Assembly (NCBI GenBank): GCA_029263415.1 | Contig: JAJCXN010000041.1 | Span: 141,338 to 205,337, forward strand | Length of the DNA stretch: 64,000 nt | Source of the DNA: Acidobacteriota bacterium | GTDB lineage: Bacteria; Acidobacteriota; Thermoanaerobaculia; Multivoradales; Multivoraceae | Direction: 5' to 3' | In this document: positions 1 through 64,000 of the stretch, piece by piece | How the letters are laid out: the number at the start of each line of letters is the position of its first letter | Numbering within the stretch: the first letter of the stretch is position 1 | The notes under the pieces: model-generated | The model's input: only the letters and a program-made list of their open reading frames with translations | Told to the model about the DNA's origin: nothing | The model's database searches: none | Position numbers and translations under genes: made by a program

Positions 1-1578
1 GAGAATCGTTGGCATAAGCCGTTCGTTGCGTACATCCACTCGCACTTTGTAGAGGTCGCCCGAGAGCTTCTCGACGGTTGGCTCAGCCATACTCATCAGC
101 GGCATCTGATCTGCGTGGTAGAGAGTGAAGGCCATGTTTCTGTGGAACAGCTCCATGCTTAAAAAGCGTGGGTTGACCCGGTTGGACAACTTCTTCCAGC
201 CGCCCATCTCCACCTTGCCGTAGGTGGGATGGTCAAACTCCGCCCACTCGACGAACTGGTCGCCGAACTCAAGGAAGTCGTCGAAGAAGAAGCGGCCTTT
301 GCCTCCCGAAATGGCTTGATCTGGATCCTCTTGTTGCTCTTGCAGCAGTGGGCTGTTGAAGTACTGCCCACCGTTCCATAGCTCGTTGGAGAAGGAGACC
401 GCGCCTATGCCGTCGTTGGTCCAGTCGATCGAGCCGCCGTGCACTGAGTAGAGGCCTTGCCAGATGACGATGTAGTCGTAGTAGGGAAGCATGCGCTCGC
501 CGTTTTCACCGAGTTCGTCGTACACCGCTAGGTCAGAGCGTGGGTAGTCGCCGTACCAAGCTGCTCCCGGGCCACGCAAGATCATGCCGCCGGTGTTGTG
601 GTACGACTGCATGCCCGCAATGTTGGGGCGCGTCATCATGAAGTCGTTGATGGCCCGTGCTTCCGGCAGCTGGAACGGATAGTCCATAGCGCCACCTTGG
701 ATGTATTCAGGCTGCCAATCGCTGGCGTAGTTGCGGTTAGGGTCGTAGCCGCCGATCGGGTCTTCGTTGACGCGACCGTCGCCGTCGTTATCAATGCCTT
801 CTTGACCGAGAAGTACCCAATCGCCAAACTCGCCTGCTGGTACGCGCTCGAGCATGCGTGGATCCGCGTGGCTGATGCGCAAGTTGCCTTCACCCGGAAC
901 GTGCTTGCGGATCTGCTCGATCACTCCGTTGCCGTTGAGGTCTTCGGGTGGATCCTCGTCGAACAAACCGTCGCCATCTGAGTCGACTGGAATGTGGCCG
1001 GTTCGAGCGCCTGAGCCGTGGTTGTCGAGAAAGTAGTCGCGACCGTCAGGGTTGACGCTGGGCACCAAGTAGATGACGCGTTCATCCACGATCCGCTGGA
1101 TGTCGGGGATGCGGTCGTAGTTCTCCATGAGGTACCAGAGGGTGTAGAGCGCCACCTCGGCGCCTTGGATTTCGTTGCCGTGCACGTTGGCCTCGATGAA
1201 CATCGCGGCCTTGTTTAACTCGGCGCCTGTGTCGGGGTTGTTGATCGTCATCATCCACATCTCGCGACCGCCATAGCTGTCGCCCAAGGACTGCAACGAG
1301 AGCATGTTGGGCCAGGTCTTCTCCATGGTGCGCAAGCGCTCGGAGATTTCGTCGTGATCGAGCCAACGATCCCATGTGAAGGGAAGGGTGTGCTCGGGGT
1401 CCGATCCGCGCAGCCCTTGCGACGCAGGTGCTTGCGCACTTGCCGTAAGGGTGCCTGCGGCTACCAGGCCGACGACCAAAGTCATCGTGACGAGAGTGGA
1501 GGAGCACAGTCGCCCAGCGCGAAGGCTCAAGGAACGGAGCGCGATTGAACTGAAGTAGGAAGAGTTGTTTGTGGTCAT
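1..1578 (-). CDS. Zinc carboxypeptidase, peptidase M14 family (paralog A). Truncated at its 3' end by the window edge. An alternative start at 1485 gives a signal-peptide-like N-terminus MTLVVGLVAAGTLTASA.
   Basis: I translated the minus strand by hand in the one frame absent from the ORF track; it is continuous from the ATG at 1578 down to position 1 with no stop. The translation contains a canonical M14 zinc motif NVHGNE (HxxE) and a second His-containing motif YHNTGGM. The segment DEDPPEDLNGNG is shared with the adjacent M14 gene. Confidence 0.65.
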   Translation of the reverse strand, partial: MTTNNSSYFSSIALRSLSLRAGRLCSSTLVTMTLVVGLVAAGTLTASAQAPASQGLRGSDPEHTLPFTWDRWLDHDEISERLRTMEKTWPNMLSLQSLGDSYGGREMWMMTINNPDTGAELNKAAMFIEANVHGNEIQGAEVALYTLWYLMENYDRIPDIQRIVDERVIYLVPSVNPDGRDYFLDNHGSGARTGHIPVDSDGDGLFDEDPPEDLNGNGVIEQIRKHVPGEGNLRISHADPRMLERVPAGEFGDWVLLGQEGIDNDGDGRVNEDPIGGYDPNRNYASDWQPEYIQGGAMDYPFQLPEARAINDFMMTRPNIAGMQSYHNTGGMILRGPGAAWYGDYPRSDLAVYDELGENGERMLPYYDYIVIWQGLYSVHGGSIDWTNDGIGAVSFSNELWNGGQYFNSPLLQEQQEDPDQAISGGKGRFFFDDFLEFGDQFVEWAEFDHPTYGKVEMGGWKKLSNRVNPRFLSMELFHRNMAFTLYHADQMPLMSMAEPTVEKLSGDLYKVRVDVRNERLMPTIL

Positions 1579-1587
1579 GATCGGTGC

Positions 1588-3609
1588 CTACCTCAGAGTG
1601 ACGCTGGTGGTGTCGCTGCCGCCCTTTTGGGCACGCAACGTGATGTCTATGGTGTCGCCGCGCTTACCGCGAATGATCCAAGTGAACGACTCTCTTGCCC
1701 CCGAGCCTGCGAGCGACGCCACCGTACTGGTCTTGGAGTTGCCGGTCATCACTGCTTCGGGTTCGATCTGGATCTGAACCGTCACAGGATCGACCGCTCG
1801 AGAGGTCACGCCGTGTTTGAGCGCTGTTGGGAAGTAGCCGGTGTTTTCGATCTCGGCGGTTACCGTGAAAATGCCGCCACCGTGATCTGTGACCTTGGTG
1901 TCTGCAAAGCTCACCTTGGGCAACATCTCGAGCAGTTGCACTGCGAACGCTCCATGCTTAGAGCCGAGCTCATCAACCGCGGCCGAAGGTGCCGGGTTGG
2001 TCAACGCGTAGGGTTCGAAGCCACCGATTTCGACCGCTCCCAGTTGAGGGTGATCGAAGCTTTCCCAGGTGCGGAAGCCGGGTGTCGGTTCGCCTTCTTG
2101 GACTTGGCTCGCGAGGCCCTTGAGTAGGGCTGCGTCTGAAGCGTCGGCTGCAGCGGCGCTGCCTGAAGCACCGCCCCGGCCGCCTCGTCCAGAGGCTCCA
2201 GGTGGTCCGCCTCTGCCTCCGCGTCCGCCCGGTCGGCCTCGACCCTGAGTCGACGTGGCCTCTCCAGCGGTTGCCGCAACGTCTGAAGCGCTGGTCTCTT
2301 CGCTAGGAGAACCGTCCCCTTCGTCAGGGGTTGCTTCGCCGGTTTCGGCCTTAACGAAGCTCCAGCCTGGAGTGGAGAAAGAGGGCACGCCGAACTGAAA
2401 GTAGCCGAACTGAAAGAAGGCGCCCTCGGGTGCCCTGCGGTAGACGGTTTCTGTCACCCCGGTGGTCTCTTTGTAGGTCTCGGCGACCTTCTTGAAGTAC
2501 GGTTGGTCTCCCTTGTTGACTGCAGTCTCGGGCCGGCGGCCTGAGGCAGGATCGTTGTCGCGACCCTTTTGCGCGCCACGCAATGGTGGAGTCGCAGATG
2601 CGACTCCGAAGAATCGGCCGAAGCGACGACCACCTGGCCCGCCTTCGCGATAGTTGCCCACGCTCAACGCAGGAGCATTGGAGGCGCTAGCGAATCGCTC
2701 GAGATCGATGGCGGTGGGGTCCTTTGGGTTGCCATCGCTATCGACGTCATTAGCGAGGTTGTCGCTGTGGCCGAAGGTCAGGATTGCCGCGATGTTGCGA
2801 TGACTGACCATGAAGTCCATCAGTGCTCGCGATTCGCTTTCGCTGACCATGTAGCGGCCAGCGTCTGCCTTCCAGTAGGGGTAGGCGTGCTGAAAGTTGC
2901 GGTTGAGATCGGTGCCGCCGGGGCCGTCTTCGTTGTAGAAGCCGTCGCCGTCGGTGTCTCGGCCCTCCCAGTAGACCGCGTGGGTTCCAGATTCGCCTTT
3001 AGCCGCGTCAGCTTTGGCCATCAAGCGCAATTCATCGGATTGGATCTGGTACTCGCCGTCGGTGTCGAGCACGCGCATCTGCGTGATGAAGCCATCGCCG
3101 TTGAGGTCTTCGGGTGGGTCCTCGTCAATACGACCGTCGTTGTCGTCGTCGTAAGGGGTTGCATTGCCGCGTCGGTTCCACTGCGGTGTTGAGAAGTAGC
3201 TCTCTGCACCGTCTGGGTTGAGGCGTGGAATCACATACACAACGTTGTCTTTGAGGGTGGCTGCCGCATCCTCCGATTGCAGCAGGTGCTCGATTGTCCC
3301 CACCGCGAGCGCGCTGCCGACTAGGTGGTCGCCCTCGAGGTTGGCGACGATCAGGAGGCCTGGTCGATGCTCCGGTTGTTGCGTTCCCTCGGCGGCAATC
3401 TCGACTACCCACAGCTCACGACCTTCTGAGGATGTGCCGATGGATGAGAGTTGGGCGAGCTCGGAAGTGCTGGCGAGTTGCCGGAGCTCTTGGGTCAATC
3501 CGTTGTGATCTTGATACGCCGGTTGCGCGCTCGCGGCGATGCTAGTGAGGGCGGCGGCGATCGCGATTGGCGCGATAGCGGACCAGCCGAGTTTGGAGGA
3601 TGGCGTCAC
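1588..3609 (-). CDS. Peptidase M14-family protein (paralog B), secreted, with a Gly/Arg-rich low-complexity insert
   Basis: 673-aa ORF with a signal peptide (MTPSSKLGWSAIAPIAIAAALTSIAASAQ). It carries M14-like segments (DEDPPEDLNGDGF, FGHSDNLANDVD) homologous to paralog A. A low-complexity tract GRGRPGGRGGRGGPPGASGRGGRGG is encoded around 2160-2260. Confidence 0.75.
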   Translation of the reverse strand: MTPSSKLGWSAIAPIAIAAALTSIAASAQPAYQDHNGLTQELRQLASTSELAQLSSIGTSSEGRELWVVEIAAEGTQQPEHRPGLLIVANLEGDHLVGSALAVGTIEHLLQSEDAAATLKDNVVYVIPRLNPDGAESYFSTPQWNRRGNATPYDDDNDGRIDEDPPEDLNGDGFITQMRVLDTDGEYQIQSDELRLMAKADAAKGESGTHAVYWEGRDTDGDGFYNEDGPGGTDLNRNFQHAYPYWKADAGRYMVSESESRALMDFMVSHRNIAAILTFGHSDNLANDVDSDGNPKDPTAIDLERFASASNAPALSVGNYREGGPGGRRFGRFFGVASATPPLRGAQKGRDNDPASGRRPETAVNKGDQPYFKKVAETYKETTGVTETVYRRAPEGAFFQFGYFQFGVPSFSTPGWSFVKAETGEATPDEGDGSPSEETSASDVAATAGEATSTQGRGRPGGRGGRGGPPGASGRGGRGGASGSAAAADASDAALLKGLASQVQEGEPTPGFRTWESFDHPQLGAVEIGGFEPYALTNPAPSAAVDELGSKHGAFAVQLLEMLPKVSFADTKVTDHGGGIFTVTAEIENTGYFPTALKHGVTSRAVDPVTVQIQIEPEAVMTGNSKTSTVASLAGSGARESFTWIIRGKRGDTIDITLRAQKGGSDTTSVTLR

Positions 3610-3948
3610 GAAGTGTCTCCTGGGAAGGGCGGTTGAGTTTCTCTGGTTCTATGACGTAGAAGCTGTGGGGCCTGTTTTGCTCTAGGTGAGAGTTTATTGG
3701 GCTTAGACTGGCCGAACCTGTTGTCTCAGCAGATGGTGGCAAGAATCGATGCCAAGAACGCTTGAGGATTCGGTGGTGGTTGCGCGCGTTCGTCAAGCAT
3801 ACGAGCAGTGATTGACCGACTCTGGGTTCAGGCGAGCTGACCTTGCCTTTTAACTGACCGATCGGTCAATATGGGCCAATAGAAGTTGTTGAGCAACTCA
3901 ACAAGAGCCCCGTTCCAAATGACCTTTTCGATGGATGAGTTTCGAAGA

Positions 3949-4269
3949 ATGCCCAAGATCAAGTTTGTTAGCCACGATGACACGGAGTTCGTCGTGGACG
4001 CTAAGGCCGGAGTGTCGGTAATGGAAGCTGCCATGGACCACAACGTCCCGGGTATCGACGCCGATTGTGGGGGCTGTTGCTCCTGCGCAACGTGCCATGT
4101 CGTCGTGTCCCCCGATTGGGTCGCGCGGGCCGGCAGCCCAGGAGACATGGAAGAAGACATGCTGTCGATCCACGATGATCGCCACCCCGGATCACGCCTC
4201 AGCTGCCAGATCGAAATGAGTGATGAACTCGATGGCCTAGAGGTCAGGGTCCCCGAATTTCAAATGTAG
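3949..4269 (+). CDS. [2Fe-2S] ferredoxin, putidaredoxin/adrenodoxin type
   Basis: The Cys motif CGGCCSCATCH...C is typical of adrenodoxin-family ferredoxins. The N-terminus MPKIKFVSHDDTEF aligns with putidaredoxin-like starts, so the internal ATG at 3949 is preferred over the track start 3886. It lies 76 bp upstream of a P450 gene. Confidence 0.85.
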   Translation: MPKIKFVSHDDTEFVVDAKAGVSVMEAAMDHNVPGIDADCGGCCSCATCHVVVSPDWVARAGSPGDMEEDMLSIHDDRHPGSRLSCQIEMSDELDGLEVRVPEFQM

Positions 4270-4345
4270 TGATGCTCCTTGGGCGCAAGCTTGAGGTCTG
4301 CAGCATGTTGCTAGTGACCGCAGTTTCTTTGAGCAGGAGAGAACG

Positions 4346-5638
4346 ATGACCACCGCCGAAGTACCGATTCCGCCAGCCTCAGCGCACGCTGAGGGAATGT
4401 TTGACGTCCCGTTGATGCCGCTCGATCCTTATGACGTTGCGATCGAGGATGTCGATGTTTCGCAGCCCCATCTATTCGAGGCCAATCGGCAGTACGACTA
4501 CTTTGCACGCATGCGCAAAGAAGCGCCGATCCACTACAGCGCGCGAGGCGAGTTCGGCCCGTATTGGTCGTTGACCAACTACCAGGACATCCAGCACGTC
4601 GATACCAACCACAAGGCGTACTCTTCAGAGCCTGCAATTGTGCTTCAGGATCCGCTAGTGGATTTCACCATGCCGATGTTCATTGCTATGGATCCACCCA
4701 AGCACGATCGTCAGCGCAAGGAAGTGAGTCCCGTGGTCGGGCCGCGCAACCTCAAGGCGCTCGAGCAGACGATCCGCTCCAGGGTTTGCACCATTCTCGA
4801 CTCGCTGCCCGTTGGCGAGTCCTTCAATTGGGTCGACCTGGTCTCGATCGAACTCACCACTCAGATGTTGGCGACGCTGTTCGACTTTCCATTCGAGGAT
4901 CGGCGCAAACTCACCTACTGGTCTGACGTCGCCACTGCTCGAATTGAACCTGGTGGCTTGGTGGAGTCGGATGAAGAACGCCAAGGTGTGCTGCGCGAGT
5001 GTTTGGAGTACTTCAGCAGGTTGTGGCAGGAGCGCGCTCACAAGGAGCCGGGCAACGACATGATCTCGATGCTGGCGCACGGCGAGTCGACCAAGGACAT
5101 GCCGCCGATGGAGTTCTTGGGCAACCTCGTCCTGCTGATCGTTGGCGGTAATGACACCACGCGTAATTCCATCAGTGCTGGCGTGCTCGGTCTGAACCAG
5201 TTCCCCGATGAGTATCAGAAACTACGCAACGATCCGTCGCTGATTCCTAACATGGTTTCGGAGACCATCCGTTGGCAGACACCACTGGCCTATATGCGTC
5301 GGACCGCTCTTGAAGACATCGAATACAAAGGGCACACCATCAAAGAAGGCGACAAGATCGCGATGTGGTATGCCAGTGGCAACCGTGATGCCGCAATCTT
5401 CGAAGACGCCGATCGAATGATCATAGATCGCGACAATGCGCGCAGGCACATTTCGTTCGGCTTTGGTATCCACCGTTGCATGGGTAACCGACTTGCCGAA
5501 CTTCAGTTGCGCGTCTTGTGGGAAGAGATCCTGCCTCGCTTCGAACAGGTCGAAGTGGTGGGTGACCCAGTGCGCGTGCGTTCGAGCTTTGTCCAGGGTT
5601 ACAGCGAGTTGCCGGTCCGCCTGCACGCAAGAGCGTAG
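4346..5638 (+). CDS. Cytochrome P450, CYP153-like family (alkane/terminal hydroxylase type)
   Basis: Heme-binding signature FGFGIHRCMGNRLAELQLRVLWEEI (FxxGxHxCxG). The N-terminal blocks GPYWSLTNYQDIQHVDTNHKAYSSE and MFIAMDPPKHDRQR match conserved CYP153A blocks from memory. It sits in a ferredoxin-P450 arrangement. Confidence 0.88.
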   Translation: MTTAEVPIPPASAHAEGMFDVPLMPLDPYDVAIEDVDVSQPHLFEANRQYDYFARMRKEAPIHYSARGEFGPYWSLTNYQDIQHVDTNHKAYSSEPAIVLQDPLVDFTMPMFIAMDPPKHDRQRKEVSPVVGPRNLKALEQTIRSRVCTILDSLPVGESFNWVDLVSIELTTQMLATLFDFPFEDRRKLTYWSDVATARIEPGGLVESDEERQGVLRECLEYFSRLWQERAHKEPGNDMISMLAHGESTKDMPPMEFLGNLVLLIVGGNDTTRNSISAGVLGLNQFPDEYQKLRNDPSLIPNMVSETIRWQTPLAYMRRTALEDIEYKGHTIKEGDKIAMWYASGNRDAAIFEDADRMIIDRDNARRHISFGFGIHRCMGNRLAELQLRVLWEEILPRFEQVEVVGDPVRVRSSFVQGYSELPVRLHARA

Positions 5639-5750
5639 GGCAGCGTGTCCGCTTTTGACAGCCGACTGCGAAGGATGGAGTGGTAACGAAGACTGTTGAT
5701 AGCTGGTCGGCTTAGCGGCGACGCCGCGCGGAGCCAAAGGGAGCTTTGGA

Positions 5751-6929
5751 GTGAAGCGGCTCGCGGTTTTTCTCGACGGGACCTGGAATGACCCAGCTAG
5801 CAGGACCAATGTGTCTCGGCTGCACGGCTTGGTCGCTGACGTTGGCACAGATGGCGCACGACAACTCGCGTACTACGACACAGGCGTCGGCACCAAACGC
5901 TTTGAGAAGCTGCGGGGTGGCGTGGGTGCTTATGGGCTCTCTAGGAACGTCAGACAAGCCTACGGCTGGCTGAAGGAGCAGTACGAAGAGGGAGATGAGG
6001 TCTTCGTCTTCGGTTTCAGTCGGGGAGCGTTCACCGCGCGCAGCGTTGCAGGAATGATCGCTCGCTATGGGTTGCTTATGCCCGACTCGTCGGTGACGGT
6101 GGATGAACTCTACGAGCTCTACCGCGCCGAAGCGAAAGGCAAGCCTGGGCCGGGCTCTGTGGAGGAGGCCCTTGTTAGTCGCTTGAAAGAGAATGCCCGC
6201 CGGATACGCGTCCGCTTTGTCGGCGTCTGGGACACGGTCGGTACTTTGGGTGTGCCGTTTGGAAACATCCCGGGTATCAGTCGCAAGCAGTTTCGCTTCC
6301 ACAACACCCGGCCCAGCCGATGGATCGACGAAGGGTGTCAGGCGCTTGCGATCAATGAGAATCGAAGGGCCTACGACGCCGTGTTGTGGACCAACTTTCT
6401 GGCCTTGAATCCTGCGACCGGGAAGATCGCCGACCCACTGCGCCGTTCGCAGGTTCACCATCCGTCGTTCGAACAACGGTGGTTCATTGGAGTGCACTCG
6501 AACGTCGGCGGTGGTTATCCAGATGACGTTCTAGCTCTGCCGCCACTGTCATGGATCCAACGCCGCGCCGCCGGTGCGGGCCTGGCCTTCACCGCTACTG
6601 TTGCGTTGAGCGGTGACGAGCACTTGCGAGGAGAGCTGGTTGACTCGTTCAAGAGGTTCATGAAGGGCATCTATCAGATCGTCCGGTTCAATCGGCGTCA
6701 CTATCGCGAGATCGGTCGAGCCCTGGTGGAACGCAGCGGTCGCTCGGTCGGCTTGCTGGAGACAGTCAACGAGAGCATCGATCGCACGGTGATCGAACGC
6801 TGGCAGCAGGACGGTGAATACCGGCCAAAGAATCTGCGCGAGTTCGCCGATCGAGCCGGCATCGACCTTGAGGCGCCGGCGCCTGCTGACAGCCTAAAGG
6901 TCGAGAGCGACTGGGACTCTCACACCTAG
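5751..6929 (+). CDS. DUF2235 alpha/beta-hydrolase (Tle1-like phospholipase family)
   Basis: The N-terminus MKRLAVFLDGTWND and YYDTGVGT are hallmarks of DUF2235. It has a GxSxG nucleophile elbow (GFSRG) and a VWDTVG block. GTG start, with AGGGA about 9 nt upstream. Confidence 0.7.
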   Translation: MKRLAVFLDGTWNDPASRTNVSRLHGLVADVGTDGARQLAYYDTGVGTKRFEKLRGGVGAYGLSRNVRQAYGWLKEQYEEGDEVFVFGFSRGAFTARSVAGMIARYGLLMPDSSVTVDELYELYRAEAKGKPGPGSVEEALVSRLKENARRIRVRFVGVWDTVGTLGVPFGNIPGISRKQFRFHNTRPSRWIDEGCQALAINENRRAYDAVLWTNFLALNPATGKIADPLRRSQVHHPSFEQRWFIGVHSNVGGGYPDDVLALPPLSWIQRRAAGAGLAFTATVALSGDEHLRGELVDSFKRFMKGIYQIVRFNRRHYREIGRALVERSGRSVGLLETVNESIDRTVIERWQQDGEYRPKNLREFADRAGIDLEAPAPADSLKVESDWDSHT

Positions 6930-7166
6930 GAACGACTCTGGCGTGGTCAACGGCACTCGCTGGACAGTCACAAAAAGCGACGTCAAGGAAGCGTGGAAAC
7001 CGTTGGTTCAGATACCCTTCAGGCCGCTCCCCCCTCTAGGGCGTCGAGCTTTGGTCCCTGGGCAATAGCCTGAGGACGAGGGTCGACCGCGACGGCGCTC
7101 GTCGATTGATGACCACACCGTGGCTCGATCCCACCTAGGGCCAACTGACTTTTGGACGATCTCGCT

Positions 7167-8393
7167 ATGGCGCAACCGCGCAAAGCCGCAGTCGGCTTCA
7201 TTCTGGTCACCCTGTTTCTCGACATCCTCGGCATCGGGATCATCATCCCGATCCTGCCCGGGCTGATCAAAGAGTTTGCCGGAGGCAGCACCGCGAGCGC
7301 GGGCTTCTACGTTGGCGTGATTTCCGCCAGCTATGCAGCGACACAATTCATCTTCGCGCCGATTCTCGGGGCGCTGTCTGACCGTTTCGGGCGCAGGCCG
7401 GTGATCCTGGTGGCCCTGTTCGGGCTTGGAATTGACTACCTGATTCAAGGTTTCGCGCCTAACCTGGCTTGGCTCTTTGTCGGTCGCATCATCGCTGGAG
7501 TCATGGGTGCCTCCTACACCAGCGCTAATGCTTACATCGCCGATGTGTCGACCCCAGAAACCCGCGCCCGGAACTTCGGGTTCGTTGGCGTCGCTTTTGG
7601 CCTCGGTTTCATCGCTGGCCCTGCCCTTGGCGGTTTCCTAGGCGGTATCAGTCTGCGGCTACCGTTCTTCGTTTCCGCAGGGCTGGTGCTGGTGAACTGG
7701 CTCTATGGTTTCTTCGTCTTGCCTGAGTCTTTGGCTCCTGAGAACCGCAGCCCCATGACGCTCTCGAAACTCAATCCTCTGGGCGCAATTGTGCATCTCA
7801 AGACCTATCCAATGGTGGCTGGACTCGCCGGAGCCTTCGTTTTCTTCGGTCTCGCGCAGCGCGGCCTTGAGAACGTCTGGGTGCTTTACACCACGCACCG
7901 CTACGGCTGGAACGAAGCCACCAATGGCCTAGCGCTCGCCTTGGTCGGGGTCATGGCAGTCATCGTCCAGGGTGGGCTGGTGAGGCCCGTGATCGGCTGG
8001 CTCGGTGAGCGCAAAGCGATCATCTATGGTCTTGCGTTAGGCGTCTTTACCTACATCTTCTACGGGCTCGCCAGCCAAGGCTGGATGCTGTACGTTGTAA
8101 TCATCGTTGGTTCCCTAGGAGGAGTCGCTGGTCCTGCCATCCAAGGCCTTGTCGCAGGCAGTGTCGCTCCCAACGAGCAAGGCCGCGTGCAGGGCGCCCT
8201 CGCCGCCCTCCAAAGCGCCACCAGCATCTTCGCCCCGCTCGTCTTCAGCGCCGGCCTGTTTAGCTTCTTCACCTCCGAGAACGCTCCCTTCCAACTTCCA
8301 GGGGCGCCCTTTTTCTTTGGCGCCGTCTGCACGCTAGCGGGCTTTGTCCTCGTGCTCCGCCAGTTCCGCCGAAGCCCAGAAGTTGCCGCCTAG
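7167..8393 (+). CDS. MFS efflux transporter, TetA/TCR-like family
   Basis: Multiple TM helices. MFS motif A region GALSDRFGRRPVILVAL; the N-terminal LDILGIGIIIPILPGL is similar to tetracycline-type MFS pumps. The ATG at 7167 is preferred over the TTG at 7152. Confidence 0.8.
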   Translation: MAQPRKAAVGFILVTLFLDILGIGIIIPILPGLIKEFAGGSTASAGFYVGVISASYAATQFIFAPILGALSDRFGRRPVILVALFGLGIDYLIQGFAPNLAWLFVGRIIAGVMGASYTSANAYIADVSTPETRARNFGFVGVAFGLGFIAGPALGGFLGGISLRLPFFVSAGLVLVNWLYGFFVLPESLAPENRSPMTLSKLNPLGAIVHLKTYPMVAGLAGAFVFFGLAQRGLENVWVLYTTHRYGWNEATNGLALALVGVMAVIVQGGLVRPVIGWLGERKAIIYGLALGVFTYIFYGLASQGWMLYVVIIVGSLGGVAGPAIQGLVAGSVAPNEQGRVQGALAALQSATSIFAPLVFSAGLFSFFTSENAPFQLPGAPFFFGAVCTLAGFVLVLRQFRRSPEVAA

Positions 8394-8417
8394 TAGCGAC
8401 CGCTAAGAGCTCCCGGC

Positions 8418-9074
8418 TCAGCGGCAAGTCCCGGTCAGTGGACTCTCCGATCGACTCCGCTCGGAATCGCGGTTGTCCCGCACAGATGTTGGTCCGCGCA
8501 GATGTTGGTCCGTAGTTCTTCGCCGAAGATGTTGAGAAACATGGGGATGCATAGGTGGAAAATCGGCAACCACCACTGCCCGGAGAGTGCGATACCGAAG
8601 AAGGGACCGGGCTGGATCAGGTTCATGAAATTGGAGACTTCGGCTGGCATGGTGTAGAACACGATTGAACTCAGCGGCCGGAAGAGCTGTGGCGAGAAGG
8701 CAGCAAATGCCGCAAAGCCAAGTACCCCGCCGATCATGGCAAGTAAAGCCTTTTTCCCCTTTGTTCTCCAAGAGGATTGCAAGGACCGCGACGCCGGCCG
8801 CCTTGGGATAGATCCATGGAAAGCCGAATGGAATCCAAAGAATCGTTAGTGCAAGTGGCCACAGCCAAACACTGTTCCCACCAAGAGTTTGCCGTCGCAT
8901 GCGATCCCGAAACCGCGCCCAGGTCCAGGAGTTGCCCTCTCGCCGATAGGCGATGAGGGCAAACGCGAACAACGCTGAAAGGGGAGCCACGAACACGGCC
9001 ACGAAGATGCTGAAGGGCGCGAACTCGCTATTCTTGGGAAGCCGAATCCCCACGAACAATAGCCAGGTAATCAC
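8418..9074 (-). pseudogene. Integral membrane protein gene with an apparent frameshift at an A/G homopolymer (~8760-8790); function unknown
   Basis: The 218-aa ORF is hydrophobic/TM-like for ~97 aa and then degenerates. A second ORF (8435-8782) in another frame begins exactly there and continues TM-like (LLAMIGGVLGFAAFAAF...WWLPIFHLCIPMFLNIFGEELR). The junction is in the run gagaacaaaggggaaaaaggc. Confidence 0.4.
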
Positions 9075-9246
9075 CGCCGACGGAACTGCGAAACATGAGT
9101 GCTGCTCTGGACAGACTGAGTGGCTTCAACTGACTCAGGCGACACTCCTGTCCGGGACGTTTCTGGTGGTTTTGGGAGGTGGGTGGAGTCGGCAAGGCTG
9201 GGCCTTAGGATCCAGGCGCGCCTGTCCTCGAAGCACCGGGCGACTG

Positions 9247-10248
9247 CTAGCGCTGCCGGGCCTGCCACTGCTTGCTCAACTGTTGCAAGCTTGCTGGTGT
9301 GAGTCGGCGATTGTCGAGCACCTTCGATAGTTCGAGAATGTGCGGTTGCAGCGGCATCATGACGCTGAGGGCCTGATAGGTCCCCATGGCCTTGCCGTAG
9401 TCTCCGTTGAACAAGTACGCGTCGCCTCGGCGAAAGTAGGCGCTGATCCCGCCGGGGTTGGCCTCAATGCTCCGGTCGAATGCCGCGATCGCTTCGGGAT
9501 ATCGATGTGTGAGCATTAGATACCAGCCGGCGTTCGACAGTTCGTCAGCCTTCTTGGGCAGTGCCGGAGGCGACCGATCGAGCGACGATGTGCTGATCCC
9601 AGTGGCCACCGCGCTCGCCGTGGTGTAGTTGAACAAGAAGAGGTCGAGATCGAATTCGAGAGTGGTCCCGAGCGAATCTAGACCTAGTTCCGAGGTGTCG
9701 ACCTTCATCTTTCCTTTGGCTTGGAGATAGCTTTCGTTTTTGCCGTTGACTTCTACTTTGCCAGGGGCGACAAGGTGCAAGGTTGCTGAGGTCGATCTCG
9801 ATTTCACAATCAACGTTCCTTTGAGTGCCACACCGCCCGGAGACTTGCTGGCGGACTCGCTTTGAAACGCGATGAATGGATGGTGCTCGAAATCGAATGC
9901 GTCGCTCAGTTTCTTGGCCACGCTGCCCTCGAGGTCTTCTAGGCCGTCAGTTCGCAAGAGCAGAGTTGCTGAGGTTGCTTCTGGCTGGTCGTGTCTATAG
10001 AAGAATGTTCCGTTGAACTTGGCCATGGCCGCTTTGCCAGCGCCGGGAACGCCCACCGCCACCTTCATCCGTTTGCCCGACGTCATCAGTCGCGAACTCA
10101 TTTCGAAGTTCGCAGAGGGGCCTGCGACTGGTATGTCTTTGATGGTCGGCTGCGCGGTGCCAAGAGCCGGAAGCGCTATCACGAACAGAAAGCCGATGCT
10201 CCACGAGACGATTTCGTTGATTTGACGATTGGGTTCGATTGATCTCAC
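9247..10248 (-). CDS. YceI-like domain protein with C-terminal TPR repeats, secreted
   Basis: YceI-like blocks (FDFEHHPFIAFQS, GTLIVKS) followed by TPR-like helices (AIAAFDRSIEANPGGISAYFRRGDAYLFNGDYGKAMGTY). GTG start with AAGAGGA upstream. Confidence 0.65.
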   Translation of the reverse strand: MRSIEPNRQINEIVSWSIGFLFVIALPALGTAQPTIKDIPVAGPSANFEMSSRLMTSGKRMKVAVGVPGAGKAAMAKFNGTFFYRHDQPEATSATLLLRTDGLEDLEGSVAKKLSDAFDFEHHPFIAFQSESASKSPGGVALKGTLIVKSRSTSATLHLVAPGKVEVNGKNESYLQAKGKMKVDTSELGLDSLGTTLEFDLDLFLFNYTTASAVATGISTSSLDRSPPALPKKADELSNAGWYLMLTHRYPEAIAAFDRSIEANPGGISAYFRRGDAYLFNGDYGKAMGTYQALSVMMPLQPHILELSKVLDNRRLTPASLQQLSKQWQARQR

Positions 10249-10374
10249 GCTGTGTTCCTCTTTGATTGGATCGACACGTCGCTGGACGCGTCACCTTGAG
10301 TCGAAATGGTGGCGACACGGTGTCGCTCCTTGGGCTTTGTCAACTTAGAACACGGCGGTTCAGTGCGTTTGACT

Positions 10375-10410
10375 GCGACGTGACCGCTTTGTGACAACCG
10401 GGTGACGCTC
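10375..10410. promoter_or_regulatory. Candidate operator: GCGAC then three GTGAC direct repeats at exact 11-bp spacing, ~130-160 bp upstream of the YceI-TPR start. A 7-bp-arm palindrome gcgacac-g-gtgtcgc lies at ~10312-10326.
   Basis: Read directly: gtgaccgctttgtgacaaccgggtgacgctc. One-helical-turn direct repeats are the binding architecture of OmpR/SARP-type winged-helix regulators (established knowledge); linking them to the adjacent regulator is inference. Confidence 0.3.
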
Positions 10411-10980
10411 AATGTAAGAGGCTGTTTGAGTAAGGCTGATCGTCAATCTTGGGCTTGCTTCGGTAAGCCATGCCGAAGAACTGCTGGCGACCTGTCAGCG
10501 GCCGGGCCGGGCGAAGGCAGTGAAGTGAGCGGTTAGAACTCTTGATCGGTGAGCAGGTGAGGGCTTCAGTGGCCTCGATAGGCCCGTGCCGTGGGGTAAG
10601 GGGTCAGGATGCAGTGGAGCCGTCGCCGCAGCTAGAGGGGCAAAGGGAGTTTGCCATTGCTTGCGAGCTGGTGGTTTCCCGGTCGCATGGTCGTTCGCCA
10701 CCTTTCAACAGGATCACAGCGACGACGAGGTGAGGACGGCAGGCCTGCCAGGCCTCTAGGTCAGCGAGGAGGCTGCTACCAATCGGTTTGAGGCATATCG
10801 GCAGTTGCGGGCCCGCCTCAAGGTTCGCCTCGAAGGTTCTGGCAACCTCCGTGACTTCGTGGCTCACGGCATGAACCGGCCGCGATCTGGCTGACGCTGC
10901 CCGAGCCACCGTCAAATAGTGGCTGTTCGGTGTGGTTACGGTGAGTGGACACCGCGCCGCACAGTTCGGTCCCAGCGCTC

Positions 10981-13608
10981 TTATGAACTGGACATAACGT
11001 GCACGTTGGTGTCCAACGGTTCGAGTTCGTCTTCGATCGCGTTTTCTGTTGGGAGTTCCAATTGGGCGGTTTTGAGGGTCAAGAGAAGTTGCGCCTCTCG
11101 AGCATCGGTCGAATCGTCGAATGCCCTGCCTGACTCGCAGTATCGTCGCAATTGTTCTCGAGCTTCGCCTTTGCGGCCAACTCGAACCAGGTGCCGAAAC
11201 AACGAATTCCTCGCCCGGAGTTCGTAAAGATAGGCGCCCTGTTGTTGAGCCATCTGAATGGCCAGGTGAAACCCCCGCTCTGATCCGGTCGTTGTTTCGA
11301 TGCCGTCGGCTTCGCGTTGCGCGAACTGGATTTCGGCCATCAAGCGCTGAAGCTCAGCAGAGTGAGCTTGGTCGGCGGCGATGCTGGGCTGAGTCAACGC
11401 TTTGTAGGCGCCCTCTAGGTCGCCCTGGCGCAGGTGCGCCTCGCTTTGCCAAGACCGGTAGAGGCCGCCGAGGAAGATCGGGCCGGTGGGTTCGCGCTTC
11501 TTAAAGACCTGGTCTAACCTCTCTACGGATTCGAGGCTCGGTTCGAGATTGTAGGACGCCCAAGTGTGCAGAACGCGGCCAGCATCTCCGTACCACTCGA
11601 AGCCGTTCTCGTCTGCGATGGTAATCGCCCGCTTGGCGGCCTTAGCGGCCACCTCGAAGTCGCGGGCGAGACAAGCCGCCGTCGCTTCTGACGCCCAAAT
11701 GAGTAGTCGATCGTAGGGATTGGTCGCGCTGTCGAGGCGCTTGAGCATCTGTCGGCGCGCGAGGAGCGCCTCGCGGTGCCGGCCCTGAATGTGCAGTGCC
11801 CAAGCGCTATAGCCGTGGGCTGCGACGATGATGTCCCAGGTCTGAGGCTCAAGCTCGTCCTCGTTCGCTTGAGTGACCTCTTGCATCAACTCCAAGGTTC
11901 GATCGAATCTGCCTCGTCCGTAAGCGTCAAATGCCGCACGAAGGCACGCCAAAGGATAGAAGCTCGGACGATCCTGAGCCAGTTCGAGCAAGTCTTCACA
12001 CAGTTGAGGTGCGTCTTCCGAGCCAGTGAGTGCTGCGTTCAGGGTCCGACCCATGTGACTCCTCAAGATGATGTCCGCATCTCCACTCGCCGCGCTCAGA
12101 GCGTAGGCTCGATCTAGCGCCTCTCGAACTTCTGGATGTGAGTAGCCTTCCAACCATGTCCTGACGGTGGCTAGCTGCGTCCACCGTTCCGCGCTGCGCC
12201 GAGCCTGCTGTTGCGGTTCTGGTAAGCCATCTAACGCTTCTGCCGCTCGCCGAAGAAGTACCACTGCATGGGAAAAGGAAAAACGTTGGTGTGCATGGCT
12301 TGCAGCGACCTCTAGGTAGCGCACGTGCCGTTCGATGTCGCCAGCAGCTTCAAAGTGACCCGCCAGCTGGGCCGCGATCTGTTCAGTGCAGCCCTCGTAG
12401 GCGGCTTCGAGCCGCAAACCAATCCGACGGTGAAGTTCGCGGCTGCGGACTGCGCTGAGGCCTTGCAACAGGTGCTGGCGGTAGACGTCGTGATGGAACG
12501 CAAACTGTGAGCTGACGGTGTTGTCCGGCCACCGACTGTCACCTGTCCGTTGGAGGAAAAAGTCAGCCGCAGCTAGTTGCTCGAAAAGGCGCTCGACGTG
12601 TAGCCCGTCGCTGTCCGTGCCGGCGGCAACTTCTGCGGCCGTGAACTGCCCGCCTGCCACACTTGCGGCTTTGAGGATCTCTTTTTGCAGCTTGGGAAGC
12701 TCAGCCAGCTGAAGCCTGAGGAGCGTGGCGATGCTCTCGGGCAGCGAGGCTCCGGATCGCTTATGCAAATCCTCTCCGCGCCTGACCGCCCCTGACAGTG
12801 CCTCCAAGAAGAGAGGGTTTCCCCCGCAACGATCCCGGACCGCCGCCCAGTCGAAGTCCTCCGTGTCGCCGAAGCGTTGGTCGAGGTAGTTCTCAACCTC
12901 GGTTTCGTTCAAAGCTGCAAGTTGTAGATGGACAACGTTGTCGAGAGGTGTGAGCGTATCGACCGATGCAGTCAACGGGTGTCCGGAGATCTGGGCTGCA
13001 GAGGCTCTGAATGTGCAGATCACCAGTAGCTGCGTTGGTGCTTGCCTTCTGGAAATGGTCGCCACGAGGTCCAAGGTAGCGCTGTCGCACCAATGAAGAT
13101 CCTCAATCCACAACACAAGAGGGGTGCTCTTGGCAAGCGAAGAAATCACGTGGGCGCCCTCTCGCAGCATGCGAGCTGGACCTATTCCTTGCACGCTCGC
13201 AGCGAGCTCTTGTAGCTGCTGGGCAGACCAAAGCCACGGCATTTGCACCGCCCAACTGGGAGCTTCTCGGGCGATGGTGTCGATCGCCAAGGCTCGATCC
13301 GGCTGAGCCTCGATCGCCTGCTCCAGCGCCTCTAGGGCCGGCATGAAGGGCTCACATTCTCCTTGTTGTAACTGGCAACGGCCAACCGCGACTACCGCTG
13401 GTTGTTCGCTGGGGCCGGGTTCATTCAACCGAGACACGAAGGCCTTGGCCAGGCTGGTCTTGCCGATGCCTGCTTCGCCGCTGACCAGAACGATCTGGGG
13501 CTCGCAATGCTGGGCCTTTTGCCAGGCTGCGAGAAGGGCCTGCAGCTCCTGTTCTCGACCGACAAAATGAGCCGGCGCTTCAGGTCGCGGTTGGTCGTGC
13601 GGTGTCAT
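10981..13608 (-). CDS. AAA_16 (STAND-like) ATPase with a TPR region; large ATP-dependent regulator module
   Basis: Walker A VSGEAGIGKTSLA near the N-terminus, Walker B-like LVLWIEDLHWCD, and a long helical TPR-like C-terminal region. Its start overlaps the upstream winged-helix ORF's stop by 1 nt (TAATG). Confidence 0.8.
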   Translation of the reverse strand: MTPHDQPRPEAPAHFVGREQELQALLAAWQKAQHCEPQIVLVSGEAGIGKTSLAKAFVSRLNEPGPSEQPAVVAVGRCQLQQGECEPFMPALEALEQAIEAQPDRALAIDTIAREAPSWAVQMPWLWSAQQLQELAASVQGIGPARMLREGAHVISSLAKSTPLVLWIEDLHWCDSATLDLVATISRRQAPTQLLVICTFRASAAQISGHPLTASVDTLTPLDNVVHLQLAALNETEVENYLDQRFGDTEDFDWAAVRDRCGGNPLFLEALSGAVRRGEDLHKRSGASLPESIATLLRLQLAELPKLQKEILKAASVAGGQFTAAEVAAGTDSDGLHVERLFEQLAAADFFLQRTGDSRWPDNTVSSQFAFHHDVYRQHLLQGLSAVRSRELHRRIGLRLEAAYEGCTEQIAAQLAGHFEAAGDIERHVRYLEVAASHAHQRFSFSHAVVLLRRAAEALDGLPEPQQQARRSAERWTQLATVRTWLEGYSHPEVREALDRAYALSAASGDADIILRSHMGRTLNAALTGSEDAPQLCEDLLELAQDRPSFYPLACLRAAFDAYGRGRFDRTLELMQEVTQANEDELEPQTWDIIVAAHGYSAWALHIQGRHREALLARRQMLKRLDSATNPYDRLLIWASEATAACLARDFEVAAKAAKRAITIADENGFEWYGDAGRVLHTWASYNLEPSLESVERLDQVFKKREPTGPIFLGGLYRSWQSEAHLRQGDLEGAYKALTQPSIAADQAHSAELQRLMAEIQFAQREADGIETTTGSERGFHLAIQMAQQQGAYLYELRARNSLFRHLVRVGRKGEAREQLRRYCESGRAFDDSTDAREAQLLLTLKTAQLELPTENAIEDELEPLDTNVHVMSSS

Positions 13609-13925
13609 TAGTGGACTTTCCTCAGCGACGGCGCAGAGTCGGACGGAGCGGAGCCGGTAGCCTCGCCCCGCACATTTTCGATCTGTGCACCCCGCCCCAG
13701 GATCCGTCTTGGTTCGCTGACCAAGTTGGTCAACGCCTGATCCGAAACCGCGGAATCGGGCCAGGCAGAAGCGAGCAATTCTTCAGTCGACCCCGTGTTT
13801 CCGTGACTTCTTGCCAGGCAGCACAACACGGCCCACGCCTTGGGGCGAGCACGAATGGGCCTGCCATTCTCGAACAGTTGGCCCGCCTTGAGATCTGGGG
13901 AAAGGGTTCCGATGGGCAGTTGCAT
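13608..13925 (-). CDS. Winged-helix DNA-binding domain protein (OmpR/CadC/SARP trans_reg_C type), translationally coupled to the downstream AAA/TPR ORF
   Basis: LFENGRPIRARPKAWAVLCCLARSHGNTGSTEELLASAWPDSAVSDQALTNLVSEPRRILG matches the trans_reg_C pattern (L..G..I.L.PKA..VL..L...G..VS.EEL...WPD..V.D..L...VS.LRR). GAGGAAAG Shine-Dalgarno-like sequence precedes the overlapping ATG of the next ORF. Confidence 0.6.
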   Translation of the reverse strand: MQLPIGTLSPDLKAGQLFENGRPIRARPKAWAVLCCLARSHGNTGSTEELLASAWPDSAVSDQALTNLVSEPRRILGRGAQIENVRGEATGSAPSDSAPSLRKVH

Positions 13926-14128
13926 GGTCCATCGCCGATTGTATCGACTATAGCTAGAACTATCTCTAGTTCAAGAGCAGGGTCATGGCTCCTTGCCCGG
14001 AGGACGAACTCAGCCAGCAACGCGAACTGGTGCTCCTCCGGCAACCTCGTGATCAGTCCTGGGCACCGATCGGTCCCGGGCACAGGGTAAGGTGGTCACC
14101 ACAGGACAAACAAAACGGGGGTTGGACA

Positions 14129-15091
14129 ATGAAGCAGAACCATTCGGGTGCGCAAGCCCGAGGAGCACGTAGCAAGGGTGGACGGCTGCGCTTGAAAACC
14201 AACTGTTCGCGTTCGCCGATGGCGCTGGTGGCGTTGCTGTCGCTCGTGCACGTCGCTGGTGGCGTTGGTAATGCTCAGTCACAGCTTGCTCAGCCGTCCG
14301 TGCCCAAGGCCACTGTCGAACGACTGTTGCGAGTCGGCAAGGCACTTCCTGGCCGTGTTGAACTCAAGCTTACCCTTGGCGAACCAGCAGATCCCTTAGG
14401 CGACTTCCTGCCACGGGATGCCCGCTTTGTAGCGGGCGTCAGTTGGGAATCTGGAGCGCTGGCGCTTCTCGAGATGAGGCTGCCGCAAGAGGAGATACGG
14501 GACCAGCTGTTGGCCGCGGTGTCGAATACCCAGCTCTCGCTCATCCTGCCTCAAGGTTATGGCTTTGTAGCAAGTCCCGAAGGCTTTCCCGTCGTTTTCT
14601 GCCAAGGCGCAGAACGGCGTCTGAGAGTATGGCTGGTCGATGGAGGCGAGCAAGCCTCGGCCGATGAGCCAGCAGACTTAGCGTTGTTGTACACGGAGGG
14701 CGCCAGCGCGTGCCCAGAGGCACGATCGCGTGCAGCGCGAGCCAGCGTGCTGCCCATTCTCGTCGCACCGCCAAACGTAGAGGTTACTCGCGGTGGGAGC
14801 ACCAGTAGCAGCGGCGAATCGGAGAGCCAGCACGTGACGCTATCTTCCAGTCTCACACCGACCGAGCTGGTTCGTCACTTCGCTCTCGGGATGGAGGAGC
14901 AGTCCTGGCAACCGAACGTCCCGGTGGAACTCGAAAGTTTCGCGATGCAGACCTTCACTGCCTATGTGTTAGACGAGGCGACTGCCCGGACGTTCGCCTG
15001 GCACGCCACTCTGACGGTGCGCAGGGTAGCCAATGTGAGGATGAGGAGCGGCCGTATCACTGTGGAAAAGCTGGGCCCTGTCGACGAATAA
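14129..15091 (+). CDS. Hypothetical secreted protein
   Basis: Long ORF with coding-like composition. The internal ATG at 14129 is preceded by GGGGG and followed by a signal-peptide-like MALVALLSLVHVAGGVGNAQS. No recognisable domain. Divergent from the wH/AAA regulator pair. Confidence 0.45.
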   Translation: MKQNHSGAQARGARSKGGRLRLKTNCSRSPMALVALLSLVHVAGGVGNAQSQLAQPSVPKATVERLLRVGKALPGRVELKLTLGEPADPLGDFLPRDARFVAGVSWESGALALLEMRLPQEEIRDQLLAAVSNTQLSLILPQGYGFVASPEGFPVVFCQGAERRLRVWLVDGGEQASADEPADLALLYTEGASACPEARSRAARASVLPILVAPPNVEVTRGGSTSSSGESESQHVTLSSSLTPTELVRHFALGMEEQSWQPNVPVELESFAMQTFTAYVLDEATARTFAWHATLTVRRVANVRMRSGRITVEKLGPVDE

Positions 15092-15226
15092 GACCACGGT
15101 GATGGATCAATCCAAGTGCTTTCCATCAGAGGCTGAGACGCCGAGCCTGACCACCAAGCTGGCGGACTTCTGATCCGTATTGGATTTGTGACTCAGCATG
15201 CCGAAGTGGAGATTGGTTAAGACTGG

Positions 15227-17143
15227 TCAGGACGAACTCAGGGCGTTCGACTCGCTTTTAGGACCGCGCCTGGAGCCAACACCCCGGGGATCCCACGCCA
15301 CCTTTTCTGGCTCCAGCCCAACCTCAACCTTCTTCGCCACAAAAGAGGTCTTTCCGGTGTTCTCTTCCCACAAGCCGACGGCCATGTCATAGGCGCCTTC
15401 CCCCAGGAAGAACTCCGCTCGTAGTGCGAAGTAGTGATCCTTTGCCGCTGCGTGATCCCGCCGTGGAACTTCCACCACGAACGCCAGGTTGCGCGGACTC
15501 AAGCGAACTCCCGCCGCGTTCCGGAGTTGCACTACCGAGCGAAAGTTTCCAGCCACCACATCCCCGTTGCGAACCAGCTCTAGTCCGCCGATCGGCATGC
15601 TGACCACTACCGTCATCTTGCGACGGTCCGGTTGCTCGCCCGCCGCTTGCGACTCGACGGCGGCCTGCTCGAAAGAGGTGTCGATTTCGAGACCGTGCTG
15701 GTTCTCCTGCCAATCGAACAGCAACGTACCCCAAGCGCGACTGGCCAGGTTCTCTTCCATGCTGAGCGGAACGTAGCTTGCCCTGTGTCGCACTCTCGAG
15801 CGTCGTTCCCGAACCTTGAGTTCTATCTCGCGGATGGCTGTGCCCTCGAGCGAGCCCGGTGGGGTGAAGCTCAACGAGTAGTAGTTGGAGACGTCGGCGC
15901 GCGCGGTATCGACAAACTTCCCAAGGCCACTGTCGGCGGAGAAGGCGAGGCCGCCGGTGGCGTGGGCGAGCGCTGCGAGTCCTGAGTTCATGTCGGTGAG
16001 TTCAGCGATCGATCCTCGTTGCCCCTTGTTGGTGCCGAGGCCGGTGAGAGAACTATCAGTGATCGGCGCCTTGATTGGATAGAAGGTCACTCGATGGGTG
16101 TTGGCAAGCGCTGCAAGACGCTCAAACTCCTTGAAATTGCTGAACTGAGACACCAGTCGTTGGAACTGGCCGGAGCCGCCGTCGTCGAGTTGTAGGACCG
16201 TTTCCCCACGGCCATCCCCCATCTCGGTACCGGTGGATCGGGCGTTGGTGGTATTGATCGGGATGACGTTGGGATCGTCAATTGTGTCGCCGCCTTCGAA
16301 GGTCGACGATGCCCCAGCAAGGCGGTCGTTCATGGTACTGGCGAGGATGTCTAGTGGCTCGCGAGCAAGACCATCGGTGATGAACAGCAACGCCTTGCGG
16401 CCGGGGAGAAACGACAACGCCGCGACCACTTCCTCCAGTGAGCGTAGGGTCCGGCGCGCATCGTGTGCCAGCGCTTCCGCGTAGCCCCGAGATTGGATCG
16501 CCAAGCCGCGCAGTTCCGCCTGGCCGTAGCGATACGCCGACCCTCTTTGAGAGAGCTTCTTCAGGGTGCTTTGAGTTGCAGCAGAGATGGCGCGCTGCAA
16601 GGGAATGAGTTCGGAGGTGCTGGTCAATCGTTGCTTCGCAGCGTCGATTGCGGTTTGTACGGCGCCCACGTTGCGAGTGGGTGCTAGGAGCGGCTCGACG
16701 GTGTCCGAAACTGCGACCATCGCCACCCAGGTTGGGCTTTCGTTCATTTCACGAACAAGGACCGGCTTGATGATGTCGAGGACTCGGTCGCGATGGGCGT
16801 ACATCAGGTTGCGTTCGTCCATGACGACAACCGCGGTGAGTCTCGCTCCGATCGAGTCGCGCACGGTGCGTGCGTCGGACACGCCAGTGACCTTGACCTT
16901 CTTGCCGTCGACCCTCAAATCGAAGTCAGCGGTGCTGAGATCGGCAAGGCGCTCTCCCGAGCGATCGGTAACTACCGCGTCCAAGTGGATCAGGCGAACA
17001 TCGATGGCCTCGTCGACAGTGAATCGGTCGGGATCTACCGTGTCCTTCTTCTGCGCAGCGCCAAGCGATGCAACAGCGCACAGTACGCTGGCGGCCAGTG
17101 CGATGCGTCGTTGCGCTCGTGATGTTGTTTGTCGTTGTGTCAT
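15227..17143 (-). CDS. VWA domain-containing secreted protein (Acidobacteria-type VWFA-related family)
   Basis: ~638 aa from the ATG at 17143 (signal peptide MTQRQTTSRAQRRIALAASVLCAVASLGAAQ). VWA-like core (TAVVVMDERN...ALLFITDG). The track ORF start at 17401 extends into an implausible Arg-rich leader. Confidence 0.65.
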   Translation of the reverse strand: MTQRQTTSRAQRRIALAASVLCAVASLGAAQKKDTVDPDRFTVDEAIDVRLIHLDAVVTDRSGERLADLSTADFDLRVDGKKVKVTGVSDARTVRDSIGARLTAVVVMDERNLMYAHRDRVLDIIKPVLVREMNESPTWVAMVAVSDTVEPLLAPTRNVGAVQTAIDAAKQRLTSTSELIPLQRAISAATQSTLKKLSQRGSAYRYGQAELRGLAIQSRGYAEALAHDARRTLRSLEEVVAALSFLPGRKALLFITDGLAREPLDILASTMNDRLAGASSTFEGGDTIDDPNVIPINTTNARSTGTEMGDGRGETVLQLDDGGSGQFQRLVSQFSNFKEFERLAALANTHRVTFYPIKAPITDSSLTGLGTNKGQRGSIAELTDMNSGLAALAHATGGLAFSADSGLGKFVDTARADVSNYYSLSFTPPGSLEGTAIREIELKVRERRSRVRHRASYVPLSMEENLASRAWGTLLFDWQENQHGLEIDTSFEQAAVESQAAGEQPDRRKMTVVVSMPIGGLELVRNGDVVAGNFRSVVQLRNAAGVRLSPRNLAFVVEVPRRDHAAAKDHYFALRAEFFLGEGAYDMAVGLWEENTGKTSFVAKKVEVGLEPEKVAWDPRGVGSRRGPKSESNALSSS

Positions 17144-17262
17144 CGAGTGGTTGACCAGGGCGTTAGCAAGTGTTGGCGGCCGCCTGCTAGGAGTAGTTCG
17201 ATGATCGATACCTCCTCGGAGGTTCAGCCGGTCCGGAGAATGGTCAAAAGATGAACGGGCGA

Positions 17263-18318
17263 TCAATCCTGGGTCGCTTCTTGCGCGCGGCGTTGCAACT
17301 CCTCCCTTTCTAGAAGTCGAGCTCCGCGCAGGATGCCGCCCATGGCGTAGTTGCCTTCGTGACAGGCGTATTCGTACAGCCGGTCGTCGGTCAGCGGCCA
17401 CATTTGCGCGCCCGAATAGGGGGCTGCATAGTTTGTATCGTTGACCGTGAACTCATAGAGCAGTTCGTTCTGATTCTTGCGAGTGAAACGTTCGACGATG
17501 TGCAAACCCTCGCGGGCTTGGTTGGGCGTTTCGAGGAAGTTAGTGGTATCCACAACCAGCGTGTCGCCTTCCCAATGGCCGATGGAGTCGCCGCCGAGTG
17601 ATCGGATGTCCGACGGCGGGTGTTCGCTATTGAGGCGAATGACGCGGGCCCAGTGCATCCATTCCACCAAGATCATCACGTGGTTGTCGGTCTGCACGAT
17701 CGTCTTGAGGTTGTTGTAGAGCACCGAGCGCATTGGCACGGTGGTGACTGTGAGATAGATGCAGCGCTCGATCAGCGGCAGCGTTTCCGGATTGTCGTAC
17801 GGTCCACTCTCGAGATCGAGCCACCAGGCGTTGCCGGTGTTCTCGAAGGTGTAGGGGCGGATCTTGGCGAGACGCGCTTTGCCCGCTGAGGACAACGCCG
17901 GCATCTGACCATTGGGCGGATCGGTGAGCACCGAGGTGCGGTACTTGTCGCCGATCTTGAACATGCTGTTGCCCGGGTCGACCCAGAAGCTGTTGTAGCC
18001 GCCAACTTTGCCGGCAGCGCCAGCCGAGCCGTCGCCTCCGGGAGGCGGTGCCTCGCGGTTGGGATCGCTGTCGCGATCGGCGAAAGCCATGGCCGCCGCT
18101 GCGGAGCGCTCGATGGCCTGCGCCTGTTCGTCGGTGAGTTCCTGTTGATCGCCGAGCCCTGCCGCGCGGGTGAAAGGGGTGAGGGTCGCGATGTCGTAGT
18201 TGCCGGAGAGGTCTGGACGACCGCTTGGGGTCCTCGGCACTTCGTCTTGACTCAGGACTGGAAGGGAAATGAGGCTGAGAAGAACAGCGAGTGGAATGAT
18301 GTGTGGTGTCTTGGACAT
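17263..18318 (-). CDS. Conserved secreted protein of unknown function (paralog 1 of 2 in the window)
   Basis: Signal peptide MSKTPHIIPLAVLLSLISLPVLSQ. Shares PRTPSG.PDLSG.YDIATLTP, GGYN.FWVD, VLYNN, WxGDTLVV.T.NF and the C-terminal YEYACHEGNYAMGGIL with the ORF at 55159-56271. GGAGAG lies upstream of the ATG at 18318. Confidence 0.6.
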   Translation of the reverse strand: MSKTPHIIPLAVLLSLISLPVLSQDEVPRTPSGRPDLSGNYDIATLTPFTRAAGLGDQQELTDEQAQAIERSAAAAMAFADRDSDPNREAPPPGGDGSAGAAGKVGGYNSFWVDPGNSMFKIGDKYRTSVLTDPPNGQMPALSSAGKARLAKIRPYTFENTGNAWWLDLESGPYDNPETLPLIERCIYLTVTTVPMRSVLYNNLKTIVQTDNHVMILVEWMHWARVIRLNSEHPPSDIRSLGGDSIGHWEGDTLVVDTTNFLETPNQAREGLHIVERFTRKNQNELLYEFTVNDTNYAAPYSGAQMWPLTDDRLYEYACHEGNYAMGGILRGARLLEREELQRRAQEATQD

Positions 18319-18557
18319 AGCGCTCTCCGGAAAGTTCACGCGTCGTTGCCAGAACCGTTGGGGCCTCGTCGAGGACAAGGGTGGTTTCGGTAGGAGGGGG
18401 CCTTTGATGGACGCGAACCCTGAGTGTACCGGTAGCGTGTTTGGCCGGAGCTAGATGGTGTCGGCGCCTAGCATCGCACGCTCCCACTTGCGGTGAGCGC
18501 GATTTGCCGATCAACTACTGCCCAATCCCGACGACGAACTGCTTGAGGCTCCTCGAT

Positions 18558-20603
18558 ATGACACGAATGAGAACAGTCCGCACGCTGGTGTACTGCTGCA
18601 TTGCGGCTGTATGGATGGTCGCCCTGGCGGCGCTGCCTGCAATAGCTCAAGAGCCAGCAGCGCCCACAGCGGCAGTAGATCAAGAGTGGCGCCACTACGG
18701 CTCGGACCGTCAGAGTTCCAAGTACTCGCCTGCGGATCAGATCGATGAAAACAACGTTGCCGAGCTTGAAGTTGCCTGGCGCTGGCAATCCCCAGACGGC
18801 GCAGTTGGCGGGCGAGGGGGAGTCAGTCCGCTCAAGGTCACGCCAATCTTGGTAGATGGCGTGCTCTATGCGATCAGCGCTCTGAATTTGCTCAGTGCGA
18901 TCAACCCGATCACCGGCGAGGAACTATGGCGCTACGACCCCAAGGCGTACGAAGGGACACGACCAACCCACGGGGGACTGAACCATCGAGGCCTCGAATC
19001 TTGGACCGGTCCGCGCGACCCGGAGGCGGTGCCAGGTGACGAGACCGAAGCTGTGACGCGCCTGGTCTATGGAACCGGGACGCAGCAATTGATCTCGATC
19101 GACCCTAGAACCGGGAAGCCTGATCCCGCATTCGGCGAAGGGGGAGTGGTCGACATGCGACCCGACGTGGCTGAAGAGAAGGACGTGCGCCACACGGGGC
19201 TCAACTCGCCGCCGATCGTTTGCGCCGACACCATCATCGTCGGCATGGTGGTGAATGACTTCGGCACTACGCAGAAGATGCCGGTCGGTCACGTGCGCGG
19301 CTACGATGTGCGAACCGGCGAGAAGCGCTGGACCTTCCACTCGATTCCTCAAGGTAATGAATTGGGCACCGAAACGTGGGAAGAGGAATCGTGGCGCTAC
19401 TCAGGCAACACCAATGTCTGGTCCTTGATGAGTTGCGACAATGAAACTGGCATAGCCTATCTGCCGTTTGGCACGCCGACCAACGACCACTACGGCGGGC
19501 ATCGCCTGGGCAACAATCTCTATGCCGAGAGCTTGGTTGCGGTTGACGCTGCAACGGGAAAGCGGGTCTGGCATTTTCAAGGAGTACACCACGGGCTGTG
19601 GGACTACGACTTTCCCTGTGCCCCCAACCTGATCGACGTCACGGTTGATGGCGAGTTGATTCCCGCGGTTGCTCAGGTTTCGAAGCAGGGCTACACCTAC
19701 GTGTTGAACCGCGTGACCGGCAAGCCGGTGTGGCCGATTGAAGAACGGAAGGTCGCGCCCAGCACGGTGCCCGGCGAACGGGCGTCTGAGACCCAGCCGA
19801 TTCCTAGCAAACCACCACCTTTTGATCTGGTTGGTATTGGGAAAGACGACTTGTTGGATCTGACTCCCGAGATCAAGGAAGCGGTTGTAGAGACTGCTTC
19901 GAAGTACAAGATGGGGCCGTTGTTTACTCCCCCCATCGTGGGTGGCGAAGACGGTAAGTACGCAACCATCATCTCGCCCGGACTCGCAGGTGGAGCGAAT
20001 TGGGGCGGCGCTGCGGTTGATCCCGAGTCCGGCGTGCTCTTCGTCCCGTCTCAGACTAGGGTGATGACGGTTTCGGTAGCGCCGCCTTCCGGGCGGCTGC
20101 GCGGCGACCTCGATTTCATGCGCCAGCATCCTCCGTTGTCGGGACCCGGCGGTTTGCCGATCACCAAGCCACCCTGGAGCCGGATCACGGCGATCGATCT
20201 CAACAAGGGAGAAATCCTGTGGCAGGTGGCCCATGGTGAAGGCCCGAAACATCACCCAGCTCTGGAAGGGCTCGAGCTCGAGGCATTGGGCTCTTGGCCG
20301 TTGGCGGGACTAGCCCCGGGCTGGCCGATGGCGACCAAGACGCTGTTGTTTGCAGCCCAGGGTGTGCAAGGGATTGCCGGGGGCGAAACCACTGGATACT
20401 TGCGGGCTTACGACAAGGCAAGCGGCGATCTGGTTTGGGAGAAGGACCTTGGTCATCCTGCGCGGGGTGCACCGATGACCTATGTGGTCGATGGCCAACA
20501 GTTCATTGTGGTGGCGATCGGTGATGCCTCGAAGGTCCGTGAGTTGGTCGCCTTCGCGCTACCAACGTCCGCGCCCCAAGCTGGGGGCGCCGAAACGGGG
20601 TGA
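18558..20603 (+). CDS. PQQ-dependent dehydrogenase (quinoprotein alcohol/sugar dehydrogenase family), periplasmic
   Basis: Signal peptide, then WRHYGSDRQSSKYSPADQIDENNVAELEVAW (typical quinoprotein N-terminal block). Repeated W-containing propeller motifs; ~680 aa. No CxxCH heme domain seen. Confidence 0.8.
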   Translation: MTRMRTVRTLVYCCIAAVWMVALAALPAIAQEPAAPTAAVDQEWRHYGSDRQSSKYSPADQIDENNVAELEVAWRWQSPDGAVGGRGGVSPLKVTPILVDGVLYAISALNLLSAINPITGEELWRYDPKAYEGTRPTHGGLNHRGLESWTGPRDPEAVPGDETEAVTRLVYGTGTQQLISIDPRTGKPDPAFGEGGVVDMRPDVAEEKDVRHTGLNSPPIVCADTIIVGMVVNDFGTTQKMPVGHVRGYDVRTGEKRWTFHSIPQGNELGTETWEEESWRYSGNTNVWSLMSCDNETGIAYLPFGTPTNDHYGGHRLGNNLYAESLVAVDAATGKRVWHFQGVHHGLWDYDFPCAPNLIDVTVDGELIPAVAQVSKQGYTYVLNRVTGKPVWPIEERKVAPSTVPGERASETQPIPSKPPPFDLVGIGKDDLLDLTPEIKEAVVETASKYKMGPLFTPPIVGGEDGKYATIISPGLAGGANWGGAAVDPESGVLFVPSQTRVMTVSVAPPSGRLRGDLDFMRQHPPLSGPGGLPITKPPWSRITAIDLNKGEILWQVAHGEGPKHHPALEGLELEALGSWPLAGLAPGWPMATKTLLFAAQGVQGIAGGETTGYLRAYDKASGDLVWEKDLGHPARGAPMTYVVDGQQFIVVAIGDASKVRELVAFALPTSAPQAGGAETG

Positions 20604-20666
20604 GGCCCGCTCGGAGGCCGGCACGCCCGAGCTCGGATTCGATCTTGGGGTAAGTAGCCTTCGCGG

Positions 20667-22526
20667 CTAGAGAGCGATCGGTCCGTGGCCCTCGATGAGT
20701 AGCTCGTCGACGGTCATGGTCACGTGCTCGCCTTGGCGGACGTCGTGATCAAACTTGTAGGTCACTCCGAGATCGCCCTTGCTCGCGGCCGCGTCGTACT
20801 CAGCGGCCTTGGCTCGTGTGATCTCAACGCGATCGCGCCAAGCGCTCATGGCGTCGCCACCAAACGTTTGCTCCAGCTGTTGTTGAACGACATGCGGACC
20901 AGCCACCCAGGCAGTTGCGTTGTTGCCGCCAAAGCCTTTGGCGTTGAGAAACGCGACGTCGTAGTCGGTAGCAGCGCCCGTGATGTGTTCGCTGTCGATG
21001 CGCAATCGATCGCCTGAAATGTCGTCGGCAGGTCCGTCGATGGTGGCGATGCCGGGGATCACACCGTCGGCCCAGGTACCCAAGCAGGAAGCCAACTGGT
21101 CGCCACCGGCAGCTGCCATGGTGTGACCGACGAAGCACTTGATGGCGGCGACTGGCCATTCCTGGATGTCGAAGGTTTTGGCAACTAGATCGAGAATCTC
21201 GGATTCACTCGTGCGGTTCTGCGGCGTCCCCGTGCCGTGAGCGTGTACGAAGCTGCGTTGTGCGATGGCTTCAGTACCGAGCACCTTGCGCGCCGACGCG
21301 ACGGCCTTGGCAAAGGTGATGTAGTTGCCCACCCCAGGAGAGGAGATCGATTTTTTGTGTCCGTCAGCGTGCACAAAGACGTCGCCGACAGCGCCCAAGA
21401 TGTTGGCGCCCATCTCGACCGCGAGCTCGGCGTCCATCAAGACGCAGAACTGGGCCCCCTCGCCCATGACGAAACCACCGTTGATGCCAAAGGGACGGCA
21501 GGCCCTTCGATGATTGGGAGTCTCGCCCGGCTGCTTGCCTTCGAGCTGGAGCAAAGCGGCGTCGCCAATCAAAGCGCCCATGGTGGCGAGTCCATCCATC
21601 GCGTCCGCCACCAGCGGCGCCTCGACGCCGCCAATCACCGCGACGCGCGAGCGACCTTCACGAATGTCCTGTACGCCTAAGCGCAGGTTGTAGTGGAAGG
21701 TGGCGCATGCGCCCATGTTGTGGCCGGTTTGGCCCATGCTGCCGAGTACGTAGGCGTTGGTGAAGTCGGCGGCCATCTCGCCAAGGCCCATTGGTACCTG
21801 CTTCGAAGATACCCGCTTGCCCCGTTGGCGAGAGGAGAGCAGGCCACCGTTGCCGTTTTGATCGAGCTGGGTCATGGCGCTGCCAGCGTAGGTTGAGAAC
21901 TGGTCGGGTGGTACTCGATCAAGGATGGTCTGCCAGTCGATACCAAGACTGTTGATCGCATCGCTCGCTGCCACGACCGTGAGTTCCAGGCCGCGAGGAT
22001 GACTGCGTGCGGGATAGTGGTCGCCGGGCTCGAAGCCAGTGGGAACCATGCCGCCCGCTGCAACTCCGAGGTCGCGCGTGTCGGGCACGAACAGTTCTGT
22101 TTGGTCGGTGACCGTGATGGTGATGCGTTGCTTGTTGCCTTCGCCCTTTGTGCTTTCGACAGTCCACCCTGGCGGCATGGCCTCAGGCAACTCGCGCTTG
22201 CTGATCTCGAAGCGGAGTGGAGTGTCTGTGGCTTGCAGGCAAACGCGTCGGTTCCAAGGAGCAGCGTTGGGATTGAAGAACGACGGCTCAATGCGGCGGA
22301 CTAAGGACCCGGTCCTTAGGCGCTCAATGGCAGCTTGGTCGAGGCTATCGGCGTTCTTGCTACCTGTGAGGCCGGCTAGGCTGCGCCACATCGCGTCGAC
22401 TTTGGCGGTGGGGAGGGCTGAGTGCGTGGTACGTCGGTAGGCTTGGTGAGAGGAACTTCGACCGGCGGCACCGACACCGCCGAAACTGACAATGACCGGG
22501 AGTCGCTGAGAAAAGTTAGTGGACAC
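20667..22526 (-). CDS. Beta-ketoacyl-ACP synthase with a long N-terminal extension (FabY-like KAS I/II-type initiating condensing enzyme)
   Basis: KS active-site Cys context GHNMGACATF, HAHGTGT and CFVGHTMAAAGG (KAS His/His). At 619 aa with a ~250-aa N-terminal extension it resembles the P. aeruginosa FabY class; that assignment is from memory. Confidence 0.7.
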   Translation of the reverse strand: MSTNFSQRLPVIVSFGGVGAAGRSSSHQAYRRTTHSALPTAKVDAMWRSLAGLTGSKNADSLDQAAIERLRTGSLVRRIEPSFFNPNAAPWNRRVCLQATDTPLRFEISKRELPEAMPPGWTVESTKGEGNKQRITITVTDQTELFVPDTRDLGVAAGGMVPTGFEPGDHYPARSHPRGLELTVVAASDAINSLGIDWQTILDRVPPDQFSTYAGSAMTQLDQNGNGGLLSSRQRGKRVSSKQVPMGLGEMAADFTNAYVLGSMGQTGHNMGACATFHYNLRLGVQDIREGRSRVAVIGGVEAPLVADAMDGLATMGALIGDAALLQLEGKQPGETPNHRRACRPFGINGGFVMGEGAQFCVLMDAELAVEMGANILGAVGDVFVHADGHKKSISSPGVGNYITFAKAVASARKVLGTEAIAQRSFVHAHGTGTPQNRTSESEILDLVAKTFDIQEWPVAAIKCFVGHTMAAAGGDQLASCLGTWADGVIPGIATIDGPADDISGDRLRIDSEHITGAATDYDVAFLNAKGFGGNNATAWVAGPHVVQQQLEQTFGGDAMSAWRDRVEITRAKAAEYDAAASKGDLGVTYKFDHDVRQGEHVTMTVDELLIEGHGPIAL

Positions 22527-22688
22527 AGAAACCCTCTTTGGAGGTCATGGGGCGAGAGAGGTTCCGCATGGAATGCGGGGTCCAGCGCCTGAGGTGTAGC
22601 TCGATCGTTCGGCGGTACGTCAGTCTAGGACAGCGATTGGTTCGTAGTTTGTTGAAATGGACAACTAGTTTGTCAGAATGGTCATTCC

Positions 22689-23681
22689 GTGTTCCACGTT
22701 GCATTCATCGTCCATCCGCGCGCTCTCCTCACAGGCCTGACGATCCCGCTCGAGATGCTGCGGGCTGCAGACGAGATCGATCGCGTCAGCAGACGAGAAC
22801 CGTCACGCTTGAGGGTGAGCATTGCCACCACCGGCGATCGTGCTTTTGAGGCGCTGGGTGCTCTGACCGTAGTGCCTCAGCAGCCTCTCGCCGAGCTAAG
22901 ACATGTCGATTTGGTGTTCATCCCTCCGTTCTGGAGGAAGCCGAAGGTCAATCTTCCTGCTGTGATCCATCAACTGGTCGAACTCGAGGCGCAGGGTGCA
23001 TCGATCTGCGCGGTGAGCACTGGGTCGTTCCTGTTAGCGGAGGCGGGGCTGCTGGACGGGCGCGCAGCCACAACACACTGGTCCTTTCTGAACGACTTCG
23101 CCGAGCGCTACCCTAGTGTCCTGCTTAAGCGCCATCATTTGATTACTCGTTCTGAGCGACTCTTCTGTGCAGGAAGTCTAAATGCCACGGCCGATCTCAC
23201 CGCGTTCTTCATCGAGCGATGGTTGGGCACCGAGACCGCACGATTGGTCGAGGCTCAGTTCTCGCCTGAGATTAGGCAACCGGTGCGACAACAAGGGTAC
23301 TTCGACGGTGAGATCAACGAACAGCCCGACGAACTCATGGCAGTGGCTCAAGGGTGGTTGACGGAACGGCTCGCTGGGCCAGTGCGAGTGACCGAGTTGG
23401 CTAAGCATCTCGGTGTGAGTCAGCGCTCCTTAAATCGAAGGTTCCAGATTGCCGTTGGTTGCACTCCCGGGAAGTACCTGAGGGACTTGAGGGTGGAGGC
23501 CGCAACTGGACTCTTGAGGAACAGCAACTTGTCGGTGGCAGAGATTGGGGTCCGCGTGGGCTACGTCGATGCGGGGCACTTCTCGACCGTCTATCGTCGC
23601 AGTACGGGCAGATCGCCGCGAGCGTTCAGAGCGGCAGTGAGGGTGAAGTTGTTTGGTTCCGGGGTCGAGACCGCCAAGTAG
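22689..23681 (+). CDS. GlxA-family transcriptional regulator (DJ-1/PfpI-like domain + AraC HTH)
   Basis: N-terminal DJ-1/PfpI-like region (VFIPPFW...ICAVSTGSFLLAEAGLLDGRAATTHW). C-terminal AraC-type HTH (LAKHLGVSQRSLNRRFQ...GYVDAGHFSTVYRRSTGRSP). GTG start. Confidence 0.8.
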   Translation: MFHVAFIVHPRALLTGLTIPLEMLRAADEIDRVSRREPSRLRVSIATTGDRAFEALGALTVVPQQPLAELRHVDLVFIPPFWRKPKVNLPAVIHQLVELEAQGASICAVSTGSFLLAEAGLLDGRAATTHWSFLNDFAERYPSVLLKRHHLITRSERLFCAGSLNATADLTAFFIERWLGTETARLVEAQFSPEIRQPVRQQGYFDGEINEQPDELMAVAQGWLTERLAGPVRVTELAKHLGVSQRSLNRRFQIAVGCTPGKYLRDLRVEAATGLLRNSNLSVAEIGVRVGYVDAGHFSTVYRRSTGRSPRAFRAAVRVKLFGSGVETAK

Positions 23682-23801
23682 GCGCATTCGGACAGTACTC
23701 GTGAGAATCGACACAGCTTCAAGAGAGCTCCTCAGGGGAGAGTTCGCCTTCATAGGCTAGGCTATGGGGTAGTTCCATTCTTGAGAGGATCCCCAAAGGC
23801 C

Positions 23802-25259
23802 ATGTTCAAAGTCAAATCCCGTTCCCTAGCGCGGCTGTCCGTGCTGTTTTCATGCGCTGCGTTACTCGCAGCCTCAGCGTTTGCCGCAGCCCCAGTGGAG
23901 ACCGACAACTGGCCATCCTTCCGAGGCTCGAAGGCATTGTCGATTGCGGATGATGATCCCCGCTTGCCGACCAGCTGGAGTACCGAAGAGAACGTGGCAT
24001 GGAAGGTGCCGGTTGATGGACTGGGCTGGTCGTCGCCCGTGATTTGGGGCAACAAAGTCTTTGTGACCACGGTTGTTAGCGACGGTGAGGTTGAAGAGCC
24101 AAAGATGGGCCTCTACTTTCCGTATGGCTCGCCAGAGTCTGGCGGATTCCCGACCAAGGACGGCGTCTTGATGGAGCGCGCGAAGGACCAGCATCATTGG
24201 TGGGTGTATGCCTTCGATTTCGAGACTGGCGAGTCACTGTGGAAGACCAAAGTGCACAGTTCAGTGCCCAATTTTGATCGCCATTTGAAGAACACCTATG
24301 CGTCGGAGACCCCGGTCACCGACGGCGAACGTGTCTATGCGATGTTCGGCAACGTTGGTGTATGGGCCTTGGACATGGACGGCAAGATTTTGTGGAACAA
24401 GCCCATGGAGGCCAGTGCCACTCGACTAGGTTGGGGAACCGCCGCATCACCGGTGTTGCACGGCGAGACCTTGGTGGTGGTCAACGACAACGACGACCAG
24501 TCCTACATGATGGGCTTAGCCGCAAGGACCGGCGAAGTCGGCTTCACGGTCAAACGCGAAGAGGGCACCAACTGGTCGACACCGTTTGTGTGGGAGCACG
24601 AGGGTCGTACGGAGATCGTCACCGCTGGCAGCGATCAAGTGAGGTCCTATGACCTCGAAGGTCGGCAACTGTGGAGTCTGAGCGGCATGGATTCGATTTC
24701 GATTCCGCAACCGTTCAGCGCGCACGGTCTTCTCTATCTGACGTCCGGCTACGTCGGCGACAAGATTAAGCCAGTGTTTGCGATCCGTCCCGGCGCTACT
24801 GGTGACATCACTTTAGAAGAAGGACAACAGAGCAACGAATACGTTGTTTGGTACAACGACTCTGCGGGCCCTTATCATCCGACCCCGCTGGTCTACGGCG
24901 ACTACTACTTCACCTTGCTCGACCTTGGTTTCTTCACTGTGCACAACGCCAAGACCGGTGAGGAGTTGTACTTCACCGAGGATCAAAAGGCGTCCAAGCA
25001 AGTCAAGCGCAGGATCAAGCGTGGGTCCGGTGGATTCACCGCGTCGCCTTGGGCCTACAACGGCAAGATCTTTGTGCTGAGTGAAGATGGCGATACTTAC
25101 GTTCTCGACAGCGCCAACAACTTTGAGCTGGTGGGCACGAACTCGCTGGACGAAGTGGCGATGTCGACACCGGCAATGGCTAGGGGTTCGTTGTTCATCC
25201 GAACGCGCGGTCATCTCTATCGCTTGACCAATGCTGATGCGAAGGTGAGTGGCCCGTAG
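23802..25259 (+). CDS. PQQ-like beta-propeller repeat protein (BamB-like fold), secreted
   Basis: Signal peptide MFKVKSRSLARLSVLFSCAALLAASAFAA. Repeated [WSSP.I.....VFV.T..G] propeller blades (WSSPVIWGNKVFVTT, ETPVTDGERVYAMFGN, VWALDMDGKILW). Confidence 0.7.
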   Translation: MFKVKSRSLARLSVLFSCAALLAASAFAAAPVETDNWPSFRGSKALSIADDDPRLPTSWSTEENVAWKVPVDGLGWSSPVIWGNKVFVTTVVSDGEVEEPKMGLYFPYGSPESGGFPTKDGVLMERAKDQHHWWVYAFDFETGESLWKTKVHSSVPNFDRHLKNTYASETPVTDGERVYAMFGNVGVWALDMDGKILWNKPMEASATRLGWGTAASPVLHGETLVVVNDNDDQSYMMGLAARTGEVGFTVKREEGTNWSTPFVWEHEGRTEIVTAGSDQVRSYDLEGRQLWSLSGMDSISIPQPFSAHGLLYLTSGYVGDKIKPVFAIRPGATGDITLEEGQQSNEYVVWYNDSAGPYHPTPLVYGDYYFTLLDLGFFTVHNAKTGEELYFTEDQKASKQVKRRIKRGSGGFTASPWAYNGKIFVLSEDGDTYVLDSANNFELVGTNSLDEVAMSTPAMARGSLFIRTRGHLYRLTNADAKVSGP

Positions 25260-25314
25260 CGGTCCTCGGCGAAACGACGGTTGCGTCGGTTCGCTTTCCA
25301 AGGCTTGGTGCAGG

Positions 25315-26595
25315 ATGGAGCAGGCTGATTATGAGCCAGCGCTCGTGCGCACAGGCGCACGTCTGGCGGGCTGGGGCCCGGTTCTGAGACGCGGTGCGAG
25401 TGCGCCGCGAGTGCCATGCTTTGGAGGAGTGCTGCTAGTGCTCTTTGCCGGCGCGACAGCGGAGGCGCAGGACGATACCTGGGTCGGCGGAGCCGCTCAG
25501 GTGGTGCATGCGCACTGTGCGAGTTGCCATCACGTCGGCGGGCCAGGGCCGATGGCTTTGGTGACGTATGACCAAGTGCGGCCTTGGGGCAAAGCGATTG
25601 CCCGGCAGGTGCAGAACGGCCGGATGCCGCCGTGGCACGCGGTCGCGGGTGGTGAGTTTTCGAACGACCGTCGGCTAGACGACGCTGAACGCGAGCTGCT
25701 GTTGCGGTGGGTGGCTGGCGGAATGGCTCGCGGCGAGGGCGTGGTTGAACTGCCAGAATTCGAGCAGGGCTGGCGGATCGGAGAGCCCGATCTAGTGATC
25801 GAGATGCCCGAGGTGGTGACCGTCCCAGCGAGCGGAGAGCTGCCATACCACGACTACCTGGTAGACCCGGGCTTCACCGAGGACGTCTGGGTTAAGGCCG
25901 CCGAGTCGCGCCCGGGCAATTCCAAGGTTGTGCACCACATCATCGTCGGCTACTTGATCGAAGACCCGTTGGCGCGACGACGGCTAGCAGCGCAGGGGCA
26001 AGAGGGCCGGGTGCAAGGTAGCTTGGGTGGCTATGTGCCAGGAGATGAACCGTTGATTCTCGAACCGGGCTTGGCTCGGCTGATTCCGAAGGGTTCGAAG
26101 ATCTACTTTCAGATGCACTACACGCCGAACGGCGAAGAGCAGACGGATCGTTCGCGACTGGGTCTGGTGTTCGCCGACGGGCCGCCCAATCACGAAGTCA
26201 AGACTGGTATTGCATCGAGTCCGTTCATCCGAATTCCGGCGGGGTCGGAGGACACTTCGTTGTCTGCGACGTTTCGGTTCACGAGCGAGAGCGTCCTGCT
26301 TTCAATGAGGCCGCACATGCACCTGCGTGGCAAGACCTTTGAATATCGCGTGCGCTATCCAGACGCGAGCGAAGAAGTTCTGCTCAAGGTCGATGACTAT
26401 GACTTTGGATGGCAGACCAACTACATGCTGCAAACCCCAAAGGTCTTGCCTGCGGGAACTGAACTGATTTGTACGGGATCGTGGGACAACACGGCCGCAA
26501 ATCCCAACAATCCCGATGCAGGCAAGACTGCGTCGTGGGGTCAGCAAACCGATGACGAGATGATGATCGGGTTCTTCGAGTACTACCACCGCTAG
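25315..26595 (+). CDS. Mono-heme cytochrome c domain fused to a copper type-II ascorbate-dependent-monooxygenase-like (PHM/DBH-like) domain; secreted. The start is uncertain (possible GTG near 25405).
   Basis: CASCHH heme c site. PHM-like ligand pattern with near-canonical spacing: HH (aa 229-230), H (290), HMH (356-358), M (438-439), counted on the track ORF. Confidence 0.55.
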   Translation: MEQADYEPALVRTGARLAGWGPVLRRGASAPRVPCFGGVLLVLFAGATAEAQDDTWVGGAAQVVHAHCASCHHVGGPGPMALVTYDQVRPWGKAIARQVQNGRMPPWHAVAGGEFSNDRRLDDAERELLLRWVAGGMARGEGVVELPEFEQGWRIGEPDLVIEMPEVVTVPASGELPYHDYLVDPGFTEDVWVKAAESRPGNSKVVHHIIVGYLIEDPLARRRLAAQGQEGRVQGSLGGYVPGDEPLILEPGLARLIPKGSKIYFQMHYTPNGEEQTDRSRLGLVFADGPPNHEVKTGIASSPFIRIPAGSEDTSLSATFRFTSESVLLSMRPHMHLRGKTFEYRVRYPDASEEVLLKVDDYDFGWQTNYMLQTPKVLPAGTELICTGSWDNTAANPNNPDAGKTASWGQQTDDEMMIGFFEYYHR

Positions 26596-26941
26596 CAGTC
26601 CGTGGTGAAACTCGCGCGGGACTGAGCGCGGGGATCTGGGTGGTCAGTTCGTGGTGCGCCGGCCTCCCGCGGGACCGCAGTGAGGAGTACCCGAGCAAGC
26701 TCGAGCACAGGTAGATGTTCCACGGAAGGCTTCGCACTCCCGCGGGAGGCTTGCGCACCGGGGTATCGTTGACGAGCATCGGTCCCACGGGAGGCTCGCG
26801 CACTACGATTTGGCCGCCCAAACCCCGTGGGACGGCGCTCGAACTCAGCCCACGGGAACTTCACCACTCACTGCTAGCCGGGTCGACTATCATCTCGACT
26901 TCCTTGTCCAGACAACACGTCCTCTTCATTGCGAGATCCTC

Positions 26942-28483
26942 ATGACCTCAGCCATTGTCATCTTCGGGTATCTGGCGGTGGTGACCGCCGTTGGTTCACT
27001 ACTCGCGCGCCGCACGCAGTCGTCGTCGGATTGGGCGGTTGCCGACGGTCGGATGGGAATCATCCTGGTCGCGGCGGGCGTTGCCGGCACCAGAATCGGT
27101 GGTGTTGGCACCTACGGAGTGGCGGGAGATGTGCTCCAAGACGGTCTGTGGAGTCTCTGGTACGCGGTGAACACGTTCCTTGCTCTAGCCATGGTTGGGC
27201 TGTTCTTTGCCGTTCCTTTCCGCCGGCTCAAGCTGCAGACGGTGGGCGAGGTGTTCACCAAGCGCTTTGGCAGCAGGCGTTGCCAGAGCTTGACCAGCCT
27301 GTGTGTGCAGACTGAATACTTCATTATCAACATCCTCGAGCCGTTCATCATCGGCAGCATTGTCAGCACAGTGCTCGATATTCCGTTTGCACTAGGTGTG
27401 CTCATTGGCGCGGTGTGCTTGATTCTTTATACCGCGCTCGGCGGGCTCTGGGGGTCGGCAGCGACCAACGTGATCCACTGCACTGTGGTGCTGGCTGGCC
27501 TGGCGATGGTTAGCTGGATCGGGCTACGTGACGCCGGAGGTTGGACCGCTCTTAAGATGTCGGTGGATAGTGCTCTTGCGGCGAACCTCGCTGCTAACCC
27601 GAACGCGGTTCCAGCCGCCGAGTGGTGGAGTTTCATTGGGCCCGGGTGGGCGGTGGTGATTGCGATGTTTTTTTCCGCGACTATCCACACACCCGCGGCG
27701 TCTGTGTATGTCAATTTCTCGAGTGCAGCGCGCCGCGAGCGCACCTTGCTGCCCGCCTTTCTCTTGGCCGGTGGAGTCGCAGCGCTGATGCCGCTTTTGG
27801 CGGGGTTTGTGGGCATGCTGACGCTCGGTAAGTACGGTGCTGATTCGGGGCTTTCCAGTTATCGCTCGATCACGCAGCTTGCACTCGACATCAGTCCGCT
27901 CTTGGGCGGTATCGCCTTAGCAGCGATCCTTGCTGCGGTGATTTCTTCGGGCGGACCAATCCTGCTCTCGAGTTCCACCATGCTGGTGCGTGACTGGTTG
28001 CCTAAGATTGATGGGCTTGCTCAATCGCAGCAGTTGATGGCACTGCGTGTGACCACCGTGATCTACGGTTTGGTCGCAGCGCTGATCGCGTGGAAGGGGC
28101 AGATCGGCTCCATCCTCGACTTGCTGTTGCTCGGGTTTGCGATGGTGGTGCCTCCCGCGATCGCGCTGGCCTACGTGCTCTATTGGCGCCGGACCACCGA
28201 AGCAGCAAGCTTTTGGGGGATCGCGGTCGGTTACGGCGCGGGGCTTGCTTGGTACGCCGGCATTCGCTGGGCCGAGTCCGCAGGATGGAGCGCCGGTGAA
28301 GGTGCGGGGGCATTGGCCAACTTTGCGCAGTGGGGGTTTGTTAACGGCGGCGGCGTCGATCCGTCGTACATCACCACGCTGGTTCCGCTGGTCTTGATCC
28401 CGGTGATGAGCCTGCTCGGCAAGGACGTTGTGAATGGCACCAGCACGGCGTTCAGAAAGCAGCTCTCAACGCCCGCGGGGTGA
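26942..28483 (+). CDS. Sodium:solute symporter family (SSS) transporter
   Basis: ~13 TM segments. SSS-like N-terminus MTSAIVIFGYLAVVTAVGSLLARRTQSSSDWAVADGRMG and glycine-rich helices. Start at the internal ATG 26942; the upstream track extension is non-coding-like. Confidence 0.8.
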   Translation: MTSAIVIFGYLAVVTAVGSLLARRTQSSSDWAVADGRMGIILVAAGVAGTRIGGVGTYGVAGDVLQDGLWSLWYAVNTFLALAMVGLFFAVPFRRLKLQTVGEVFTKRFGSRRCQSLTSLCVQTEYFIINILEPFIIGSIVSTVLDIPFALGVLIGAVCLILYTALGGLWGSAATNVIHCTVVLAGLAMVSWIGLRDAGGWTALKMSVDSALAANLAANPNAVPAAEWWSFIGPGWAVVIAMFFSATIHTPAASVYVNFSSAARRERTLLPAFLLAGGVAALMPLLAGFVGMLTLGKYGADSGLSSYRSITQLALDISPLLGGIALAAILAAVISSGGPILLSSSTMLVRDWLPKIDGLAQSQQLMALRVTTVIYGLVAALIAWKGQIGSILDLLLLGFAMVVPPAIALAYVLYWRRTTEAASFWGIAVGYGAGLAWYAGIRWAESAGWSAGEGAGALANFAQWGFVNGGGVDPSYITTLVPLVLIPVMSLLGKDVVNGTSTAFRKQLSTPAG

Positions 28484-28505
28484 GGGGCCTCGGACCTCAC
28501 GAAAT

Positions 28506-28542
28506 GAGTTGACCTCGGTCCGCTAGGCCCGAGGTCAACCTC
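28506..28542. terminator. Candidate bidirectional terminator hairpin between the convergent SSS and TPR genes
   Basis: ttgacctcgg / ccgaggtcaa is a perfect 10-bp stem with a 10-nt loop. The flanking T-rich tract is weak. Confidence 0.35.
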
Positions 28543-28571
28543 TTGTAGATGGCGCGGGAGGAACGGCGTCC

Positions 28572-29771
28572 CTAGCTGGGAGTGGGCGGTGGCCCACCGG
28601 TTCGAATGTTGACCGCAGCCTCATCGGCTTGGCGCTTTTGTTCGATCAGATCGGCGCGCTGCTTGTTGAACTCCTCGGCTTTTGCGTTCTCCAGCGCGAT
28701 CAAGCGGTTGGCCTCGACGCGTGCAACGTCGTCGGTCCTATTTGCCGCCGTGTAGGCAGAGATGGCCTCGTCGTACCTCTTCTGCATTTCAAAGATGAAG
28801 CCGAGTTGTTCCGAGGTCTGCGTTGTCTGATGCGCATCGGTCGCGAGCCCAAGAGCCATGGTCAGTTGCCCTTCTGCCGCTACGTACTTCTGGTCGAGGA
28901 GAAGTGCGCGTCCGCTAAGGAACGTGAGCAACCAATCGCCCTTTGTTGCAACCGCCGCAACGGTCGCGGTGCTCAGTAGCTCCGCTGCTTGGCTGTAACG
29001 TTGAGCGTTGATCAGTACGTCGGCGTAGAGCGCTGTCGTGTTGCGGTTTGGATTCGCCTCAAAGGCCAATGCGGCCGGTTCCAGGGCAACTGTGTAAAGG
29101 GCGAGTCGCTCAGGCGCTTCAGCAGCGAGCGCTTGGTCGACCAACGCGGCAACTTGAGCCCTGCGAATTTTCGCGTCGGTAGGCTCGATCTCGACGGCCT
29201 TCGCGAACGCCGAGGCTGCGTCGGTGAAGCGGTTCGCCTTCTTTAGCGCGACCCCGTAGGTCGCCCAAGCGCTGGCGGTGCCGGTGACTTTGGCGAGTTG
29301 TTCGAGGTCGCCGAGTCGATCGCCACTGCATGCCGCTTTGGCCCGCAGCTTGTAGAGGGCGACCTGGAACTGTGCGCTCACCGTCGCGGCGTCGACGCGA
29401 TCAAGAACCACGCAGGCATCTTCGGGTTTCTCGATCGCTAATAGCGCCTTTGCCAAGGTCAGCAGGATCGCTGGTTGACCGCTGTGTAGCTCATCTGCGC
29501 GCCTTAGGTGTGCCGCCGCTTTCTGAGCGTCACCGGCGTTCAACAGCCCGGTGTTCAACAGTGCGGTGCCGAGCATTTGGTGGCCTTGATATGCGTCGGG
29601 CGCAGTTTCGACGTAGCGCGCAAAGGCAGCGGCAGCTTCTTCATGCTTGCCAGCCTGGTACGCGGTCACGCCTTGGTCCCAATCGCCGTTCGCCCAAACG
29701 GACGGCGCCAAGGCCGCCATCGCTAGTAAAGCGAGGAGTGGGGTGAACCGGGTGTTGGTGGGCTTGCGCAT
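28572..29771 (-). CDS. TPR-repeat protein with signal peptide
   Basis: Signal peptide MRKPTNTRFTPLLALLAMAALAPSVWA. Multiple TPR-like helical pairs (AYQAGKHEEAAAAFARYVETAPDAYQGHQMLGTALLNTG...). Confidence 0.65.
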   Translation of the reverse strand: MRKPTNTRFTPLLALLAMAALAPSVWANGDWDQGVTAYQAGKHEEAAAAFARYVETAPDAYQGHQMLGTALLNTGLLNAGDAQKAAAHLRRADELHSGQPAILLTLAKALLAIEKPEDACVVLDRVDAATVSAQFQVALYKLRAKAACSGDRLGDLEQLAKVTGTASAWATYGVALKKANRFTDAASAFAKAVEIEPTDAKIRRAQVAALVDQALAAEAPERLALYTVALEPAALAFEANPNRNTTALYADVLINAQRYSQAAELLSTATVAAVATKGDWLLTFLSGRALLLDQKYVAAEGQLTMALGLATDAHQTTQTSEQLGFIFEMQKRYDEAISAYTAANRTDDVARVEANRLIALENAKAEEFNKQRADLIEQKRQADEAAVNIRTGGPPPTPS

Positions 29772-30007
29772 GTGTGGCTCCTTTGGTTGTTGAGCCGGAG
29801 ATCTCGACTGAGATGCTCCAAGGCGTCACGGAAGTCTCTGCCACATCGGCCGGTTTCCGGCGCGCAGAGCTTGGAGTTGCAACTCTCGTACCGGTTTGCT
29901 CGCGCTTGCCGCTTCGATTGTCTTGTCTGGGCGCATGTAGACTCTGCGGCCTGACATCCACGTCCAAGCCACATATCCAAACAATGCGGAAGGGTAGAGA
30001 CACGCGC

Positions 30008-31699
30008 ATGCCGAGCAGATCCGAAGCCCTGAGCCAACTCACTGCAGCCGGTGAACCGTTCGAACTAGACCTGTGTGAGCTGTACGGACAAGAGTGTCGG
30101 TACTTCAAGACGGCACCGCCGACGCTGCACGAGCTGTACGAGAGAGCTCGAGGTGCCTTGGACTTCGTGGTGTACCAAGAGGAGCGGTACAGCTATGAGG
30201 AGACCTATCGCGCGGCGTGCCGAATCGCAACGGTGTTGGTCGAGCAATACGGGATCGAGCGTGGTGATCGGGTGGCGATTTCGATGCGCAACTATCCCGA
30301 GTGGATTTTTTCATTCATGGCTGTGACCTCGATTGGAGCCGTCGCGGTGGCGATGAACGCGCTGTGGGAATCGGACGAAATGGCCTACGGCCTGGCCGAC
30401 AGCGGCGCCAAGGTTTTGTTGGCCGATCAAGAAAGGTTGGATCGCTTTGTCGGTTGCTCAGAACCGCCCGATCTCAAGGTCATCGTCGTGCGTCCCACCG
30501 AAGATCTACCTGAGGGCGTAGCGGACCTTGTTGATCTGCTGAGCGCCCTACCGTCGGAGGTCGCAGAGATGCCAGCTGTGGATTTCGGCCCTAACGACGA
30601 TGCGATAATTCTCTACACCTCGGGTTCAACCGGGCATCCAAAGGGCGCGGTGAGCTGTCACCGCAACGTGATCAGTGCGCTGTATTCGTGGCAACTAGAT
30701 CTTGCGGCGCATGTGATCGAAACCGAAGTGGTGCCTGAAGAGCCAGAGCATCAGCCGGCAACACTGCTGGCGGTGCCGCTGTTTCATGCAACTGGATCGC
30801 ATGCTGTCTTTCTGAACTCGTTCCCGACGCAACGCAAGATCGTGTCCATGTACAAATGGGACACCGAACTCGCAGCCGAACTGATCGAACGTGAACACAT
30901 TTCTTCGTTCATCGGCCCAGCAGCGATGACCGGTGATCTAGTGCTCGCGGCACATCGGAGCCAGCGCGACCTGAGCTCGTTGGTGAGCGTTGGCGGCGGT
31001 GGTGCGCCTCGAGCTCCCGAGCAAGTGGCGGGGATCGATGCAGCATTCACCAACGCGCTACCTGGAACCGGCTGGGGGATGACCGAGACCAACGCTATCG
31101 GTGTGGGGATCGGTGGCGAGCACTATCTCGAGCGACCGGAGAGTTCGGGGCGTTGTTCGGCTGTGCTTGAGCTAAAGGTGGTTGATGAGGCTGGAGCCGA
31201 GGTGGCCACTGGGGAGCGGGGTGAGTTGTTGGTGCGTGGCACGTCGGTCATCCGTGGGTACTGGAATCGGCCCGACGCGAATGCTGAGACCTTCGTCGAT
31301 GGTTGGTTGCGGACTGGCGACGTTGCGTATCTCGATGAAGATGGATTCTTGTTCATCGTCGATCGAATCAAGGACTTGGTGATCCGAGGTGGGGAGAACA
31401 TTGGCTGCGGTGAAGTTGAGGCGGCCTTGCTGGAACATCCGGAGGTACTCGAGGCATCGGTGTATGCGGTGCCGGATGAGCGGTTGGGAGAAGAGGTTGG
31501 GGCGACTGTTTACTGCGGAGTGGGTGGTGGTGTGGATGAGGGCGTGCTGCGGGAGTTCTTGGTTGGGCGATTGGCGAAGTTCAAGGTGCCTAGGTATTTG
31601 CGGGTGGTGGATGAGGCGTTGCCACGGATTGCTTCGGGCAAGATTTTCAAGCGGGGGATTCGGGAGGCGGCTTTGGGGGAGTTGGGGGTTTCGGTATAG
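30008..31699 (+). CDS. AMP-dependent synthetase/ligase (acyl-CoA synthetase family)
   Basis: AMP-binding motif ILYTSGSTGHPKGAV and a C-terminal lid (GWLRTGDVAYLDEDGFLFIVDRIKDLVIRGGENI). Start chosen at the ATG at 30008 (MPSRSEAL...); the track start 29774 is likely an over-extension. Confidence 0.8.
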   Translation: MPSRSEALSQLTAAGEPFELDLCELYGQECRYFKTAPPTLHELYERARGALDFVVYQEERYSYEETYRAACRIATVLVEQYGIERGDRVAISMRNYPEWIFSFMAVTSIGAVAVAMNALWESDEMAYGLADSGAKVLLADQERLDRFVGCSEPPDLKVIVVRPTEDLPEGVADLVDLLSALPSEVAEMPAVDFGPNDDAIILYTSGSTGHPKGAVSCHRNVISALYSWQLDLAAHVIETEVVPEEPEHQPATLLAVPLFHATGSHAVFLNSFPTQRKIVSMYKWDTELAAELIEREHISSFIGPAAMTGDLVLAAHRSQRDLSSLVSVGGGGAPRAPEQVAGIDAAFTNALPGTGWGMTETNAIGVGIGGEHYLERPESSGRCSAVLELKVVDEAGAEVATGERGELLVRGTSVIRGYWNRPDANAETFVDGWLRTGDVAYLDEDGFLFIVDRIKDLVIRGGENIGCGEVEAALLEHPEVLEASVYAVPDERLGEEVGATVYCGVGGGVDEGVLREFLVGRLAKFKVPRYLRVVDEALPRIASGKIFKRGIREAALGELGVSV

Positions 31700-31914
31700 T
31701 GGTCGCGGTCGCGGTCGCGGTGGCGGTGGCGATGCTGTGGGGCGCGAGCGATCGTTCGGTGATTGATCGCGATTGGAGTGGCGTCTTCGCTCCTTTCGGC
31801 GGATCGGGATCCCCCTCGTAGGCACCGGCTGCGGCCTTGTCTTGAGCGGTTAGGCGTTGCCTTGCCTGCGCACTCGTCGCTCACATCGCGGTGGGCTTCA
31901 CGAGCGCGTTTGTG

Positions 31915-32570
31915 AAGGGCTCCTCGCGAGCTGCCGACTCGGGGGACGCCCTCACCGCCTTCGTCGCTAGTGAAGCTGAATCGCGATGGTGTTTGCGAAG
32001 AGGGCATCTTGGGACGTGGTGGCAAAGGGGGAGAGCTGTGCCCGGGAGTGGAAAGTCGAGGCCTGGGCTGCGTGAACGGAACCCACAAGGGGGTGAGGGC
32101 TCAGTCCACGCAGCCCAGGCCGATGGTTCATGATCCTTCTCGACGCTGCGCGCCTCGACGAGGGATGTAGAGCTCCTTCTTGGGGCTCAACGGTTCGCTC
32201 GTCTAGGGTCGCTCCAAGCCACCGGGTAGATCCGCGATTGTGGCGTCGGTTCAATGACGGGCATTGGACACGGCGGGCAACCTACTTCAACTTGCCGGTG
32301 ATCAACGTCACCTCCACGAGTTTGGCGTAGCCAAACGAGCCGATCCTCCGAAACACTTGGTTTGGGCTGCGTGAACGGAGCCCTCACCTGTTGCGGGTTC
32401 CGTTCACGCAGCCCAAGCCTCCCGCGCCCAAACCCCGGCGACCACCTTTCCCCTTTGCCATCGCGCCCCAAGCTGCCCCGATCGCAAGCACCGCGAGATC
32501 AAGCTTCACTAGCGACGAAGGCGGTGAGGGCGTCCCCGACGGGGGCAGCTCGCGAGAGAGCCCTTCAACA
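31915..32570. repeat. Large imperfect nested inverted repeat (~650 bp) containing two REP-like hairpins
   Basis: The left arm 31924-31987 is nearly identical to the reverse complement of 32502-32566. The inner hairpins 32071-32130 and 32362-32416 are reverse complements of each other, and each is itself a hairpin (gggctgcgtgaacgga ... tccgttcacgcagccc, 16-bp stem). Confidence 0.6.
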
Positions 32571-33361
32571 GCACCAATCGAGAAGCACACCAAGTTGCGG
32601 GCGACCGAGTGGCAGGCAAGACCACGCCTACCCGCTCAGGACAAGGTCGCAGCCGGTGCCCCCAGAGGGGATCCCCGATCCGCCGAAAGGAGCGAAGACG
32701 CCCAGGATCTCGAAGCTGTTCAGCTTCTTCGCCCTCCCTCCCTCCCTCCCACCGCATTCCAGTCACCCTTTCGATCGTGATCCCAAACGCTCCACCCTCA
32801 CCCCCAAACCCGAGAGTCGCCAATAACTTCACCCTTGCGCTCCTCCAACCTCAACCGCTAGAGTCCCCGCGAGTCGAGACCCACTCAATCGCCGCCACCC
32901 TCCTGGCCCCGATCGAGTCCCAAACCAAAGAGGCTATGAATATGTGTGACACAACAGCAACACAAGTAGCGATTGTCGGTTTACCGACGATGATGCTGAT
33001 GAGCCCTCTTGGTACTGAGACTTCTCTAATCGCCGAGCTCTCTCAGAAGATGGAGTCTCCTCAACTGGTCACCAAGATCCGCTAACGCCTTCCGGGATCT
33101 TCGCGCCAGTTATTTGCAGGCTCTTGTTCCTAGAGCCACTCTTCGGCATCCCCAGTCGGGACGACGCTGCGTTCAGCCTTAGCCAGGCGTGCGGCGTTGT
33201 TGCGTTCTTGGCTGATTGTTGATGACTGCGCTTGACGGTTGCCTCCTGTGGTCGCCTGCCGACCCGGGGGACCGTTAAGCATGAATCTGATTTCACTGTT
33301 TGGTTAGGTGTCATTCCTTCCAAGGGTTGATCGCCTGCAAACGTTCTTGAGTATTTAAGTT

Positions 33362-34768
33362 ATGTCTCATATCGATACTTCGTACCGTCGCATCATCCGT
33401 ATTGGTTCGCCGGTAATCATCTCTCAATTGTCCTACACGGCTATGGGCGTCATCGACACCATGATGGTTGGTCGGCTTGGTATTGCCGAGCTGGGGGGCG
33501 TGGGCCTGGGCAACATGATCGCTTGGTGGCTCTTGAGCGGTTTTTACGGCGTCTTGAGCGTGGTGAATACCTACGTTGCACAGTCGGTGGGGGCGAATGA
33601 CCGGCGAGGCGTTGGGCGTACACTGTGGCACGGCATCTACCTGGCGATCGGGTTTGGTGCACTGATCACTGTGTCTTCGCTGTTTGTGCCTTGGTTGTTG
33701 AGTCTGACCGGCGCGAACTCTGGTTTCCTTGAGCTCGCGACCAGCTACGCACAGGTGCGCTTGCTGGGCGGTTTCGGGCTCACGATGCTCTTGGTCGCTG
33801 ACAATTTCTACCGAGGCCTAGGCCGCACCGATATTCCGATGTGGGGTGCGTGGTGTCAGTTGTTGCTCAACTGCGGACTCAACTATGCGTTGATCTTCGG
33901 CAAGTTCGGTGCCCCGGCGATGGGTGTCGTTGGAGCTGCGCTGGGAACTGTGATCGCTCAGACGTTGGTGGGGTTCTCGCTGTTGGCGAGCATCTTCATG
34001 GCCAAGACCTATCGTCGTCGCTACTTACTACCTAGAACCCGACGGCTCGATCCTGCTGTGCTGAAGACCCTGCTTGTGGTCGGGTTGCCTATCGGCGTTC
34101 AGTTCTTCATGGAGATGGGAGGCATTGCGCTCTTTTCAGCGCTGATCTCGCGCTTGGGGGAAGCGGAGATGGCGGCGACCAACGCTGTGATTCAAGCGTG
34201 GAGCGTCACTTTCATGATCGGGGCTGCGCTAGCGGTCACAGCCACGACCTTGGTCGGACAGTGTCTCGGTGCTCGCCAGCTGGAAGATGCTCGAGTGGCG
34301 GTCGCCAAGATCATGAAGTTGGGTGGGGCGTTCACCGCCGCTTGTTCGGTGTTCTACATCGGCTTCCCCGAGTTCTTGATGCGAGCCTTTGTCGAGGAGG
34401 GCGATGTGGCGGAGCTGATCCCCTACGCGCGCCCGCTCTTCGCCATTGTGGTGGTGTGCCTGTTCTTTGATTTGCGCTTCAATCTGATTTCAGGGGCGCT
34501 GCGCGGCGCTGGGGATACCACCTACAGCATGTTGGTCAACATCGGCAGCGCTTGGTTGGTGTTCGTTCCACTCACCTTCTTGATGATCGATCGTTTTGGC
34601 TTGGTGGGGGCATGGTGGTGTTTGGCGGTGCATGTGGCGTTGATGGCGTTGTTGCTCGAGATTCGGTACCGCGGCTCACGCTGGATCGAAGTGTTTCTTG
34701 CGCGTCAGGATCCAGCGAAGAAGAGGCGGGCGCAACAGGTGTCTGCGACTGAAGCACCGGTGGTTTGA
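33362..34768 (+). CDS. MATE family efflux transporter (NorM-like)
   Basis: 12-TM protein. The N-terminal SPVIISQLSYTAMGVIDTMMVGRLG matches the MATE signature region. Confidence 0.85.
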   Translation: MSHIDTSYRRIIRIGSPVIISQLSYTAMGVIDTMMVGRLGIAELGGVGLGNMIAWWLLSGFYGVLSVVNTYVAQSVGANDRRGVGRTLWHGIYLAIGFGALITVSSLFVPWLLSLTGANSGFLELATSYAQVRLLGGFGLTMLLVADNFYRGLGRTDIPMWGAWCQLLLNCGLNYALIFGKFGAPAMGVVGAALGTVIAQTLVGFSLLASIFMAKTYRRRYLLPRTRRLDPAVLKTLLVVGLPIGVQFFMEMGGIALFSALISRLGEAEMAATNAVIQAWSVTFMIGAALAVTATTLVGQCLGARQLEDARVAVAKIMKLGGAFTAACSVFYIGFPEFLMRAFVEEGDVAELIPYARPLFAIVVVCLFFDLRFNLISGALRGAGDTTYSMLVNIGSAWLVFVPLTFLMIDRFGLVGAWWCLAVHVALMALLLEIRYRGSRWIEVFLARQDPAKKRRAQQVSATEAPVV

Positions 34769-34843
34769 CCGAGTGTTATCGCTGTTACAATCAGCGTTGG
34801 TACCGATCCCCTGTCTTCTCCACCGATTCTCAAGGACCCTACA

Positions 34844-35443
34844 ATGATGAAATTCAACACCTCACGCGACTTGCGCAGTCCTCTGCTTCTGCTTCTTATC
34901 CTCTTTGTTGGTTTTGGGCTTGGTGCTTGTGCCAGCGGCGGTGGTTCTGTGGATGCACCTGCTGCCGCGCCTGCCCCAGTGAAGAAGGCGTTCGTCGCGC
35001 CTGAGTGGGACTCAACCGAGTTCCGCAGCGAGGACGGGGTGTTCTTCCTCCACTATCCCTCAGATTTTGAAGTGCAACCCGTGCAGGCTGGTGGCCTACT
35101 CAGTGTTGCGTCTCCCTCGTTGGTGCCGCGGGTGGATGTCAACCAGTTGGCGGGCATTGGTGATTCCTCGATGGAGGAGGTCGGTTCAGGGCTTGTGACG
35201 ACAATGAAGCAGCTTGGCGGCGGTGAAGCGGAAATCACCGCCGCGAAAATGGTGAAGCTCAGCGACGAGGTCACCGATGCCATGCGCTTCGACATCAACT
35301 GGTCGTTTCAGGGGTTCCCGTTGAGCAGTGTCGCACTAGTAGTGCCCACGGATGACTACGCCATCAATGTGTTGGTGACTGGTATGGATGGCGGTGACGT
35401 AGCTGAGCTTGAGGGCATCGCCAATACGCTGACTCTTCCCTAG
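34844..35443 (+). CDS. Hypothetical lipoprotein
   Basis: Lipobox-like signal LLLILFVGFGLGAC with AAGGA upstream. No known domain recognised. Confidence 0.5.
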   Translation: MMKFNTSRDLRSPLLLLLILFVGFGLGACASGGGSVDAPAAAPAPVKKAFVAPEWDSTEFRSEDGVFFLHYPSDFEVQPVQAGGLLSVASPSLVPRVDVNQLAGIGDSSMEEVGSGLVTTMKQLGGGEAEITAAKMVKLSDEVTDAMRFDINWSFQGFPLSSVALVVPTDDYAINVLVTGMDGGDVAELEGIANTLTLP

Positions 35444-35645
35444 TTCTATTCCCCAGTCCTAGGCCCAATCCCGAGGCCCAATCCCGAGGCATCCCAAGGG
35501 CTACCTCGGGCGCCTGACCCGGAGTGGGCCCGTGCAGTCGCTTTCGGTATTCCTTCTTGCAAACCGCTGAGTGCTTCGATGAGCAGCCTTGGTCCCTCTT
35601 TTCGGCTGTGCCTCTTCGTTCTCTACTCCCTCGCTTTCCTCACCT

Positions 35646-38114
35646 ATGACAATGCGTAGTACCGGTTCTCGAATGGCTGAAGCGTCTCCAGTGTCTCCGC
35701 CTCGCGCGGCAACGGACGAATTCGTTTCGAGCCTGGATGGGCTCCCGGTTGAGGCGATACTGCTCGATCCTGTCGGCGCTGTGTTGGCTGCCAACACTCG
35801 CTGGGCCGAGGGCTCTCGGTCGCGTAGTCAGGGGGATGGTCTGGGGAGTTTCATCGGACATCCTCTGTCAGAGGTAATGCTTGGGTCCGATTCGAGTGCG
35901 CCAGATAGTGTTCGAGTGTTCGAAGGCATCATGGCGGTGGTTGGCAACCGGGACCGCTCCTTTGTTGGTGAGTATCGGACCGGAGACTCGGCCTCTGCGA
36001 GCGCCGCCGTCCAGGTGCAGGCAAGCGCAGTAGAGCAAGGCGGTGAGCGTCGGGTCTTGGTGACGCGGATCGATGTAGTCGACGGGCAGTCGCTCGAACA
36101 GCGCTGCGAAGAACTTCATGTGGCCCTACAGAGGGCAAATGAGTTCATTTTCTTTGTCGAGCCATCTGGAGCACTCAAGCTCGCCAATGAGCGTTTGCGT
36201 CGCATTCTCAAACGCCCAAAGGATGACTGGGAGGGACTGTCGCTGTGGGACATCTGTCCCGATTTCAACTCCGACCAGTGGCGGACTTGTCTCGAGGAAC
36301 TGCGCGAACTTGGCACGCTCAGCATGAGAAGTTCGTTCCTGACCCAGGAGAGCGTCACCTTTCCAGTGGAACTGGTCGCGAAGTACTTCGATACTGGTGG
36401 CGAGACCGTGTTCTTCTACGGGCGAGAATCCAGTGGTCAGGCCATTGACAGTACTGGATTCCGCTTTCGCCAGCGGCTGCGCGAGAAGACTTCTAGGTTG
36501 GAAGCGTTCAATACACGCCTGCAATCGGAGATGGCGAATCGTATTGAGACCGAGAACAAGCTGCGCGAGAGCCAGGATCGCCTAGAACTCGCCATTTGGG
36601 CTACTGAACTTGGACTTTGGGATTGGCGACTCGCGCAGGACCGGCTTAGCCTGGACCAACGTGCACTGACCCTTCTTGGACTCGAAGCAGACCTTGCGGC
36701 GTTCTCGATGGATCGGCTGCGAGCGCGGATCCACCGAGACGACCAGGTGGGCTTTGACAATCGCCTTGAGCGTCATCTGCGCGGTGATACAGACGGTCTC
36801 GACAGCATTCATCGGATGATTCAGGCCGACGGGAGCTTTCGTTGGTATCAGGTGCAGGGGCGAGCAAGCGATCGCAACGATGAGGGTCTGGTTCAACGCA
36901 TGATTGGCACGGTGCAAGACGTCTCGGAACGCAAGGCGCTCGAAGACGAACTGCTGCAGTCTCAGAAGATGGAGGCCATCGGCCGACTTGCTGGCGGTGT
37001 CGCGCATGATTTCAACAATCTGTTGACCGCGATCAATGGCTACTCGGATCTTGTGCTGCGGACGCTGGAAGATGGAAGTCCCCACCGCGGTCGCATCGAG
37101 GAGATCAATAAGGCCGGCCAGCGCGCCGCAGTGCTGACCAATCGACTCCTATCCTTCGGCCGCAAGCAGATTCAACAACCGGAACCTCTTGAACTGAGCG
37201 CCACGATCCGAGAACTCAAGCCGCTCCTTATTCCTGCCCTGGGCGAGGACATCGAACTGATGCTCGACCTGCAGGATGTGCCACGAGTCCGCGCTGACCT
37301 TCATCAAGTCGAGCAGGCGATTCTCAACTTGGTGGTGAACGGTCGCGACGCAATGCCCAAGGGCGGACTGCTGGCGATTTCGGTGCGAGAAGTTCAGGCT
37401 TCTCCGCGCGTGGGCGCCCCGCCTACTTCGCATGTGCGAATCAGTGTCAAGGACGAGGGCTTAGGCATTGACGAGAGTATTCGCGAGCACATCTTCGAAC
37501 CGTTTTTTACCACCAAGGCTAGCGGTGACGGTTCGGGGCTGGGGCTTCCGATGGTTTATGGTCTGGTGCGACAGTGCGACGGCCTAATCGAAATCGAATC
37601 CGCGCCCGGGGCCGGGACGGCGTTCCACCTGTACTTCCCGGTTGTTGAGGAGAATCTCGATTCGAGTGTGGAGCACCTCAGAGTGCAGGCTGAACCGTCG
37701 CTGCGGGGTGAGGGGTCTTTGCTGCTCGTAGAAGACGAAGATGCTGTTCGCAACCTGGTGCGAGAGACTCTCACCGAGCAGGGTTATAGCGTGGTTGCTG
37801 TTGGCAGTGCCGACCAGGCTCTGGAAGCGGTCGCGAAGGCCGGAGAACCGTTCGATATGTTGGTGACCGATGTCGTGCTTGGGGGCACCACCGGCGTCGA
37901 GCTGGCTCGTATGTTGCGCGAGTCGCGGCCCGGGTTACCGGTTCTCTTCGTCTCTGGTTACGCCGAGCATGCTGTCGACGGCGCGTTGACCGTGGAGCCG
38001 GGCATGGCGTTCTTGAGAAAACCCTTCCTTGCGGACAAGCTCTATGAACATATTACACATCTACTTCGCTGGCGCACCAGTCGTCAGAAACGAGAAGGTT
38101 CCGGCGACCCGTAG
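35646..38114 (+). CDS. Hybrid sensor histidine kinase (PAS/PAC domains, HisKA, HATPase_c, C-terminal receiver)
   Basis: HisKA H-box VAHDFNNLLTAINGYSDL. HATPase N/G boxes (NLVVNGRDAM, DEGLGID, GSGLGLPMV). Receiver domain LLLVEDEDAVRNL...MLVTDVVLGG...LRKPF. Confidence 0.85.
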   Translation: MTMRSTGSRMAEASPVSPPRAATDEFVSSLDGLPVEAILLDPVGAVLAANTRWAEGSRSRSQGDGLGSFIGHPLSEVMLGSDSSAPDSVRVFEGIMAVVGNRDRSFVGEYRTGDSASASAAVQVQASAVEQGGERRVLVTRIDVVDGQSLEQRCEELHVALQRANEFIFFVEPSGALKLANERLRRILKRPKDDWEGLSLWDICPDFNSDQWRTCLEELRELGTLSMRSSFLTQESVTFPVELVAKYFDTGGETVFFYGRESSGQAIDSTGFRFRQRLREKTSRLEAFNTRLQSEMANRIETENKLRESQDRLELAIWATELGLWDWRLAQDRLSLDQRALTLLGLEADLAAFSMDRLRARIHRDDQVGFDNRLERHLRGDTDGLDSIHRMIQADGSFRWYQVQGRASDRNDEGLVQRMIGTVQDVSERKALEDELLQSQKMEAIGRLAGGVAHDFNNLLTAINGYSDLVLRTLEDGSPHRGRIEEINKAGQRAAVLTNRLLSFGRKQIQQPEPLELSATIRELKPLLIPALGEDIELMLDLQDVPRVRADLHQVEQAILNLVVNGRDAMPKGGLLAISVREVQASPRVGAPPTSHVRISVKDEGLGIDESIREHIFEPFFTTKASGDGSGLGLPMVYGLVRQCDGLIEIESAPGAGTAFHLYFPVVEENLDSSVEHLRVQAEPSLRGEGSLLLVEDEDAVRNLVRETLTEQGYSVVAVGSADQALEAVAKAGEPFDMLVTDVVLGGTTGVELARMLRESRPGLPVLFVSGYAEHAVDGALTVEPGMAFLRKPFLADKLYEHITHLLRWRTSRQKREGSGDP

Positions 38115-38131
38115 TTGGAGCTGGTGCGACA

Positions 38132-38983
38132 TTGAGTGATCGGCGGCCTGTTGATCGCAACCTGGAAGCCTCGGTTGCCGAGTTGTATCGCGGTCCCCGC
38201 GAGCAGTTTGTCGTGGGTCGCAAAGCGCTGGTTGACCAGTTGGAGGGCACGGCCCCGGAGTCTGTTCCGTGGGTAAAGAGGCTCAAGAAGCCGAGCATCT
38301 TGGCGTGGGCTATCAACCGATTTCGGACCGATCATCCGATCGAGTTCGCCGCGCTGGTCGAGAGTGGAGGGAACCTGCGGCGGGCTCTCGAGGCAGGCGA
38401 CCCCACCGTGGCGATGGCAGCGCGTCGTGCAGCGGTCGAGGAGGCTCTCGAGTGCCTGGATGAGGATTGGAGCCGTCTCGGCAGTGATCTGACCGTGTCT
38501 CAACGGCGAAAACTTGCTGCGACGCTCGAGGCACTGTCCGTTGGAGGTGGGGATGATGATGAGGTGGCTGCCGGCCTTGCTGGCAGGTTGGAACGGGACC
38601 TGAGTCCGCCGGGATTGGAGAGTTTGGTTGGGTTGGTGGTGGGCGGCGCAGCAAAGCAAGGAGCGGTGAGGACCAGAAGTCCGGTGCTCCGCGGCAGGCG
38701 AGGCAAGAGTGCAGGCGCTCGCGCTCCATCTGACAGTGACGTGCTCGCACAAAAGAAGAAGGACGTGTCCGTGGCGCGCGCTAAACTCAAGCGCTCACAG
38801 AAAGCGCTGGCCGCGCTGGAGGCACAGGGCGAGGCGGCTCGAGCGCGGGTACTCGAGGTGCAAACTCAACTGACTGAAGTGCGGGCTGCACGGGCCGAGC
38901 TGCGCGGTCGGATCGAGAAGGCGCGGGGTGAGGCCAGGCGTGCGGAGAGAGCGGTCAACGGTCTAGAGCGGGACTTCGTTTGA
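38132..38983 (+). CDS. Hypothetical protein with coiled-coil C-terminus, 17 bp downstream of the hybrid kinase (likely co-transcribed)
   Basis: TTG-start ORF with coding-like composition and an Arg/Ala/Glu-rich coiled-coil tail. No recognisable domain. Confidence 0.4.
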   Translation: MSDRRPVDRNLEASVAELYRGPREQFVVGRKALVDQLEGTAPESVPWVKRLKKPSILAWAINRFRTDHPIEFAALVESGGNLRRALEAGDPTVAMAARRAAVEEALECLDEDWSRLGSDLTVSQRRKLAATLEALSVGGGDDDEVAAGLAGRLERDLSPPGLESLVGLVVGGAAKQGAVRTRSPVLRGRRGKSAGARAPSDSDVLAQKKKDVSVARAKLKRSQKALAALEAQGEAARARVLEVQTQLTEVRAARAELRGRIEKARGEARRAERAVNGLERDFV

Positions 38984-38990
38984 GCGCGGC

Positions 38991-40229
38991 CTAGCGGACC
39001 ACCCGTTGGCTGAACAGCTCAGTGACCTCAGCCTCAGGGTAGCCGAGTTCAGCGAGAATCTCCTTGGTGTGCTGCCCAAGGTCGGGGGCGGGCTTTGGCG
39101 TTGGGCGAGCGGACCCGTCGATCTGAATCGGATTGTTGATTGTGCGGTGTCTGCCAATTCTCGGATGGTCGATGTCGATAAAGACGTCGGTGTCGGCCAT
39201 TTGGGCGTCGTTGGCAATCTCATCGAAGGTCGGCAAGGTGCTGAAGGCAATGTCGTTGTGCTCGAACACATCCATCCAATGTTCAAGATCGTGCTTGGCA
39301 AACTCGGCGTCAGCTAGGCGGACGATCTTGCCCATCACCTGTTGCCTCGCTTCAAAGGTGCCGAACTCTGGGTCGGTGGCGAGCTCCGGGCGGTTGATCG
39401 CGGAGCAGAAACGAGGCCAGTTGCCGACGTGATCAATGATTGTAAATTTGAACCGTCGGCCACACCTTGCTCGGTAGTACACGGCTGCAAAGTTGCGCGG
39501 ATTGTCTCGAGGTCGGCGTTCGAGAAACTCGGCGTCGAGCAGGCGAGCCTGAATCGTAATGGCGTTCGCCCAGGCGCCGTTGGCAAGAAGGGAGGTCGAT
39601 ACGCGCGTGCCCTTGCCGGTCTTCTGGCGCTCGAGCACAGCCATGAGGACTGCCGTCAGCAAGGTCATCCCACTGGGGTGATCACCGGTGCCATAGGGGA
39701 TGGCGCCGAGTTCACCCTCGATGGGAAAAATCGTTGATTCGATGCCAGATCGAGACCAGTAACAAACTGCATCAAAACCAGGCTTGTTGCACTCTGCTCC
39801 ACCATCGCCGTAGCCAGTCCCGTGAGCGAAAATGAGCCGTCGGTTGAGCGCGTGAAGCGTTTCGAAATCGAGGCCCAGACGTTCGAGAGCTGCTGTTCGC
39901 GTGTTGGTGAAGAAGACGTCGGCATCGGTCAGCAGCCGCTTGAGAACTTCTAAGCCGGAGTCGGTCTTGAGATCGAGGGCGATGCTGCGTTTGCTGCGAT
40001 TGTCGGCGATAAAACAATATTCCTCTTTGTGCAGAGGCATGCCGGGGATCAGGTGCCCGCGCCGGTTGAGATCGCCGACCAGCGGCTCGACTTTGACCAC
40101 ATCGGCTCCGAAGTCAGCCATGACCACCGCGGCGGACGGGACCATCACCATGCTCGACGCATCGATGACCTTGAGGCCCGCAAGGGGCCCGACTTGCTGT
40201 GCGCCGGAGATGGCGGTGGAGGAACTCAT
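38991..40229 (-). CDS. CoA-transferase family III (CaiB/BaiF/Frc-like)
   Basis: N-terminal GPLAGLKVIDASSMVMVPSAAVVMADFGADVVKVEP is the family-III CoA-transferase signature. ~410 aa. Confidence 0.85.
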   Translation of the reverse strand: MSSSTAISGAQQVGPLAGLKVIDASSMVMVPSAAVVMADFGADVVKVEPLVGDLNRRGHLIPGMPLHKEEYCFIADNRSKRSIALDLKTDSGLEVLKRLLTDADVFFTNTRTAALERLGLDFETLHALNRRLIFAHGTGYGDGGAECNKPGFDAVCYWSRSGIESTIFPIEGELGAIPYGTGDHPSGMTLLTAVLMAVLERQKTGKGTRVSTSLLANGAWANAITIQARLLDAEFLERRPRDNPRNFAAVYYRARCGRRFKFTIIDHVGNWPRFCSAINRPELATDPEFGTFEARQQVMGKIVRLADAEFAKHDLEHWMDVFEHNDIAFSTLPTFDEIANDAQMADTDVFIDIDHPRIGRHRTINNPIQIDGSARPTPKPAPDLGQHTKEILAELGYPEAEVTELFSQRVVR

Positions 40230-40340
40230 CAGTGGGGTCTTCTCAAACGTGGTTTGGGAGCAATGGCAGTGAATTGCGGTTGAGACCGACGAGTCTAGCT
40301 ACAATGCCGTCCTCGTTGAGGACTCAGAAAGGGCATACGG

Positions 40341-41651
40341 ATGTTGACCACAATTGAATCGGGCTCCTGTTTGCGCGATGACGGGCTCCTTGCACAGCTT
40401 GCGGATCGATTCGGCACGCCGCTCTTTGTGTATGACGGTGATCGCATCGTTCAGCGATTTGAGTCGCTTGCCACCGCCTTCGATGGCTACGCTGGAGGTG
40501 TGCGCTTTCACTATGCGTTGAAGGCGAACACCAACCTGGCCGTGGTCAAACTGCTGCTCGCCGCAGGCGCTCATCCTGAGTGCATCTCAGGAGGGGAAGT
40601 GGAATTGGCCAAGCGGCTGGGTGCGGCTGGCAGCGACATTCTTTTGACCTCGAGCAGCAAGAGTCCGGCTGAGCTAGAACTCGCTTGCCGAGATGACGTG
40701 CTGGTGAATGTCGATTCACTCGACGAGCTGCAACAGTTAGAGGCTATTGCGCGTCGCCTCGATCGCCCGGTACGAGTCTCGTTCAGGGTCAATCCGGACG
40801 TCGACCCGCAGACCCATCGTCACATCGCAACCGGACACAAGCTGACCAAGTTCGGCCTGCTGCTTGAGGATGCTCACTACCTCGAAGGGTTCAAGATTGC
40901 TCACAAGAGTGAGTGGCTGCGGCCGGTTGGCATTCAGGCTCACATCGGATCGCAGATCATGACGCTCGAACCGTTCGAGCGCAACGCGCGTCTTTTGTGC
41001 GCAGCCTTTCTCGAGCTGGAAGCGGAACTTGGATTTCGTCTCGAATTCATCGATCTTGGAGGTGGCATTGGCATTCGCTATCAGCCGCAGCACGTCGAAC
41101 TCCAACCGAGCGACATCGCCTCGGCGGTCTGTGGCATCGTCACGAGCGCTTTGGGACAGACCCGGCTTCCACAACTGTGGTTCGAGCCGGGACGCTATTT
41201 CGTCGGGGGGTCTGGGGTACTCGTCGCTCGAGTGCATTCGGTGAAGCACACACCATTTCGTAACTTCATCAACGTCGATACTGGCTTCAATCAGTTCTTG
41301 CGTCCGCTGCTTTACGAAGCACACCACCACGTCAGGATGATTGGCAACGCGGGGCTAGGCGAGCAACGCTACGATGTTGCCGGCAACATCTGTGAGACGG
41401 GCGACATTCTCGCCGAGGATCGTGAGCTGCCGACGCCAGTCGCGGGCGACTTGGTTGCCCTCGAAGGAGCCGGAGCCTATTGTTACGCGCTGGCCTCTGA
41501 GTACAACAGCTTTCCGCTGCCGGCAGAGGTGCTGGTGCGCGGAGACAGCCAAGTCGACTTGATTCGGCGCCGCGGCACGATTGACGACCTCTTAAGAGCG
41601 CAGCAGTGGCCCTCCGATTTTGGAGAGGCGCCTTCCGGTGTAGAGGCCTGA
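40341..41651 (+). CDS. PLP-dependent decarboxylase, Orn/DAP/Arg decarboxylase family 2 (diaminopimelate decarboxylase LysA-like)
   Basis: PLP-lysine motif HYALKANTNLAVV, an FEPGRYFVG block and a CETGD motif. Confidence 0.8.
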   Translation: MLTTIESGSCLRDDGLLAQLADRFGTPLFVYDGDRIVQRFESLATAFDGYAGGVRFHYALKANTNLAVVKLLLAAGAHPECISGGEVELAKRLGAAGSDILLTSSSKSPAELELACRDDVLVNVDSLDELQQLEAIARRLDRPVRVSFRVNPDVDPQTHRHIATGHKLTKFGLLLEDAHYLEGFKIAHKSEWLRPVGIQAHIGSQIMTLEPFERNARLLCAAFLELEAELGFRLEFIDLGGGIGIRYQPQHVELQPSDIASAVCGIVTSALGQTRLPQLWFEPGRYFVGGSGVLVARVHSVKHTPFRNFINVDTGFNQFLRPLLYEAHHHVRMIGNAGLGEQRYDVAGNICETGDILAEDRELPTPVAGDLVALEGAGAYCYALASEYNSFPLPAEVLVRGDSQVDLIRRRGTIDDLLRAQQWPSDFGEAPSGVEA

Positions 41652-41782
41652 GGGCTGCGAAGCGCTAGGGGCCTGCTCGGGAGTATTGCTTAAGCGGCTC
41701 TATGTTGCTTGGATCCGGAGATCCTGGCGGGGCTTCTTCAGTAAGCTTCTTAGACCATTTACTGGAGTATTGGAGTAGCCGT

Positions 41783-42682
41783 ATGAGGTTGGCGTCGATC
41801 AAGGTTGGTGGCAGAAGCAGTATTGCAGTCGCGGTCAACCGTGGAGGGGCGACCTCGCTTTTGCCGTTGGCCGCGGTCGCAGAAGACCTGCCGCGCGGTA
41901 TGTGTCGCTTCTTGGCGACCGGCAACGACGCTTTCGATGTTGCCGCTCAGGTTCTGCGAGAAGCGCTCGATGGTCACCACGCGGAACACCTCATCGCACT
42001 GGATCGCGTTGCTTGGCTTCCGGTTGTGCCGAAGCCGCGGAAGTTCCTTGCCATCGGGTTGAACTATGCGGCGCATGCTGAGGAGACGGGGCGCCAGCCG
42101 CCGGAGTTTCCGACGGTCTTCAACAAGCAGTCGACCTGCACCAACGCTCACAAGGGCGAGATATTGATGCCGCCCGAAAGCTCTGCGCTGGACTACGAGG
42201 GTGAGTTGGCGTTCGTGATCGGCAAACGCTGCCGTCGGGTCGAGCGAGCGGATGCAGCGTCGGTGATCGCCGGTTACACCATTGTCAACGATGTTTCAGT
42301 GCGCGATTGGCAGCGCCGATCGCCGACCATGATGATGGGCAAGGGTTGGGATTCGCATGGTCCAATGGGACCGTGGCTGGTCACTCCAGATGAGGCTGGG
42401 GATCCGCACGATCTCAAGCTTCGCACCTTCGTCAACGGCGAGCTACGTCAAGAGGGCCATACTGGATCGCTTTTGTTCGATTGCTTCGAACTGGTTGAAA
42501 CGCTGTCGACTGCGTTCACTCTCGAGCCAGGGGATGTGGTGAGCACCGGGACCCCGAGTGGTGTTGGCGTAGCGTTCACGCCCCCTCGATTCTTGAGAGA
42601 CGGCGATCGAGTGCGGATCGAAGTGGAGAACATCGGGGTTCTCGAGAATCGGGTGGCCTTTGAGAGTTCGGGCGAAACCTGA
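41783..42682 (+). CDS. Fumarylacetoacetate hydrolase (FAH) family protein (2-keto-4-pentenoate hydratase / HpcE-like)
   Basis: FAH-fold blocks KFLAIGLNYAAHAEE, DYEGELAFVIGKRCRRV and GTPSGVG. GGAG precedes the ATG at 41783. Confidence 0.85.
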   Translation: MRLASIKVGGRSSIAVAVNRGGATSLLPLAAVAEDLPRGMCRFLATGNDAFDVAAQVLREALDGHHAEHLIALDRVAWLPVVPKPRKFLAIGLNYAAHAEETGRQPPEFPTVFNKQSTCTNAHKGEILMPPESSALDYEGELAFVIGKRCRRVERADAASVIAGYTIVNDVSVRDWQRRSPTMMMGKGWDSHGPMGPWLVTPDEAGDPHDLKLRTFVNGELRQEGHTGSLLFDCFELVETLSTAFTLEPGDVVSTGTPSGVGVAFTPPRFLRDGDRVRIEVENIGVLENRVAFESSGET

Positions 42683-42688
42683 GCGCCG

Positions 42689-44515
42689 CTAGGATACGTG
42701 ACGCGGCACCCTGCCCTCGTCGCGCCAGGGATCAGCGTCCGGTTTGCCTTCCCGAGATTTGGAAGTGGCCGCGGTCTCGGAATCGGTTTCTCGCAGCCTG
42801 CGAATGATCCTCTCGAAGGCGGCTCCGGCGGCCTCCGATAGCGCGAGAAATTCATTGAGCGGCTGGCCTGTGACCGTGTCGTTCTCGTTGTCACCGTAGA
42901 AAAAACCAACAATGAAGCTGCCGGCCTTTAGCGGCAAGATCATGCAATCCGGGGCCTGGACCGGACCCAGCGCTGAGGACAAAGCGTCGAAGGCGCGGTC
43001 TTGGCGGTAGGAGCTGAGCCAGAAACGCGAGCCGCTTTGAATAGCAAGGAACGGTGTACCGTCGCCGACCAGAAAGCTCAAGGTCGACAAGACGCGCGGT
43101 CTTACCCCTGGACCGTCCGCTCTCCAGCCACGGACTTGATCGCCGCGTTTGGCAAGTAGCACCCGCCGCTTGAAGAACGGTCTAAGCCCTTGCATAAGGA
43201 TGCGACCAACGGTCTCACGATTGGTGGCCTCGAGGAGCGCAGCGTGAGCGTCTTCAAGGGTAGCGGTCGAAAGGCCGCGCTGTGGTGAGCTCACTGCAGC
43301 GAGCTCGTTGGACTCAATCGTTGGAACCCGTGCTCCAGGTTCTTGGGTTGCGATCGGGTTGAGGTCGGCGTTGGCGCGCGGCTTTCGTTGGCGGCCTGCT
43401 CGCACCGCGAAGGGGAACTGATGAAGACTGTCTCCGCCTCTGGCTGCGACGCTTCTTGCTTCTTCGGCTCTTGCTTCTTCGGCTCTTGCTTCACCTGGGT
43501 CCAGCAAGGCTTGCACCGCCGATTTGCCGGGCACGCTCGGTTGGTTCGCGACTTGGGCCGCTGCTGGCTTGTCTAGAGGGGGAGTGGCGACCGAATCCCG
43601 TTGACGGGTGGCGGAACTCTTCGCAGCTCGGTCAGCGTCGTCAGGAGCACTCTTCCCGGCTGCGTTGACGCCAGATTGGTCCGGGTTGCCCTCATGGACT
43701 TCACTGACTTCAAAGTCCTTCCACTTGATCCTCCGTCCGACGGTGCTAGACAGGGTCGGATCGAAGTTGTCTGCCGTCGTTTGGCCAAGCACTCGAAAGA
43801 CGTCGGGCTGCCTCGCGTCGGTCAAGTCTTCGCCGGGTTTTCCTAGAGGGATGGAAACCGAGACGTCCTTTTCCGGACCGGTTGGTACAGAGTTGGCGAA
43901 TGAAGAACGCCCACCACCTGATGAGCCAGAGATCCACTCCGATGAGTCCGCGCGCTCTGGTTCGAGGACGAAGCTGGCCGCTGTCGAAGGAGGATCGGGC
44001 GTGCCAGAACTCGGTGCGGGGAGGGGGTCGCCATTGAGCTTCGCGGCCAGTCGGGAGAAGCGAAGGGGTAACGAATGACCGTGGTATCGATGTAGTGCCT
44101 CTTGGACCCTGACCTCGAGGCCAACGAAGGTTCGCGTGAGACGCGACGTAGCCAGAGTCACCTCGTTCTCGATGTGAATATCCCCTGGCCGTTGTGAGGC
44201 GATGTAGACGGTGTTGCCGTTTAGGGCGAAGGGAACGATGCTGTGACGGCGCACCAGGTCCCGGGGCACCTTTGACGACACCTCTTTGGGAATATTCGCC
44301 AAGCGATGACCAGCGACTGTGGGGTTCTCGTGCAACAAACCGATGGCCTCGAGCAGGATAGCTTCGTCGATGGCCTCCAACTCCAAAAGGTTGGTGCCGA
44401 GGTGCCCGCCGGCAACACGCTGGATCTCCAGTGCCCTTTCGAGATCGCGCCTCTGAAGGTGGCCCGACTCGATCAGAAGTTCGCCCAAGCGGCCGCTGGG
44501 CTTGCGTTTTTGCAA
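42689..44515 (-). CDS. Protein with an N-terminal T2SS/T4P GspE-N (MshEN-like) domain, a long Pro/Ser/Ala/Arg-rich low-complexity linker, and a C-terminal domain of unknown function
   Basis: N-terminal LGELLIESGHLQRRDLERALEIQRVAGGHLGTNLLELEAIDEAILLEAIG resembles the GspE N-terminal (MshEN) fold repeat. The middle is low complexity with an (EEARA)3 repeat. The C-terminal region is not recognised. Confidence 0.5.
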   Translation of the reverse strand: MQKRKPSGRLGELLIESGHLQRRDLERALEIQRVAGGHLGTNLLELEAIDEAILLEAIGLLHENPTVAGHRLANIPKEVSSKVPRDLVRRHSIVPFALNGNTVYIASQRPGDIHIENEVTLATSRLTRTFVGLEVRVQEALHRYHGHSLPLRFSRLAAKLNGDPLPAPSSGTPDPPSTAASFVLEPERADSSEWISGSSGGGRSSFANSVPTGPEKDVSVSIPLGKPGEDLTDARQPDVFRVLGQTTADNFDPTLSSTVGRRIKWKDFEVSEVHEGNPDQSGVNAAGKSAPDDADRAAKSSATRQRDSVATPPLDKPAAAQVANQPSVPGKSAVQALLDPGEARAEEARAEEARSVAARGGDSLHQFPFAVRAGRQRKPRANADLNPIATQEPGARVPTIESNELAAVSSPQRGLSTATLEDAHAALLEATNRETVGRILMQGLRPFFKRRVLLAKRGDQVRGWRADGPGVRPRVLSTLSFLVGDGTPFLAIQSGSRFWLSSYRQDRAFDALSSALGPVQAPDCMILPLKAGSFIVGFFYGDNENDTVTGQPLNEFLALSEAAGAAFERIIRRLRETDSETAATSKSREGKPDADPWRDEGRVPRHVS

Positions 44516-44659
44516 GAAAAAAGTCCTCCAGTATCGTCGACAGCCTGTGACCGAGTGGCCGGCTTTGGCGCAGGTCGTCGCAACGTTGCGGACCGCTCAT
44601 CGTAGCAAGTGGCGTGGAGGCTCGCTAGCTGGCATCGATCCCTTCTTGATCTCTTTCCG

Positions 44660-45841
44660 TCAGCAGCAGGCAGAGGTGGTGCAGGAAGTAGTGGACTCCG
44701 TCGTGGCCCCTGCCGGGGCCTCGCAGCCAGATCCCTTCGTTTCTTCGGGGTGCCTGCGTGCTGAGCGAGTGCGATCGAACGGCTGGGCGTTCTCCGAACG
44801 AACCGCGATACGCGGTTCGATGAACTCGAACTGACCGTCGTATACGCTACCTTGGTAGAGGTTGAAGGTCTTGTTGCAGACCGCCATGCGATCGCCGCGC
44901 ACGAGACGATGGCCGTCGTCGTCCAGCACTTCTCGGAAGGGGCCCTTATAGATCACCGCTTGGTTGTGCTCCATGCAAGGACCCACTTTGCCTTTGTGCG
45001 CTTCGATGACGACTGAGCGAAACTCGATCCCTTGGACCGTTTGCCAGGGTTCATGTTCACGTTCGAGTAGGCGAATACCAAAGAAACCCGCGTCTTCGAA
45101 AGCTTGGATGAAGCCCGTTTCGGTCAATGCCCCAGAGATGCATCCGCTCCACAGGTCGGCGTCTTGCTGCATTTCAAGAGGGATCTCTTCATCAGAAACA
45201 ATGTCGGAGATGACCGCTCGTCCGCCATTGCGGAGCACACGGTGCAGTTCGCGAAAAAGTTCCGGTTTCTCGGTTGCAGCCACCAGATTCAGAACGCAAT
45301 TGGACACCACGACGTCGATGGTGTCGTTTGCGATCAAGGGGCTGGTCCGGCGAAGGTCGTTCGCTTCTTGCTGCAAGCGGAACATGTCGTCCGCAGAGTT
45401 GACTGGATTGGTGCTCAACACCTCATCCACTGCATCCAGGTCAAGGCCAAGATCTTGAATTCGCCCGCGTTTGAACTCGACGTTTGAAAAGCCGATACGT
45501 TCGGCGACAATCGGTGCGTTGCGCCTTGCGACGTTCAGCATGTCGTGGGTCATATCGACGCCGATGACCTTGCCTTCCGATCCGACAACCTGGGCTGCGA
45601 TGAAGCAGATCTTCCCCGTGCCGCTGCCCAGGTCAAGCACGGTCTCGCCTGGCTTTAGATAGCGACTTGGATCGCCGCAACCATAGTCGCGCTCGATCAC
45701 CTCTTGGGGGATGACTTCAAGGAACTTAGGGTCGTAGTTGACCGGGCAGCACAGTGCCTCGACTTGTTGGTGGGCACCTGTTGCGTAGCGATCTTTGACG
45801 ATCTGCTCGACGTCGAGTTCGGAGGGCGAATCAGCAGTCAT
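44660..45841 (-). CDS. SAM-dependent methyltransferase, ArsM-like (arsenite methyltransferase family) with Cys-rich C-terminal tail
   Basis: Vicinal Cys (ALCCP), YGCGDP, a SAM motif GETVLDLGSGTGKICFIAAQ, and a C-terminal CTTSACC. Confidence 0.7.
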   Translation of the reverse strand: MTADSPSELDVEQIVKDRYATGAHQQVEALCCPVNYDPKFLEVIPQEVIERDYGCGDPSRYLKPGETVLDLGSGTGKICFIAAQVVGSEGKVIGVDMTHDMLNVARRNAPIVAERIGFSNVEFKRGRIQDLGLDLDAVDEVLSTNPVNSADDMFRLQQEANDLRRTSPLIANDTIDVVVSNCVLNLVAATEKPELFRELHRVLRNGGRAVISDIVSDEEIPLEMQQDADLWSGCISGALTETGFIQAFEDAGFFGIRLLEREHEPWQTVQGIEFRSVVIEAHKGKVGPCMEHNQAVIYKGPFREVLDDDGHRLVRGDRMAVCNKTFNLYQGSVYDGQFEFIEPRIAVRSENAQPFDRTRSARRHPEETKGSGCEAPAGATTESTTSCTTSACC

Positions 45842-46034
45842 TGAACGAGGCTCCGGGTTTGCATTGAGTTGGGATCGCGCTGAGTTCTTGGTGCAGGCGC
45901 TTCCAGATAACTAGGCAGTGGACTGTACGTGGCCCCGCCTCGATCGGATCAAAGGGCGCAAGGTCGGTGTATGGTGGGCGCGATCAACACGGAGCAGAAG
46001 TCTGCCTCCTCCCGAGCTGCCAAGGAGCAATTTT

Positions 46035-46622
46035 ATGAGCGATCTAGAACCGACCGATCCTATTCGAGAGTCCGCGACCGCTGCGGGTGAATACGCCGCG
46101 CTGAGTGGGGCGACGTTTGATTCCCGGCTGCGGTGGTATTGGTTTTGGCAGGTCGCTCTCATTCTGATCTTGACTGGAGTGGGAGTACTGGCGTTGCCGT
46201 TCTGGTTGTTTGGGATCGGGCAAGTCTGGACTCGGAAACTGTTCGAGTCGATGCAGGCTGAACTCACCGAGAAGTCGCTCAACTATCGCAAGGGAGTGTT
46301 CTTCAAGGTCGAGAAGACCATTCCGCTCGAACAGATACAGGATCTCACCATTCACGAGGGACCGCTGCTGAAGGCGCTCGGAATCTGTTCACTGGCGGTG
46401 GAAACCGCCGGTCAGAACACGGCAGGTGGTGGCGTAGCTCGACTGACCGGCATTGCCGGCGCCCGCGAGTTTCGCAATTCGGTGCTTGCGTCTCGCGACG
46501 CGGTCAAGGCCGGAGGATGGACCGCTGCTAGTCGGGCTGACGCATCGGCGACGGCGACCGATGACGAGATGTCTCGAGTGGTCGATCTCCTGACCGAGAT
46601 TCGCGACCTGCTGGCCAAGTAG
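46035..46622 (+). CDS. Bacterial PH domain (bPH_2/DUF304, YdbS-like) membrane protein
   Basis: Two TM helices followed by IPLEQIQDLTIHEGPLLKALGICSLAVETAGQN, a typical bPH_2 block. Perfect AAGGAG Shine-Dalgarno sequence 7 nt upstream of the ATG. Confidence 0.7.
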   Translation: MSDLEPTDPIRESATAAGEYAALSGATFDSRLRWYWFWQVALILILTGVGVLALPFWLFGIGQVWTRKLFESMQAELTEKSLNYRKGVFFKVEKTIPLEQIQDLTIHEGPLLKALGICSLAVETAGQNTAGGGVARLTGIAGAREFRNSVLASRDAVKAGGWTAASRADASATATDDEMSRVVDLLTEIRDLLAK

Positions 46623-46642
46623 ACCTGCTGGCCAAGTAGAGG

Positions 46643-47848
46643 TCAAGCCGTTTCGCAGAGGGCTCTTGCTAGGGACTGATTGATTGACACTGCTTGCTCT
46701 AGTTCCCGCAGATCGATCCTCTCATCGAGGGTGTGTGCCAAGGTTTCGTCCCCCGGTGCGAAGCCGATGGGCACGGCACCAGATGCAGCGAAATGTCCAC
46801 CATCGGTGGCGAAGTTCCAGGGTTCTGATCCTGAGGGGCCGCCGTGTTCAACAACGATCCTGACGGCTTCTTGAACTGCAGGATGCTCGCTTGGCAACAG
46901 GTAGGTTGGATTGCTGGCTGGGATGGGGCGAGATAGACCAGTGTAGGTTTGCCGCGGATACGTGGGAATCTCCACCTGACACGTGCAGCGGTCGTGCTCC
47001 TCCACGGAGTTGCAGGCAAGCGTGGCCAACTCAAGCAGGCCGGCTCGAGCCTGCTCAGCGTCTTGCCCCGGAACGGTGCGGATGTCGATGGTTTGGTGAA
47101 CCTCTGCGGGGATCACGTTAGCGCTGGTTTGATCGGTCTCGAGCAACGTGGGGGCGAGCGTAGAGGGCCCTAGTTCGTCATGGTCGTCGAGTGGCAGGCG
47201 GCCGAGTAGGTTCATGAACCTGCCGTATGGGTACAAGGGGTTCCTGGCTCGGTGGGGAACGCTGGCGTGCGCGCTACGACCAAAGAAAGAGATCATGAGT
47301 TCGATCCGTCCTCGATGGCCACGTCTGACCTGATTGGAGCTGGGCTCGCCAACGATTACGATCGGCGGTTGGTCTGACGCGCCACCACTCAGCGCCTTCA
47401 GGCGTGGCGCTAGGTGTCGTGCTCCAACACCACCGATCTCTTCTTGCACCACCGCAGTAACCCAGACGTCGCCTGCGGCTGGTGCCTTGAGCAACGCCGC
47501 CGCTCCGTACACCTGAGCAGCAAGTGGCCCTTTGATATCGACGGTCCCCCGTCCGAAGAGAATGTCGCCCTCGAAGTGGGCTGCGAACGGCGGATGAGGC
47601 CAACGCGTCTGATCGCCCACGTCGACGTGATCTAGATGGGTGTTGAAGAACAGTCCAGGCGCTCGACCCGCTCCAGGCGCTCGAGCAAGGACGTTGCCGA
47701 CCTCGTCGATGTGAATGTCAGCGAAACCGAGCTCTTCGAGCTCCTTCGACATCACCTGGGCGATGGCGCCCTCGTGACCTGGTAGTGACTCGGTTTGGAC
47801 TAGACGCTTGAGGAATTCGACGCAGTTGGCCTGGGTGGGAGCCTTCAT
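46643..47848 (-). CDS. M20 family metallopeptidase (ArgE/DapE/acetylornithine deacetylase-like)
   Basis: N-terminal LVQTESLPGHEGAIAQVMSKELEELGF...FNTHLDHVDVGD and C-terminal GGHFAASGAVPIGFAPGDETLAHTLDERIDL are M20 blocks. Confidence 0.8.
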   Translation of the reverse strand: MKAPTQANCVEFLKRLVQTESLPGHEGAIAQVMSKELEELGFADIHIDEVGNVLARAPGAGRAPGLFFNTHLDHVDVGDQTRWPHPPFAAHFEGDILFGRGTVDIKGPLAAQVYGAAALLKAPAAGDVWVTAVVQEEIGGVGARHLAPRLKALSGGASDQPPIVIVGEPSSNQVRRGHRGRIELMISFFGRSAHASVPHRARNPLYPYGRFMNLLGRLPLDDHDELGPSTLAPTLLETDQTSANVIPAEVHQTIDIRTVPGQDAEQARAGLLELATLACNSVEEHDRCTCQVEIPTYPRQTYTGLSRPIPASNPTYLLPSEHPAVQEAVRIVVEHGGPSGSEPWNFATDGGHFAASGAVPIGFAPGDETLAHTLDERIDLRELEQAVSINQSLARALCETA

Positions 47849-48072
47849 GAGACGGGGCTTCTTCCTTGATTTGCTGCGGCCGGGAGGGAACTGTCTTCGG
47901 ATGCCGCCGTTATGATGGTGCTACCAACGTTACCGATCGTCGCCATCGCAGCACGATGGCACCTCTAACCTCTACCAGTAGTCGTCGAATTCAGGGGACC
48001 TGCGGTCTCGAATTCGGCACAGTTTGCAGCGCACGACATTGAGATCGTACGCATTAATGGAGAATCGAAATC

Positions 48073-49095
48073 ATGCGAAACCACAAGTCTAAACGTACCC
48101 TGTCTTGGGCTCTGATTGCCGCCTTGGCGAGCCTCTTTGTGCTTGGCACCTCGAGCACCGCGTCTGCTCAGGATGACTCTGAAGTGAAGAAGAAGGTCCG
48201 GGTGATGGTCAAGAAGCACGTTCAATGCGAGGGTGACGATTGTGAAGATGCCAGCGCCAATGTCTGGGTCGGTGAGGATGGCTCCACACATACCCTCCAC
48301 GCCGGGCAGGGGACGAGAGTCATGTTTGTCGGCGGCAACGACGACGGCGAGAGCGGCCATGGCGAAGGTGGGCACCTAGTCCGCGAGTTCATCGTCAAAG
48401 GATCGGGCGAGCCCAGCACCAGCGGTAATCACACCTGGGTTAGCGCCAACGGTGACCACAGTATCTTCTCAACTGGTGGCGGTGGCTTTCTGGGTGTGCA
48501 GCTGGTCGAACTGACCGATGCTCTCCGTGATCGTTTCGACGTGGCCGCGGGCGTGGGCGTCATGGTCAGCGAGGTGGTTGCCGGATCCCCTGCTGAACAG
48601 GCTGGTATCACCGCCGGTGACGTGATCGTTGCGGTGGATGGCGAGACCGTTTCTGGCGCCTCTTCGTTGACCCGTAAGGTCAGCTCGCTCGAAGAGGGCG
48701 AGAATGTAGCGTTCGAGATTTCGAGCGACGGTCAGAGCCGCACAGTGAATGCAACTCTCGCCAAGCGCGAGGGTGGCATGGCGATGAGGCGATCCCTCAG
48801 TCTGCCCGGCACGGGTGGCAACGTCATGAAGTTTCGCACTCACGGTGCAGGTGACGGAAACGTGTTCGTTGAAGACTGCGATGAAGAGGGCGACGGCTGC
48901 GACGTCGAAATGATCATCGAACGGGTAGTCGGCGAGCACGGCGGGGCCCACGTGATTGATCTCGAGGGCGTTGACTTCGGCGGACTCGACTGTGGTGATG
49001 GAGACAGCTGTGAAATCGAAGTGACCTGCGAGGAAGGCGGCTGCGTGTGCGTGGTCGACGGAGATGAGGTCGCTTGCGAGGGGCTCGGCGAGTAG
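48073..49095 (+). CDS. Secreted PDZ-domain protein with an acidic, Cys-rich C-terminal tail
   Basis: Signal peptide. PDZ-like GVQLVELTDALRDRFDV...GVMVSEVVAGSPAEQAGITAGDVIVAVDGETVSGASSL. Tail DCDEEGDGCDVE...CGDGDSCEIEVTCEEGGCVCVVDGDEVACEG. Confidence 0.6.
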   Translation: MRNHKSKRTLSWALIAALASLFVLGTSSTASAQDDSEVKKKVRVMVKKHVQCEGDDCEDASANVWVGEDGSTHTLHAGQGTRVMFVGGNDDGESGHGEGGHLVREFIVKGSGEPSTSGNHTWVSANGDHSIFSTGGGGFLGVQLVELTDALRDRFDVAAGVGVMVSEVVAGSPAEQAGITAGDVIVAVDGETVSGASSLTRKVSSLEEGENVAFEISSDGQSRTVNATLAKREGGMAMRRSLSLPGTGGNVMKFRTHGAGDGNVFVEDCDEEGDGCDVEMIIERVVGEHGGAHVIDLEGVDFGGLDCGDGDSCEIEVTCEEGGCVCVVDGDEVACEGLGE

Positions 49096-49370
49096 CTTGA
49101 TCGCAGCGTCGGCTCCTAGTGGAGGAAACGGTCGTGTCATTGGCACGGCCGTTTCTGCGTACGGCCGCCGCCGCCGAATGTGGACGAGGGCGAGCATCAA
49201 CGACGGGGTGTTCGCAGTCTCGAGCGCGGCCCTGATCTGCGAGTCGGAAGCAGTGATCCTGGGCAGTTCGGAGGGGTGAGACTGGGCCTGTCATAGGGCG
49301 CTGTGTTGCTTGGATCCGGATGCGAGTAGTTCCGAATCTTAGGCCGCGGCGTAGACCTTGAACTGGGCCT

Positions 49371-50432
49371 TCAGGCGACGTCGGTTGTGGACGGATCGCG
49401 TGCGAGAACTGAGCTGAGTTGGCGAAGTTCGGTGGGTAGGGGTGAGCTGATGGTCAGCTGCCGATTGGTACTCGGGTGCGGGAACGAGAGGGACGTTGCG
49501 TGGAGCGCTAGTCGAGGTGATTGAAGAACACGGAGATCTTCGTCAGTGAGCGAGTTGGAAATGGCCCGCAGGAAAAGGCTGTCGCCAGCGGTGTACAAGG
49601 AGTCACCGAGGATGGGGTGGCCGATCGCAGCCAGGTGAACCCTGAGTTGATGTTGGCGACCGGTGGCGGGTTTGAGTTCGAGCAGAGTGCATTGTGGCTG
49701 TGATCCGGTCGGCGTGTTGGTCGAGAGGCTTCGATAGCGGGTCAGAGCCGATTGGCCGTTGGCGACAGTTGCCTGGCGAATCGGGACATTGCTTTGAGTG
49801 TCCCGCCCTATTGGTGTGTCGATCACGCCAGTCGGTTGCAAGAGCAGGCCGGCGACGATCGCTTGGTAGCTCTTGGCAAGCTTGTGGCCCTCGAACAGGC
49901 GCCCCACCTTGCTGCGGGCATCGCTAGTCTTGGCGAAAAGGACTACGCCGGAAGTCTCTCGATCGAGTCGGTGACACGGAGTTGCGCGGCCGGTCTGATG
50001 CGCCTCAGCTTGGTACCGGTGCACCTGTTCGAGCAGCGAGTTGGCGCGGTGGCTGCGAGTTGGATGGATCGCACAACCTGAGGCCTTGTCGATGGCGATG
50101 AGGGCGTCGTCCTCGTAGAGGATGGCCGACTTCCGCAAGGTGAGAGGTGAACTGTCCGCTTCACCGTCAACAAAGGGTGCGTCTAGATTCACCACGACCA
50201 ACTGTCCGGCTCGAACGCGCGCTGCAGGTCGATGCTGGATGACCGGTACGCCGCGCTGCTGCCAGTCCGGGTAAACCGTGATGCGTCGGTCCAAGAGGAG
50301 CATCTGGACCTGGGTGCGCGACTTGAACTGAAGGCGGCGCGCTAGGAGCCGATCGATGCGCTCGCCGTCCTCGGCTGAGCCGACCTGCACCGGCCACTCC
50401 TGGACGGGCAAGCTCATATCTCTTTGGCGCAC
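49371..50432 (-). CDS. RluA-family pseudouridine synthase (RluC/RluD-like, with S4 domain)
   Basis: Catalytic block HRLDRETSGVVLFAKT. S4-like N-terminus ERIDRLLARRLQFKSRTQVQMLLLDRRITV. Confidence 0.85.
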   Translation of the reverse strand: MRQRDMSLPVQEWPVQVGSAEDGERIDRLLARRLQFKSRTQVQMLLLDRRITVYPDWQQRGVPVIQHRPAARVRAGQLVVVNLDAPFVDGEADSSPLTLRKSAILYEDDALIAIDKASGCAIHPTRSHRANSLLEQVHRYQAEAHQTGRATPCHRLDRETSGVVLFAKTSDARSKVGRLFEGHKLAKSYQAIVAGLLLQPTGVIDTPIGRDTQSNVPIRQATVANGQSALTRYRSLSTNTPTGSQPQCTLLELKPATGRQHQLRVHLAAIGHPILGDSLYTAGDSLFLRAISNSLTDEDLRVLQSPRLALHATSLSFPHPSTNRQLTISSPLPTELRQLSSVLARDPSTTDVA

Positions 50433-50448
50433 TTTGCTTTTGGAGGCC

Positions 50449-51387
50449 TTAGATAAAGAGGTCGATCGCGCCAGGCACGATATCGATCGCCTCGATATGG
50501 AGCGTCCGGATCTCGCCGTCGATCATGACCAACTGCTCCTGGCCTGAGTTGAATTTGACGTTGCTGAACTGTCGGATGTGAGCGGCTGGGTGTTCTAGAT
50601 GGCTTCCGTCGTAGACCTTGGGCAGAGTCTGAAGCAGTTGCAGCCGAGACACGGGGTCGACGTACACCAAATCTCCAAGGCCATCGTTGGTGTTCGCGGG
50701 TGGCGCGATTTGCATGCCCTTGCCGAAGGTGATGGTGTTCTGAAAAGCGACGAGCGGCGTTTCCTGCTTGATGTTGCTAGTGGTCCCGTCTTGGGTGACG
50801 TCGCAGTTCAACTCGATGTTGGTGAGCCGTATGGCCTCAAGCAAAGCGCCGACGTTGTAGGCGGCCGACCGCAGGGGCTTTAAATAGCGATTGACGGTTT
50901 GTGCAACCAGGGTTGGAATGCCGAGTGTGATGGTTGACAGGGCGATCAGTTCCGAATTGCCGCTGGAGTCGGGTTGATGGCGCAAGCGAAGAACATCCAG
51001 CGGCTCGGTACGATTGTGCTCGAGTGCTTCGAGCACTGCATCGACATCTTTTGCAAAGTGCGCAACCAACGAGTTTCCAGTGCCTAGCGGCAGCACGCCG
51101 AGGCGAACGCGTTCATGCGCTTTTGAGGCTGGGCCAACGACGCCGTTGGCAACTTCGAACGCCGTCCCGTCGCCGCCGACTGCGAGAAAGTCGCGTGTGC
51201 CACTAGCAAAAGCACGGCGGGCGATCGCCTCGGCCTCCATCGGACCGGCGGTGCGCTGGACGTCGAGATGGATTCCCGACTGCTCGAGCTGGGCGAGCTG
51301 GGCGAGCACAGATCCCGCCCGACGACCGCAGCGGCCAGAACCGGCATTGGGGTTGATGATCGCTAACAGCGTACGCATAAATGGCAA
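50449..51387 (-). CDS. Lipid kinase, diacylglycerol kinase catalytic domain family (YegS/BmrU-like)
   Basis: LAIINPNAGSG...FLAVGGDGTAFEVANG is the DAGK_cat signature. Confidence 0.8.
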   Translation of the reverse strand: MPFMRTLLAIINPNAGSGRCGRRAGSVLAQLAQLEQSGIHLDVQRTAGPMEAEAIARRAFASGTRDFLAVGGDGTAFEVANGVVGPASKAHERVRLGVLPLGTGNSLVAHFAKDVDAVLEALEHNRTEPLDVLRLRHQPDSSGNSELIALSTITLGIPTLVAQTVNRYLKPLRSAAYNVGALLEAIRLTNIELNCDVTQDGTTSNIKQETPLVAFQNTITFGKGMQIAPPANTNDGLGDLVYVDPVSRLQLLQTLPKVYDGSHLEHPAAHIRQFSNVKFNSGQEQLVMIDGEIRTLHIEAIDIVPGAIDLFI

Positions 51388-51409
51388 CCTAGAAGTGGTG
51401 GGGGCGGTG

Positions 51410-53599
51410 TCAGTTCCACTGGCTCGTGTCGCCAGTCTCGAACCCGCTACGAAAGAGCCCGCTGTCCATGGCGCACCAGAGTTCCCATTGATACTCCGTG
51501 AACGTGCTAGTCGGGTTGTCCGGCGTCGCGTTTACGCTGACTCTTATTGCCAGGGGGCGGTCGTGGGGGGCGCGCTCAGCGTTGAAGACGTCGCTTGAGA
51601 TGTCGAGATCGATTTCGGCCCAGCGCCGCTGCTGATTGCCGGCGGAGAATGGTAAGCCTATGGTGATGGGTGGCCCGAGCAGCTGGTCGCTCTCACCCAG
51701 AGGCTGAAACCCGATGGTGGCGCTCTGCCCGGGCATTGTCGCATCGTAGAGGCGCCGCAGTCGGATCTCTGGCCCACACCCGTCGGCGTTCAGTATGAAG
51801 CTCGAGGTTCCGGTGCTGCGTTCGATCCCGCTCCAGGTGGCTTCATGGCCCGGGTTCCCTTCGTATTTCGCGGTGAGTGTTCGCTCGGACCATGTGCCAC
51901 TGTGTTGGTATTGATGCTCTGCACGGTTCTCCTCGGAGCCGGTGTTGAAGCGATCGGCTTGACGCCACTCGACTCCACTCGACGGTGCCGCGTAGAAGAA
52001 GTTGGTATGGCGGGCTGTCATCGCGTCGGTGCCGGTTGCGCCGGCCTCGAGGCGAGCGTCGATCGACGATCTGGCGATCGGCGCGTCGGCCGGTGTCCAG
52101 CGATACATGGTGGTATGCGCGGGCGGTTGCTGCGCGCTGCCACGATTGGTTCGTTGACCGGGTCGCCGTGACCACTCGCTTTGGGTGATCATCCCGGACA
52201 ACGCGTGGGCGTAGGGACCTTGGTCGAAATAGAAGCCTCCTGCGTAGTAGTCCTCGGTGCCGGTTCCATAGTGAGCTGGATGCTTGCTGCCATCGAGGTA
52301 GATGCGTTCGTCGCCTTCGAGGTAAGGGTGGCGGTTCACCTTGCTTGCACTCAGATGAGCGAAGGTTCCCACCCATTTGGTGGCGCTGCGGGTACGCAGC
52401 ATCTCAAGGTCGCGACCCGGTTCGGTTTGGTCGGTCACCGTTGTGACTGCCAAGAGGCCCGCGTTCGGGTCGACCTGCCCTGCTCGATTGCGAACACGAA
52501 TGGTGATCGGGATCGACCCTGTGCTTGCTGTCGAACGAACGGTAATCTGAGCGTTCCTGCGAAACGGCATTGGCAAGTAGAGCGTCGCGGTGTCGCCGAC
52601 CCGCGGGGACAAGAACAGTGACCCCGGGACCGAACTGGCTTGCTCCGGTGTTGCAAACAGATCGCGGACGGCGACGTTGCTGCTGATCGTGTCGAACGTC
52701 AGCGTGTCGAACGTCAGTGCGATCTCCAAGTCGTCCCAGTGCGAGCGCGGTGCAGTCAGCTCGACCCCCGTCAGCATGCCCGGCCCTACCTCCGAGAGTG
52801 CGGCCGAGTCGCCAGGGACGAGAACCGCGGTCTGCTCTGACCACTTTCCAGGTCGGACTGACCAAGGATCTGTGCCGGGTTGCTCCAGACGGTCCCGCAG
52901 TTTAGTGAGCCGTTGCTCGGCCCCAGCGAAGCTGAAAGAAGAGACATTCAGGTCGTTGCGACCGCGGTGGAAGTGGAACTGAAACCACAGGGTTTCATCG
53001 TCAGCATCGGACACCGTGACTCGACACCGGTGTTGGTAGGGAATCGGTACTACCGTGAAGTTGCCGCCGCTGGCGGCGTCTCGATCTTCGGCAAGCGGAG
53101 ACGTGAAGGGTTCTACGGTTCCATCAAACAAGGCCCGCAGTGGGAGGTCGATCGCTGGCGTCGGAGAGTCGTCGAGGTAGAAACGGATGCGGACAGTCTC
53201 GCTCAAGGGAGCACTGGTCCCGTGGCCCGAGGTCATCCAGATCCGGGTGATGGCTCCCGGTCCTGTTTCATCAAAGATAACGCCCTCGTCGCCGTCGACC
53301 GAAAGGTAGCGATCGTCACCTTGCGAGTGGCGATCGTACCGACAGCCGCCGTTGCAGAACGAGCTGCGAAGTTCGACGCGACTCCGAAAATCGAGAGCCG
53401 CTACCGAGGCAAGATCTAGCCAAGACTCCCAGGGCTGCGACACGTCCTCAGCCAACGGCTCAGCAGTCCCCACCTGAACGGATTGATTGCTCGACGTGTG
53501 CGCTTGCAGGCTTTCATTCGCGCCACATGCAGTTAGACCTACGAGCAGCGGCAGCAGCATTGGGGCGGACCAGCCCGTTGGCCGCAGTGATGGTTGCAT
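51410..53599 (-). CDS. Large secreted lipoprotein; possibly DUF2961/GH172-like (uncertain)
   Basis: Lipobox LLPLLVGLTACG. The block IYLDGSKHPAHYGTGTEDYYAGGFYF resembles the DUF2961 signature as I remember it. The rest is unrecognised. Confidence 0.45.
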   Translation of the reverse strand: MQPSLRPTGWSAPMLLPLLVGLTACGANESLQAHTSSNQSVQVGTAEPLAEDVSQPWESWLDLASVAALDFRSRVELRSSFCNGGCRYDRHSQGDDRYLSVDGDEGVIFDETGPGAITRIWMTSGHGTSAPLSETVRIRFYLDDSPTPAIDLPLRALFDGTVEPFTSPLAEDRDAASGGNFTVVPIPYQHRCRVTVSDADDETLWFQFHFHRGRNDLNVSSFSFAGAEQRLTKLRDRLEQPGTDPWSVRPGKWSEQTAVLVPGDSAALSEVGPGMLTGVELTAPRSHWDDLEIALTFDTLTFDTISSNVAVRDLFATPEQASSVPGSLFLSPRVGDTATLYLPMPFRRNAQITVRSTASTGSIPITIRVRNRAGQVDPNAGLLAVTTVTDQTEPGRDLEMLRTRSATKWVGTFAHLSASKVNRHPYLEGDERIYLDGSKHPAHYGTGTEDYYAGGFYFDQGPYAHALSGMITQSEWSRRPGQRTNRGSAQQPPAHTTMYRWTPADAPIARSSIDARLEAGATGTDAMTARHTNFFYAAPSSGVEWRQADRFNTGSEENRAEHQYQHSGTWSERTLTAKYEGNPGHEATWSGIERSTGTSSFILNADGCGPEIRLRRLYDATMPGQSATIGFQPLGESDQLLGPPITIGLPFSAGNQQRRWAEIDLDISSDVFNAERAPHDRPLAIRVSVNATPDNPTSTFTEYQWELWCAMDSGLFRSGFETGDTSQWN

Positions 53600-53758
53600 C
53601 CGTGCGAGCATGAGCTGAGATTGTAGCTCGCGAGTCGTGGCTTTCCTCAAAAATTCCCTGTGGCCGACGCCGTGCAAGAGTCTTTCGGAAGGCCCGGTCG
53701 AATTGACCGAAGGAAAGTCCAGCGCTCCTCGTAAGCCGGTTCGCCATCTAGCGGCGTT

Positions 53759-55027
53759 CTACCGATCGAACGCTACGGACTGTAAGTCTTGCCAAGCCAC
53801 GAGCGTCTCGGTCGAGCCGTTGATGACTAGAACCCCCGCATTGTCTTCTGCTGCATCCTGGGTTTCGGAGAGGGCGAGCGTATCGCCGCTGCGCAGTTTC
53901 ACCGCGCAGCCGTTGTCACCAGTCGGAGCGATTGATTGGATCAATCCAAAAGGGATGAAGTAGATGATGCCATCGAGTTCGCCGTCGAACAGCTCCCAGT
54001 CGCGCTCCTCATCGAGATCGAAAACGATCTGGCCCTGCAGCCGCTCGCCGGCTTTGGTCGTGACTGTCCCCCGGAGGCCTCCGAGGGGTGCGAAACTGTC
54101 GTACCCCGGCCCAGACGCCAGCAGCTGATCGGTGAAGGTCACCTTGTTGAAGGACATCCACGGGATCTCGACTTTTCCGAAGCGCGGGTCCTCGACCAAT
54201 AGCCCTCTATTGTCGTCATCGACGTCGTTGCTGTCTGTGAGTGTCAATGAGCGGCCATCGCGCAGCTCAACGACTGAAGCGTCGTCTCCATCCCGAGTGA
54301 TGCTTCGCAAGTTGCCCATCGGGATCGAGAAATCGATGTCGTCCTCTTCGCCGTCGAGTCGATCGACGCTGATCGATTCTTGCTTGTCCCACTGCACGTA
54401 ACCTCGGAAGGTGCCGGCCGCGGTTTCGATGGTGCCGTGCAGTCGTTCGCCCCAAGGCTCAGAGGATGCAGGCGCCTGGGAAAAGGTGATGGTGTCAACG
54501 CGTTTCCAAGCGATTTCGATGTCGCCGAGCGAGGGGTCGCGGATAGAGATGGCCGGATTAACATCGTTGGACGATCCTTCTACATGGACGTTCGAGCCAT
54601 CCTTCATCAGCAGATTGGCTTCATTGTCGTCGAGCACTTCAATCACGCTGATGTCGCCAAAGCGCGCCACGAAGCTGCGTTGCTTCGAGGAGTTGCCCCA
54701 ATCGAAGCTGATCTTGCGACCAAAGACTTCGTACTCGCGCTTGGCGCCCCCGCCGTCGCCGTGATCGTCGAGGTACGGCGTGTCCTGTTTTCTACTGTTG
54801 AAGAGGTCGCCCCAGAAGGTCTCTTCGTCGTCCCAGCGCAGCAAGCCGGTGAAGCTTTGACCTTTCTTCGTCATGACAGTGCCGTGAATGGAGCCAGTCG
54901 TGCTCGATTGTTCGAGGGCGGACTGGGCCTCCTGTGCCTCTGATTGTGCGCTCGAAGTTCCTGTGCTGAGAACTAGAGCGAGGAGAATCAAGGCTGGGGT
55001 AAGAGGGCGGCATTTAGAGGTCGGCAT
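53759..55027 (-). CDS. Hypothetical secreted protein with ~3-4 internal sequence repeats
   Basis: Signal peptide MPTSKCRPLTPALILLALVLSTGTSSAQS. Repeated modules of the form GT(V/I)xTxxGxxFxGxxxWDxxExxxxxLxG. Confidence 0.5.
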   Translation of the reverse strand: MPTSKCRPLTPALILLALVLSTGTSSAQSEAQEAQSALEQSSTTGSIHGTVMTKKGQSFTGLLRWDDEETFWGDLFNSRKQDTPYLDDHGDGGGAKREYEVFGRKISFDWGNSSKQRSFVARFGDISVIEVLDDNEANLLMKDGSNVHVEGSSNDVNPAISIRDPSLGDIEIAWKRVDTITFSQAPASSEPWGERLHGTIETAAGTFRGYVQWDKQESISVDRLDGEEDDIDFSIPMGNLRSITRDGDDASVVELRDGRSLTLTDSNDVDDDNRGLLVEDPRFGKVEIPWMSFNKVTFTDQLLASGPGYDSFAPLGGLRGTVTTKAGERLQGQIVFDLDEERDWELFDGELDGIIYFIPFGLIQSIAPTGDNGCAVKLRSGDTLALSETQDAAEDNAGVLVINGSTETLVAWQDLQSVAFDR

Positions 55028-55158
55028 CAAAGTGTCTTTCGGTTGTCGGCTTAAGGGGGCGGGCTGAGAGGGTGGACCTGTGCCTGGATGGGCGTCCTGC
55101 GTCTCAGCTACGATAGCGCCAACCCGCATTGTTCAAGAACAGATAAGGAGGTAGTGCT

Positions 55159-56271
55159 GTGACTTTTGTAGGTTCGGTTCGTGTCCCCGTACTGTTATAC
55201 GCGATCGCACTGCTTCTGATTGCATCTCCTGGCCAAGGTCAGGAGATTCCTCGCACCCCAAGTGGCATGCCCGACCTCTCAGGCACCTACGACATCGCCA
55301 CTCTTACGCCGCTGTCGCGACCAGAGGAGTTCGGTGACAAGTTGTTCTTGACCCAGGAAGAAGCCGATGCGATCCGCACCCGTGAGGCCGAGTATCGCCA
55401 GTTGCGGGACCTGCCTACCGATCCCGACCGCTCCGCGCCTCGCGCGGGAGGCGCACCGCCGGTTGGGTTGGACGATTCTCAGAGTGAACGCAGTGGCGCC
55501 GGCAACGTTGGTGGGTACAACAACTTTTGGGTCGATCGGGGTAGTGAGGCCTTTGCCGTGGACGGTCGCTACCGCACGTCGATCATCACCGACCCCAAGA
55601 ACGGTCGCCAGCCAGCCATGACCCCAGAGGCCCGCGCTCGACGGGCCCAGCGTTTTCGTTTCTACAAGCCTAACGACGGCAAGGCGTGGTGGGTGGCGAG
55701 CAAGGATCCTGGCCCCTACGACGGACCGGAAAGTCTGTCGTTGGGAGAACGTTGCTTGGTTGGGTTTGGTTCAACCGGGGGCCCGCCGATGCTTTCGGTG
55801 CTCTACAACAATCACAAACGGCTCGTTCTAACCGATGATCACCTGATGATTCTCACTGAGATGGTGCATGACGTGCGCATTGTGCGGATCGCACAACCGG
55901 GAGAAGGAGAGCACAGCCCGGCTGATCTTCGCCATTGGCTCGGCGATTCGGTCGGCCGTTGGCAGGGTGACACTCTGGTGGTCACCACCAAGAACTTTCG
56001 GGAAACACCCGCCTTTACTTCAGCCAGTCCCGAAATGGTGGTGACCGAGCGCTTCTCGATGCTCGACGGCGACACGCTGTTCTATGAGTTCACAGTCGAC
56101 GACGCCGCCACCTGGACTGCGCCCTGGGCCGGTTCTTACACCTGGCCCGCGACCGACAAGAAGGTATACGAGTACGCCTGTCACGAAGGCAACTACGCCA
56201 TGGAGGGCATTCTCAAGGGCGCCCGGCTGCTCGAAGCGGAAGCACTAGCCGCGGCTTCGACTGACGACTGA
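55159..56271 (+). CDS. Conserved secreted protein of unknown function (paralog 2 of 2)
   Basis: GTG start with a perfect AAGGAGG Shine-Dalgarno sequence. Signal peptide. ~50% identical by eye to the ORF at 17263-18318, including the C-terminal YEYACHEGNYAMEGIL. Confidence 0.65.
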   Translation: MTFVGSVRVPVLLYAIALLLIASPGQGQEIPRTPSGMPDLSGTYDIATLTPLSRPEEFGDKLFLTQEEADAIRTREAEYRQLRDLPTDPDRSAPRAGGAPPVGLDDSQSERSGAGNVGGYNNFWVDRGSEAFAVDGRYRTSIITDPKNGRQPAMTPEARARRAQRFRFYKPNDGKAWWVASKDPGPYDGPESLSLGERCLVGFGSTGGPPMLSVLYNNHKRLVLTDDHLMILTEMVHDVRIVRIAQPGEGEHSPADLRHWLGDSVGRWQGDTLVVTTKNFRETPAFTSASPEMVVTERFSMLDGDTLFYEFTVDDAATWTAPWAGSYTWPATDKKVYEYACHEGNYAMEGILKGARLLEAEALAAASTDD

Positions 56272-56445
56272 CGACTGACGACATACGACTGACCATCTGA
56301 CGATCGACCATGTGACGACCGACCACGTTCTAGAACTTTCCCGGGTACCTGCTTCTCGGAGCATCGTCGCCCCAACGAGGGGCACACAAAGGGGCAAGCG
56401 AGGGTTGCCGAAGCGAGTGCTAAGAGGACTTCTTCAGCACGCTTC

Positions 56446-58446
56446 TCAGTTGCACTTGCCCAGATGCTTTTCGAAGAAGTTCTCCAGGCGTGTGTACATG
56501 TCAGTCAGGTTGGCCGGGTCGCGAAACCCGTGCCCCTCGGGATAGGTCTTTGACTCGAACTCTTTGCCGAGCTCTTCGAGTCGCTCGACCGCGAGTTCGA
56601 AGTTGCGGAACGGTGCACGTACGTCACGCTCGCCGTGCATCATCAAGACGGGTGCGGTGATCTTGTCCATGCGTTCGAGTGTTTCGCTCTTGCGGTAGGT
56701 GTCGGGTCGTTCCTCGGGGGTTCCGCCATGGCCGGTGATGGTGAAGATCTTGCCGAGTCGATCAGCGAACGGCAGAGTGAGCGCCTCAGAGTAGATGCCG
56801 CGCATCGGTACAGCCGCGTCGAACTTTTCCGGCGTTCGGGTGATCGCTGACATTGATTGCATGCCGCCGTAGCTGCCACCGTAGATTCCAACTTTGCCAT
56901 TTGACCACGGCTGCGCGCGCAGCCAGTCGGCGGCGGCGCCTGGGTCTTTGGACTGATCGTTGAGCCAGTCCTCAACGTTCAGATCTTGAAACTCGCGACC
57001 GAAGCCTGAACCTCCTCGATAGTTGATCGCGAGCACCGGGAAGCCGCGGGCTGCTAGTACTTGCTCGGTGAGGTTGGTGCCCTGGTAGTAGGAGTTGGTG
57101 CCGCCGCCATGCACTTGCACTATGGCGGGGCAGCTGTTGGTATCTCCAGCGGTCTCGTGCAATAGGGTCGGAGGTAGATAGAGGAAACCCTGCAGATAGA
57201 GACCGTCAAAGGTGCGGAACGAGATCTCTTGCGGTACCTGCACGCCTTGGAAGCGGGGCGTGTGCGCAGTGAGTGCGCGTGGAGGTTCGCCAGCTGACTC
57301 AATCAGCCAAGCCTCCCGGCCCTCAGTGGGTGCGTCGCGCACTACCACCGCCTTGGTGCCATCCGAGCTGGCGTGCAGCGAAGACCAGGCGCCGCCTAGG
57401 TTGGTGACCCGGGTGGCAACGCCACCGACGGCGGGTACCGCCCAGAGGTCAAAAGTTCCGCGTTCGTGGTAGGGGAAGAATACGGTTTTGCCATCACCGG
57501 AGAAATACGGATCGAAGCGCATGATGAAGTCGGTTGCGTAGACCTGCATCTTGATCGGTGCTTCTCTTGTAGTGATTGGCTCCGTACCGCTGAGGTCCAA
57601 ATCGATGCGGAAGAGGTCGGCAAGATCTTGGTACCAATAGCCATCTTTGGCTGTACCCATGGTCACCAAGGTGGCGCTGCCGGTGGTCGACGTTGGCGAC
57701 CAGATGGGAGACGAAGACGCCATGAACTGGAGCGAGATCTGATGAGTCTTGCCACTTGCAACGTTGACCAGCCAAACGTCGTCGTGCCACCAGTCGTTCT
57801 GATTCGAGATGTAAGCGATCCACTTCCCATCGGGTGACCATTGGGGAGTGAAGCGGATGTCGTCGCCAACCGCAGCGCTGCTAGTGAGTTGATACCGCGC
57901 TGGCTCGTTGCCACCGTCATCGGTTTCCAGCAGGTAGATGTCTTGGTGACCTTCGGGACCGTACTGCGCACCGAACACCGCGATTTGATCCCCGTTGGGT
58001 GACCAAGACGGACTGCGCATCCCAGCTAGCGTCGAGGAAATGGGCGCCGGGTTGACGATGGCGGGTCGACCATCGGCGGTAACCTCTCCGAGCCAAAGTC
58101 TCTGGCCGTTGATCCAGGAGAGCTGGCGGCCGTCCGGCGACCACTCCGGCCAACGTCCGTCGACGGCCTCGCTCGCCACAGCATTCTCAGTGGTCGACCT
58201 CACCGTGATCCGTGAGCCTTGCACAACCGCCGCCACCAGTCCGTTGGGCGACAGCACAGCTCTTGAGACACCATCGTGGTGAAAGACGGTCTCCCAGGTC
58301 AGCGGCGGTGCGGCCTCTCCTTGGGTCTGTGGAAATCTCGGTTTCGTGCAGCCCAGGTTCAGTAGTGCGAGCGTGACGATTCCCAAGGATGCGAGGCGAG
58401 CAGACGAACGCGCCGCTATATGGCATCGGATTGACATGGTGTGCAC
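56446..58446 (-). CDS. S9 family serine peptidase (prolyl oligopeptidase/dipeptidyl aminopeptidase-like) with N-terminal TolB-like beta-propeller
   Basis: Catalytic Ser context GGSYGG, Asp in MMHGERDVRAP, His in EGHGF. N-terminal WSPDG repeats. Confidence 0.85.
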   Translation of the reverse strand: MHTMSIRCHIAARSSARLASLGIVTLALLNLGCTKPRFPQTQGEAAPPLTWETVFHHDGVSRAVLSPNGLVAAVVQGSRITVRSTTENAVASEAVDGRWPEWSPDGRQLSWINGQRLWLGEVTADGRPAIVNPAPISSTLAGMRSPSWSPNGDQIAVFGAQYGPEGHQDIYLLETDDGGNEPARYQLTSSAAVGDDIRFTPQWSPDGKWIAYISNQNDWWHDDVWLVNVASGKTHQISLQFMASSSPIWSPTSTTGSATLVTMGTAKDGYWYQDLADLFRIDLDLSGTEPITTREAPIKMQVYATDFIMRFDPYFSGDGKTVFFPYHERGTFDLWAVPAVGGVATRVTNLGGAWSSLHASSDGTKAVVVRDAPTEGREAWLIESAGEPPRALTAHTPRFQGVQVPQEISFRTFDGLYLQGFLYLPPTLLHETAGDTNSCPAIVQVHGGGTNSYYQGTNLTEQVLAARGFPVLAINYRGGSGFGREFQDLNVEDWLNDQSKDPGAAADWLRAQPWSNGKVGIYGGSYGGMQSMSAITRTPEKFDAAVPMRGIYSEALTLPFADRLGKIFTITGHGGTPEERPDTYRKSETLERMDKITAPVLMMHGERDVRAPFRNFELAVERLEELGKEFESKTYPEGHGFRDPANLTDMYTRLENFFEKHLGKCN

Positions 58447-59038
58447 CTCATGCAGGAGTTGGACTCAAGAACATTGCTTATTTGAGTCAGGAACAAGCTT
58501 AGAGGTTCCGCAGGAGGGCGAACGGTGTATAGGGGTTTTGCCGCCCTGAGATTAGGTGCCTCGGGTGGTACCGAGAGCGTCTTGATCGTGATCGCTGTGG
58601 CCCGCGACAACCATGTTCTTGTGATTGGGCAATGCAGGTTTGGTTCAGCACAACTGAGGGTCTTGCTCGACAAGTGCAGCCCGTCACTCTCAGGTGAGTC
58701 GCCGAATAATACACAGCTGCTCGTCGAGGAACTGAACGGCCTTAGCCGAGCTGGCGGGCGTAGCTGCTGGAGCTGAGAAGGCAGTCAGTGGCGCTCACGT
58801 TTTCCTGAAAAGCTGATCGCCGATTCCTAGTTTTGCTATGGTAAGTGAGACCGAGGACTCTCGGACTTTGAGTCCGGCGCACATCCAACGAGGAGCGAGC
58901 GCCGAACCTATTTGCGGATCATCTAACTTTTTCTTGTGCTTCCGTCGTTTCGCGCCTACCTCCTGGCGCCAACGATCCCCCCTCTTTCGGAGGGTTCCCT
59001 GTTTCGTACGCTTTGTGCGTACCTGTGCGGTATAGTCG

Positions 59039-59056
59039 ATCGAATTCAAATTCGAT
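59039..59056. promoter_or_regulatory. Perfect 8-bp-arm palindrome ATCGAATT-ca-AATTCGAT ~125 bp upstream of the TonB-dependent receptor gene, in an AT-richer divergent intergenic region
   Basis: Read directly from the sequence. Candidate dimeric-regulator operator by position only. Confidence 0.25.
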
Positions 59057-59180
59057 AAGAGACAGATCGGTTGGTTGGCCCTAAAGCCAATGTCCCACGA
59101 CGGGTGTTGACCGGTCGATCGATCCCTAAGGCTCTGAAACCCAGATGAGGCTTGAAAGCCCACAACCGGAGGTTGCATCC

Positions 59181-62100
59181 ATGAAGAACAGAATCGCATT
59201 AACCCTTGTCCTCGCCGGGACGATCGTCGCATTGCTCGGAGCGCCGCTCTTTGCAGACGGCGCCGAGACTGGCGTCGTCAGTGGCACGATTACGGACCCG
59301 GGTGGCGCTCCACTTCCCGGCGTTTCAGTCCTACTTGCAGGTGACCGTGGAGAGAATAATGCGATCACCGGCGCAGACGGCGGCTTTCGCTTCGCGCTGG
59401 TCCAACCTGGTAGCTACATCCTGACCGCCGAACTCGAAGGCTTAGGCAAGGCCCAGTCGGATGTCAACGTGACGGCTGGTAAACGTCAGAACCTCACGCT
59501 CGCTCTGCAGGCTGAAACATCTGAGACCATCACGGTGACCTCCGAGGCGCCAATGGTCGACAAGTTCAACGTCTCGGCTGGCCAGACGCTGAACGCAGAA
59601 GTGGGTACTGAAATTACCGGTGAAAATCGCACCTACTACGGTGTGATCAATTTCATGCCCGGGGTAACCAACGATGACGAGAACGCTGATCTCAGTAGCA
59701 GCCGTCCCAACATCAATGGCGCAACCTGGGCCGACTCCACCGTCTACATCGACGGTGTTGACACGACCTTTGCTCGTTACGGCGGCTCGCGCGTGTTCTT
59801 GCCCTCCTCGGCGACCACCGAAGTCACCCTTGAGTCTGGCGGCTTGTCAGCGGACTACGGTCGAACCGTTGGTTCTGCAACCAATGTTGTCGTCAAGTCG
59901 GGCACCAACAAGTACCACGGTGAAGCGGTCTACGGTCGCACCGAGGAAAGCTGGAACGATGAGTTCGACAGCCATCCCGAAATCGCGCAGCGGCAGACCA
60001 ATCCGCAACCCGCTGATTTCTTCAAGCGCACCGAACTTGAGAAGGAAGCCGAAGACAACCAGTATGAAATCGCTATCGGCGGTCCGTTCAAGCGCGACAA
60101 GGCGTGGTTCTTCCTTTCCGCAAACGACCTCAACTCCAACCGCACCGGAAAGACCATCAACGGTGATGCGGTGGACGAGAGTGGCGTGACCAAGTCACGC
60201 ATCGTGAAGCTGAATTTCCAGCCGAGCAACAAACAGTCGATCGCCCTGAGCTACATCGACACTCCGGTGTTCCGCAACTTCCGTTTGGCGCAGGTATTCG
60301 ATCGCTACACGATGACCCCGCACGACATCAGTGGTGAGTTGTTCTCCTTGAGCTACAACTACTCGTTGACTGAAAACCTGTTTGGCGAACTCAAGCTCGC
60401 TGATCAGACTTCAGGTGAGAACAAACTGCTGGCTTTCGGCGGTTTCGATCTTGACGAGGCGGTTCGGATCAAACAGCAAGATCCACGCTTCGCAGGCAAC
60501 CCTGCGTTCGGCTCTGACTTTCCCGGCAACAACTACAGTACCTACATTGATGAAGGTGGTTGGCACAACGGCTGGCTGCTCGACAATGGCTTCGGCACGA
60601 ACGAGTTCCCGAGGAAGCAGCTCAACTTGGCGCTCACTCAGTTTGTCGGTGACAACCACGAACTGAAGTACGGGCTCGATGCTCAAGAAGTGGAATGGAA
60701 CGGCGATGTGGCTCTTCCGAACCTCTACAGCGGCTCAGGCAACAACATCTTTGATTCGACGTCCATCTCTGGCTATCGCAATGACTTCGCGTTGAACCCG
60801 TTTGGCGTCGCCTGCGACTTTCGCAACGGTGACAGCTGTGTGAAGCAGGACTACAACACGCCCGAGCTCCTCGCGGACCTCGGTTCCAACGACACTGTCA
60901 GCCAGAATGTGGCTCTCTATCTAAGGGATCGGTTCACCGCTGGTGATCGTTGGACCTTCAACTTTGGGCTGCGTGCAGAGAACCAAGAGCACACCAATGA
61001 CATTGGCCGGGTCGTCATGGATTCCACTGACGTCTCACCGCGCTTGTCGATGGCCTATGACGTCACCGGCGATGGCAAGCAGTTGATCACGGCCTTCGTC
61101 GGCCGGAGTTTCAATCAGCTGCCGCAGCAGGCAATCAACGAGTACCTGCAGGATCAGTTCAACGGGTACAACGGGTACGAGCGTACGCTCTATCTCGACT
61201 GTGCATTCGTTGAATGCACACCCTTTCCGGGATTCCATTTTCCACTACCGCTTGGTTACAGCCTCAGCCTCGGTACCATCGTGCCGGGCGCACACTGGGA
61301 CTTAGTCGACGCTGGCGTCTACCAGTCTGATCTTGAGGCGTACCACAAGGACGAGGCAATCCTCGGTTGGGAATGGCAGTTCAGCAGGAACTGGGCATTT
61401 GACGCTAAGGGCATCTACTGGAAGGTCGACAACCTGATTGGTTCCACCACTCAATTGGCGGAGATCAATGGCCGGGTCAACGTCTTCACCTTGACCGCAA
61501 ACCATGACGACTACCCGACCATCCTGAACGCAATCCGCGACGCTGCGTCACCGGCGGCGCAGACGCGACTCGCAACACCCGAGGCTATCGCTCAGTACCA
61601 ACAACCGGAACGGAGTTACAAAGCGCTGCAGATGCAGCTCAACCGTCGTTTCGCTGAGGGCTGGGGCTGGTTCAACAACGTGACCTTTAGTCGGGCTGAA
61701 GGCTCGTCATTCGGCTCGGTGTTCAACAACACCAACGATACCTACGGCGAGAACATTGAGCAGGTCTTGACAACTGGGGACGTCGACAACTGCCAGGCAG
61801 CCCAAGCCAACCGGACGGTCCCAGTTGATTGTCATGCGGCTCTGGATCGGTTCGTCGGAACGCCGTTGTCGATCATCAACCGTGAGGGTCGCGCGGACTT
61901 TGATCGGGAAGTTATTTTCAAGTCGAGTGGCTGGAAGATCTTCAATTTCACCGACAAGCAGCACCTGACCTTGGGTGGTCATTTCACTTACCAATCTGGC
62001 AAACCCTGGGCGCGGACTGAGAGTGCTGGCGGTTCCGTGACTGGTGACATCCCGATCGGTCTTTCGGTCGGCGTGCCACTTGAGGCACCAGGCAGTCGTG

Positions 62101-62312
62101 AGCTGAGCTCACACTGGTGGATGAACCTCTCCGGTGCGTATGGTTTCCCGCTCTCAAGGAACAGAGTTCTTGGTGAGCTGCGAGTGGAAATCCAGAACGT
62201 CACGAACAACCAGGACCAGGTCGGCGTCACCAGTCGTGGTGAAGCGCGGGCTCTGCGTCGTGGCTTCCAGCGTCCGCGTCGCTTCCGGGTCTTGGCTTCG
62301 ATCAAGTTCTAA
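59181..62312 (+). CDS. TonB-dependent outer membrane receptor with N-terminal carboxypeptidase-regulatory-like domain (Oar-like)
   Basis: Signal peptide. CarboxypepD_reg-like GVVSGTITDPGGAPLPGVSVLLAG...GFRFALVQPGSYILTAEL. Plug region. C-terminal ...LASIKF aromatic terminus. GGAGG Shine-Dalgarno sequence 8 nt upstream. Confidence 0.85.
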   Translation: MKNRIALTLVLAGTIVALLGAPLFADGAETGVVSGTITDPGGAPLPGVSVLLAGDRGENNAITGADGGFRFALVQPGSYILTAELEGLGKAQSDVNVTAGKRQNLTLALQAETSETITVTSEAPMVDKFNVSAGQTLNAEVGTEITGENRTYYGVINFMPGVTNDDENADLSSSRPNINGATWADSTVYIDGVDTTFARYGGSRVFLPSSATTEVTLESGGLSADYGRTVGSATNVVVKSGTNKYHGEAVYGRTEESWNDEFDSHPEIAQRQTNPQPADFFKRTELEKEAEDNQYEIAIGGPFKRDKAWFFLSANDLNSNRTGKTINGDAVDESGVTKSRIVKLNFQPSNKQSIALSYIDTPVFRNFRLAQVFDRYTMTPHDISGELFSLSYNYSLTENLFGELKLADQTSGENKLLAFGGFDLDEAVRIKQQDPRFAGNPAFGSDFPGNNYSTYIDEGGWHNGWLLDNGFGTNEFPRKQLNLALTQFVGDNHELKYGLDAQEVEWNGDVALPNLYSGSGNNIFDSTSISGYRNDFALNPFGVACDFRNGDSCVKQDYNTPELLADLGSNDTVSQNVALYLRDRFTAGDRWTFNFGLRAENQEHTNDIGRVVMDSTDVSPRLSMAYDVTGDGKQLITAFVGRSFNQLPQQAINEYLQDQFNGYNGYERTLYLDCAFVECTPFPGFHFPLPLGYSLSLGTIVPGAHWDLVDAGVYQSDLEAYHKDEAILGWEWQFSRNWAFDAKGIYWKVDNLIGSTTQLAEINGRVNVFTLTANHDDYPTILNAIRDAASPAAQTRLATPEAIAQYQQPERSYKALQMQLNRRFAEGWGWFNNVTFSRAEGSSFGSVFNNTNDTYGENIEQVLTTGDVDNCQAAQANRTVPVDCHAALDRFVGTPLSIINREGRADFDREVIFKSSGWKIFNFTDKQHLTLGGHFTYQSGKPWARTESAGGSVTGDIPIGLSVGVPLEAPGSRELSSHWWMNLSGAYGFPLSRNRVLGELRVEIQNVTNNQDQVGVTSRGEARALRRGFQRPRRFRVLASIKF

Positions 62313-62627
62313 GCGACCTCTAACGAGCTAGCGGTGCCAGGTGGCACCTAAGTCTCGATAGCGCAAGACTCTCGTCGGGCGCTCTCCAAAGGGAGAGAGC
62401 TTGGCGGGAGTTTTCGCGTTCTAGGGGAGCGCGTAGCGGTCGGGGGAGTCTTGGTGTTGAGGCGATTCCGAGTTACCATCGCGCCTCTTCCAGTAGCTAT
62501 CATCACCGTCTCACGGCCCAAAGCCAGCTTGAGGATTCGCCCTCCGGTTTGGGTACTCACTCAGGCCCCCGCCCAGCCCTTCGCTGGGCCCTTCGCTTGG
62601 GCCCCCACTTCTAGACTCCCTATTGCC

Positions 62628-64000
62628 ATGCTGCCATTGACGTCAGACATCGACCCGCGGTCGCCCGAGTTCACCAAGAACAAGGCCGACATGCTGGAAC
62701 AGGTCGAAGAGATGAACGGCCTGCTCGCTGATGTTGCTCGTGGTGGCGGCGAAGAGGCGATGGCCCGGTTGCGCAAACGGGGAAAGATGCCGGTGCGCCA
62801 ACGGGTTGCGATGGCGCTTGACCGTGATACCGCGTTCCTGGAGATCAGCCTGCTGGCTGCGTGGGACTCCAACTACACGGTTGGTTCTGGTTTCATCGTT
62901 GGCATAGGTGTCATCTCTGGGGTTGAGTGCGTGATCCTTGGACATGATCCTTCGGTCCGCGCTGGCGCATTCAATGATTTCAATGCCAAGAAGCTCATGC
63001 GCGGCTTGGAGATCGCTCGCGTTAATCGACTGCCCTACGTGCAGTTCGTTGAGTCCGCAGGCGCCGATCTAAGAGGCGACGCCGGCGAGTCGCCAGAAGC
63101 GGCCCTCAAGCGTACGGTTGGACATTTTGCTGAGTCGGGCCGACTGTTCTATGAAATCTCAGAACTCTCGAAGTTGCGAATTCCCACGGTCTCGGTGGTG
63201 TTCGGTGCATCGACCGCGGGCGGCGCTTACCAACCCGGGATGAGTGACTACAACATCTTCGTCAAGAAGCAGGCCATGGTCTCGTTGGGTGGCCCACCCT
63301 TGGTCAAGATGGCGACAGGAGAAGATGCAGATCCTGAGAGCATCGGCGGCGCGGAAATGCATACCGCCACCTCGGGCCTCGGCGACTACCTGGCTGAAGA
63401 TGAGCGCGATGGTATTCGCATCCTGCGCGAGGTGGTCAGTCATCTCAACTGGAGCAAGAAGGGGCCTGGCCCCACGCTGCCAGCAGACGAACCTATCTAC
63501 GACTCAGAAGAACTGCTCGGTCTGATCGATCGGGATCTACGCGGTGCCGTTGATATCCGTGATGTTATTGCCCGGATTGTGGACGGTTCTCGCTTCGAAG
63601 AATTCAAGGCACGCTACGGCCCCACGCTGGTCTGCGGTTGGTCGTCCATTCATGGATTCCCGATCGGCATTCTGGGCAACAATGGTGCTCTGTTCTCGGA
63701 ATCGGCGGAGAAGGCAACCCAGTTCATCCAGCTGTGCAACCAGATCAACGTGCCGCTGCTGTTCCTGCACAACATCACTGGTTACATCGTTGGCACCGAT
63801 TTCGAGCAAGGTGGCATCACCAAGAACGGCTCGAAGATGATCAACGCAGTATCCAACTCAGAGGTACCGCATCTATCGGTGGTCGTGGGTGCCTCTTATG
63901 GTGCCGGCAACTACGGCATGAGTGGTCGGGCCTTCGACACACGGTTCATGTACGTTTGGCCAACCTCGAAGATCGCGGTGATGGGTGGCAAGCAGATGGC
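62628..64000 (+). CDS. Acyl-CoA carboxylase carboxyltransferase (beta) subunit, methylcrotonoyl-CoA carboxylase beta-like; 3' end truncated by the window edge
   Basis: Not in the ORF track because no stop occurs before the window end. Direct translation gives MLPLTSDIDPRSPEFTKNKADMLEQVEEMNGLLADVARGGGEEAMARLRKRGKMPVRQRVAMALDRDTAFLEIS...GVECVILGHDPSVRAGAFN, the carboxyltransferase N-domain signature. Confidence 0.75.
   Translation, partial: MLPLTSDIDPRSPEFTKNKADMLEQVEEMNGLLADVARGGGEEAMARLRKRGKMPVRQRVAMALDRDTAFLEISLLAAWDSNYTVGSGFIVGIGVISGVECVILGHDPSVRAGAFNDFNAKKLMRGLEIARVNRLPYVQFVESAGADLRGDAGESPEAALKRTVGHFAESGRLFYEISELSKLRIPTVSVVFGASTAGGAYQPGMSDYNIFVKKQAMVSLGGPPLVKMATGEDADPESIGGAEMHTATSGLGDYLAEDERDGIRILREVVSHLNWSKKGPGPTLPADEPIYDSEELLGLIDRDLRGAVDIRDVIARIVDGSRFEEFKARYGPTLVCGWSSIHGFPIGILGNNGALFSESAEKATQFIQLCNQINVPLLFLHNITGYIVGTDFEQGGITKNGSKMINAVSNSEVPHLSVVVGASYGAGNYGMSGRAFDTRFMYVWPTSKIAVMGGKQM

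Follow-up and report, generated by a model that had tools for sequence, protein, structure and literature searches.

In animals, noradrenaline is made and peptide hormones are amidated by two-copper enzymes. Two reviews take PHM, DBH and TBM to make up the class of uncoupled two-copper monooxygenases; only animal enzymes are cited for it, and plant BURP cyclases are mentioned as resembling them (PMC11234856, PMC12164859). The BURP-domain peptide cyclases (e.g. AhyBURP) are a recent non-animal class whose two-copper site resembles that of PHM in coordination and separation (PMC12164859). In PHM, the catalytic core of PAM (PDB 1PHM/1SDW/4E4Z; EC 1.14.17.3), the CuH ligands follow the order HH...H and the CuM ligands HxH...M. 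DBH features a DOMON domain, which holds no heme in the crystal structure, and a dimerisation domain in addition to its core. It depends on ascorbate, which is regenerated by cytochrome b561 across the granule membrane. Periplasmic copper enzymes with a class-I cytochrome c as built-in electron entry are found elsewhere, namely in cytochrome c-fused NirK, cytochrome c-bearing NosZ and caa3 oxidases. The copper domains of these enzymes are cupredoxins or CuA/CuZ and reduce nitrogen oxides or O2; to our knowledge, none of them has a PHM fold or hydroxylates C–H bonds.

Here, we describe a bacterial gene from the window, the 64,000-nucleotide stretch of Acidobacteriota DNA that was analyzed, whose product shares the order and aligned positions of the ligands of both PHM copper sites. 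In contrast to PHM, which resides in eukaryotic secretory granules, the protein is predicted to be periplasmic and carries a domain for a covalently bound heme c in front of the copper core, so that its electron donor is presumably cytochrome-based and not ascorbate. Unlike PAM it has no fused PAL lyase, but a separate gene for a BamB-like propeller lies upstream. It differs from DBH, tyramine beta-monooxygenase and MOXD1-type enzymes (PDB 4ZEL; EC 1.14.17.1) in having a CxxCH cytochrome c as its additional domain, and from the BURP cyclases, which are plant autocatalytic RiPP cyclases without a heme domain. A full-text literature search returned no description of bacterial cytochrome c/PHM fusions and no characterized or experimentally studied member. 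This agrees with the suspicion, raised in an earlier note on this DNA, that no such enzyme class has been described, even though databases contain such sequences in abundance, under other names.

A cytochrome c fused to a PHM-like core

The open reading frame of the fusion gene spans 25249..26595 (+) and opens at GTG 25249, with an alternative ATG at 25315. The 426-residue product of the latter, whose numbering is used throughout, matches a database protein (P0001) from end to end with 100% identity; NCBIfam has no model that fits it. The features of the locus are compiled in Table 1.

Table 1. Positions of genes, domains and predicted ligands in the window
Feature	Coordinates (nt)	Strand	Basis or remark
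PQQ dehydrogenase gene, genuine	18441-20603		near fusion gene
AraC/FtrA-like regulator gene	22689-23681		flanks propeller/fusion pair
BamB-like eight-bladed beta-propeller gene, exported, 485 aa	23802..25259	+	Pfam PQQ_2, 53.6 bits
Cytochrome c/PHM-like fusion gene	25315..26595	+	ORF list; 426 aa from ATG 25315
Predicted Sec signal peptide, aa 1-51	25315..25467	+	hydropathy and sequence inspection
Monoheme class-I-like cytochrome c domain, aa ~52-135	25468..25719	+	helices 56-67, 85-100, 123-134
Heme c attachment motif C68-A-S-C71-H72	25516..25530	+	99/99 invariant
M104-P-P-W107 motif	25624..25635	+	MPPW invariant in alignment; M104 99/99
PHM N-terminal-like beta-sandwich, aa ~150-300	25762..26214	+	CuH-type site H207, H208, H268; conserved Q266
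CuH-type HH pair H207/H208	25933-25938	+	426-aa numbering
CuH-type third His H268	26116	+	426-aa numbering
PHM C-terminal-like beta-sandwich, aa ~301-425	26215..26589	+	CuM-type site H334, H336, M416; subfamily-specific R332
CuM-type H334-M-H336	26314-26322	+	426-aa numbering
CuM-type Met M416	26560	+	426-aa numbering
Sodium:solute symporter gene	26810-28483		flanks propeller/fusion pair

The relationship to PHM is remote, with a sequence identity of ~15–20%. Neither a search of PDB sequences with the single protein (phmmer) nor one with a profile of the PHM-like core (hmmsearch) gave a match to this part, and a profile of the full alignment found thioredoxin-fold proteins only, via a redoxin domain present in longer family members. 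Homology is visible only via Pfam, profile-profile comparison and structure. The AlphaFold2 model of the fusion protein (pLDDT 82.9, pTM 0.79) had human DBH and rat PHM as its leading Foldseek matches, with E values of 5e-12 to 1e-10 over ~282–317 columns, and the best 31 matches were all DBH or PHM. As far as the model goes, the protein thus fulfills the criterion of a catalytic core made of two beta-sandwich domains (PHM/PNGase F-like), and the fold similarity without which the earlier note would have considered its own proposal refuted is present. Of the two Pfam profiles it had named as a check, the C-terminal one holds and the N-terminal one does not: Cu2_monoox_C (PF03712) matches aa 301–425 with 24.8–24.9 bits against a cut-off of 23, a small margin, and is also matched by 25 of 32 homologues at E<=0.01, while PF01082 finds no match in the fusion protein at E<=1 and only a single one among the 32 homologues (E 0.0019). 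The PHM-like N-domain was detected only by structure and profile-profile alignment.

All six copper ligands postulated from the residue pattern coincide with those of PHM, in the order His-His-His for CuH and His-His-Met for CuM. In an hhalign comparison of the family core with the rat PHM core (E 8.9e-5 over 226 columns; the rat sequence is identical to PDB 4e4z_A, and its residue numbering was checked), H207/H208/H268 fall on H107/H108/H172 of CuH and H334/H336/M416 on H242/H244/M314 of CuM, with Q266 opposite Q170 and R332 opposite R240. The paired motifs, family first, are VVHHIIV/TVHHMLL, FQMHY/LQVHY, RPHMHLRGK/RVHTHHLGK and DDEMMIGFFEYY/SDEMCNLYIMYY, the likeness including a DEM...YY motif around the Met ligand. 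Ligand spacings were measured at 60, 66 and 80 residues, just as first estimated, compared with 64, 70 and 70 in rat PHM. That the His and Met residues fail to come together in two copper sites, which would also have counted against the earlier proposal, is not indicated by the alignment. Other features of PHM are missing: of the substrate-binding residues, N316 and Y318 have no conserved counterpart, I418 and F420 standing at their positions, and the PHM disulfides are absent, C386 being the only non-heme cysteine of the mature protein.

Attachment of a c-type heme requires export to the periplasm, and the lack of a Sec signal had been named as another result that would overturn the proposal. 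Hydropathy and inspection instead point to a signal-like N-terminus with an Arg-rich n-region, a hydrophobic h-region at aa 34–46 and an A-E-A|Q cleavage motif. Residues 1–48 have a pLDDT below 50 in the AlphaFold2 model, and homologues in a 32-sequence alignment feature equivalent hydrophobic segments in the same layout. The mature chain begins with a small domain of three helices that contains the heme attachment motif and M104 within an invariant MPPW motif. MP(P/A)(F/W) is typical of this type of cytochrome c, and from this motif alone M104 is inferred to be, in all likelihood, the axial ligand at the sixth position of the heme. The heme site had originally been read as CASCHH; the CxxCH motif is invariant in the family, but the second histidine is not conserved, most homologues having CHRPG. 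Taken together, sequence comparison and the predicted model confirm an exported protein in which a cytochrome c is fused to a PHM/DBH-like two-copper core, with the binding of copper and heme themselves inferred.

Conservation and distribution of the family

Conservation was assessed in 99 full-length homologues from 89 loci. Ten residues (C68, C71, H72, M104, H207, H208, H268, H334, H336 and M416) are each invariant in 99/99 sequences, and Q266 is conserved in 95/99. Every full-length family member examined has the cytochrome c domain. Position 332, a pocket residue, varies between R, M, F and T across the family, arginine being found in 16/99 homologues and only in the window's clade.

The survey of cytochrome c/PHM fusions and their neighbors that the earlier note had called for revealed a very large family, which comprises no fewer than 14,452 clusters when grouped at 50% identity, and a consistent propeller neighbor in the window's clade. 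The family occurs in 593 or more GTDB species, the majority of them Acidobacteriota and Planctomycetota. Named sources likewise belong mostly to these two phyla, with cultured isolates in only three of 80 loci (Singulisphaera spp., Anatilimnocola sp.). Some members form tandem arrays of 4–5 diverged paralogues. An argument against the use of O2, based on a homologue in a MAG of the anammox organism 'Kuenenia', was dropped since the label is doubtful: the contig has a GC content of 54.6%, compared with roughly 41% for Kuenenia.

A proposed heme-tethered copper monooxygenase

With moderate confidence, and without biochemical data, we propose that the protein is a periplasmic heme-c-tethered copper monooxygenase of the PHM/DBH type with two separate, non-coupled copper sites. 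The heme c (C68/C71/H72, axial M104) would take single electrons from periplasmic respiratory carriers and pass them to the three-histidine CuH (H207, H208, H268) in the neighboring N-terminal beta-sandwich. From there, they would reach the His2Met CuM (H334, H336, M416) in the C-terminal beta-sandwich, where O2 may be bound and activated and a C–H bond of the substrate hydroxylated in the manner of PHM and DBH. The part that ascorbate has in the animal enzymes would fall to the tethered heme. That the fused heme c is present in 99/99 homologues suggests such a cytochrome-based donor, although this is an inference only. As for the substrate, R240 of PHM binds the substrate carboxylate; R332 occupies its place in the window's clade, where by analogy, and from the alignment alone, the substrate may bear a carboxylate. 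Speaking against a monooxygenase are the remoteness of the relationship to PHM, the unmatched PF01082 profile, the loss of N316 and Y318, the missing disulfides, a redoxin domain in more than half of the family and the lack of any redox-enzyme trait in the upstream propeller.

If correct, the occurrence of all six ligands in a very large family of prokaryotic proteins would mean that this catalytic design is widespread among bacteria of soil and water, and abundant, poorly understood phyla would possess a kind of periplasmic oxygenase new to their metabolism. With its fused heme c, the enzyme would naturally contain an electron donor that can be followed by spectroscopy, so that the long-debated electron transfer from CuH to CuM and the open/closed mechanism could become directly measurable. 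Ascorbate-independent hydroxylases of such kind could also be possible biocatalysts.

The most serious competing explanation, which we consider unlikely but by no means negligible, is that the family serves oxidant defense or acts as an oxidase, in which periplasmic O2, superoxide or (alkyl) hydroperoxides are reduced with cytochrome c electrons by the copper sites and, in the long forms, a redoxin domain. Such an N-terminal AhpC/TSA-redoxin domain is found in 54/98 family members and could indicate peroxide or thiol redox chemistry instead of hydroxylation; an OsmC gene lies directly downstream of the family gene at one locus (L007); and members are annotated as 'peroxiredoxin / mono-diheme cytochrome c family protein', 'redoxin domain-containing protein' or 'alkyl hydroperoxide reductase', among others. 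However, nothing but the redoxin domain appears to underlie this naming, and the domain has lost the first cysteine of its CxxC motif (GTECP) and is absent from the window protein and its whole clade. Furthermore, the His3/His2Met pair with the conserved Q266 is a specific signature of C–H hydroxylating enzymes, and the tandem paralogue arrays fit substrate diversification better than a single role in detoxification.

The upstream propeller and the direction of electron flow

The highly conserved propeller gene shares the strand of the fusion gene and stops 55 nt short of it. Its ortholog lies directly upstream in 15/15 loci of the window's clade, the window included (one gene away in L001), at a distance of 4 to 152 nt where the gap was called, and R332 and the propeller occur together in 14/15 cases. 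A scan for promoters and terminators gave nothing above background and no convincing terminator between the two genes, which apparently form an operon in this clade. The propeller probably acts with the fusion enzyme as a partner, a substrate presenter or a second-step enzyme, a role that is inferred. A natural single-chain fusion also exists: P0241 joins a redoxin domain, the cytochrome c/PHM-like region of the family (core profile match at aa 318–592) and a PQQ_2 propeller. The link is not universal, as close relatives of the propeller occur without a PHM-like neighbor (L090/L091) and most long-form loci have no propeller next to them. Beyond the window's clade, it is limited to few cases, namely P0241, two loci with weaker propeller matches adjoining the family gene (L020, L077), and L092, where a distant family member is found two genes downstream of the propeller. 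Clustering of flanking ORFs revealed only clade-level synteny (e.g. a GFO_IDH_MocA oxidoreductase) and shadow ORFs; the regulator and symporter genes that flank the pair are not conserved at the other loci compared.

The gene pair may be a periplasmic analog of bifunctional PAM, even if we rate this as improbable. A carboxylate-bearing substrate, a peptide C-terminus being one candidate, would be held by R332 in the way R240 of PHM binds the carboxylate of peptidyl-glycine. It would be hydroxylated with electrons delivered by the heme directly from the respiratory chain and not by ascorbate, and the next reaction would be catalyzed or aided by the propeller, a task that the PAL propeller has in animals. 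In a wider sense, all of the 14,000 or more clusters of the family would represent unrecognized, respiratory-chain-coupled periplasmic C–H hydroxylases in Acidobacteriota and Planctomycetota.

Electrons could also flow in reverse, with the copper domain oxidizing a substrate and the heme c exporting electrons to the respiratory chain, much as tethered cytochrome c domains accept electrons in quinohemoprotein alcohol dehydrogenases. This fits the genuine PQQ dehydrogenase gene nearby and the PQQ dehydrogenase and cytochrome b genes that flank the propeller in L092, yet we regard it as distinctly improbable. We know of no PHM-fold enzyme that acts as a dehydrogenase, and the partner propeller resembles cofactor-less BamB and not PQQ enzymes. 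BamB and tetrathionate hydrolase are the closest solved structures to its AlphaFold2 model, no PQQ or quinoprotein dehydrogenase is among the 50 best structural matches listed, and PF01011 matches only as a fragment (24.1 bits, below the cut-off of 26.7). The idea that the propeller itself is a PQQ dehydrogenase feeding the heme is therefore unsupported, and it has no sign of a redox enzyme. In addition, the His2Met CuM site is tuned for O2 activation (PMC11234856, PMC12164859).

Very little credence is left for a non-catalytic protein that keeps the PHM scaffold for copper binding, copper trafficking or electron shuttling. A weak Sco1/SenC-like match in one of 32 redoxin-bearing members and the lack of a nameable substrate would be in line with it, but two distinct sites, an inter-site glutamine and a heme strictly invariant across phyla exceed the constraint that a chaperone needs, and both the large paralogue expansions and the variable residue 332 suggest varied substrates. 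Finally, the His and Met residues might resemble those of PHM by coincidence, in a beta-sandwich protein of no relation to it. Only the low identity to PHM and the empty PDB sequence searches could be cited for this reading, and it is effectively refuted by Foldseek, hhalign and the ligand invariance: since the ten residues are unchanged in a family with a mean column identity of only 34% (32-sequence alignment), the arrangement is far beyond chance.

Fold and putative copper ligands of the fusion protein

Translation of the cytochrome c/PHM-like gene from the ATG at 25315 gives a product of 426 aa, identical over its full length to P0001, a protein in a public collection. An earlier note had described a heme c motif followed by the copper ligands of peptidylglycine alpha-hydroxylating monooxygenase (PHM) and dopamine beta-hydroxylase (DBH). 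This motif order and its spacing proved accurate: the positions and the spacings of 60, 66 and 80 residues were reproduced, against 64 (H108 to H172), 70 (H172 to H242) and 70 (H244 to M314) in rat PHM. Export is predicted as well, since an Arg-rich n-region is followed by a hydrophobic core (aa 34-46, mean hydropathy ~2.3) and the cleavage motif A-E-A|Q at aa 49-51; the absence of a Sec signal, which would have spoken against the proposal, is thus not observed. In the alignment, homologues carry equivalent signal-like N-terminal segments.

Features of the fusion protein and its upstream neighbour, with the corresponding segments of rat PHM
Feature	Position	Strand	Fusion protein / rat PHM segment	PHM residues	Remark
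Exported beta-propeller, 485 aa	23802-25259	+			55 nt ahead of fusion gene, same strand
Fusion-protein ORF	25249..26595	+			Single long ORF of region
CASCH	aa 68-72				Heme c motif
Pfam Cytochrome_CBB3	aa 61-109				24.8 bits vs cut-off 27, just below
HH	aa 207/208		VVHHIIV / TVHHMLL	H107, H108
H268	aa 268		FQMHY / LQVHY	H172, Q170
Pfam Cu2_monoox_C	aa 301-425				24.8 bits vs cut-off 23
H334-M-H336	aa 334-336		RPHMHLRGK / RVHTHHLGK	H242, H244, R240
M416	aa 416		DDEMMIGFFEYY / SDEMCNLYIMYY	M314

Profile searches bore out the proposed copper domain in part: the C-domain model was matched above its cut-off, while the Pfam N-domain model PF01082 found no match in the fusion protein and matched only 1 of 32 homologues. 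Across these 32 family members, Cu2_monoox_C matches 25 and Cytochrome_CBB3 30 at E<=0.01. Plain sequence searches of the PDB returned no match, so the homology to PHM is remote. The fold itself is nevertheless recognizable in an AlphaFold2 model built from the alignment (pLDDT 82.9, pTM 0.79), in which disorder is limited to the first 48 residues: the best 31 Foldseek matches in the PDB are all DBH (4zel, E 4.8e-12) or rat PHM, with ~282-317 aligned columns and a TM of up to 0.64 on the target. Profile-profile alignment of the PHM-like core of the family with that of rat PHM (sequence identical to PDB 4e4z_A; E 8.9e-5, 226 columns) places every copper ligand in register, in agreement with the proposed ligand order of a His3 site (CuH) and a His2Met site (CuM).

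The ligands are also strictly conserved. In an alignment of 32 diverse homologues, whose identity to the query ranges from 43-69% (mean column identity, 34%), H207, H208, H268, H334, H336 and M416 are invariant, as is M104-P-P-W107, and CxxCH is present in every sequence not truncated at the N terminus. The sample was widened to 80 loci from one-genome-per-species GTDB representatives, to which metagenome contigs were added; across 99 full-length ORFs of the family, drawn from 89 loci, the six putative copper ligands and the residues C68, C71, H72 and M104 are each invariant (99/99). Q266 is kept in 95 of the 99, and residue 332 varies between R, M, F, T, S and L. The mature fusion protein contains only three cysteines, the two heme cysteines and C386; the disulfide framework present in PHM is therefore absent.

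The upstream beta-propeller

No convincing terminator separates the fusion gene from the propeller gene. All other loci of the window's clade (L001, L002, L007-L018) have a propeller ortholog (E 1e-178 to 1e-247) upstream of the fusion gene, immediately adjacent except in L001, in which the distance is one gene; gaps go down to 4-24 nt. The remaining flanking genes vary within the clade, and the AraC/FtrA-like regulator and sodium:solute symporter flanking the pair in the window are not conserved at other loci. On a Thermoanaerobaculia-like contig (L007), an OsmC gene of the organic hydroperoxide reductase family (6239-6754) sits directly 3' of the fusion gene. The clade is marked by Arg332, the equivalent of PHM R240, which occurs in 15 of 98 homologues and is accompanied by the propeller gene in 14 of these 15.

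Conservation within the propeller family is very high: identity is 63-80% among the best 120 database matches, and many polar residues are invariant, for instance D159-R160-H161-L-K163-N164. Judged from sequence, this unusual conservation would fit an enzyme or a dedicated binding protein better than a generic scaffold. The family also occurs without a PHM-like neighbour. The predicted structure (AlphaFold2, pLDDT 73.5) most resembles BamB and tetrathionate hydrolase, and the best 50 structural matches listed include no quinoprotein dehydrogenase; on this basis the possibility of a PQQ enzyme was rejected as unsupported. In P0241, a redoxin, the cytochrome c/PHM-like region of the family and a PQQ_2 propeller form a single natural chain, whose propeller aligns with that of the window over its whole length (22% identity, E 6e-8). 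On a 7.2-Mb contig (L092, 494-7976), genes for a PQQ dehydrogenase (690 aa) and a Ni_hydr_CYTB-type cytochrome b precede the propeller, followed by a 310-aa gene of unknown function directly 3' and then a distant, 462-aa cytochrome c/PHM-like member (E 3e-42). This cluster could be a membrane-to-periplasm electron route.

Distribution and architectures of the family

The survey of such fusions that the earlier note had proposed, with neighbours compared across loci, revealed a large family: an HMM scan over 1.84 billion representative proteins gave 14,452 clusters at E<=1e-3, the number falling to 3,338 at E<=1e-30, and a GTDB scan at least 593 confirmed species-level matches. Among the matches listed, most named sources belong to Acidobacteriota (Thermoanaerobaculia, Holophagales, Blastocatellia, Terriglobia, Bryobacterales) and Planctomycetota (Gemmataceae, Pirellulaceae, Isosphaeraceae), with a few carriers in Nitrospirales and Opitutaceae. 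Singulisphaera spp. and Anatilimnocola sp. NA78 are among the carriers in culture; the closest relatives of the window protein are from Acidobacteriota MAGs (66-73% identity). Databases contain family sequences in abundance, but the names given to them are uninformative or derive from the redoxin domain.

About half of the members (54/98) carry an extra N-terminal AhpC/TSA-redoxin domain; the window protein is of the short form without it. In the long forms (alignment A1; e.g. P0046, P0073, P0080) this domain resembles the thioredoxin folds 3u5r, 2ywi and 2cvb, with GTECP in place of CxxCP. As only the second Cys of CxxC is kept, a role as a standard dithiol oxidoreductase is unlikely. Rarer architectures add a C-terminal alpha/beta-hydrolase or esterase (P0131), an N-terminal BlaR1-type M56 peptidase with a C-terminal CBM48 (P0154) or EF-hands (P0125), or duplicate the whole unit in tandem (P0123). 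Three Blastocatellia MAG contigs (L062, L065, L080) bear one-strand tandem arrays of 4-5 diverged paralogues, suggesting diversified substrate specificity. One long-form homologue (L067) is labelled as a Candidatus Kuenenia stuttgartiensis MAG; its contig has a GC content of 54.6%, compared with roughly 41% in Kuenenia, and the label or binning is doubtful.

Proposed mechanism

Of the readings considered, the evidence best supports a periplasmic monooxygenase of the PHM/DBH type that has two separate copper sites and its own heme c as electron donor, a chemistry that is inferred and has not been shown. Periplasmic carriers would reduce heme c, which would pass electrons to CuH and from there to CuM, the site at which O2 would be activated to hydroxylate a C-H bond. 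This is supported by the completely conserved PHM ligand set, by the cytochrome domain in every member examined, and by retention of the equivalent of Q170, the Gln that in PHM lies on the electron path proposed to lead from CuH to the substrate. The predominance of Acidobacteriota and Planctomycetota, including the cultured Singulisphaera and Anatilimnocola, is also in line with it, with oxygen requirements unchecked. The main rival, a role in oxidant defence, is rated unlikely but is not closed off, given how often a redoxin domain is fused. Residue 332 is variable, paralogues occur in arrays and the accessory domains are diverse, all of which suggests many different substrates.

By fold and ligands, the fusion protein belongs to the PHM/DBH superfamily, failing one sequence-level criterion, the PF01082 model; unlike PHM and DBH, it presumably does not use ascorbate. 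A cytochrome c tethered to a periplasmic copper enzyme is known from NirK, NosZ and caa3 oxidases; we found no case of one tethered to a PHM-fold monooxygenase. In agreement with the earlier note, which did not recognise a described enzyme class here, no paper describing bacterial members was found in the full-text literature, where most subscription journals were not covered, and an earlier report cannot be excluded. Two recent reviews list only PHM, DBM, TBM and plant BURP cyclases (PMC12164859, PMC11234856). The family is real, widespread, uncharacterised and mechanistically attractive, its function still being inferred.

Other genes of the window

Upstream of the propeller/fusion pair, at a distance of 3 kb, is a genuine PQQ-dependent dehydrogenase gene (18441-20603, +; PF01011, 615 bits); its scores do not reach the cut-offs that NCBIfam sets for the membrane-bound glucose/quinate and methanol/ethanol subfamilies. 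The beta-ketoacyl-synthase-like protein at 20667-22526 (-; 619 aa) has an N-terminal extension of ~180 aa ahead of its KS domain. For three large ORFs, 13985-15091 (+; 368 aa), 15227-17401 (-; 724 aa) and 53759-55129 (-; 456 aa), Pfam gives no match at the thresholds applied. Finally, the ORF at 5751-6929 (+) strongly matches the catalytic domain of T6SS Tle1-like phospholipase effectors (227 bits) and adjoins a cytochrome P450 gene (4346-5638).

Follow-up and report, generated by a model that had tools for sequence, protein, structure and literature searches.

The window analyzed here, the whole 64-kb stretch of DNA, carries a gene for an AMP-binding acyl-CoA synthetase (acs) and, downstream of it and in the same direction, a gene for a MATE efflux protein (MatE). 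A gene-poor spacer of 1662 nt lies between the acs stop (31699) and the MatE start (33362), in agreement with the gap of 1.6 kb reported in the first-pass annotation. Between the two genes lies a long imperfect palindrome, and the spacer also holds a conserved 49-codon ORF (32936-33085) as well as the microrepeats (GGTCGC)5 and (CCCT)5, found on either side of the palindrome. The proteins flanking the palindrome are singletons when clustered at 90% identity, and their relatives come from MAGs with the annotation Acidobacteriota or Thermoanaerobaculia. No GC-skew switch was found anywhere in the 64-kb window, which rules out a palindrome of a replication origin or terminus. The features of the locus are collected in Table 1.

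Table 1 Coordinates of the palindrome, its parts and the two flanking genes in the 64-kb window.
Feature	Position	Strand	Basis
acs, AMP-binding acyl-CoA synthetase gene	ORF 29774-31699, likely start 30008	plus	Pfam
Left arm (342 nt, inner hairpin included)	31780-32121		Gapped alignment to the reverse complement of 32359-32702, BLASTN, nhmmer
Exact 29-nt terminal inverted repeat, left copy (GGCGTCTTCGCTCCTTTCGGCGGATCGGG)	31780-31808
36-nt arm-identical block, left copy; source of the shared peptide SFTSDEGGEGVP	31942-31977		Longest exact run in the arm alignment
Left hairpin, inner end of the left arm (60-nt, 28-bp imperfect stem)	32060-32121		Inverted-repeat search, 86% complementary
Unique core between the arms (237 nt)	32122-32358		No similarity to the arms or the rest of the window (BLASTN, nhmmer)
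Right arm, inverted copy of the left arm (344 nt)	32359-32702		Gapped alignment, BLASTN, nhmmer, as for the left arm
Right hairpin, inner end of the right arm (60-nt, 28-bp stem)	32359-32419		Inverted-repeat search, 89% complementary
36-nt arm-identical block, right copy (exact reverse complement of the left copy)	32502-32537		Arm alignment
Exact 29-nt terminal inverted repeat, right copy	32674-32702
MatE (MATE efflux) gene	33362-34768	plus	Pfam

The complete structure is an imperfect palindrome of 923 bp (31780-32702) and is the sole long local inverted repeat in the 64 kb. Local gapped alignment of 31780-32117 with the reverse complement of 32702-32363 matched 283 of 331 aligned bases (85%), while global alignment of 31780-32121 with the reverse complement of 32359-32702 matched 285 of 351 columns (81%); arm against arm, BLASTN gave an E value of 1e-76 and nhmmer one of 3e-112. 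The inverted symmetry is real, far beyond chance, and larger than first described. The first-pass annotation had rightly recognized a foldback-like nested inverted repeat with hairpins inside, but it had assigned it an extent of ~650 bp (31915-32570) and had taken 31924-31987 and 32502-32566 for near-perfect reverse complements. These two segments are inverted copies of each other; their match, however, is 87% over 63 nt without gaps, and they are only the best-conserved part of the arms.

Identity is unevenly spread along the arms. The longest exact runs in the arm alignment measure 36, 26, and 21 nt, and the sum of these three was reached in 0.5% of column shuffles; either constraint on blocks or patchwise homogenisation could produce this unevenness. 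The 26-nt core of the terminus and the 28-nt core of the 36-nt block each have exactly two matches in the window, and the full length of the exact terminus, 29 nt, is given by the 100% match of L098 2688-2716 to 32702-32674. The symmetry ends sharply, as the best local alignment between the outer flanks scored 16 versus 12.2 +/- 1.8 (maximum 18) for shuffles. An extension of the palindrome into the 3' end of acs or into the C-rich right flank was thus not significant. The core, if transcribed, is predicted to fold with mild stability (z -3.1).

Long ORFs cover both arms, one of 192 codons on the minus strand (31510-32088) and two of 129-154 codons on the plus strand (32391-32780 and 32362-32826). 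They have the peptides MxVPFTQPxP, SFTSDEGGEGVP, and RSAERSEDA in common, and between these islands the homologous DNA lies in different frames in the two arms. The earlier view that the mirror ORFs sharing SFTSDEGGEGVP are artefacts of the symmetry is therefore borne out. Between the arms there are 16 single-base indels, 25 transitions, and 25 transversions, but triplet indels are absent. Codon-position GC is flat in the arms, and the GC2 of the palindrome ORFs (0.56-0.67) lies above that of six real neighbouring genes (0.44-0.51), as does that of a 66-codon ORF in the core (32130-32330; GC2 0.58), which has no homologue. No Pfam match was obtained for the palindrome ORFs, and 5.8 billion protein clusters, queried with the concatenated translation of 31770-32712 in all six frames, contained no match at E <= 1e-3. 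As this search returned not even a self-match, no annotator had called a gene in the palindrome. The arms are non-coding: protein-coding arms were rejected on the frame drift, the 1-nt indels, the flat composition over the three codon positions, and the lack of Pfam matches and six-frame homologues. The same observations speak against an inverted pair of pseudogenes, that is, decayed coding sequence. The length of the mirror ORFs, which cover the arms, would fit such a pair, but we regard it as extremely improbable.

Only one syntenic relative was found, an ENA contig (L002) whose MatE and acs products are 88% and 86% identical to those of the window at the amino acid level. Its gene order matches that of the window from a TPR gene over acs and MatE to six or more genes farther downstream, with a nucleotide identity of 74-80%. 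Its acs-MatE spacer measures 656 bp versus 1662 bp in the window, and comparison of the two, a check proposed in the first-pass annotation, found no counterpart of the palindrome in L002. The only conserved block of the spacer is 32929-33088 of the window, which corresponds to 3315-3474 of L002 with 75% identity; L002 thus keeps the small-ORF block near MatE while having no palindrome. Weaker homology may start at 32857. From the acs stop to the conserved block, the distance is ~1.23 kb in the window versus ~0.18 kb in L002. The spacer of L002 carries a 3 x 22-nt tandem repeat of its own. A likeness of the left-arm terminus to the L002 spacer, noticed by eye, was not significant.

The comparison with L002 also bears on the age of the palindrome. 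At four-fold degenerate sites, the window and L002 differ by 65% in acs and by 60% in MatE, values that are near saturation. Because the arms have diverged from each other by 15-19% and the neutral sites by ~60-65%, the formation of the inverted repeat, or its last homogenisation, is judged from sequence divergence to be much more recent than the split from the L002 lineage. The adjacency of acs and MatE is absent in six more distant relatives (L003, L004, L099, L100, L101, and L102). With no outgroup that has this adjacency and could point to the parent arm, a deletion in L002 is a conceivable if less probable alternative.

An independent short-read assembly agrees with the window on both sides of the structure. 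The Logan assembly of run SRR15505518 contains two contigs, both about 2.5 kb long, that are 100% identical to the window over 29093-31810 and 32857-35335, and 31811-32856 is unbridged. The first contig ends 31 nt into the left arm, with a final 31-mer whose first letter is also that of the palindrome; the second contig starts at 32857, where homology to L002 appears to resume, a position that does not coincide with the right edge of the palindrome at 32702. We take the Logan graph to have been built with k=31, hence with a 30-nt overlap. The exact terminus found within the locus is 29 nt long, one below this overlap, and should therefore not break such a graph alone. The breaks might stem from additional copies, from a ~1.05-kb segment that is polymorphic for presence or absence, from a strain variant, or simply from low coverage.

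The unbridged interval, whose interior is confirmed by no second assembly, also raises the question of an assembly artefact, i.e., a chimeric or fold-back join in a metagenome-assembled contig. However, artefactual fold-backs are exact reverse complements, whereas these arms differ by 15-19% with 16 indels and enclose a unique core. Both Logan contigs match the window at 100% where they approach and enter the structure, and the exact repeats do not exceed 36 nt, so that the region is resolvable with a larger k. An artefact is very unlikely on these grounds.

The inner ends of the arms are hairpins, and the two are mutually reverse-complementary, as had been noted earlier; the left one, however, had been placed about 10 nt too far right, and the stems are of 28 bp (86-89% complementary) instead of 16 bp. 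No hairpin in the 64-kb window is longer than these two 60-nt imperfect palindromes, which have opposite polarity and lie 299 nt apart. The intergenic hairpin that comes closest (28508-28539) has a 14-bp stem and lies just 3' of the SSF gene. Within genes of the window there are a few inverted pairs that extend farther but pair more weakly (74-80% complementary). The asymmetric mismatches of the stem run in opposite order in the left and right hairpins, which indicates that the hairpin was copied inverted together with its arm.

As RNA, the left hairpin has a predicted dG of -44.3 kcal/mol (z -5.4) for the plus strand and of -53.5 kcal/mol (z -9.9) for the minus strand; the corresponding values for the right hairpin are -54.8 kcal/mol (z -8.7) and -46.7 kcal/mol (z -7.6). 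None of 200 shuffles was as stable. The whole element, if transcribed, would fold at -675 kcal/mol (z -28), while an arm stripped of its hairpin is barely above shuffles (z -2.0). The transition-type mismatches are G-U pairs on a single sense of the unit, which is the minus strand in the left arm and the plus strand in the right, and in both hairpins the sense that bears them folds 8-9 kcal/mol better as RNA. This strand bias rests on three events and is not significant (about p 0.25 by our own arithmetic).

Such folds might belong to a functional structured RNA or regulator, be it a long hairpin RNA, a pair of small RNAs with 28-bp hairpins, or a selected terminator or insulator between acs and the small-ORF/MatE unit. 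The extreme stability of the predicted folds, three blocks conserved beyond the arm average, the better folding of the G-U-bearing sense, and the position between two co-directional genes are all consistent with a role of this kind. Against it, the stability of the whole fold follows automatically from an inverted duplication, the arm without its hairpin and the G-U bias are as weak as given above, and L002, which keeps the neighbouring small-ORF block, does without the palindrome. No sigma-70-like promoter was found in 31500-33500, core included, and the single weak terminator-like site of this interval is no more than shuffles give; no T-tract terminator lies in or beside the palindrome. Rfam 15, searched at E <= 1, returned only spurious hairpin matches to plant and animal miRNA precursor models (21-29 bits versus gathering scores of 120-268), and no tRNA or tmRNA was found. 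A known RNA family and a tRNA-derived element were discarded on this basis. We saw no evidence for a dedicated function, and a functional RNA is, given these predictions, improbable.

A search for further copies was negative throughout. In the 64-kb window, neither the 26-nt terminus nor the conserved 28-mer nor the half-stem of the hairpin recurs outside the palindrome, and sensitive BLASTN and an nhmmer profile of both arms found only the two arms. A 20-mer from the 36-nt block had 0 matches in 185,579 species genomes (one per species), from which it follows that the source genome itself is not among them. Likewise, 22-mers from the 36-nt block and the terminus had 0 matches in JGI metagenome contigs. 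In IMG/VR no hairpin was found, and one 18-mer match in AT-rich DNA was judged to be due to chance; blastn in distant mode found nothing in plasmids or phages. Among 36 Pfam-scanned ORFs, which are most of the long ORFs of the window, there was no transposase, integrase, invertase, recombinase, or RAYT (Y1 transposase). The palindrome is an orphan in the collections searched and is not a demonstrated MITE, REP/BIME, inverton, attC, or Rfam member. In the first-pass annotation, a single copy together with arms conserved as protein-coding sequence in relatives was to count against a structured element. The palindrome is indeed single-copy within the window and these collections; the arms, however, are not protein-coding in relatives and are absent from the sole syntenic one.

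The REP/BIME-type element that had been proposed for the two hairpins was not supported. REP, BIME, and REPIN elements, which are mobilised by RAYT (PMC2817692, PMC8266576, PMC8049555), are GC-rich imperfect intergenic hairpins with two units of opposite polarity, and in this respect the palindrome is similar; its 20-nt half-stem, as read from the sequence, is also weakly palindromic itself. REPs occur in >100 copies per genome according to PMC2817692, whereas only two such hairpins are present in the 64 kb. These are not free-standing but embedded in 340-nt duplicated arms, with homology running 280 nt beyond each, and no RAYT gene was seen in the scanned ORFs. The 17-nt hairpin half-stem had 92 single matches in unrelated phyla among the 185,579 GTDB species genomes, none of them paired or extending, against about 70 expected by chance (our own estimate). 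That the hairpins are a REP/REPIN pair (a BIME-like cluster) of a genome-wide repeat family is highly improbable.

Inverted repeats that enclose a short unique stretch immediately 5' of a drug-efflux gene also recall invertons, and homologous recombination or an invertase might flip the 237-nt core and so switch the small ORF and MatE. No promoter-like site was found in the core, however, nor any recombinase or invertase among the scanned ORFs, and the Logan breaks lie outside the arms instead of at the inner arm junctions. Known inverton repeats are far shorter than these arms and less diverged than their 15-19%. We give an inversion switch very little credence. Integron cassettes were rejected as well, as neither of the attC core-site motifs, R'' (RYYYAAC) and R' (GTTRRRY), was found at the hairpin bases, the hairpins are of inverted polarity whereas attC sites share one orientation within arrays, and no integrase was present in the scanned ORFs. 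Tn3-type ends of 38 bp, whose start resembles that of the element (GGCGTCT.. versus GGGGTCT..), were set aside, as the element has neither a TAAG end nor a 5-bp duplication.

The main rival to a local duplication is a non-autonomous mobile element of low copy number whose transposase is encoded elsewhere. It could take the form of a 923-bp foldback element or MITE with ~340-bp terminal inverted repeats, or of two inverted insertions of ~342 nt set 237 nt apart. Like MITEs and foldback elements such as Correia, ERIC, and RUP (PMC2229807), the palindrome is non-coding and intergenic, has terminal inverted repeats and sharp ends, and would fold into a long hairpin. Its 29-nt exact termini lie at sharp boundaries within 338-nt arms that are 85% identical, it adds ~1 kb of DNA relative to L002, and the Logan contig that ends with the 31-mer beginning at the first base of the element behaves as it would at a repeat boundary in a k=31 graph, the k value being our assumption. 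It differs from these elements, and from the MITE proposed in the first-pass annotation, in lacking a target-site duplication, a second copy in the window or the collections, and a cognate transposase among the scanned ORFs. A check for target-site duplications had been suggested at the ends first assigned. At the true ends, between 31779 and 31780 and between 32702 and 32703, no direct repeat of 2-10 nt is present; the sequence reads ...GCGATTGGAGT up to the element and CAGGATCTCGA... after it, in detail ...GATTGGAGT, then GGCGTC...GACGCC, then CAGGATC....

The number of copies is a less telling argument. By our own arithmetic, <1 further copy is to be expected in 64 kb if a genome of several Mb contains a few tens of them, so that finding none in the window says little against a mobile element. 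Also against it, the conserved blocks are unmatched in the species genomes, JGI metagenomes, IMG/VR, plasmids, and phages. Arms that are 15-19% diverged with many indels are unusual for a recently active element with perfect termini, and the right Logan break is off the edge of the palindrome. Typical bacterial MITEs have terminal repeats ~10x shorter than these arms, and 923 bp exceeds their usual range. Taken together, we consider a mobile element unlikely, although it deserves more weight than any other rival. It would be less likely still that the palindrome is the first copy of an undescribed family of long-arm foldbacks (or a long-hairpin-RNA locus) in an uncultured Acidobacteriota-like lineage, still polymorphic in the sampled population. 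Such a polymorphic element would explain why the Logan assembly breaks 30 nt inside the left edge and restarts where homology to the sister lineage resumes.

The reading we favor, tentatively and at somewhat short of even chances, is a lineage-specific, non-coding inverted duplication (quasi-palindrome) that was generated locally and patchily homogenised. Once this lineage had parted from its nearest sequenced relative, a strand or template switch, made while the DNA was being replicated or repaired, would have duplicated ~340 nt of the spacer, a 60-nt hairpin already included, in inverted orientation around a 237-nt core. The two arms would then have diverged through point substitutions and 1-nt indels, while patches such as the 29-nt termini, the 36-nt block, and the hairpin stem stayed identical or were re-homogenised, possibly by intramolecular template switching or by gene conversion between the arms. 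The two inverted copies do lie at one locus, are absent from the sister lineage, and are younger than the split. The acs-MatE spacer, to judge from what it carries here and in the sister lineage, evidently accumulates slippage-type events in both.

Published work lends this scheme a precedent. In PMC8604942, PMC13100816, and PMC8794818, template switching between imperfect inverted-repeat arms is described as homogenising and expanding the repeats, and the patchy identity of the arms fits this mechanism. Template-switch quasi-palindromes of bacteria and yeast, as covered by these papers and PMC7202029, share with the palindrome two imperfect inverted copies at one locus and patchy arm identity, and the palindrome is further alike in being lineage-specific, in its fast-evolving spacer, and in having no mobility genes among the scanned ORFs. 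It differs in being far larger, with 340-nt arms and a 237-nt spacer, than the short inverted repeats usually discussed. Some observations weigh against the local duplication. Identity peaks in the sharp-edged termini (29/29 nt), which is how transposase-bound terminal inverted repeats would look; and the Logan break could mean extra copies or a presence/absence polymorphism instead of a fixed duplication. The flanks beyond the arms, where microhomology at the switch junctions would be sought, have no significant complementarity.

Any RNA reading through from acs would fold into a duplex of ~340 bp capped by the core. This duplex would act as a strong transcription barrier and as an RNase target and would thereby insulate the downstream small-ORF/MatE unit.

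As a kind of feature, an orphan long inverted repeat is ordinary. A 0.9-kb palindrome with mirror ORFs is a hazard for annotation, as it could be taken wrongly for genes, for a MITE, or for a REP cluster; the value of the present case lies chiefly in being a clear negative, a palindrome that is non-coding, lineage-specific, and an orphan in the collections searched. Should the source genome carry more copies, the palindrome would represent a new foldback-type element. With its 340-nt arms, 237-nt spacer, patchy homogenisation, and an origin that can be dated to after a lineage split, it offers a small, usable case for the origin and persistence of such repeats.

In the acs–MatE spacer, the 100% identical Logan short-read contigs of run SRR15505518 are interrupted around the palindrome: one ends at 31810, 31 nt inside the left arm, and the next restarts at 32857, 155 nt past the right arm, which is also the point where homology to L002, the ENA contig of the closest syntenic relative, appears to resume. 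These breaks may hint at additional copies of the palindrome or at a presence/absence polymorphism. The same spacer carries microrepeats on either side of the palindrome, and an unrelated tandem repeat was found in its L002 counterpart (see table).

Elsewhere in the window, an ORF adjoining a P450 and an MFS transporter strongly matched the catalytic domain of T6SS Tle1-like phospholipase effectors (E 3e-67); no further T6SS genes were seen in the window. Two ORFs of ~370 aa each, lying 38 kb apart and without a Pfam match, have in common DNA stretches of 76% identity in inverted orientation; they are probably paralogues. Two direct repeats of 73-74 nt (71-77% identity) are spaced by exactly 2166 nt, and one copy is contained in a Peptidase_M14 ORF. 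This arrangement points either to paralogous genes in tandem or to a duplication of internal origin.

Features of the acs–MatE spacer and of the rest of the window
Feature	Sequence	Position	Strand	Remarks
(GGTCGC)x5 microrepeat	window	31701-31731		just 3' of acs stop codon, left of palindrome
(CCCT)x4.8 microrepeat	window	32732-32750		right of palindrome
3 x 22-nt tandem repeat	L002	3228-3293		unrelated to window microrepeats
49-codon ORF	window	32936-33085	+	directly upstream of MatE; MNMCDTTATQ...SPQLVTKIR*
Counterpart of 49-codon ORF	L002	3322-3471
71-aa ORF	L100 (more distant relative)	9647-9862		upstream of MatE; start MCDTTT
Tle1-like ORF	window	5751-6929	+
~370-aa ORF	window	17263-18378	-
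~370-aa ORF	window	55159-56271	+
Direct repeats	window	729-973, 2895-3139
Peptidase_M14 ORF	window	1588-3609

The sole conserved block in the spacer is the 49-codon ORF, with 75% nucleotide identity between the window and L002. The two ORFs are identical in length and conserved at both the N- and C-termini; their differences by codon position (17/20/14) reveal no third-position bias. The source annotation calls a 102-aa ORF (P0122) from a GTG start at 32777; a HMMER search against 1.8 billion sequences returned this self hit alone. The 49-codon ORF may function as a leader of the efflux gene MatE, as either a peptide or an RNA.
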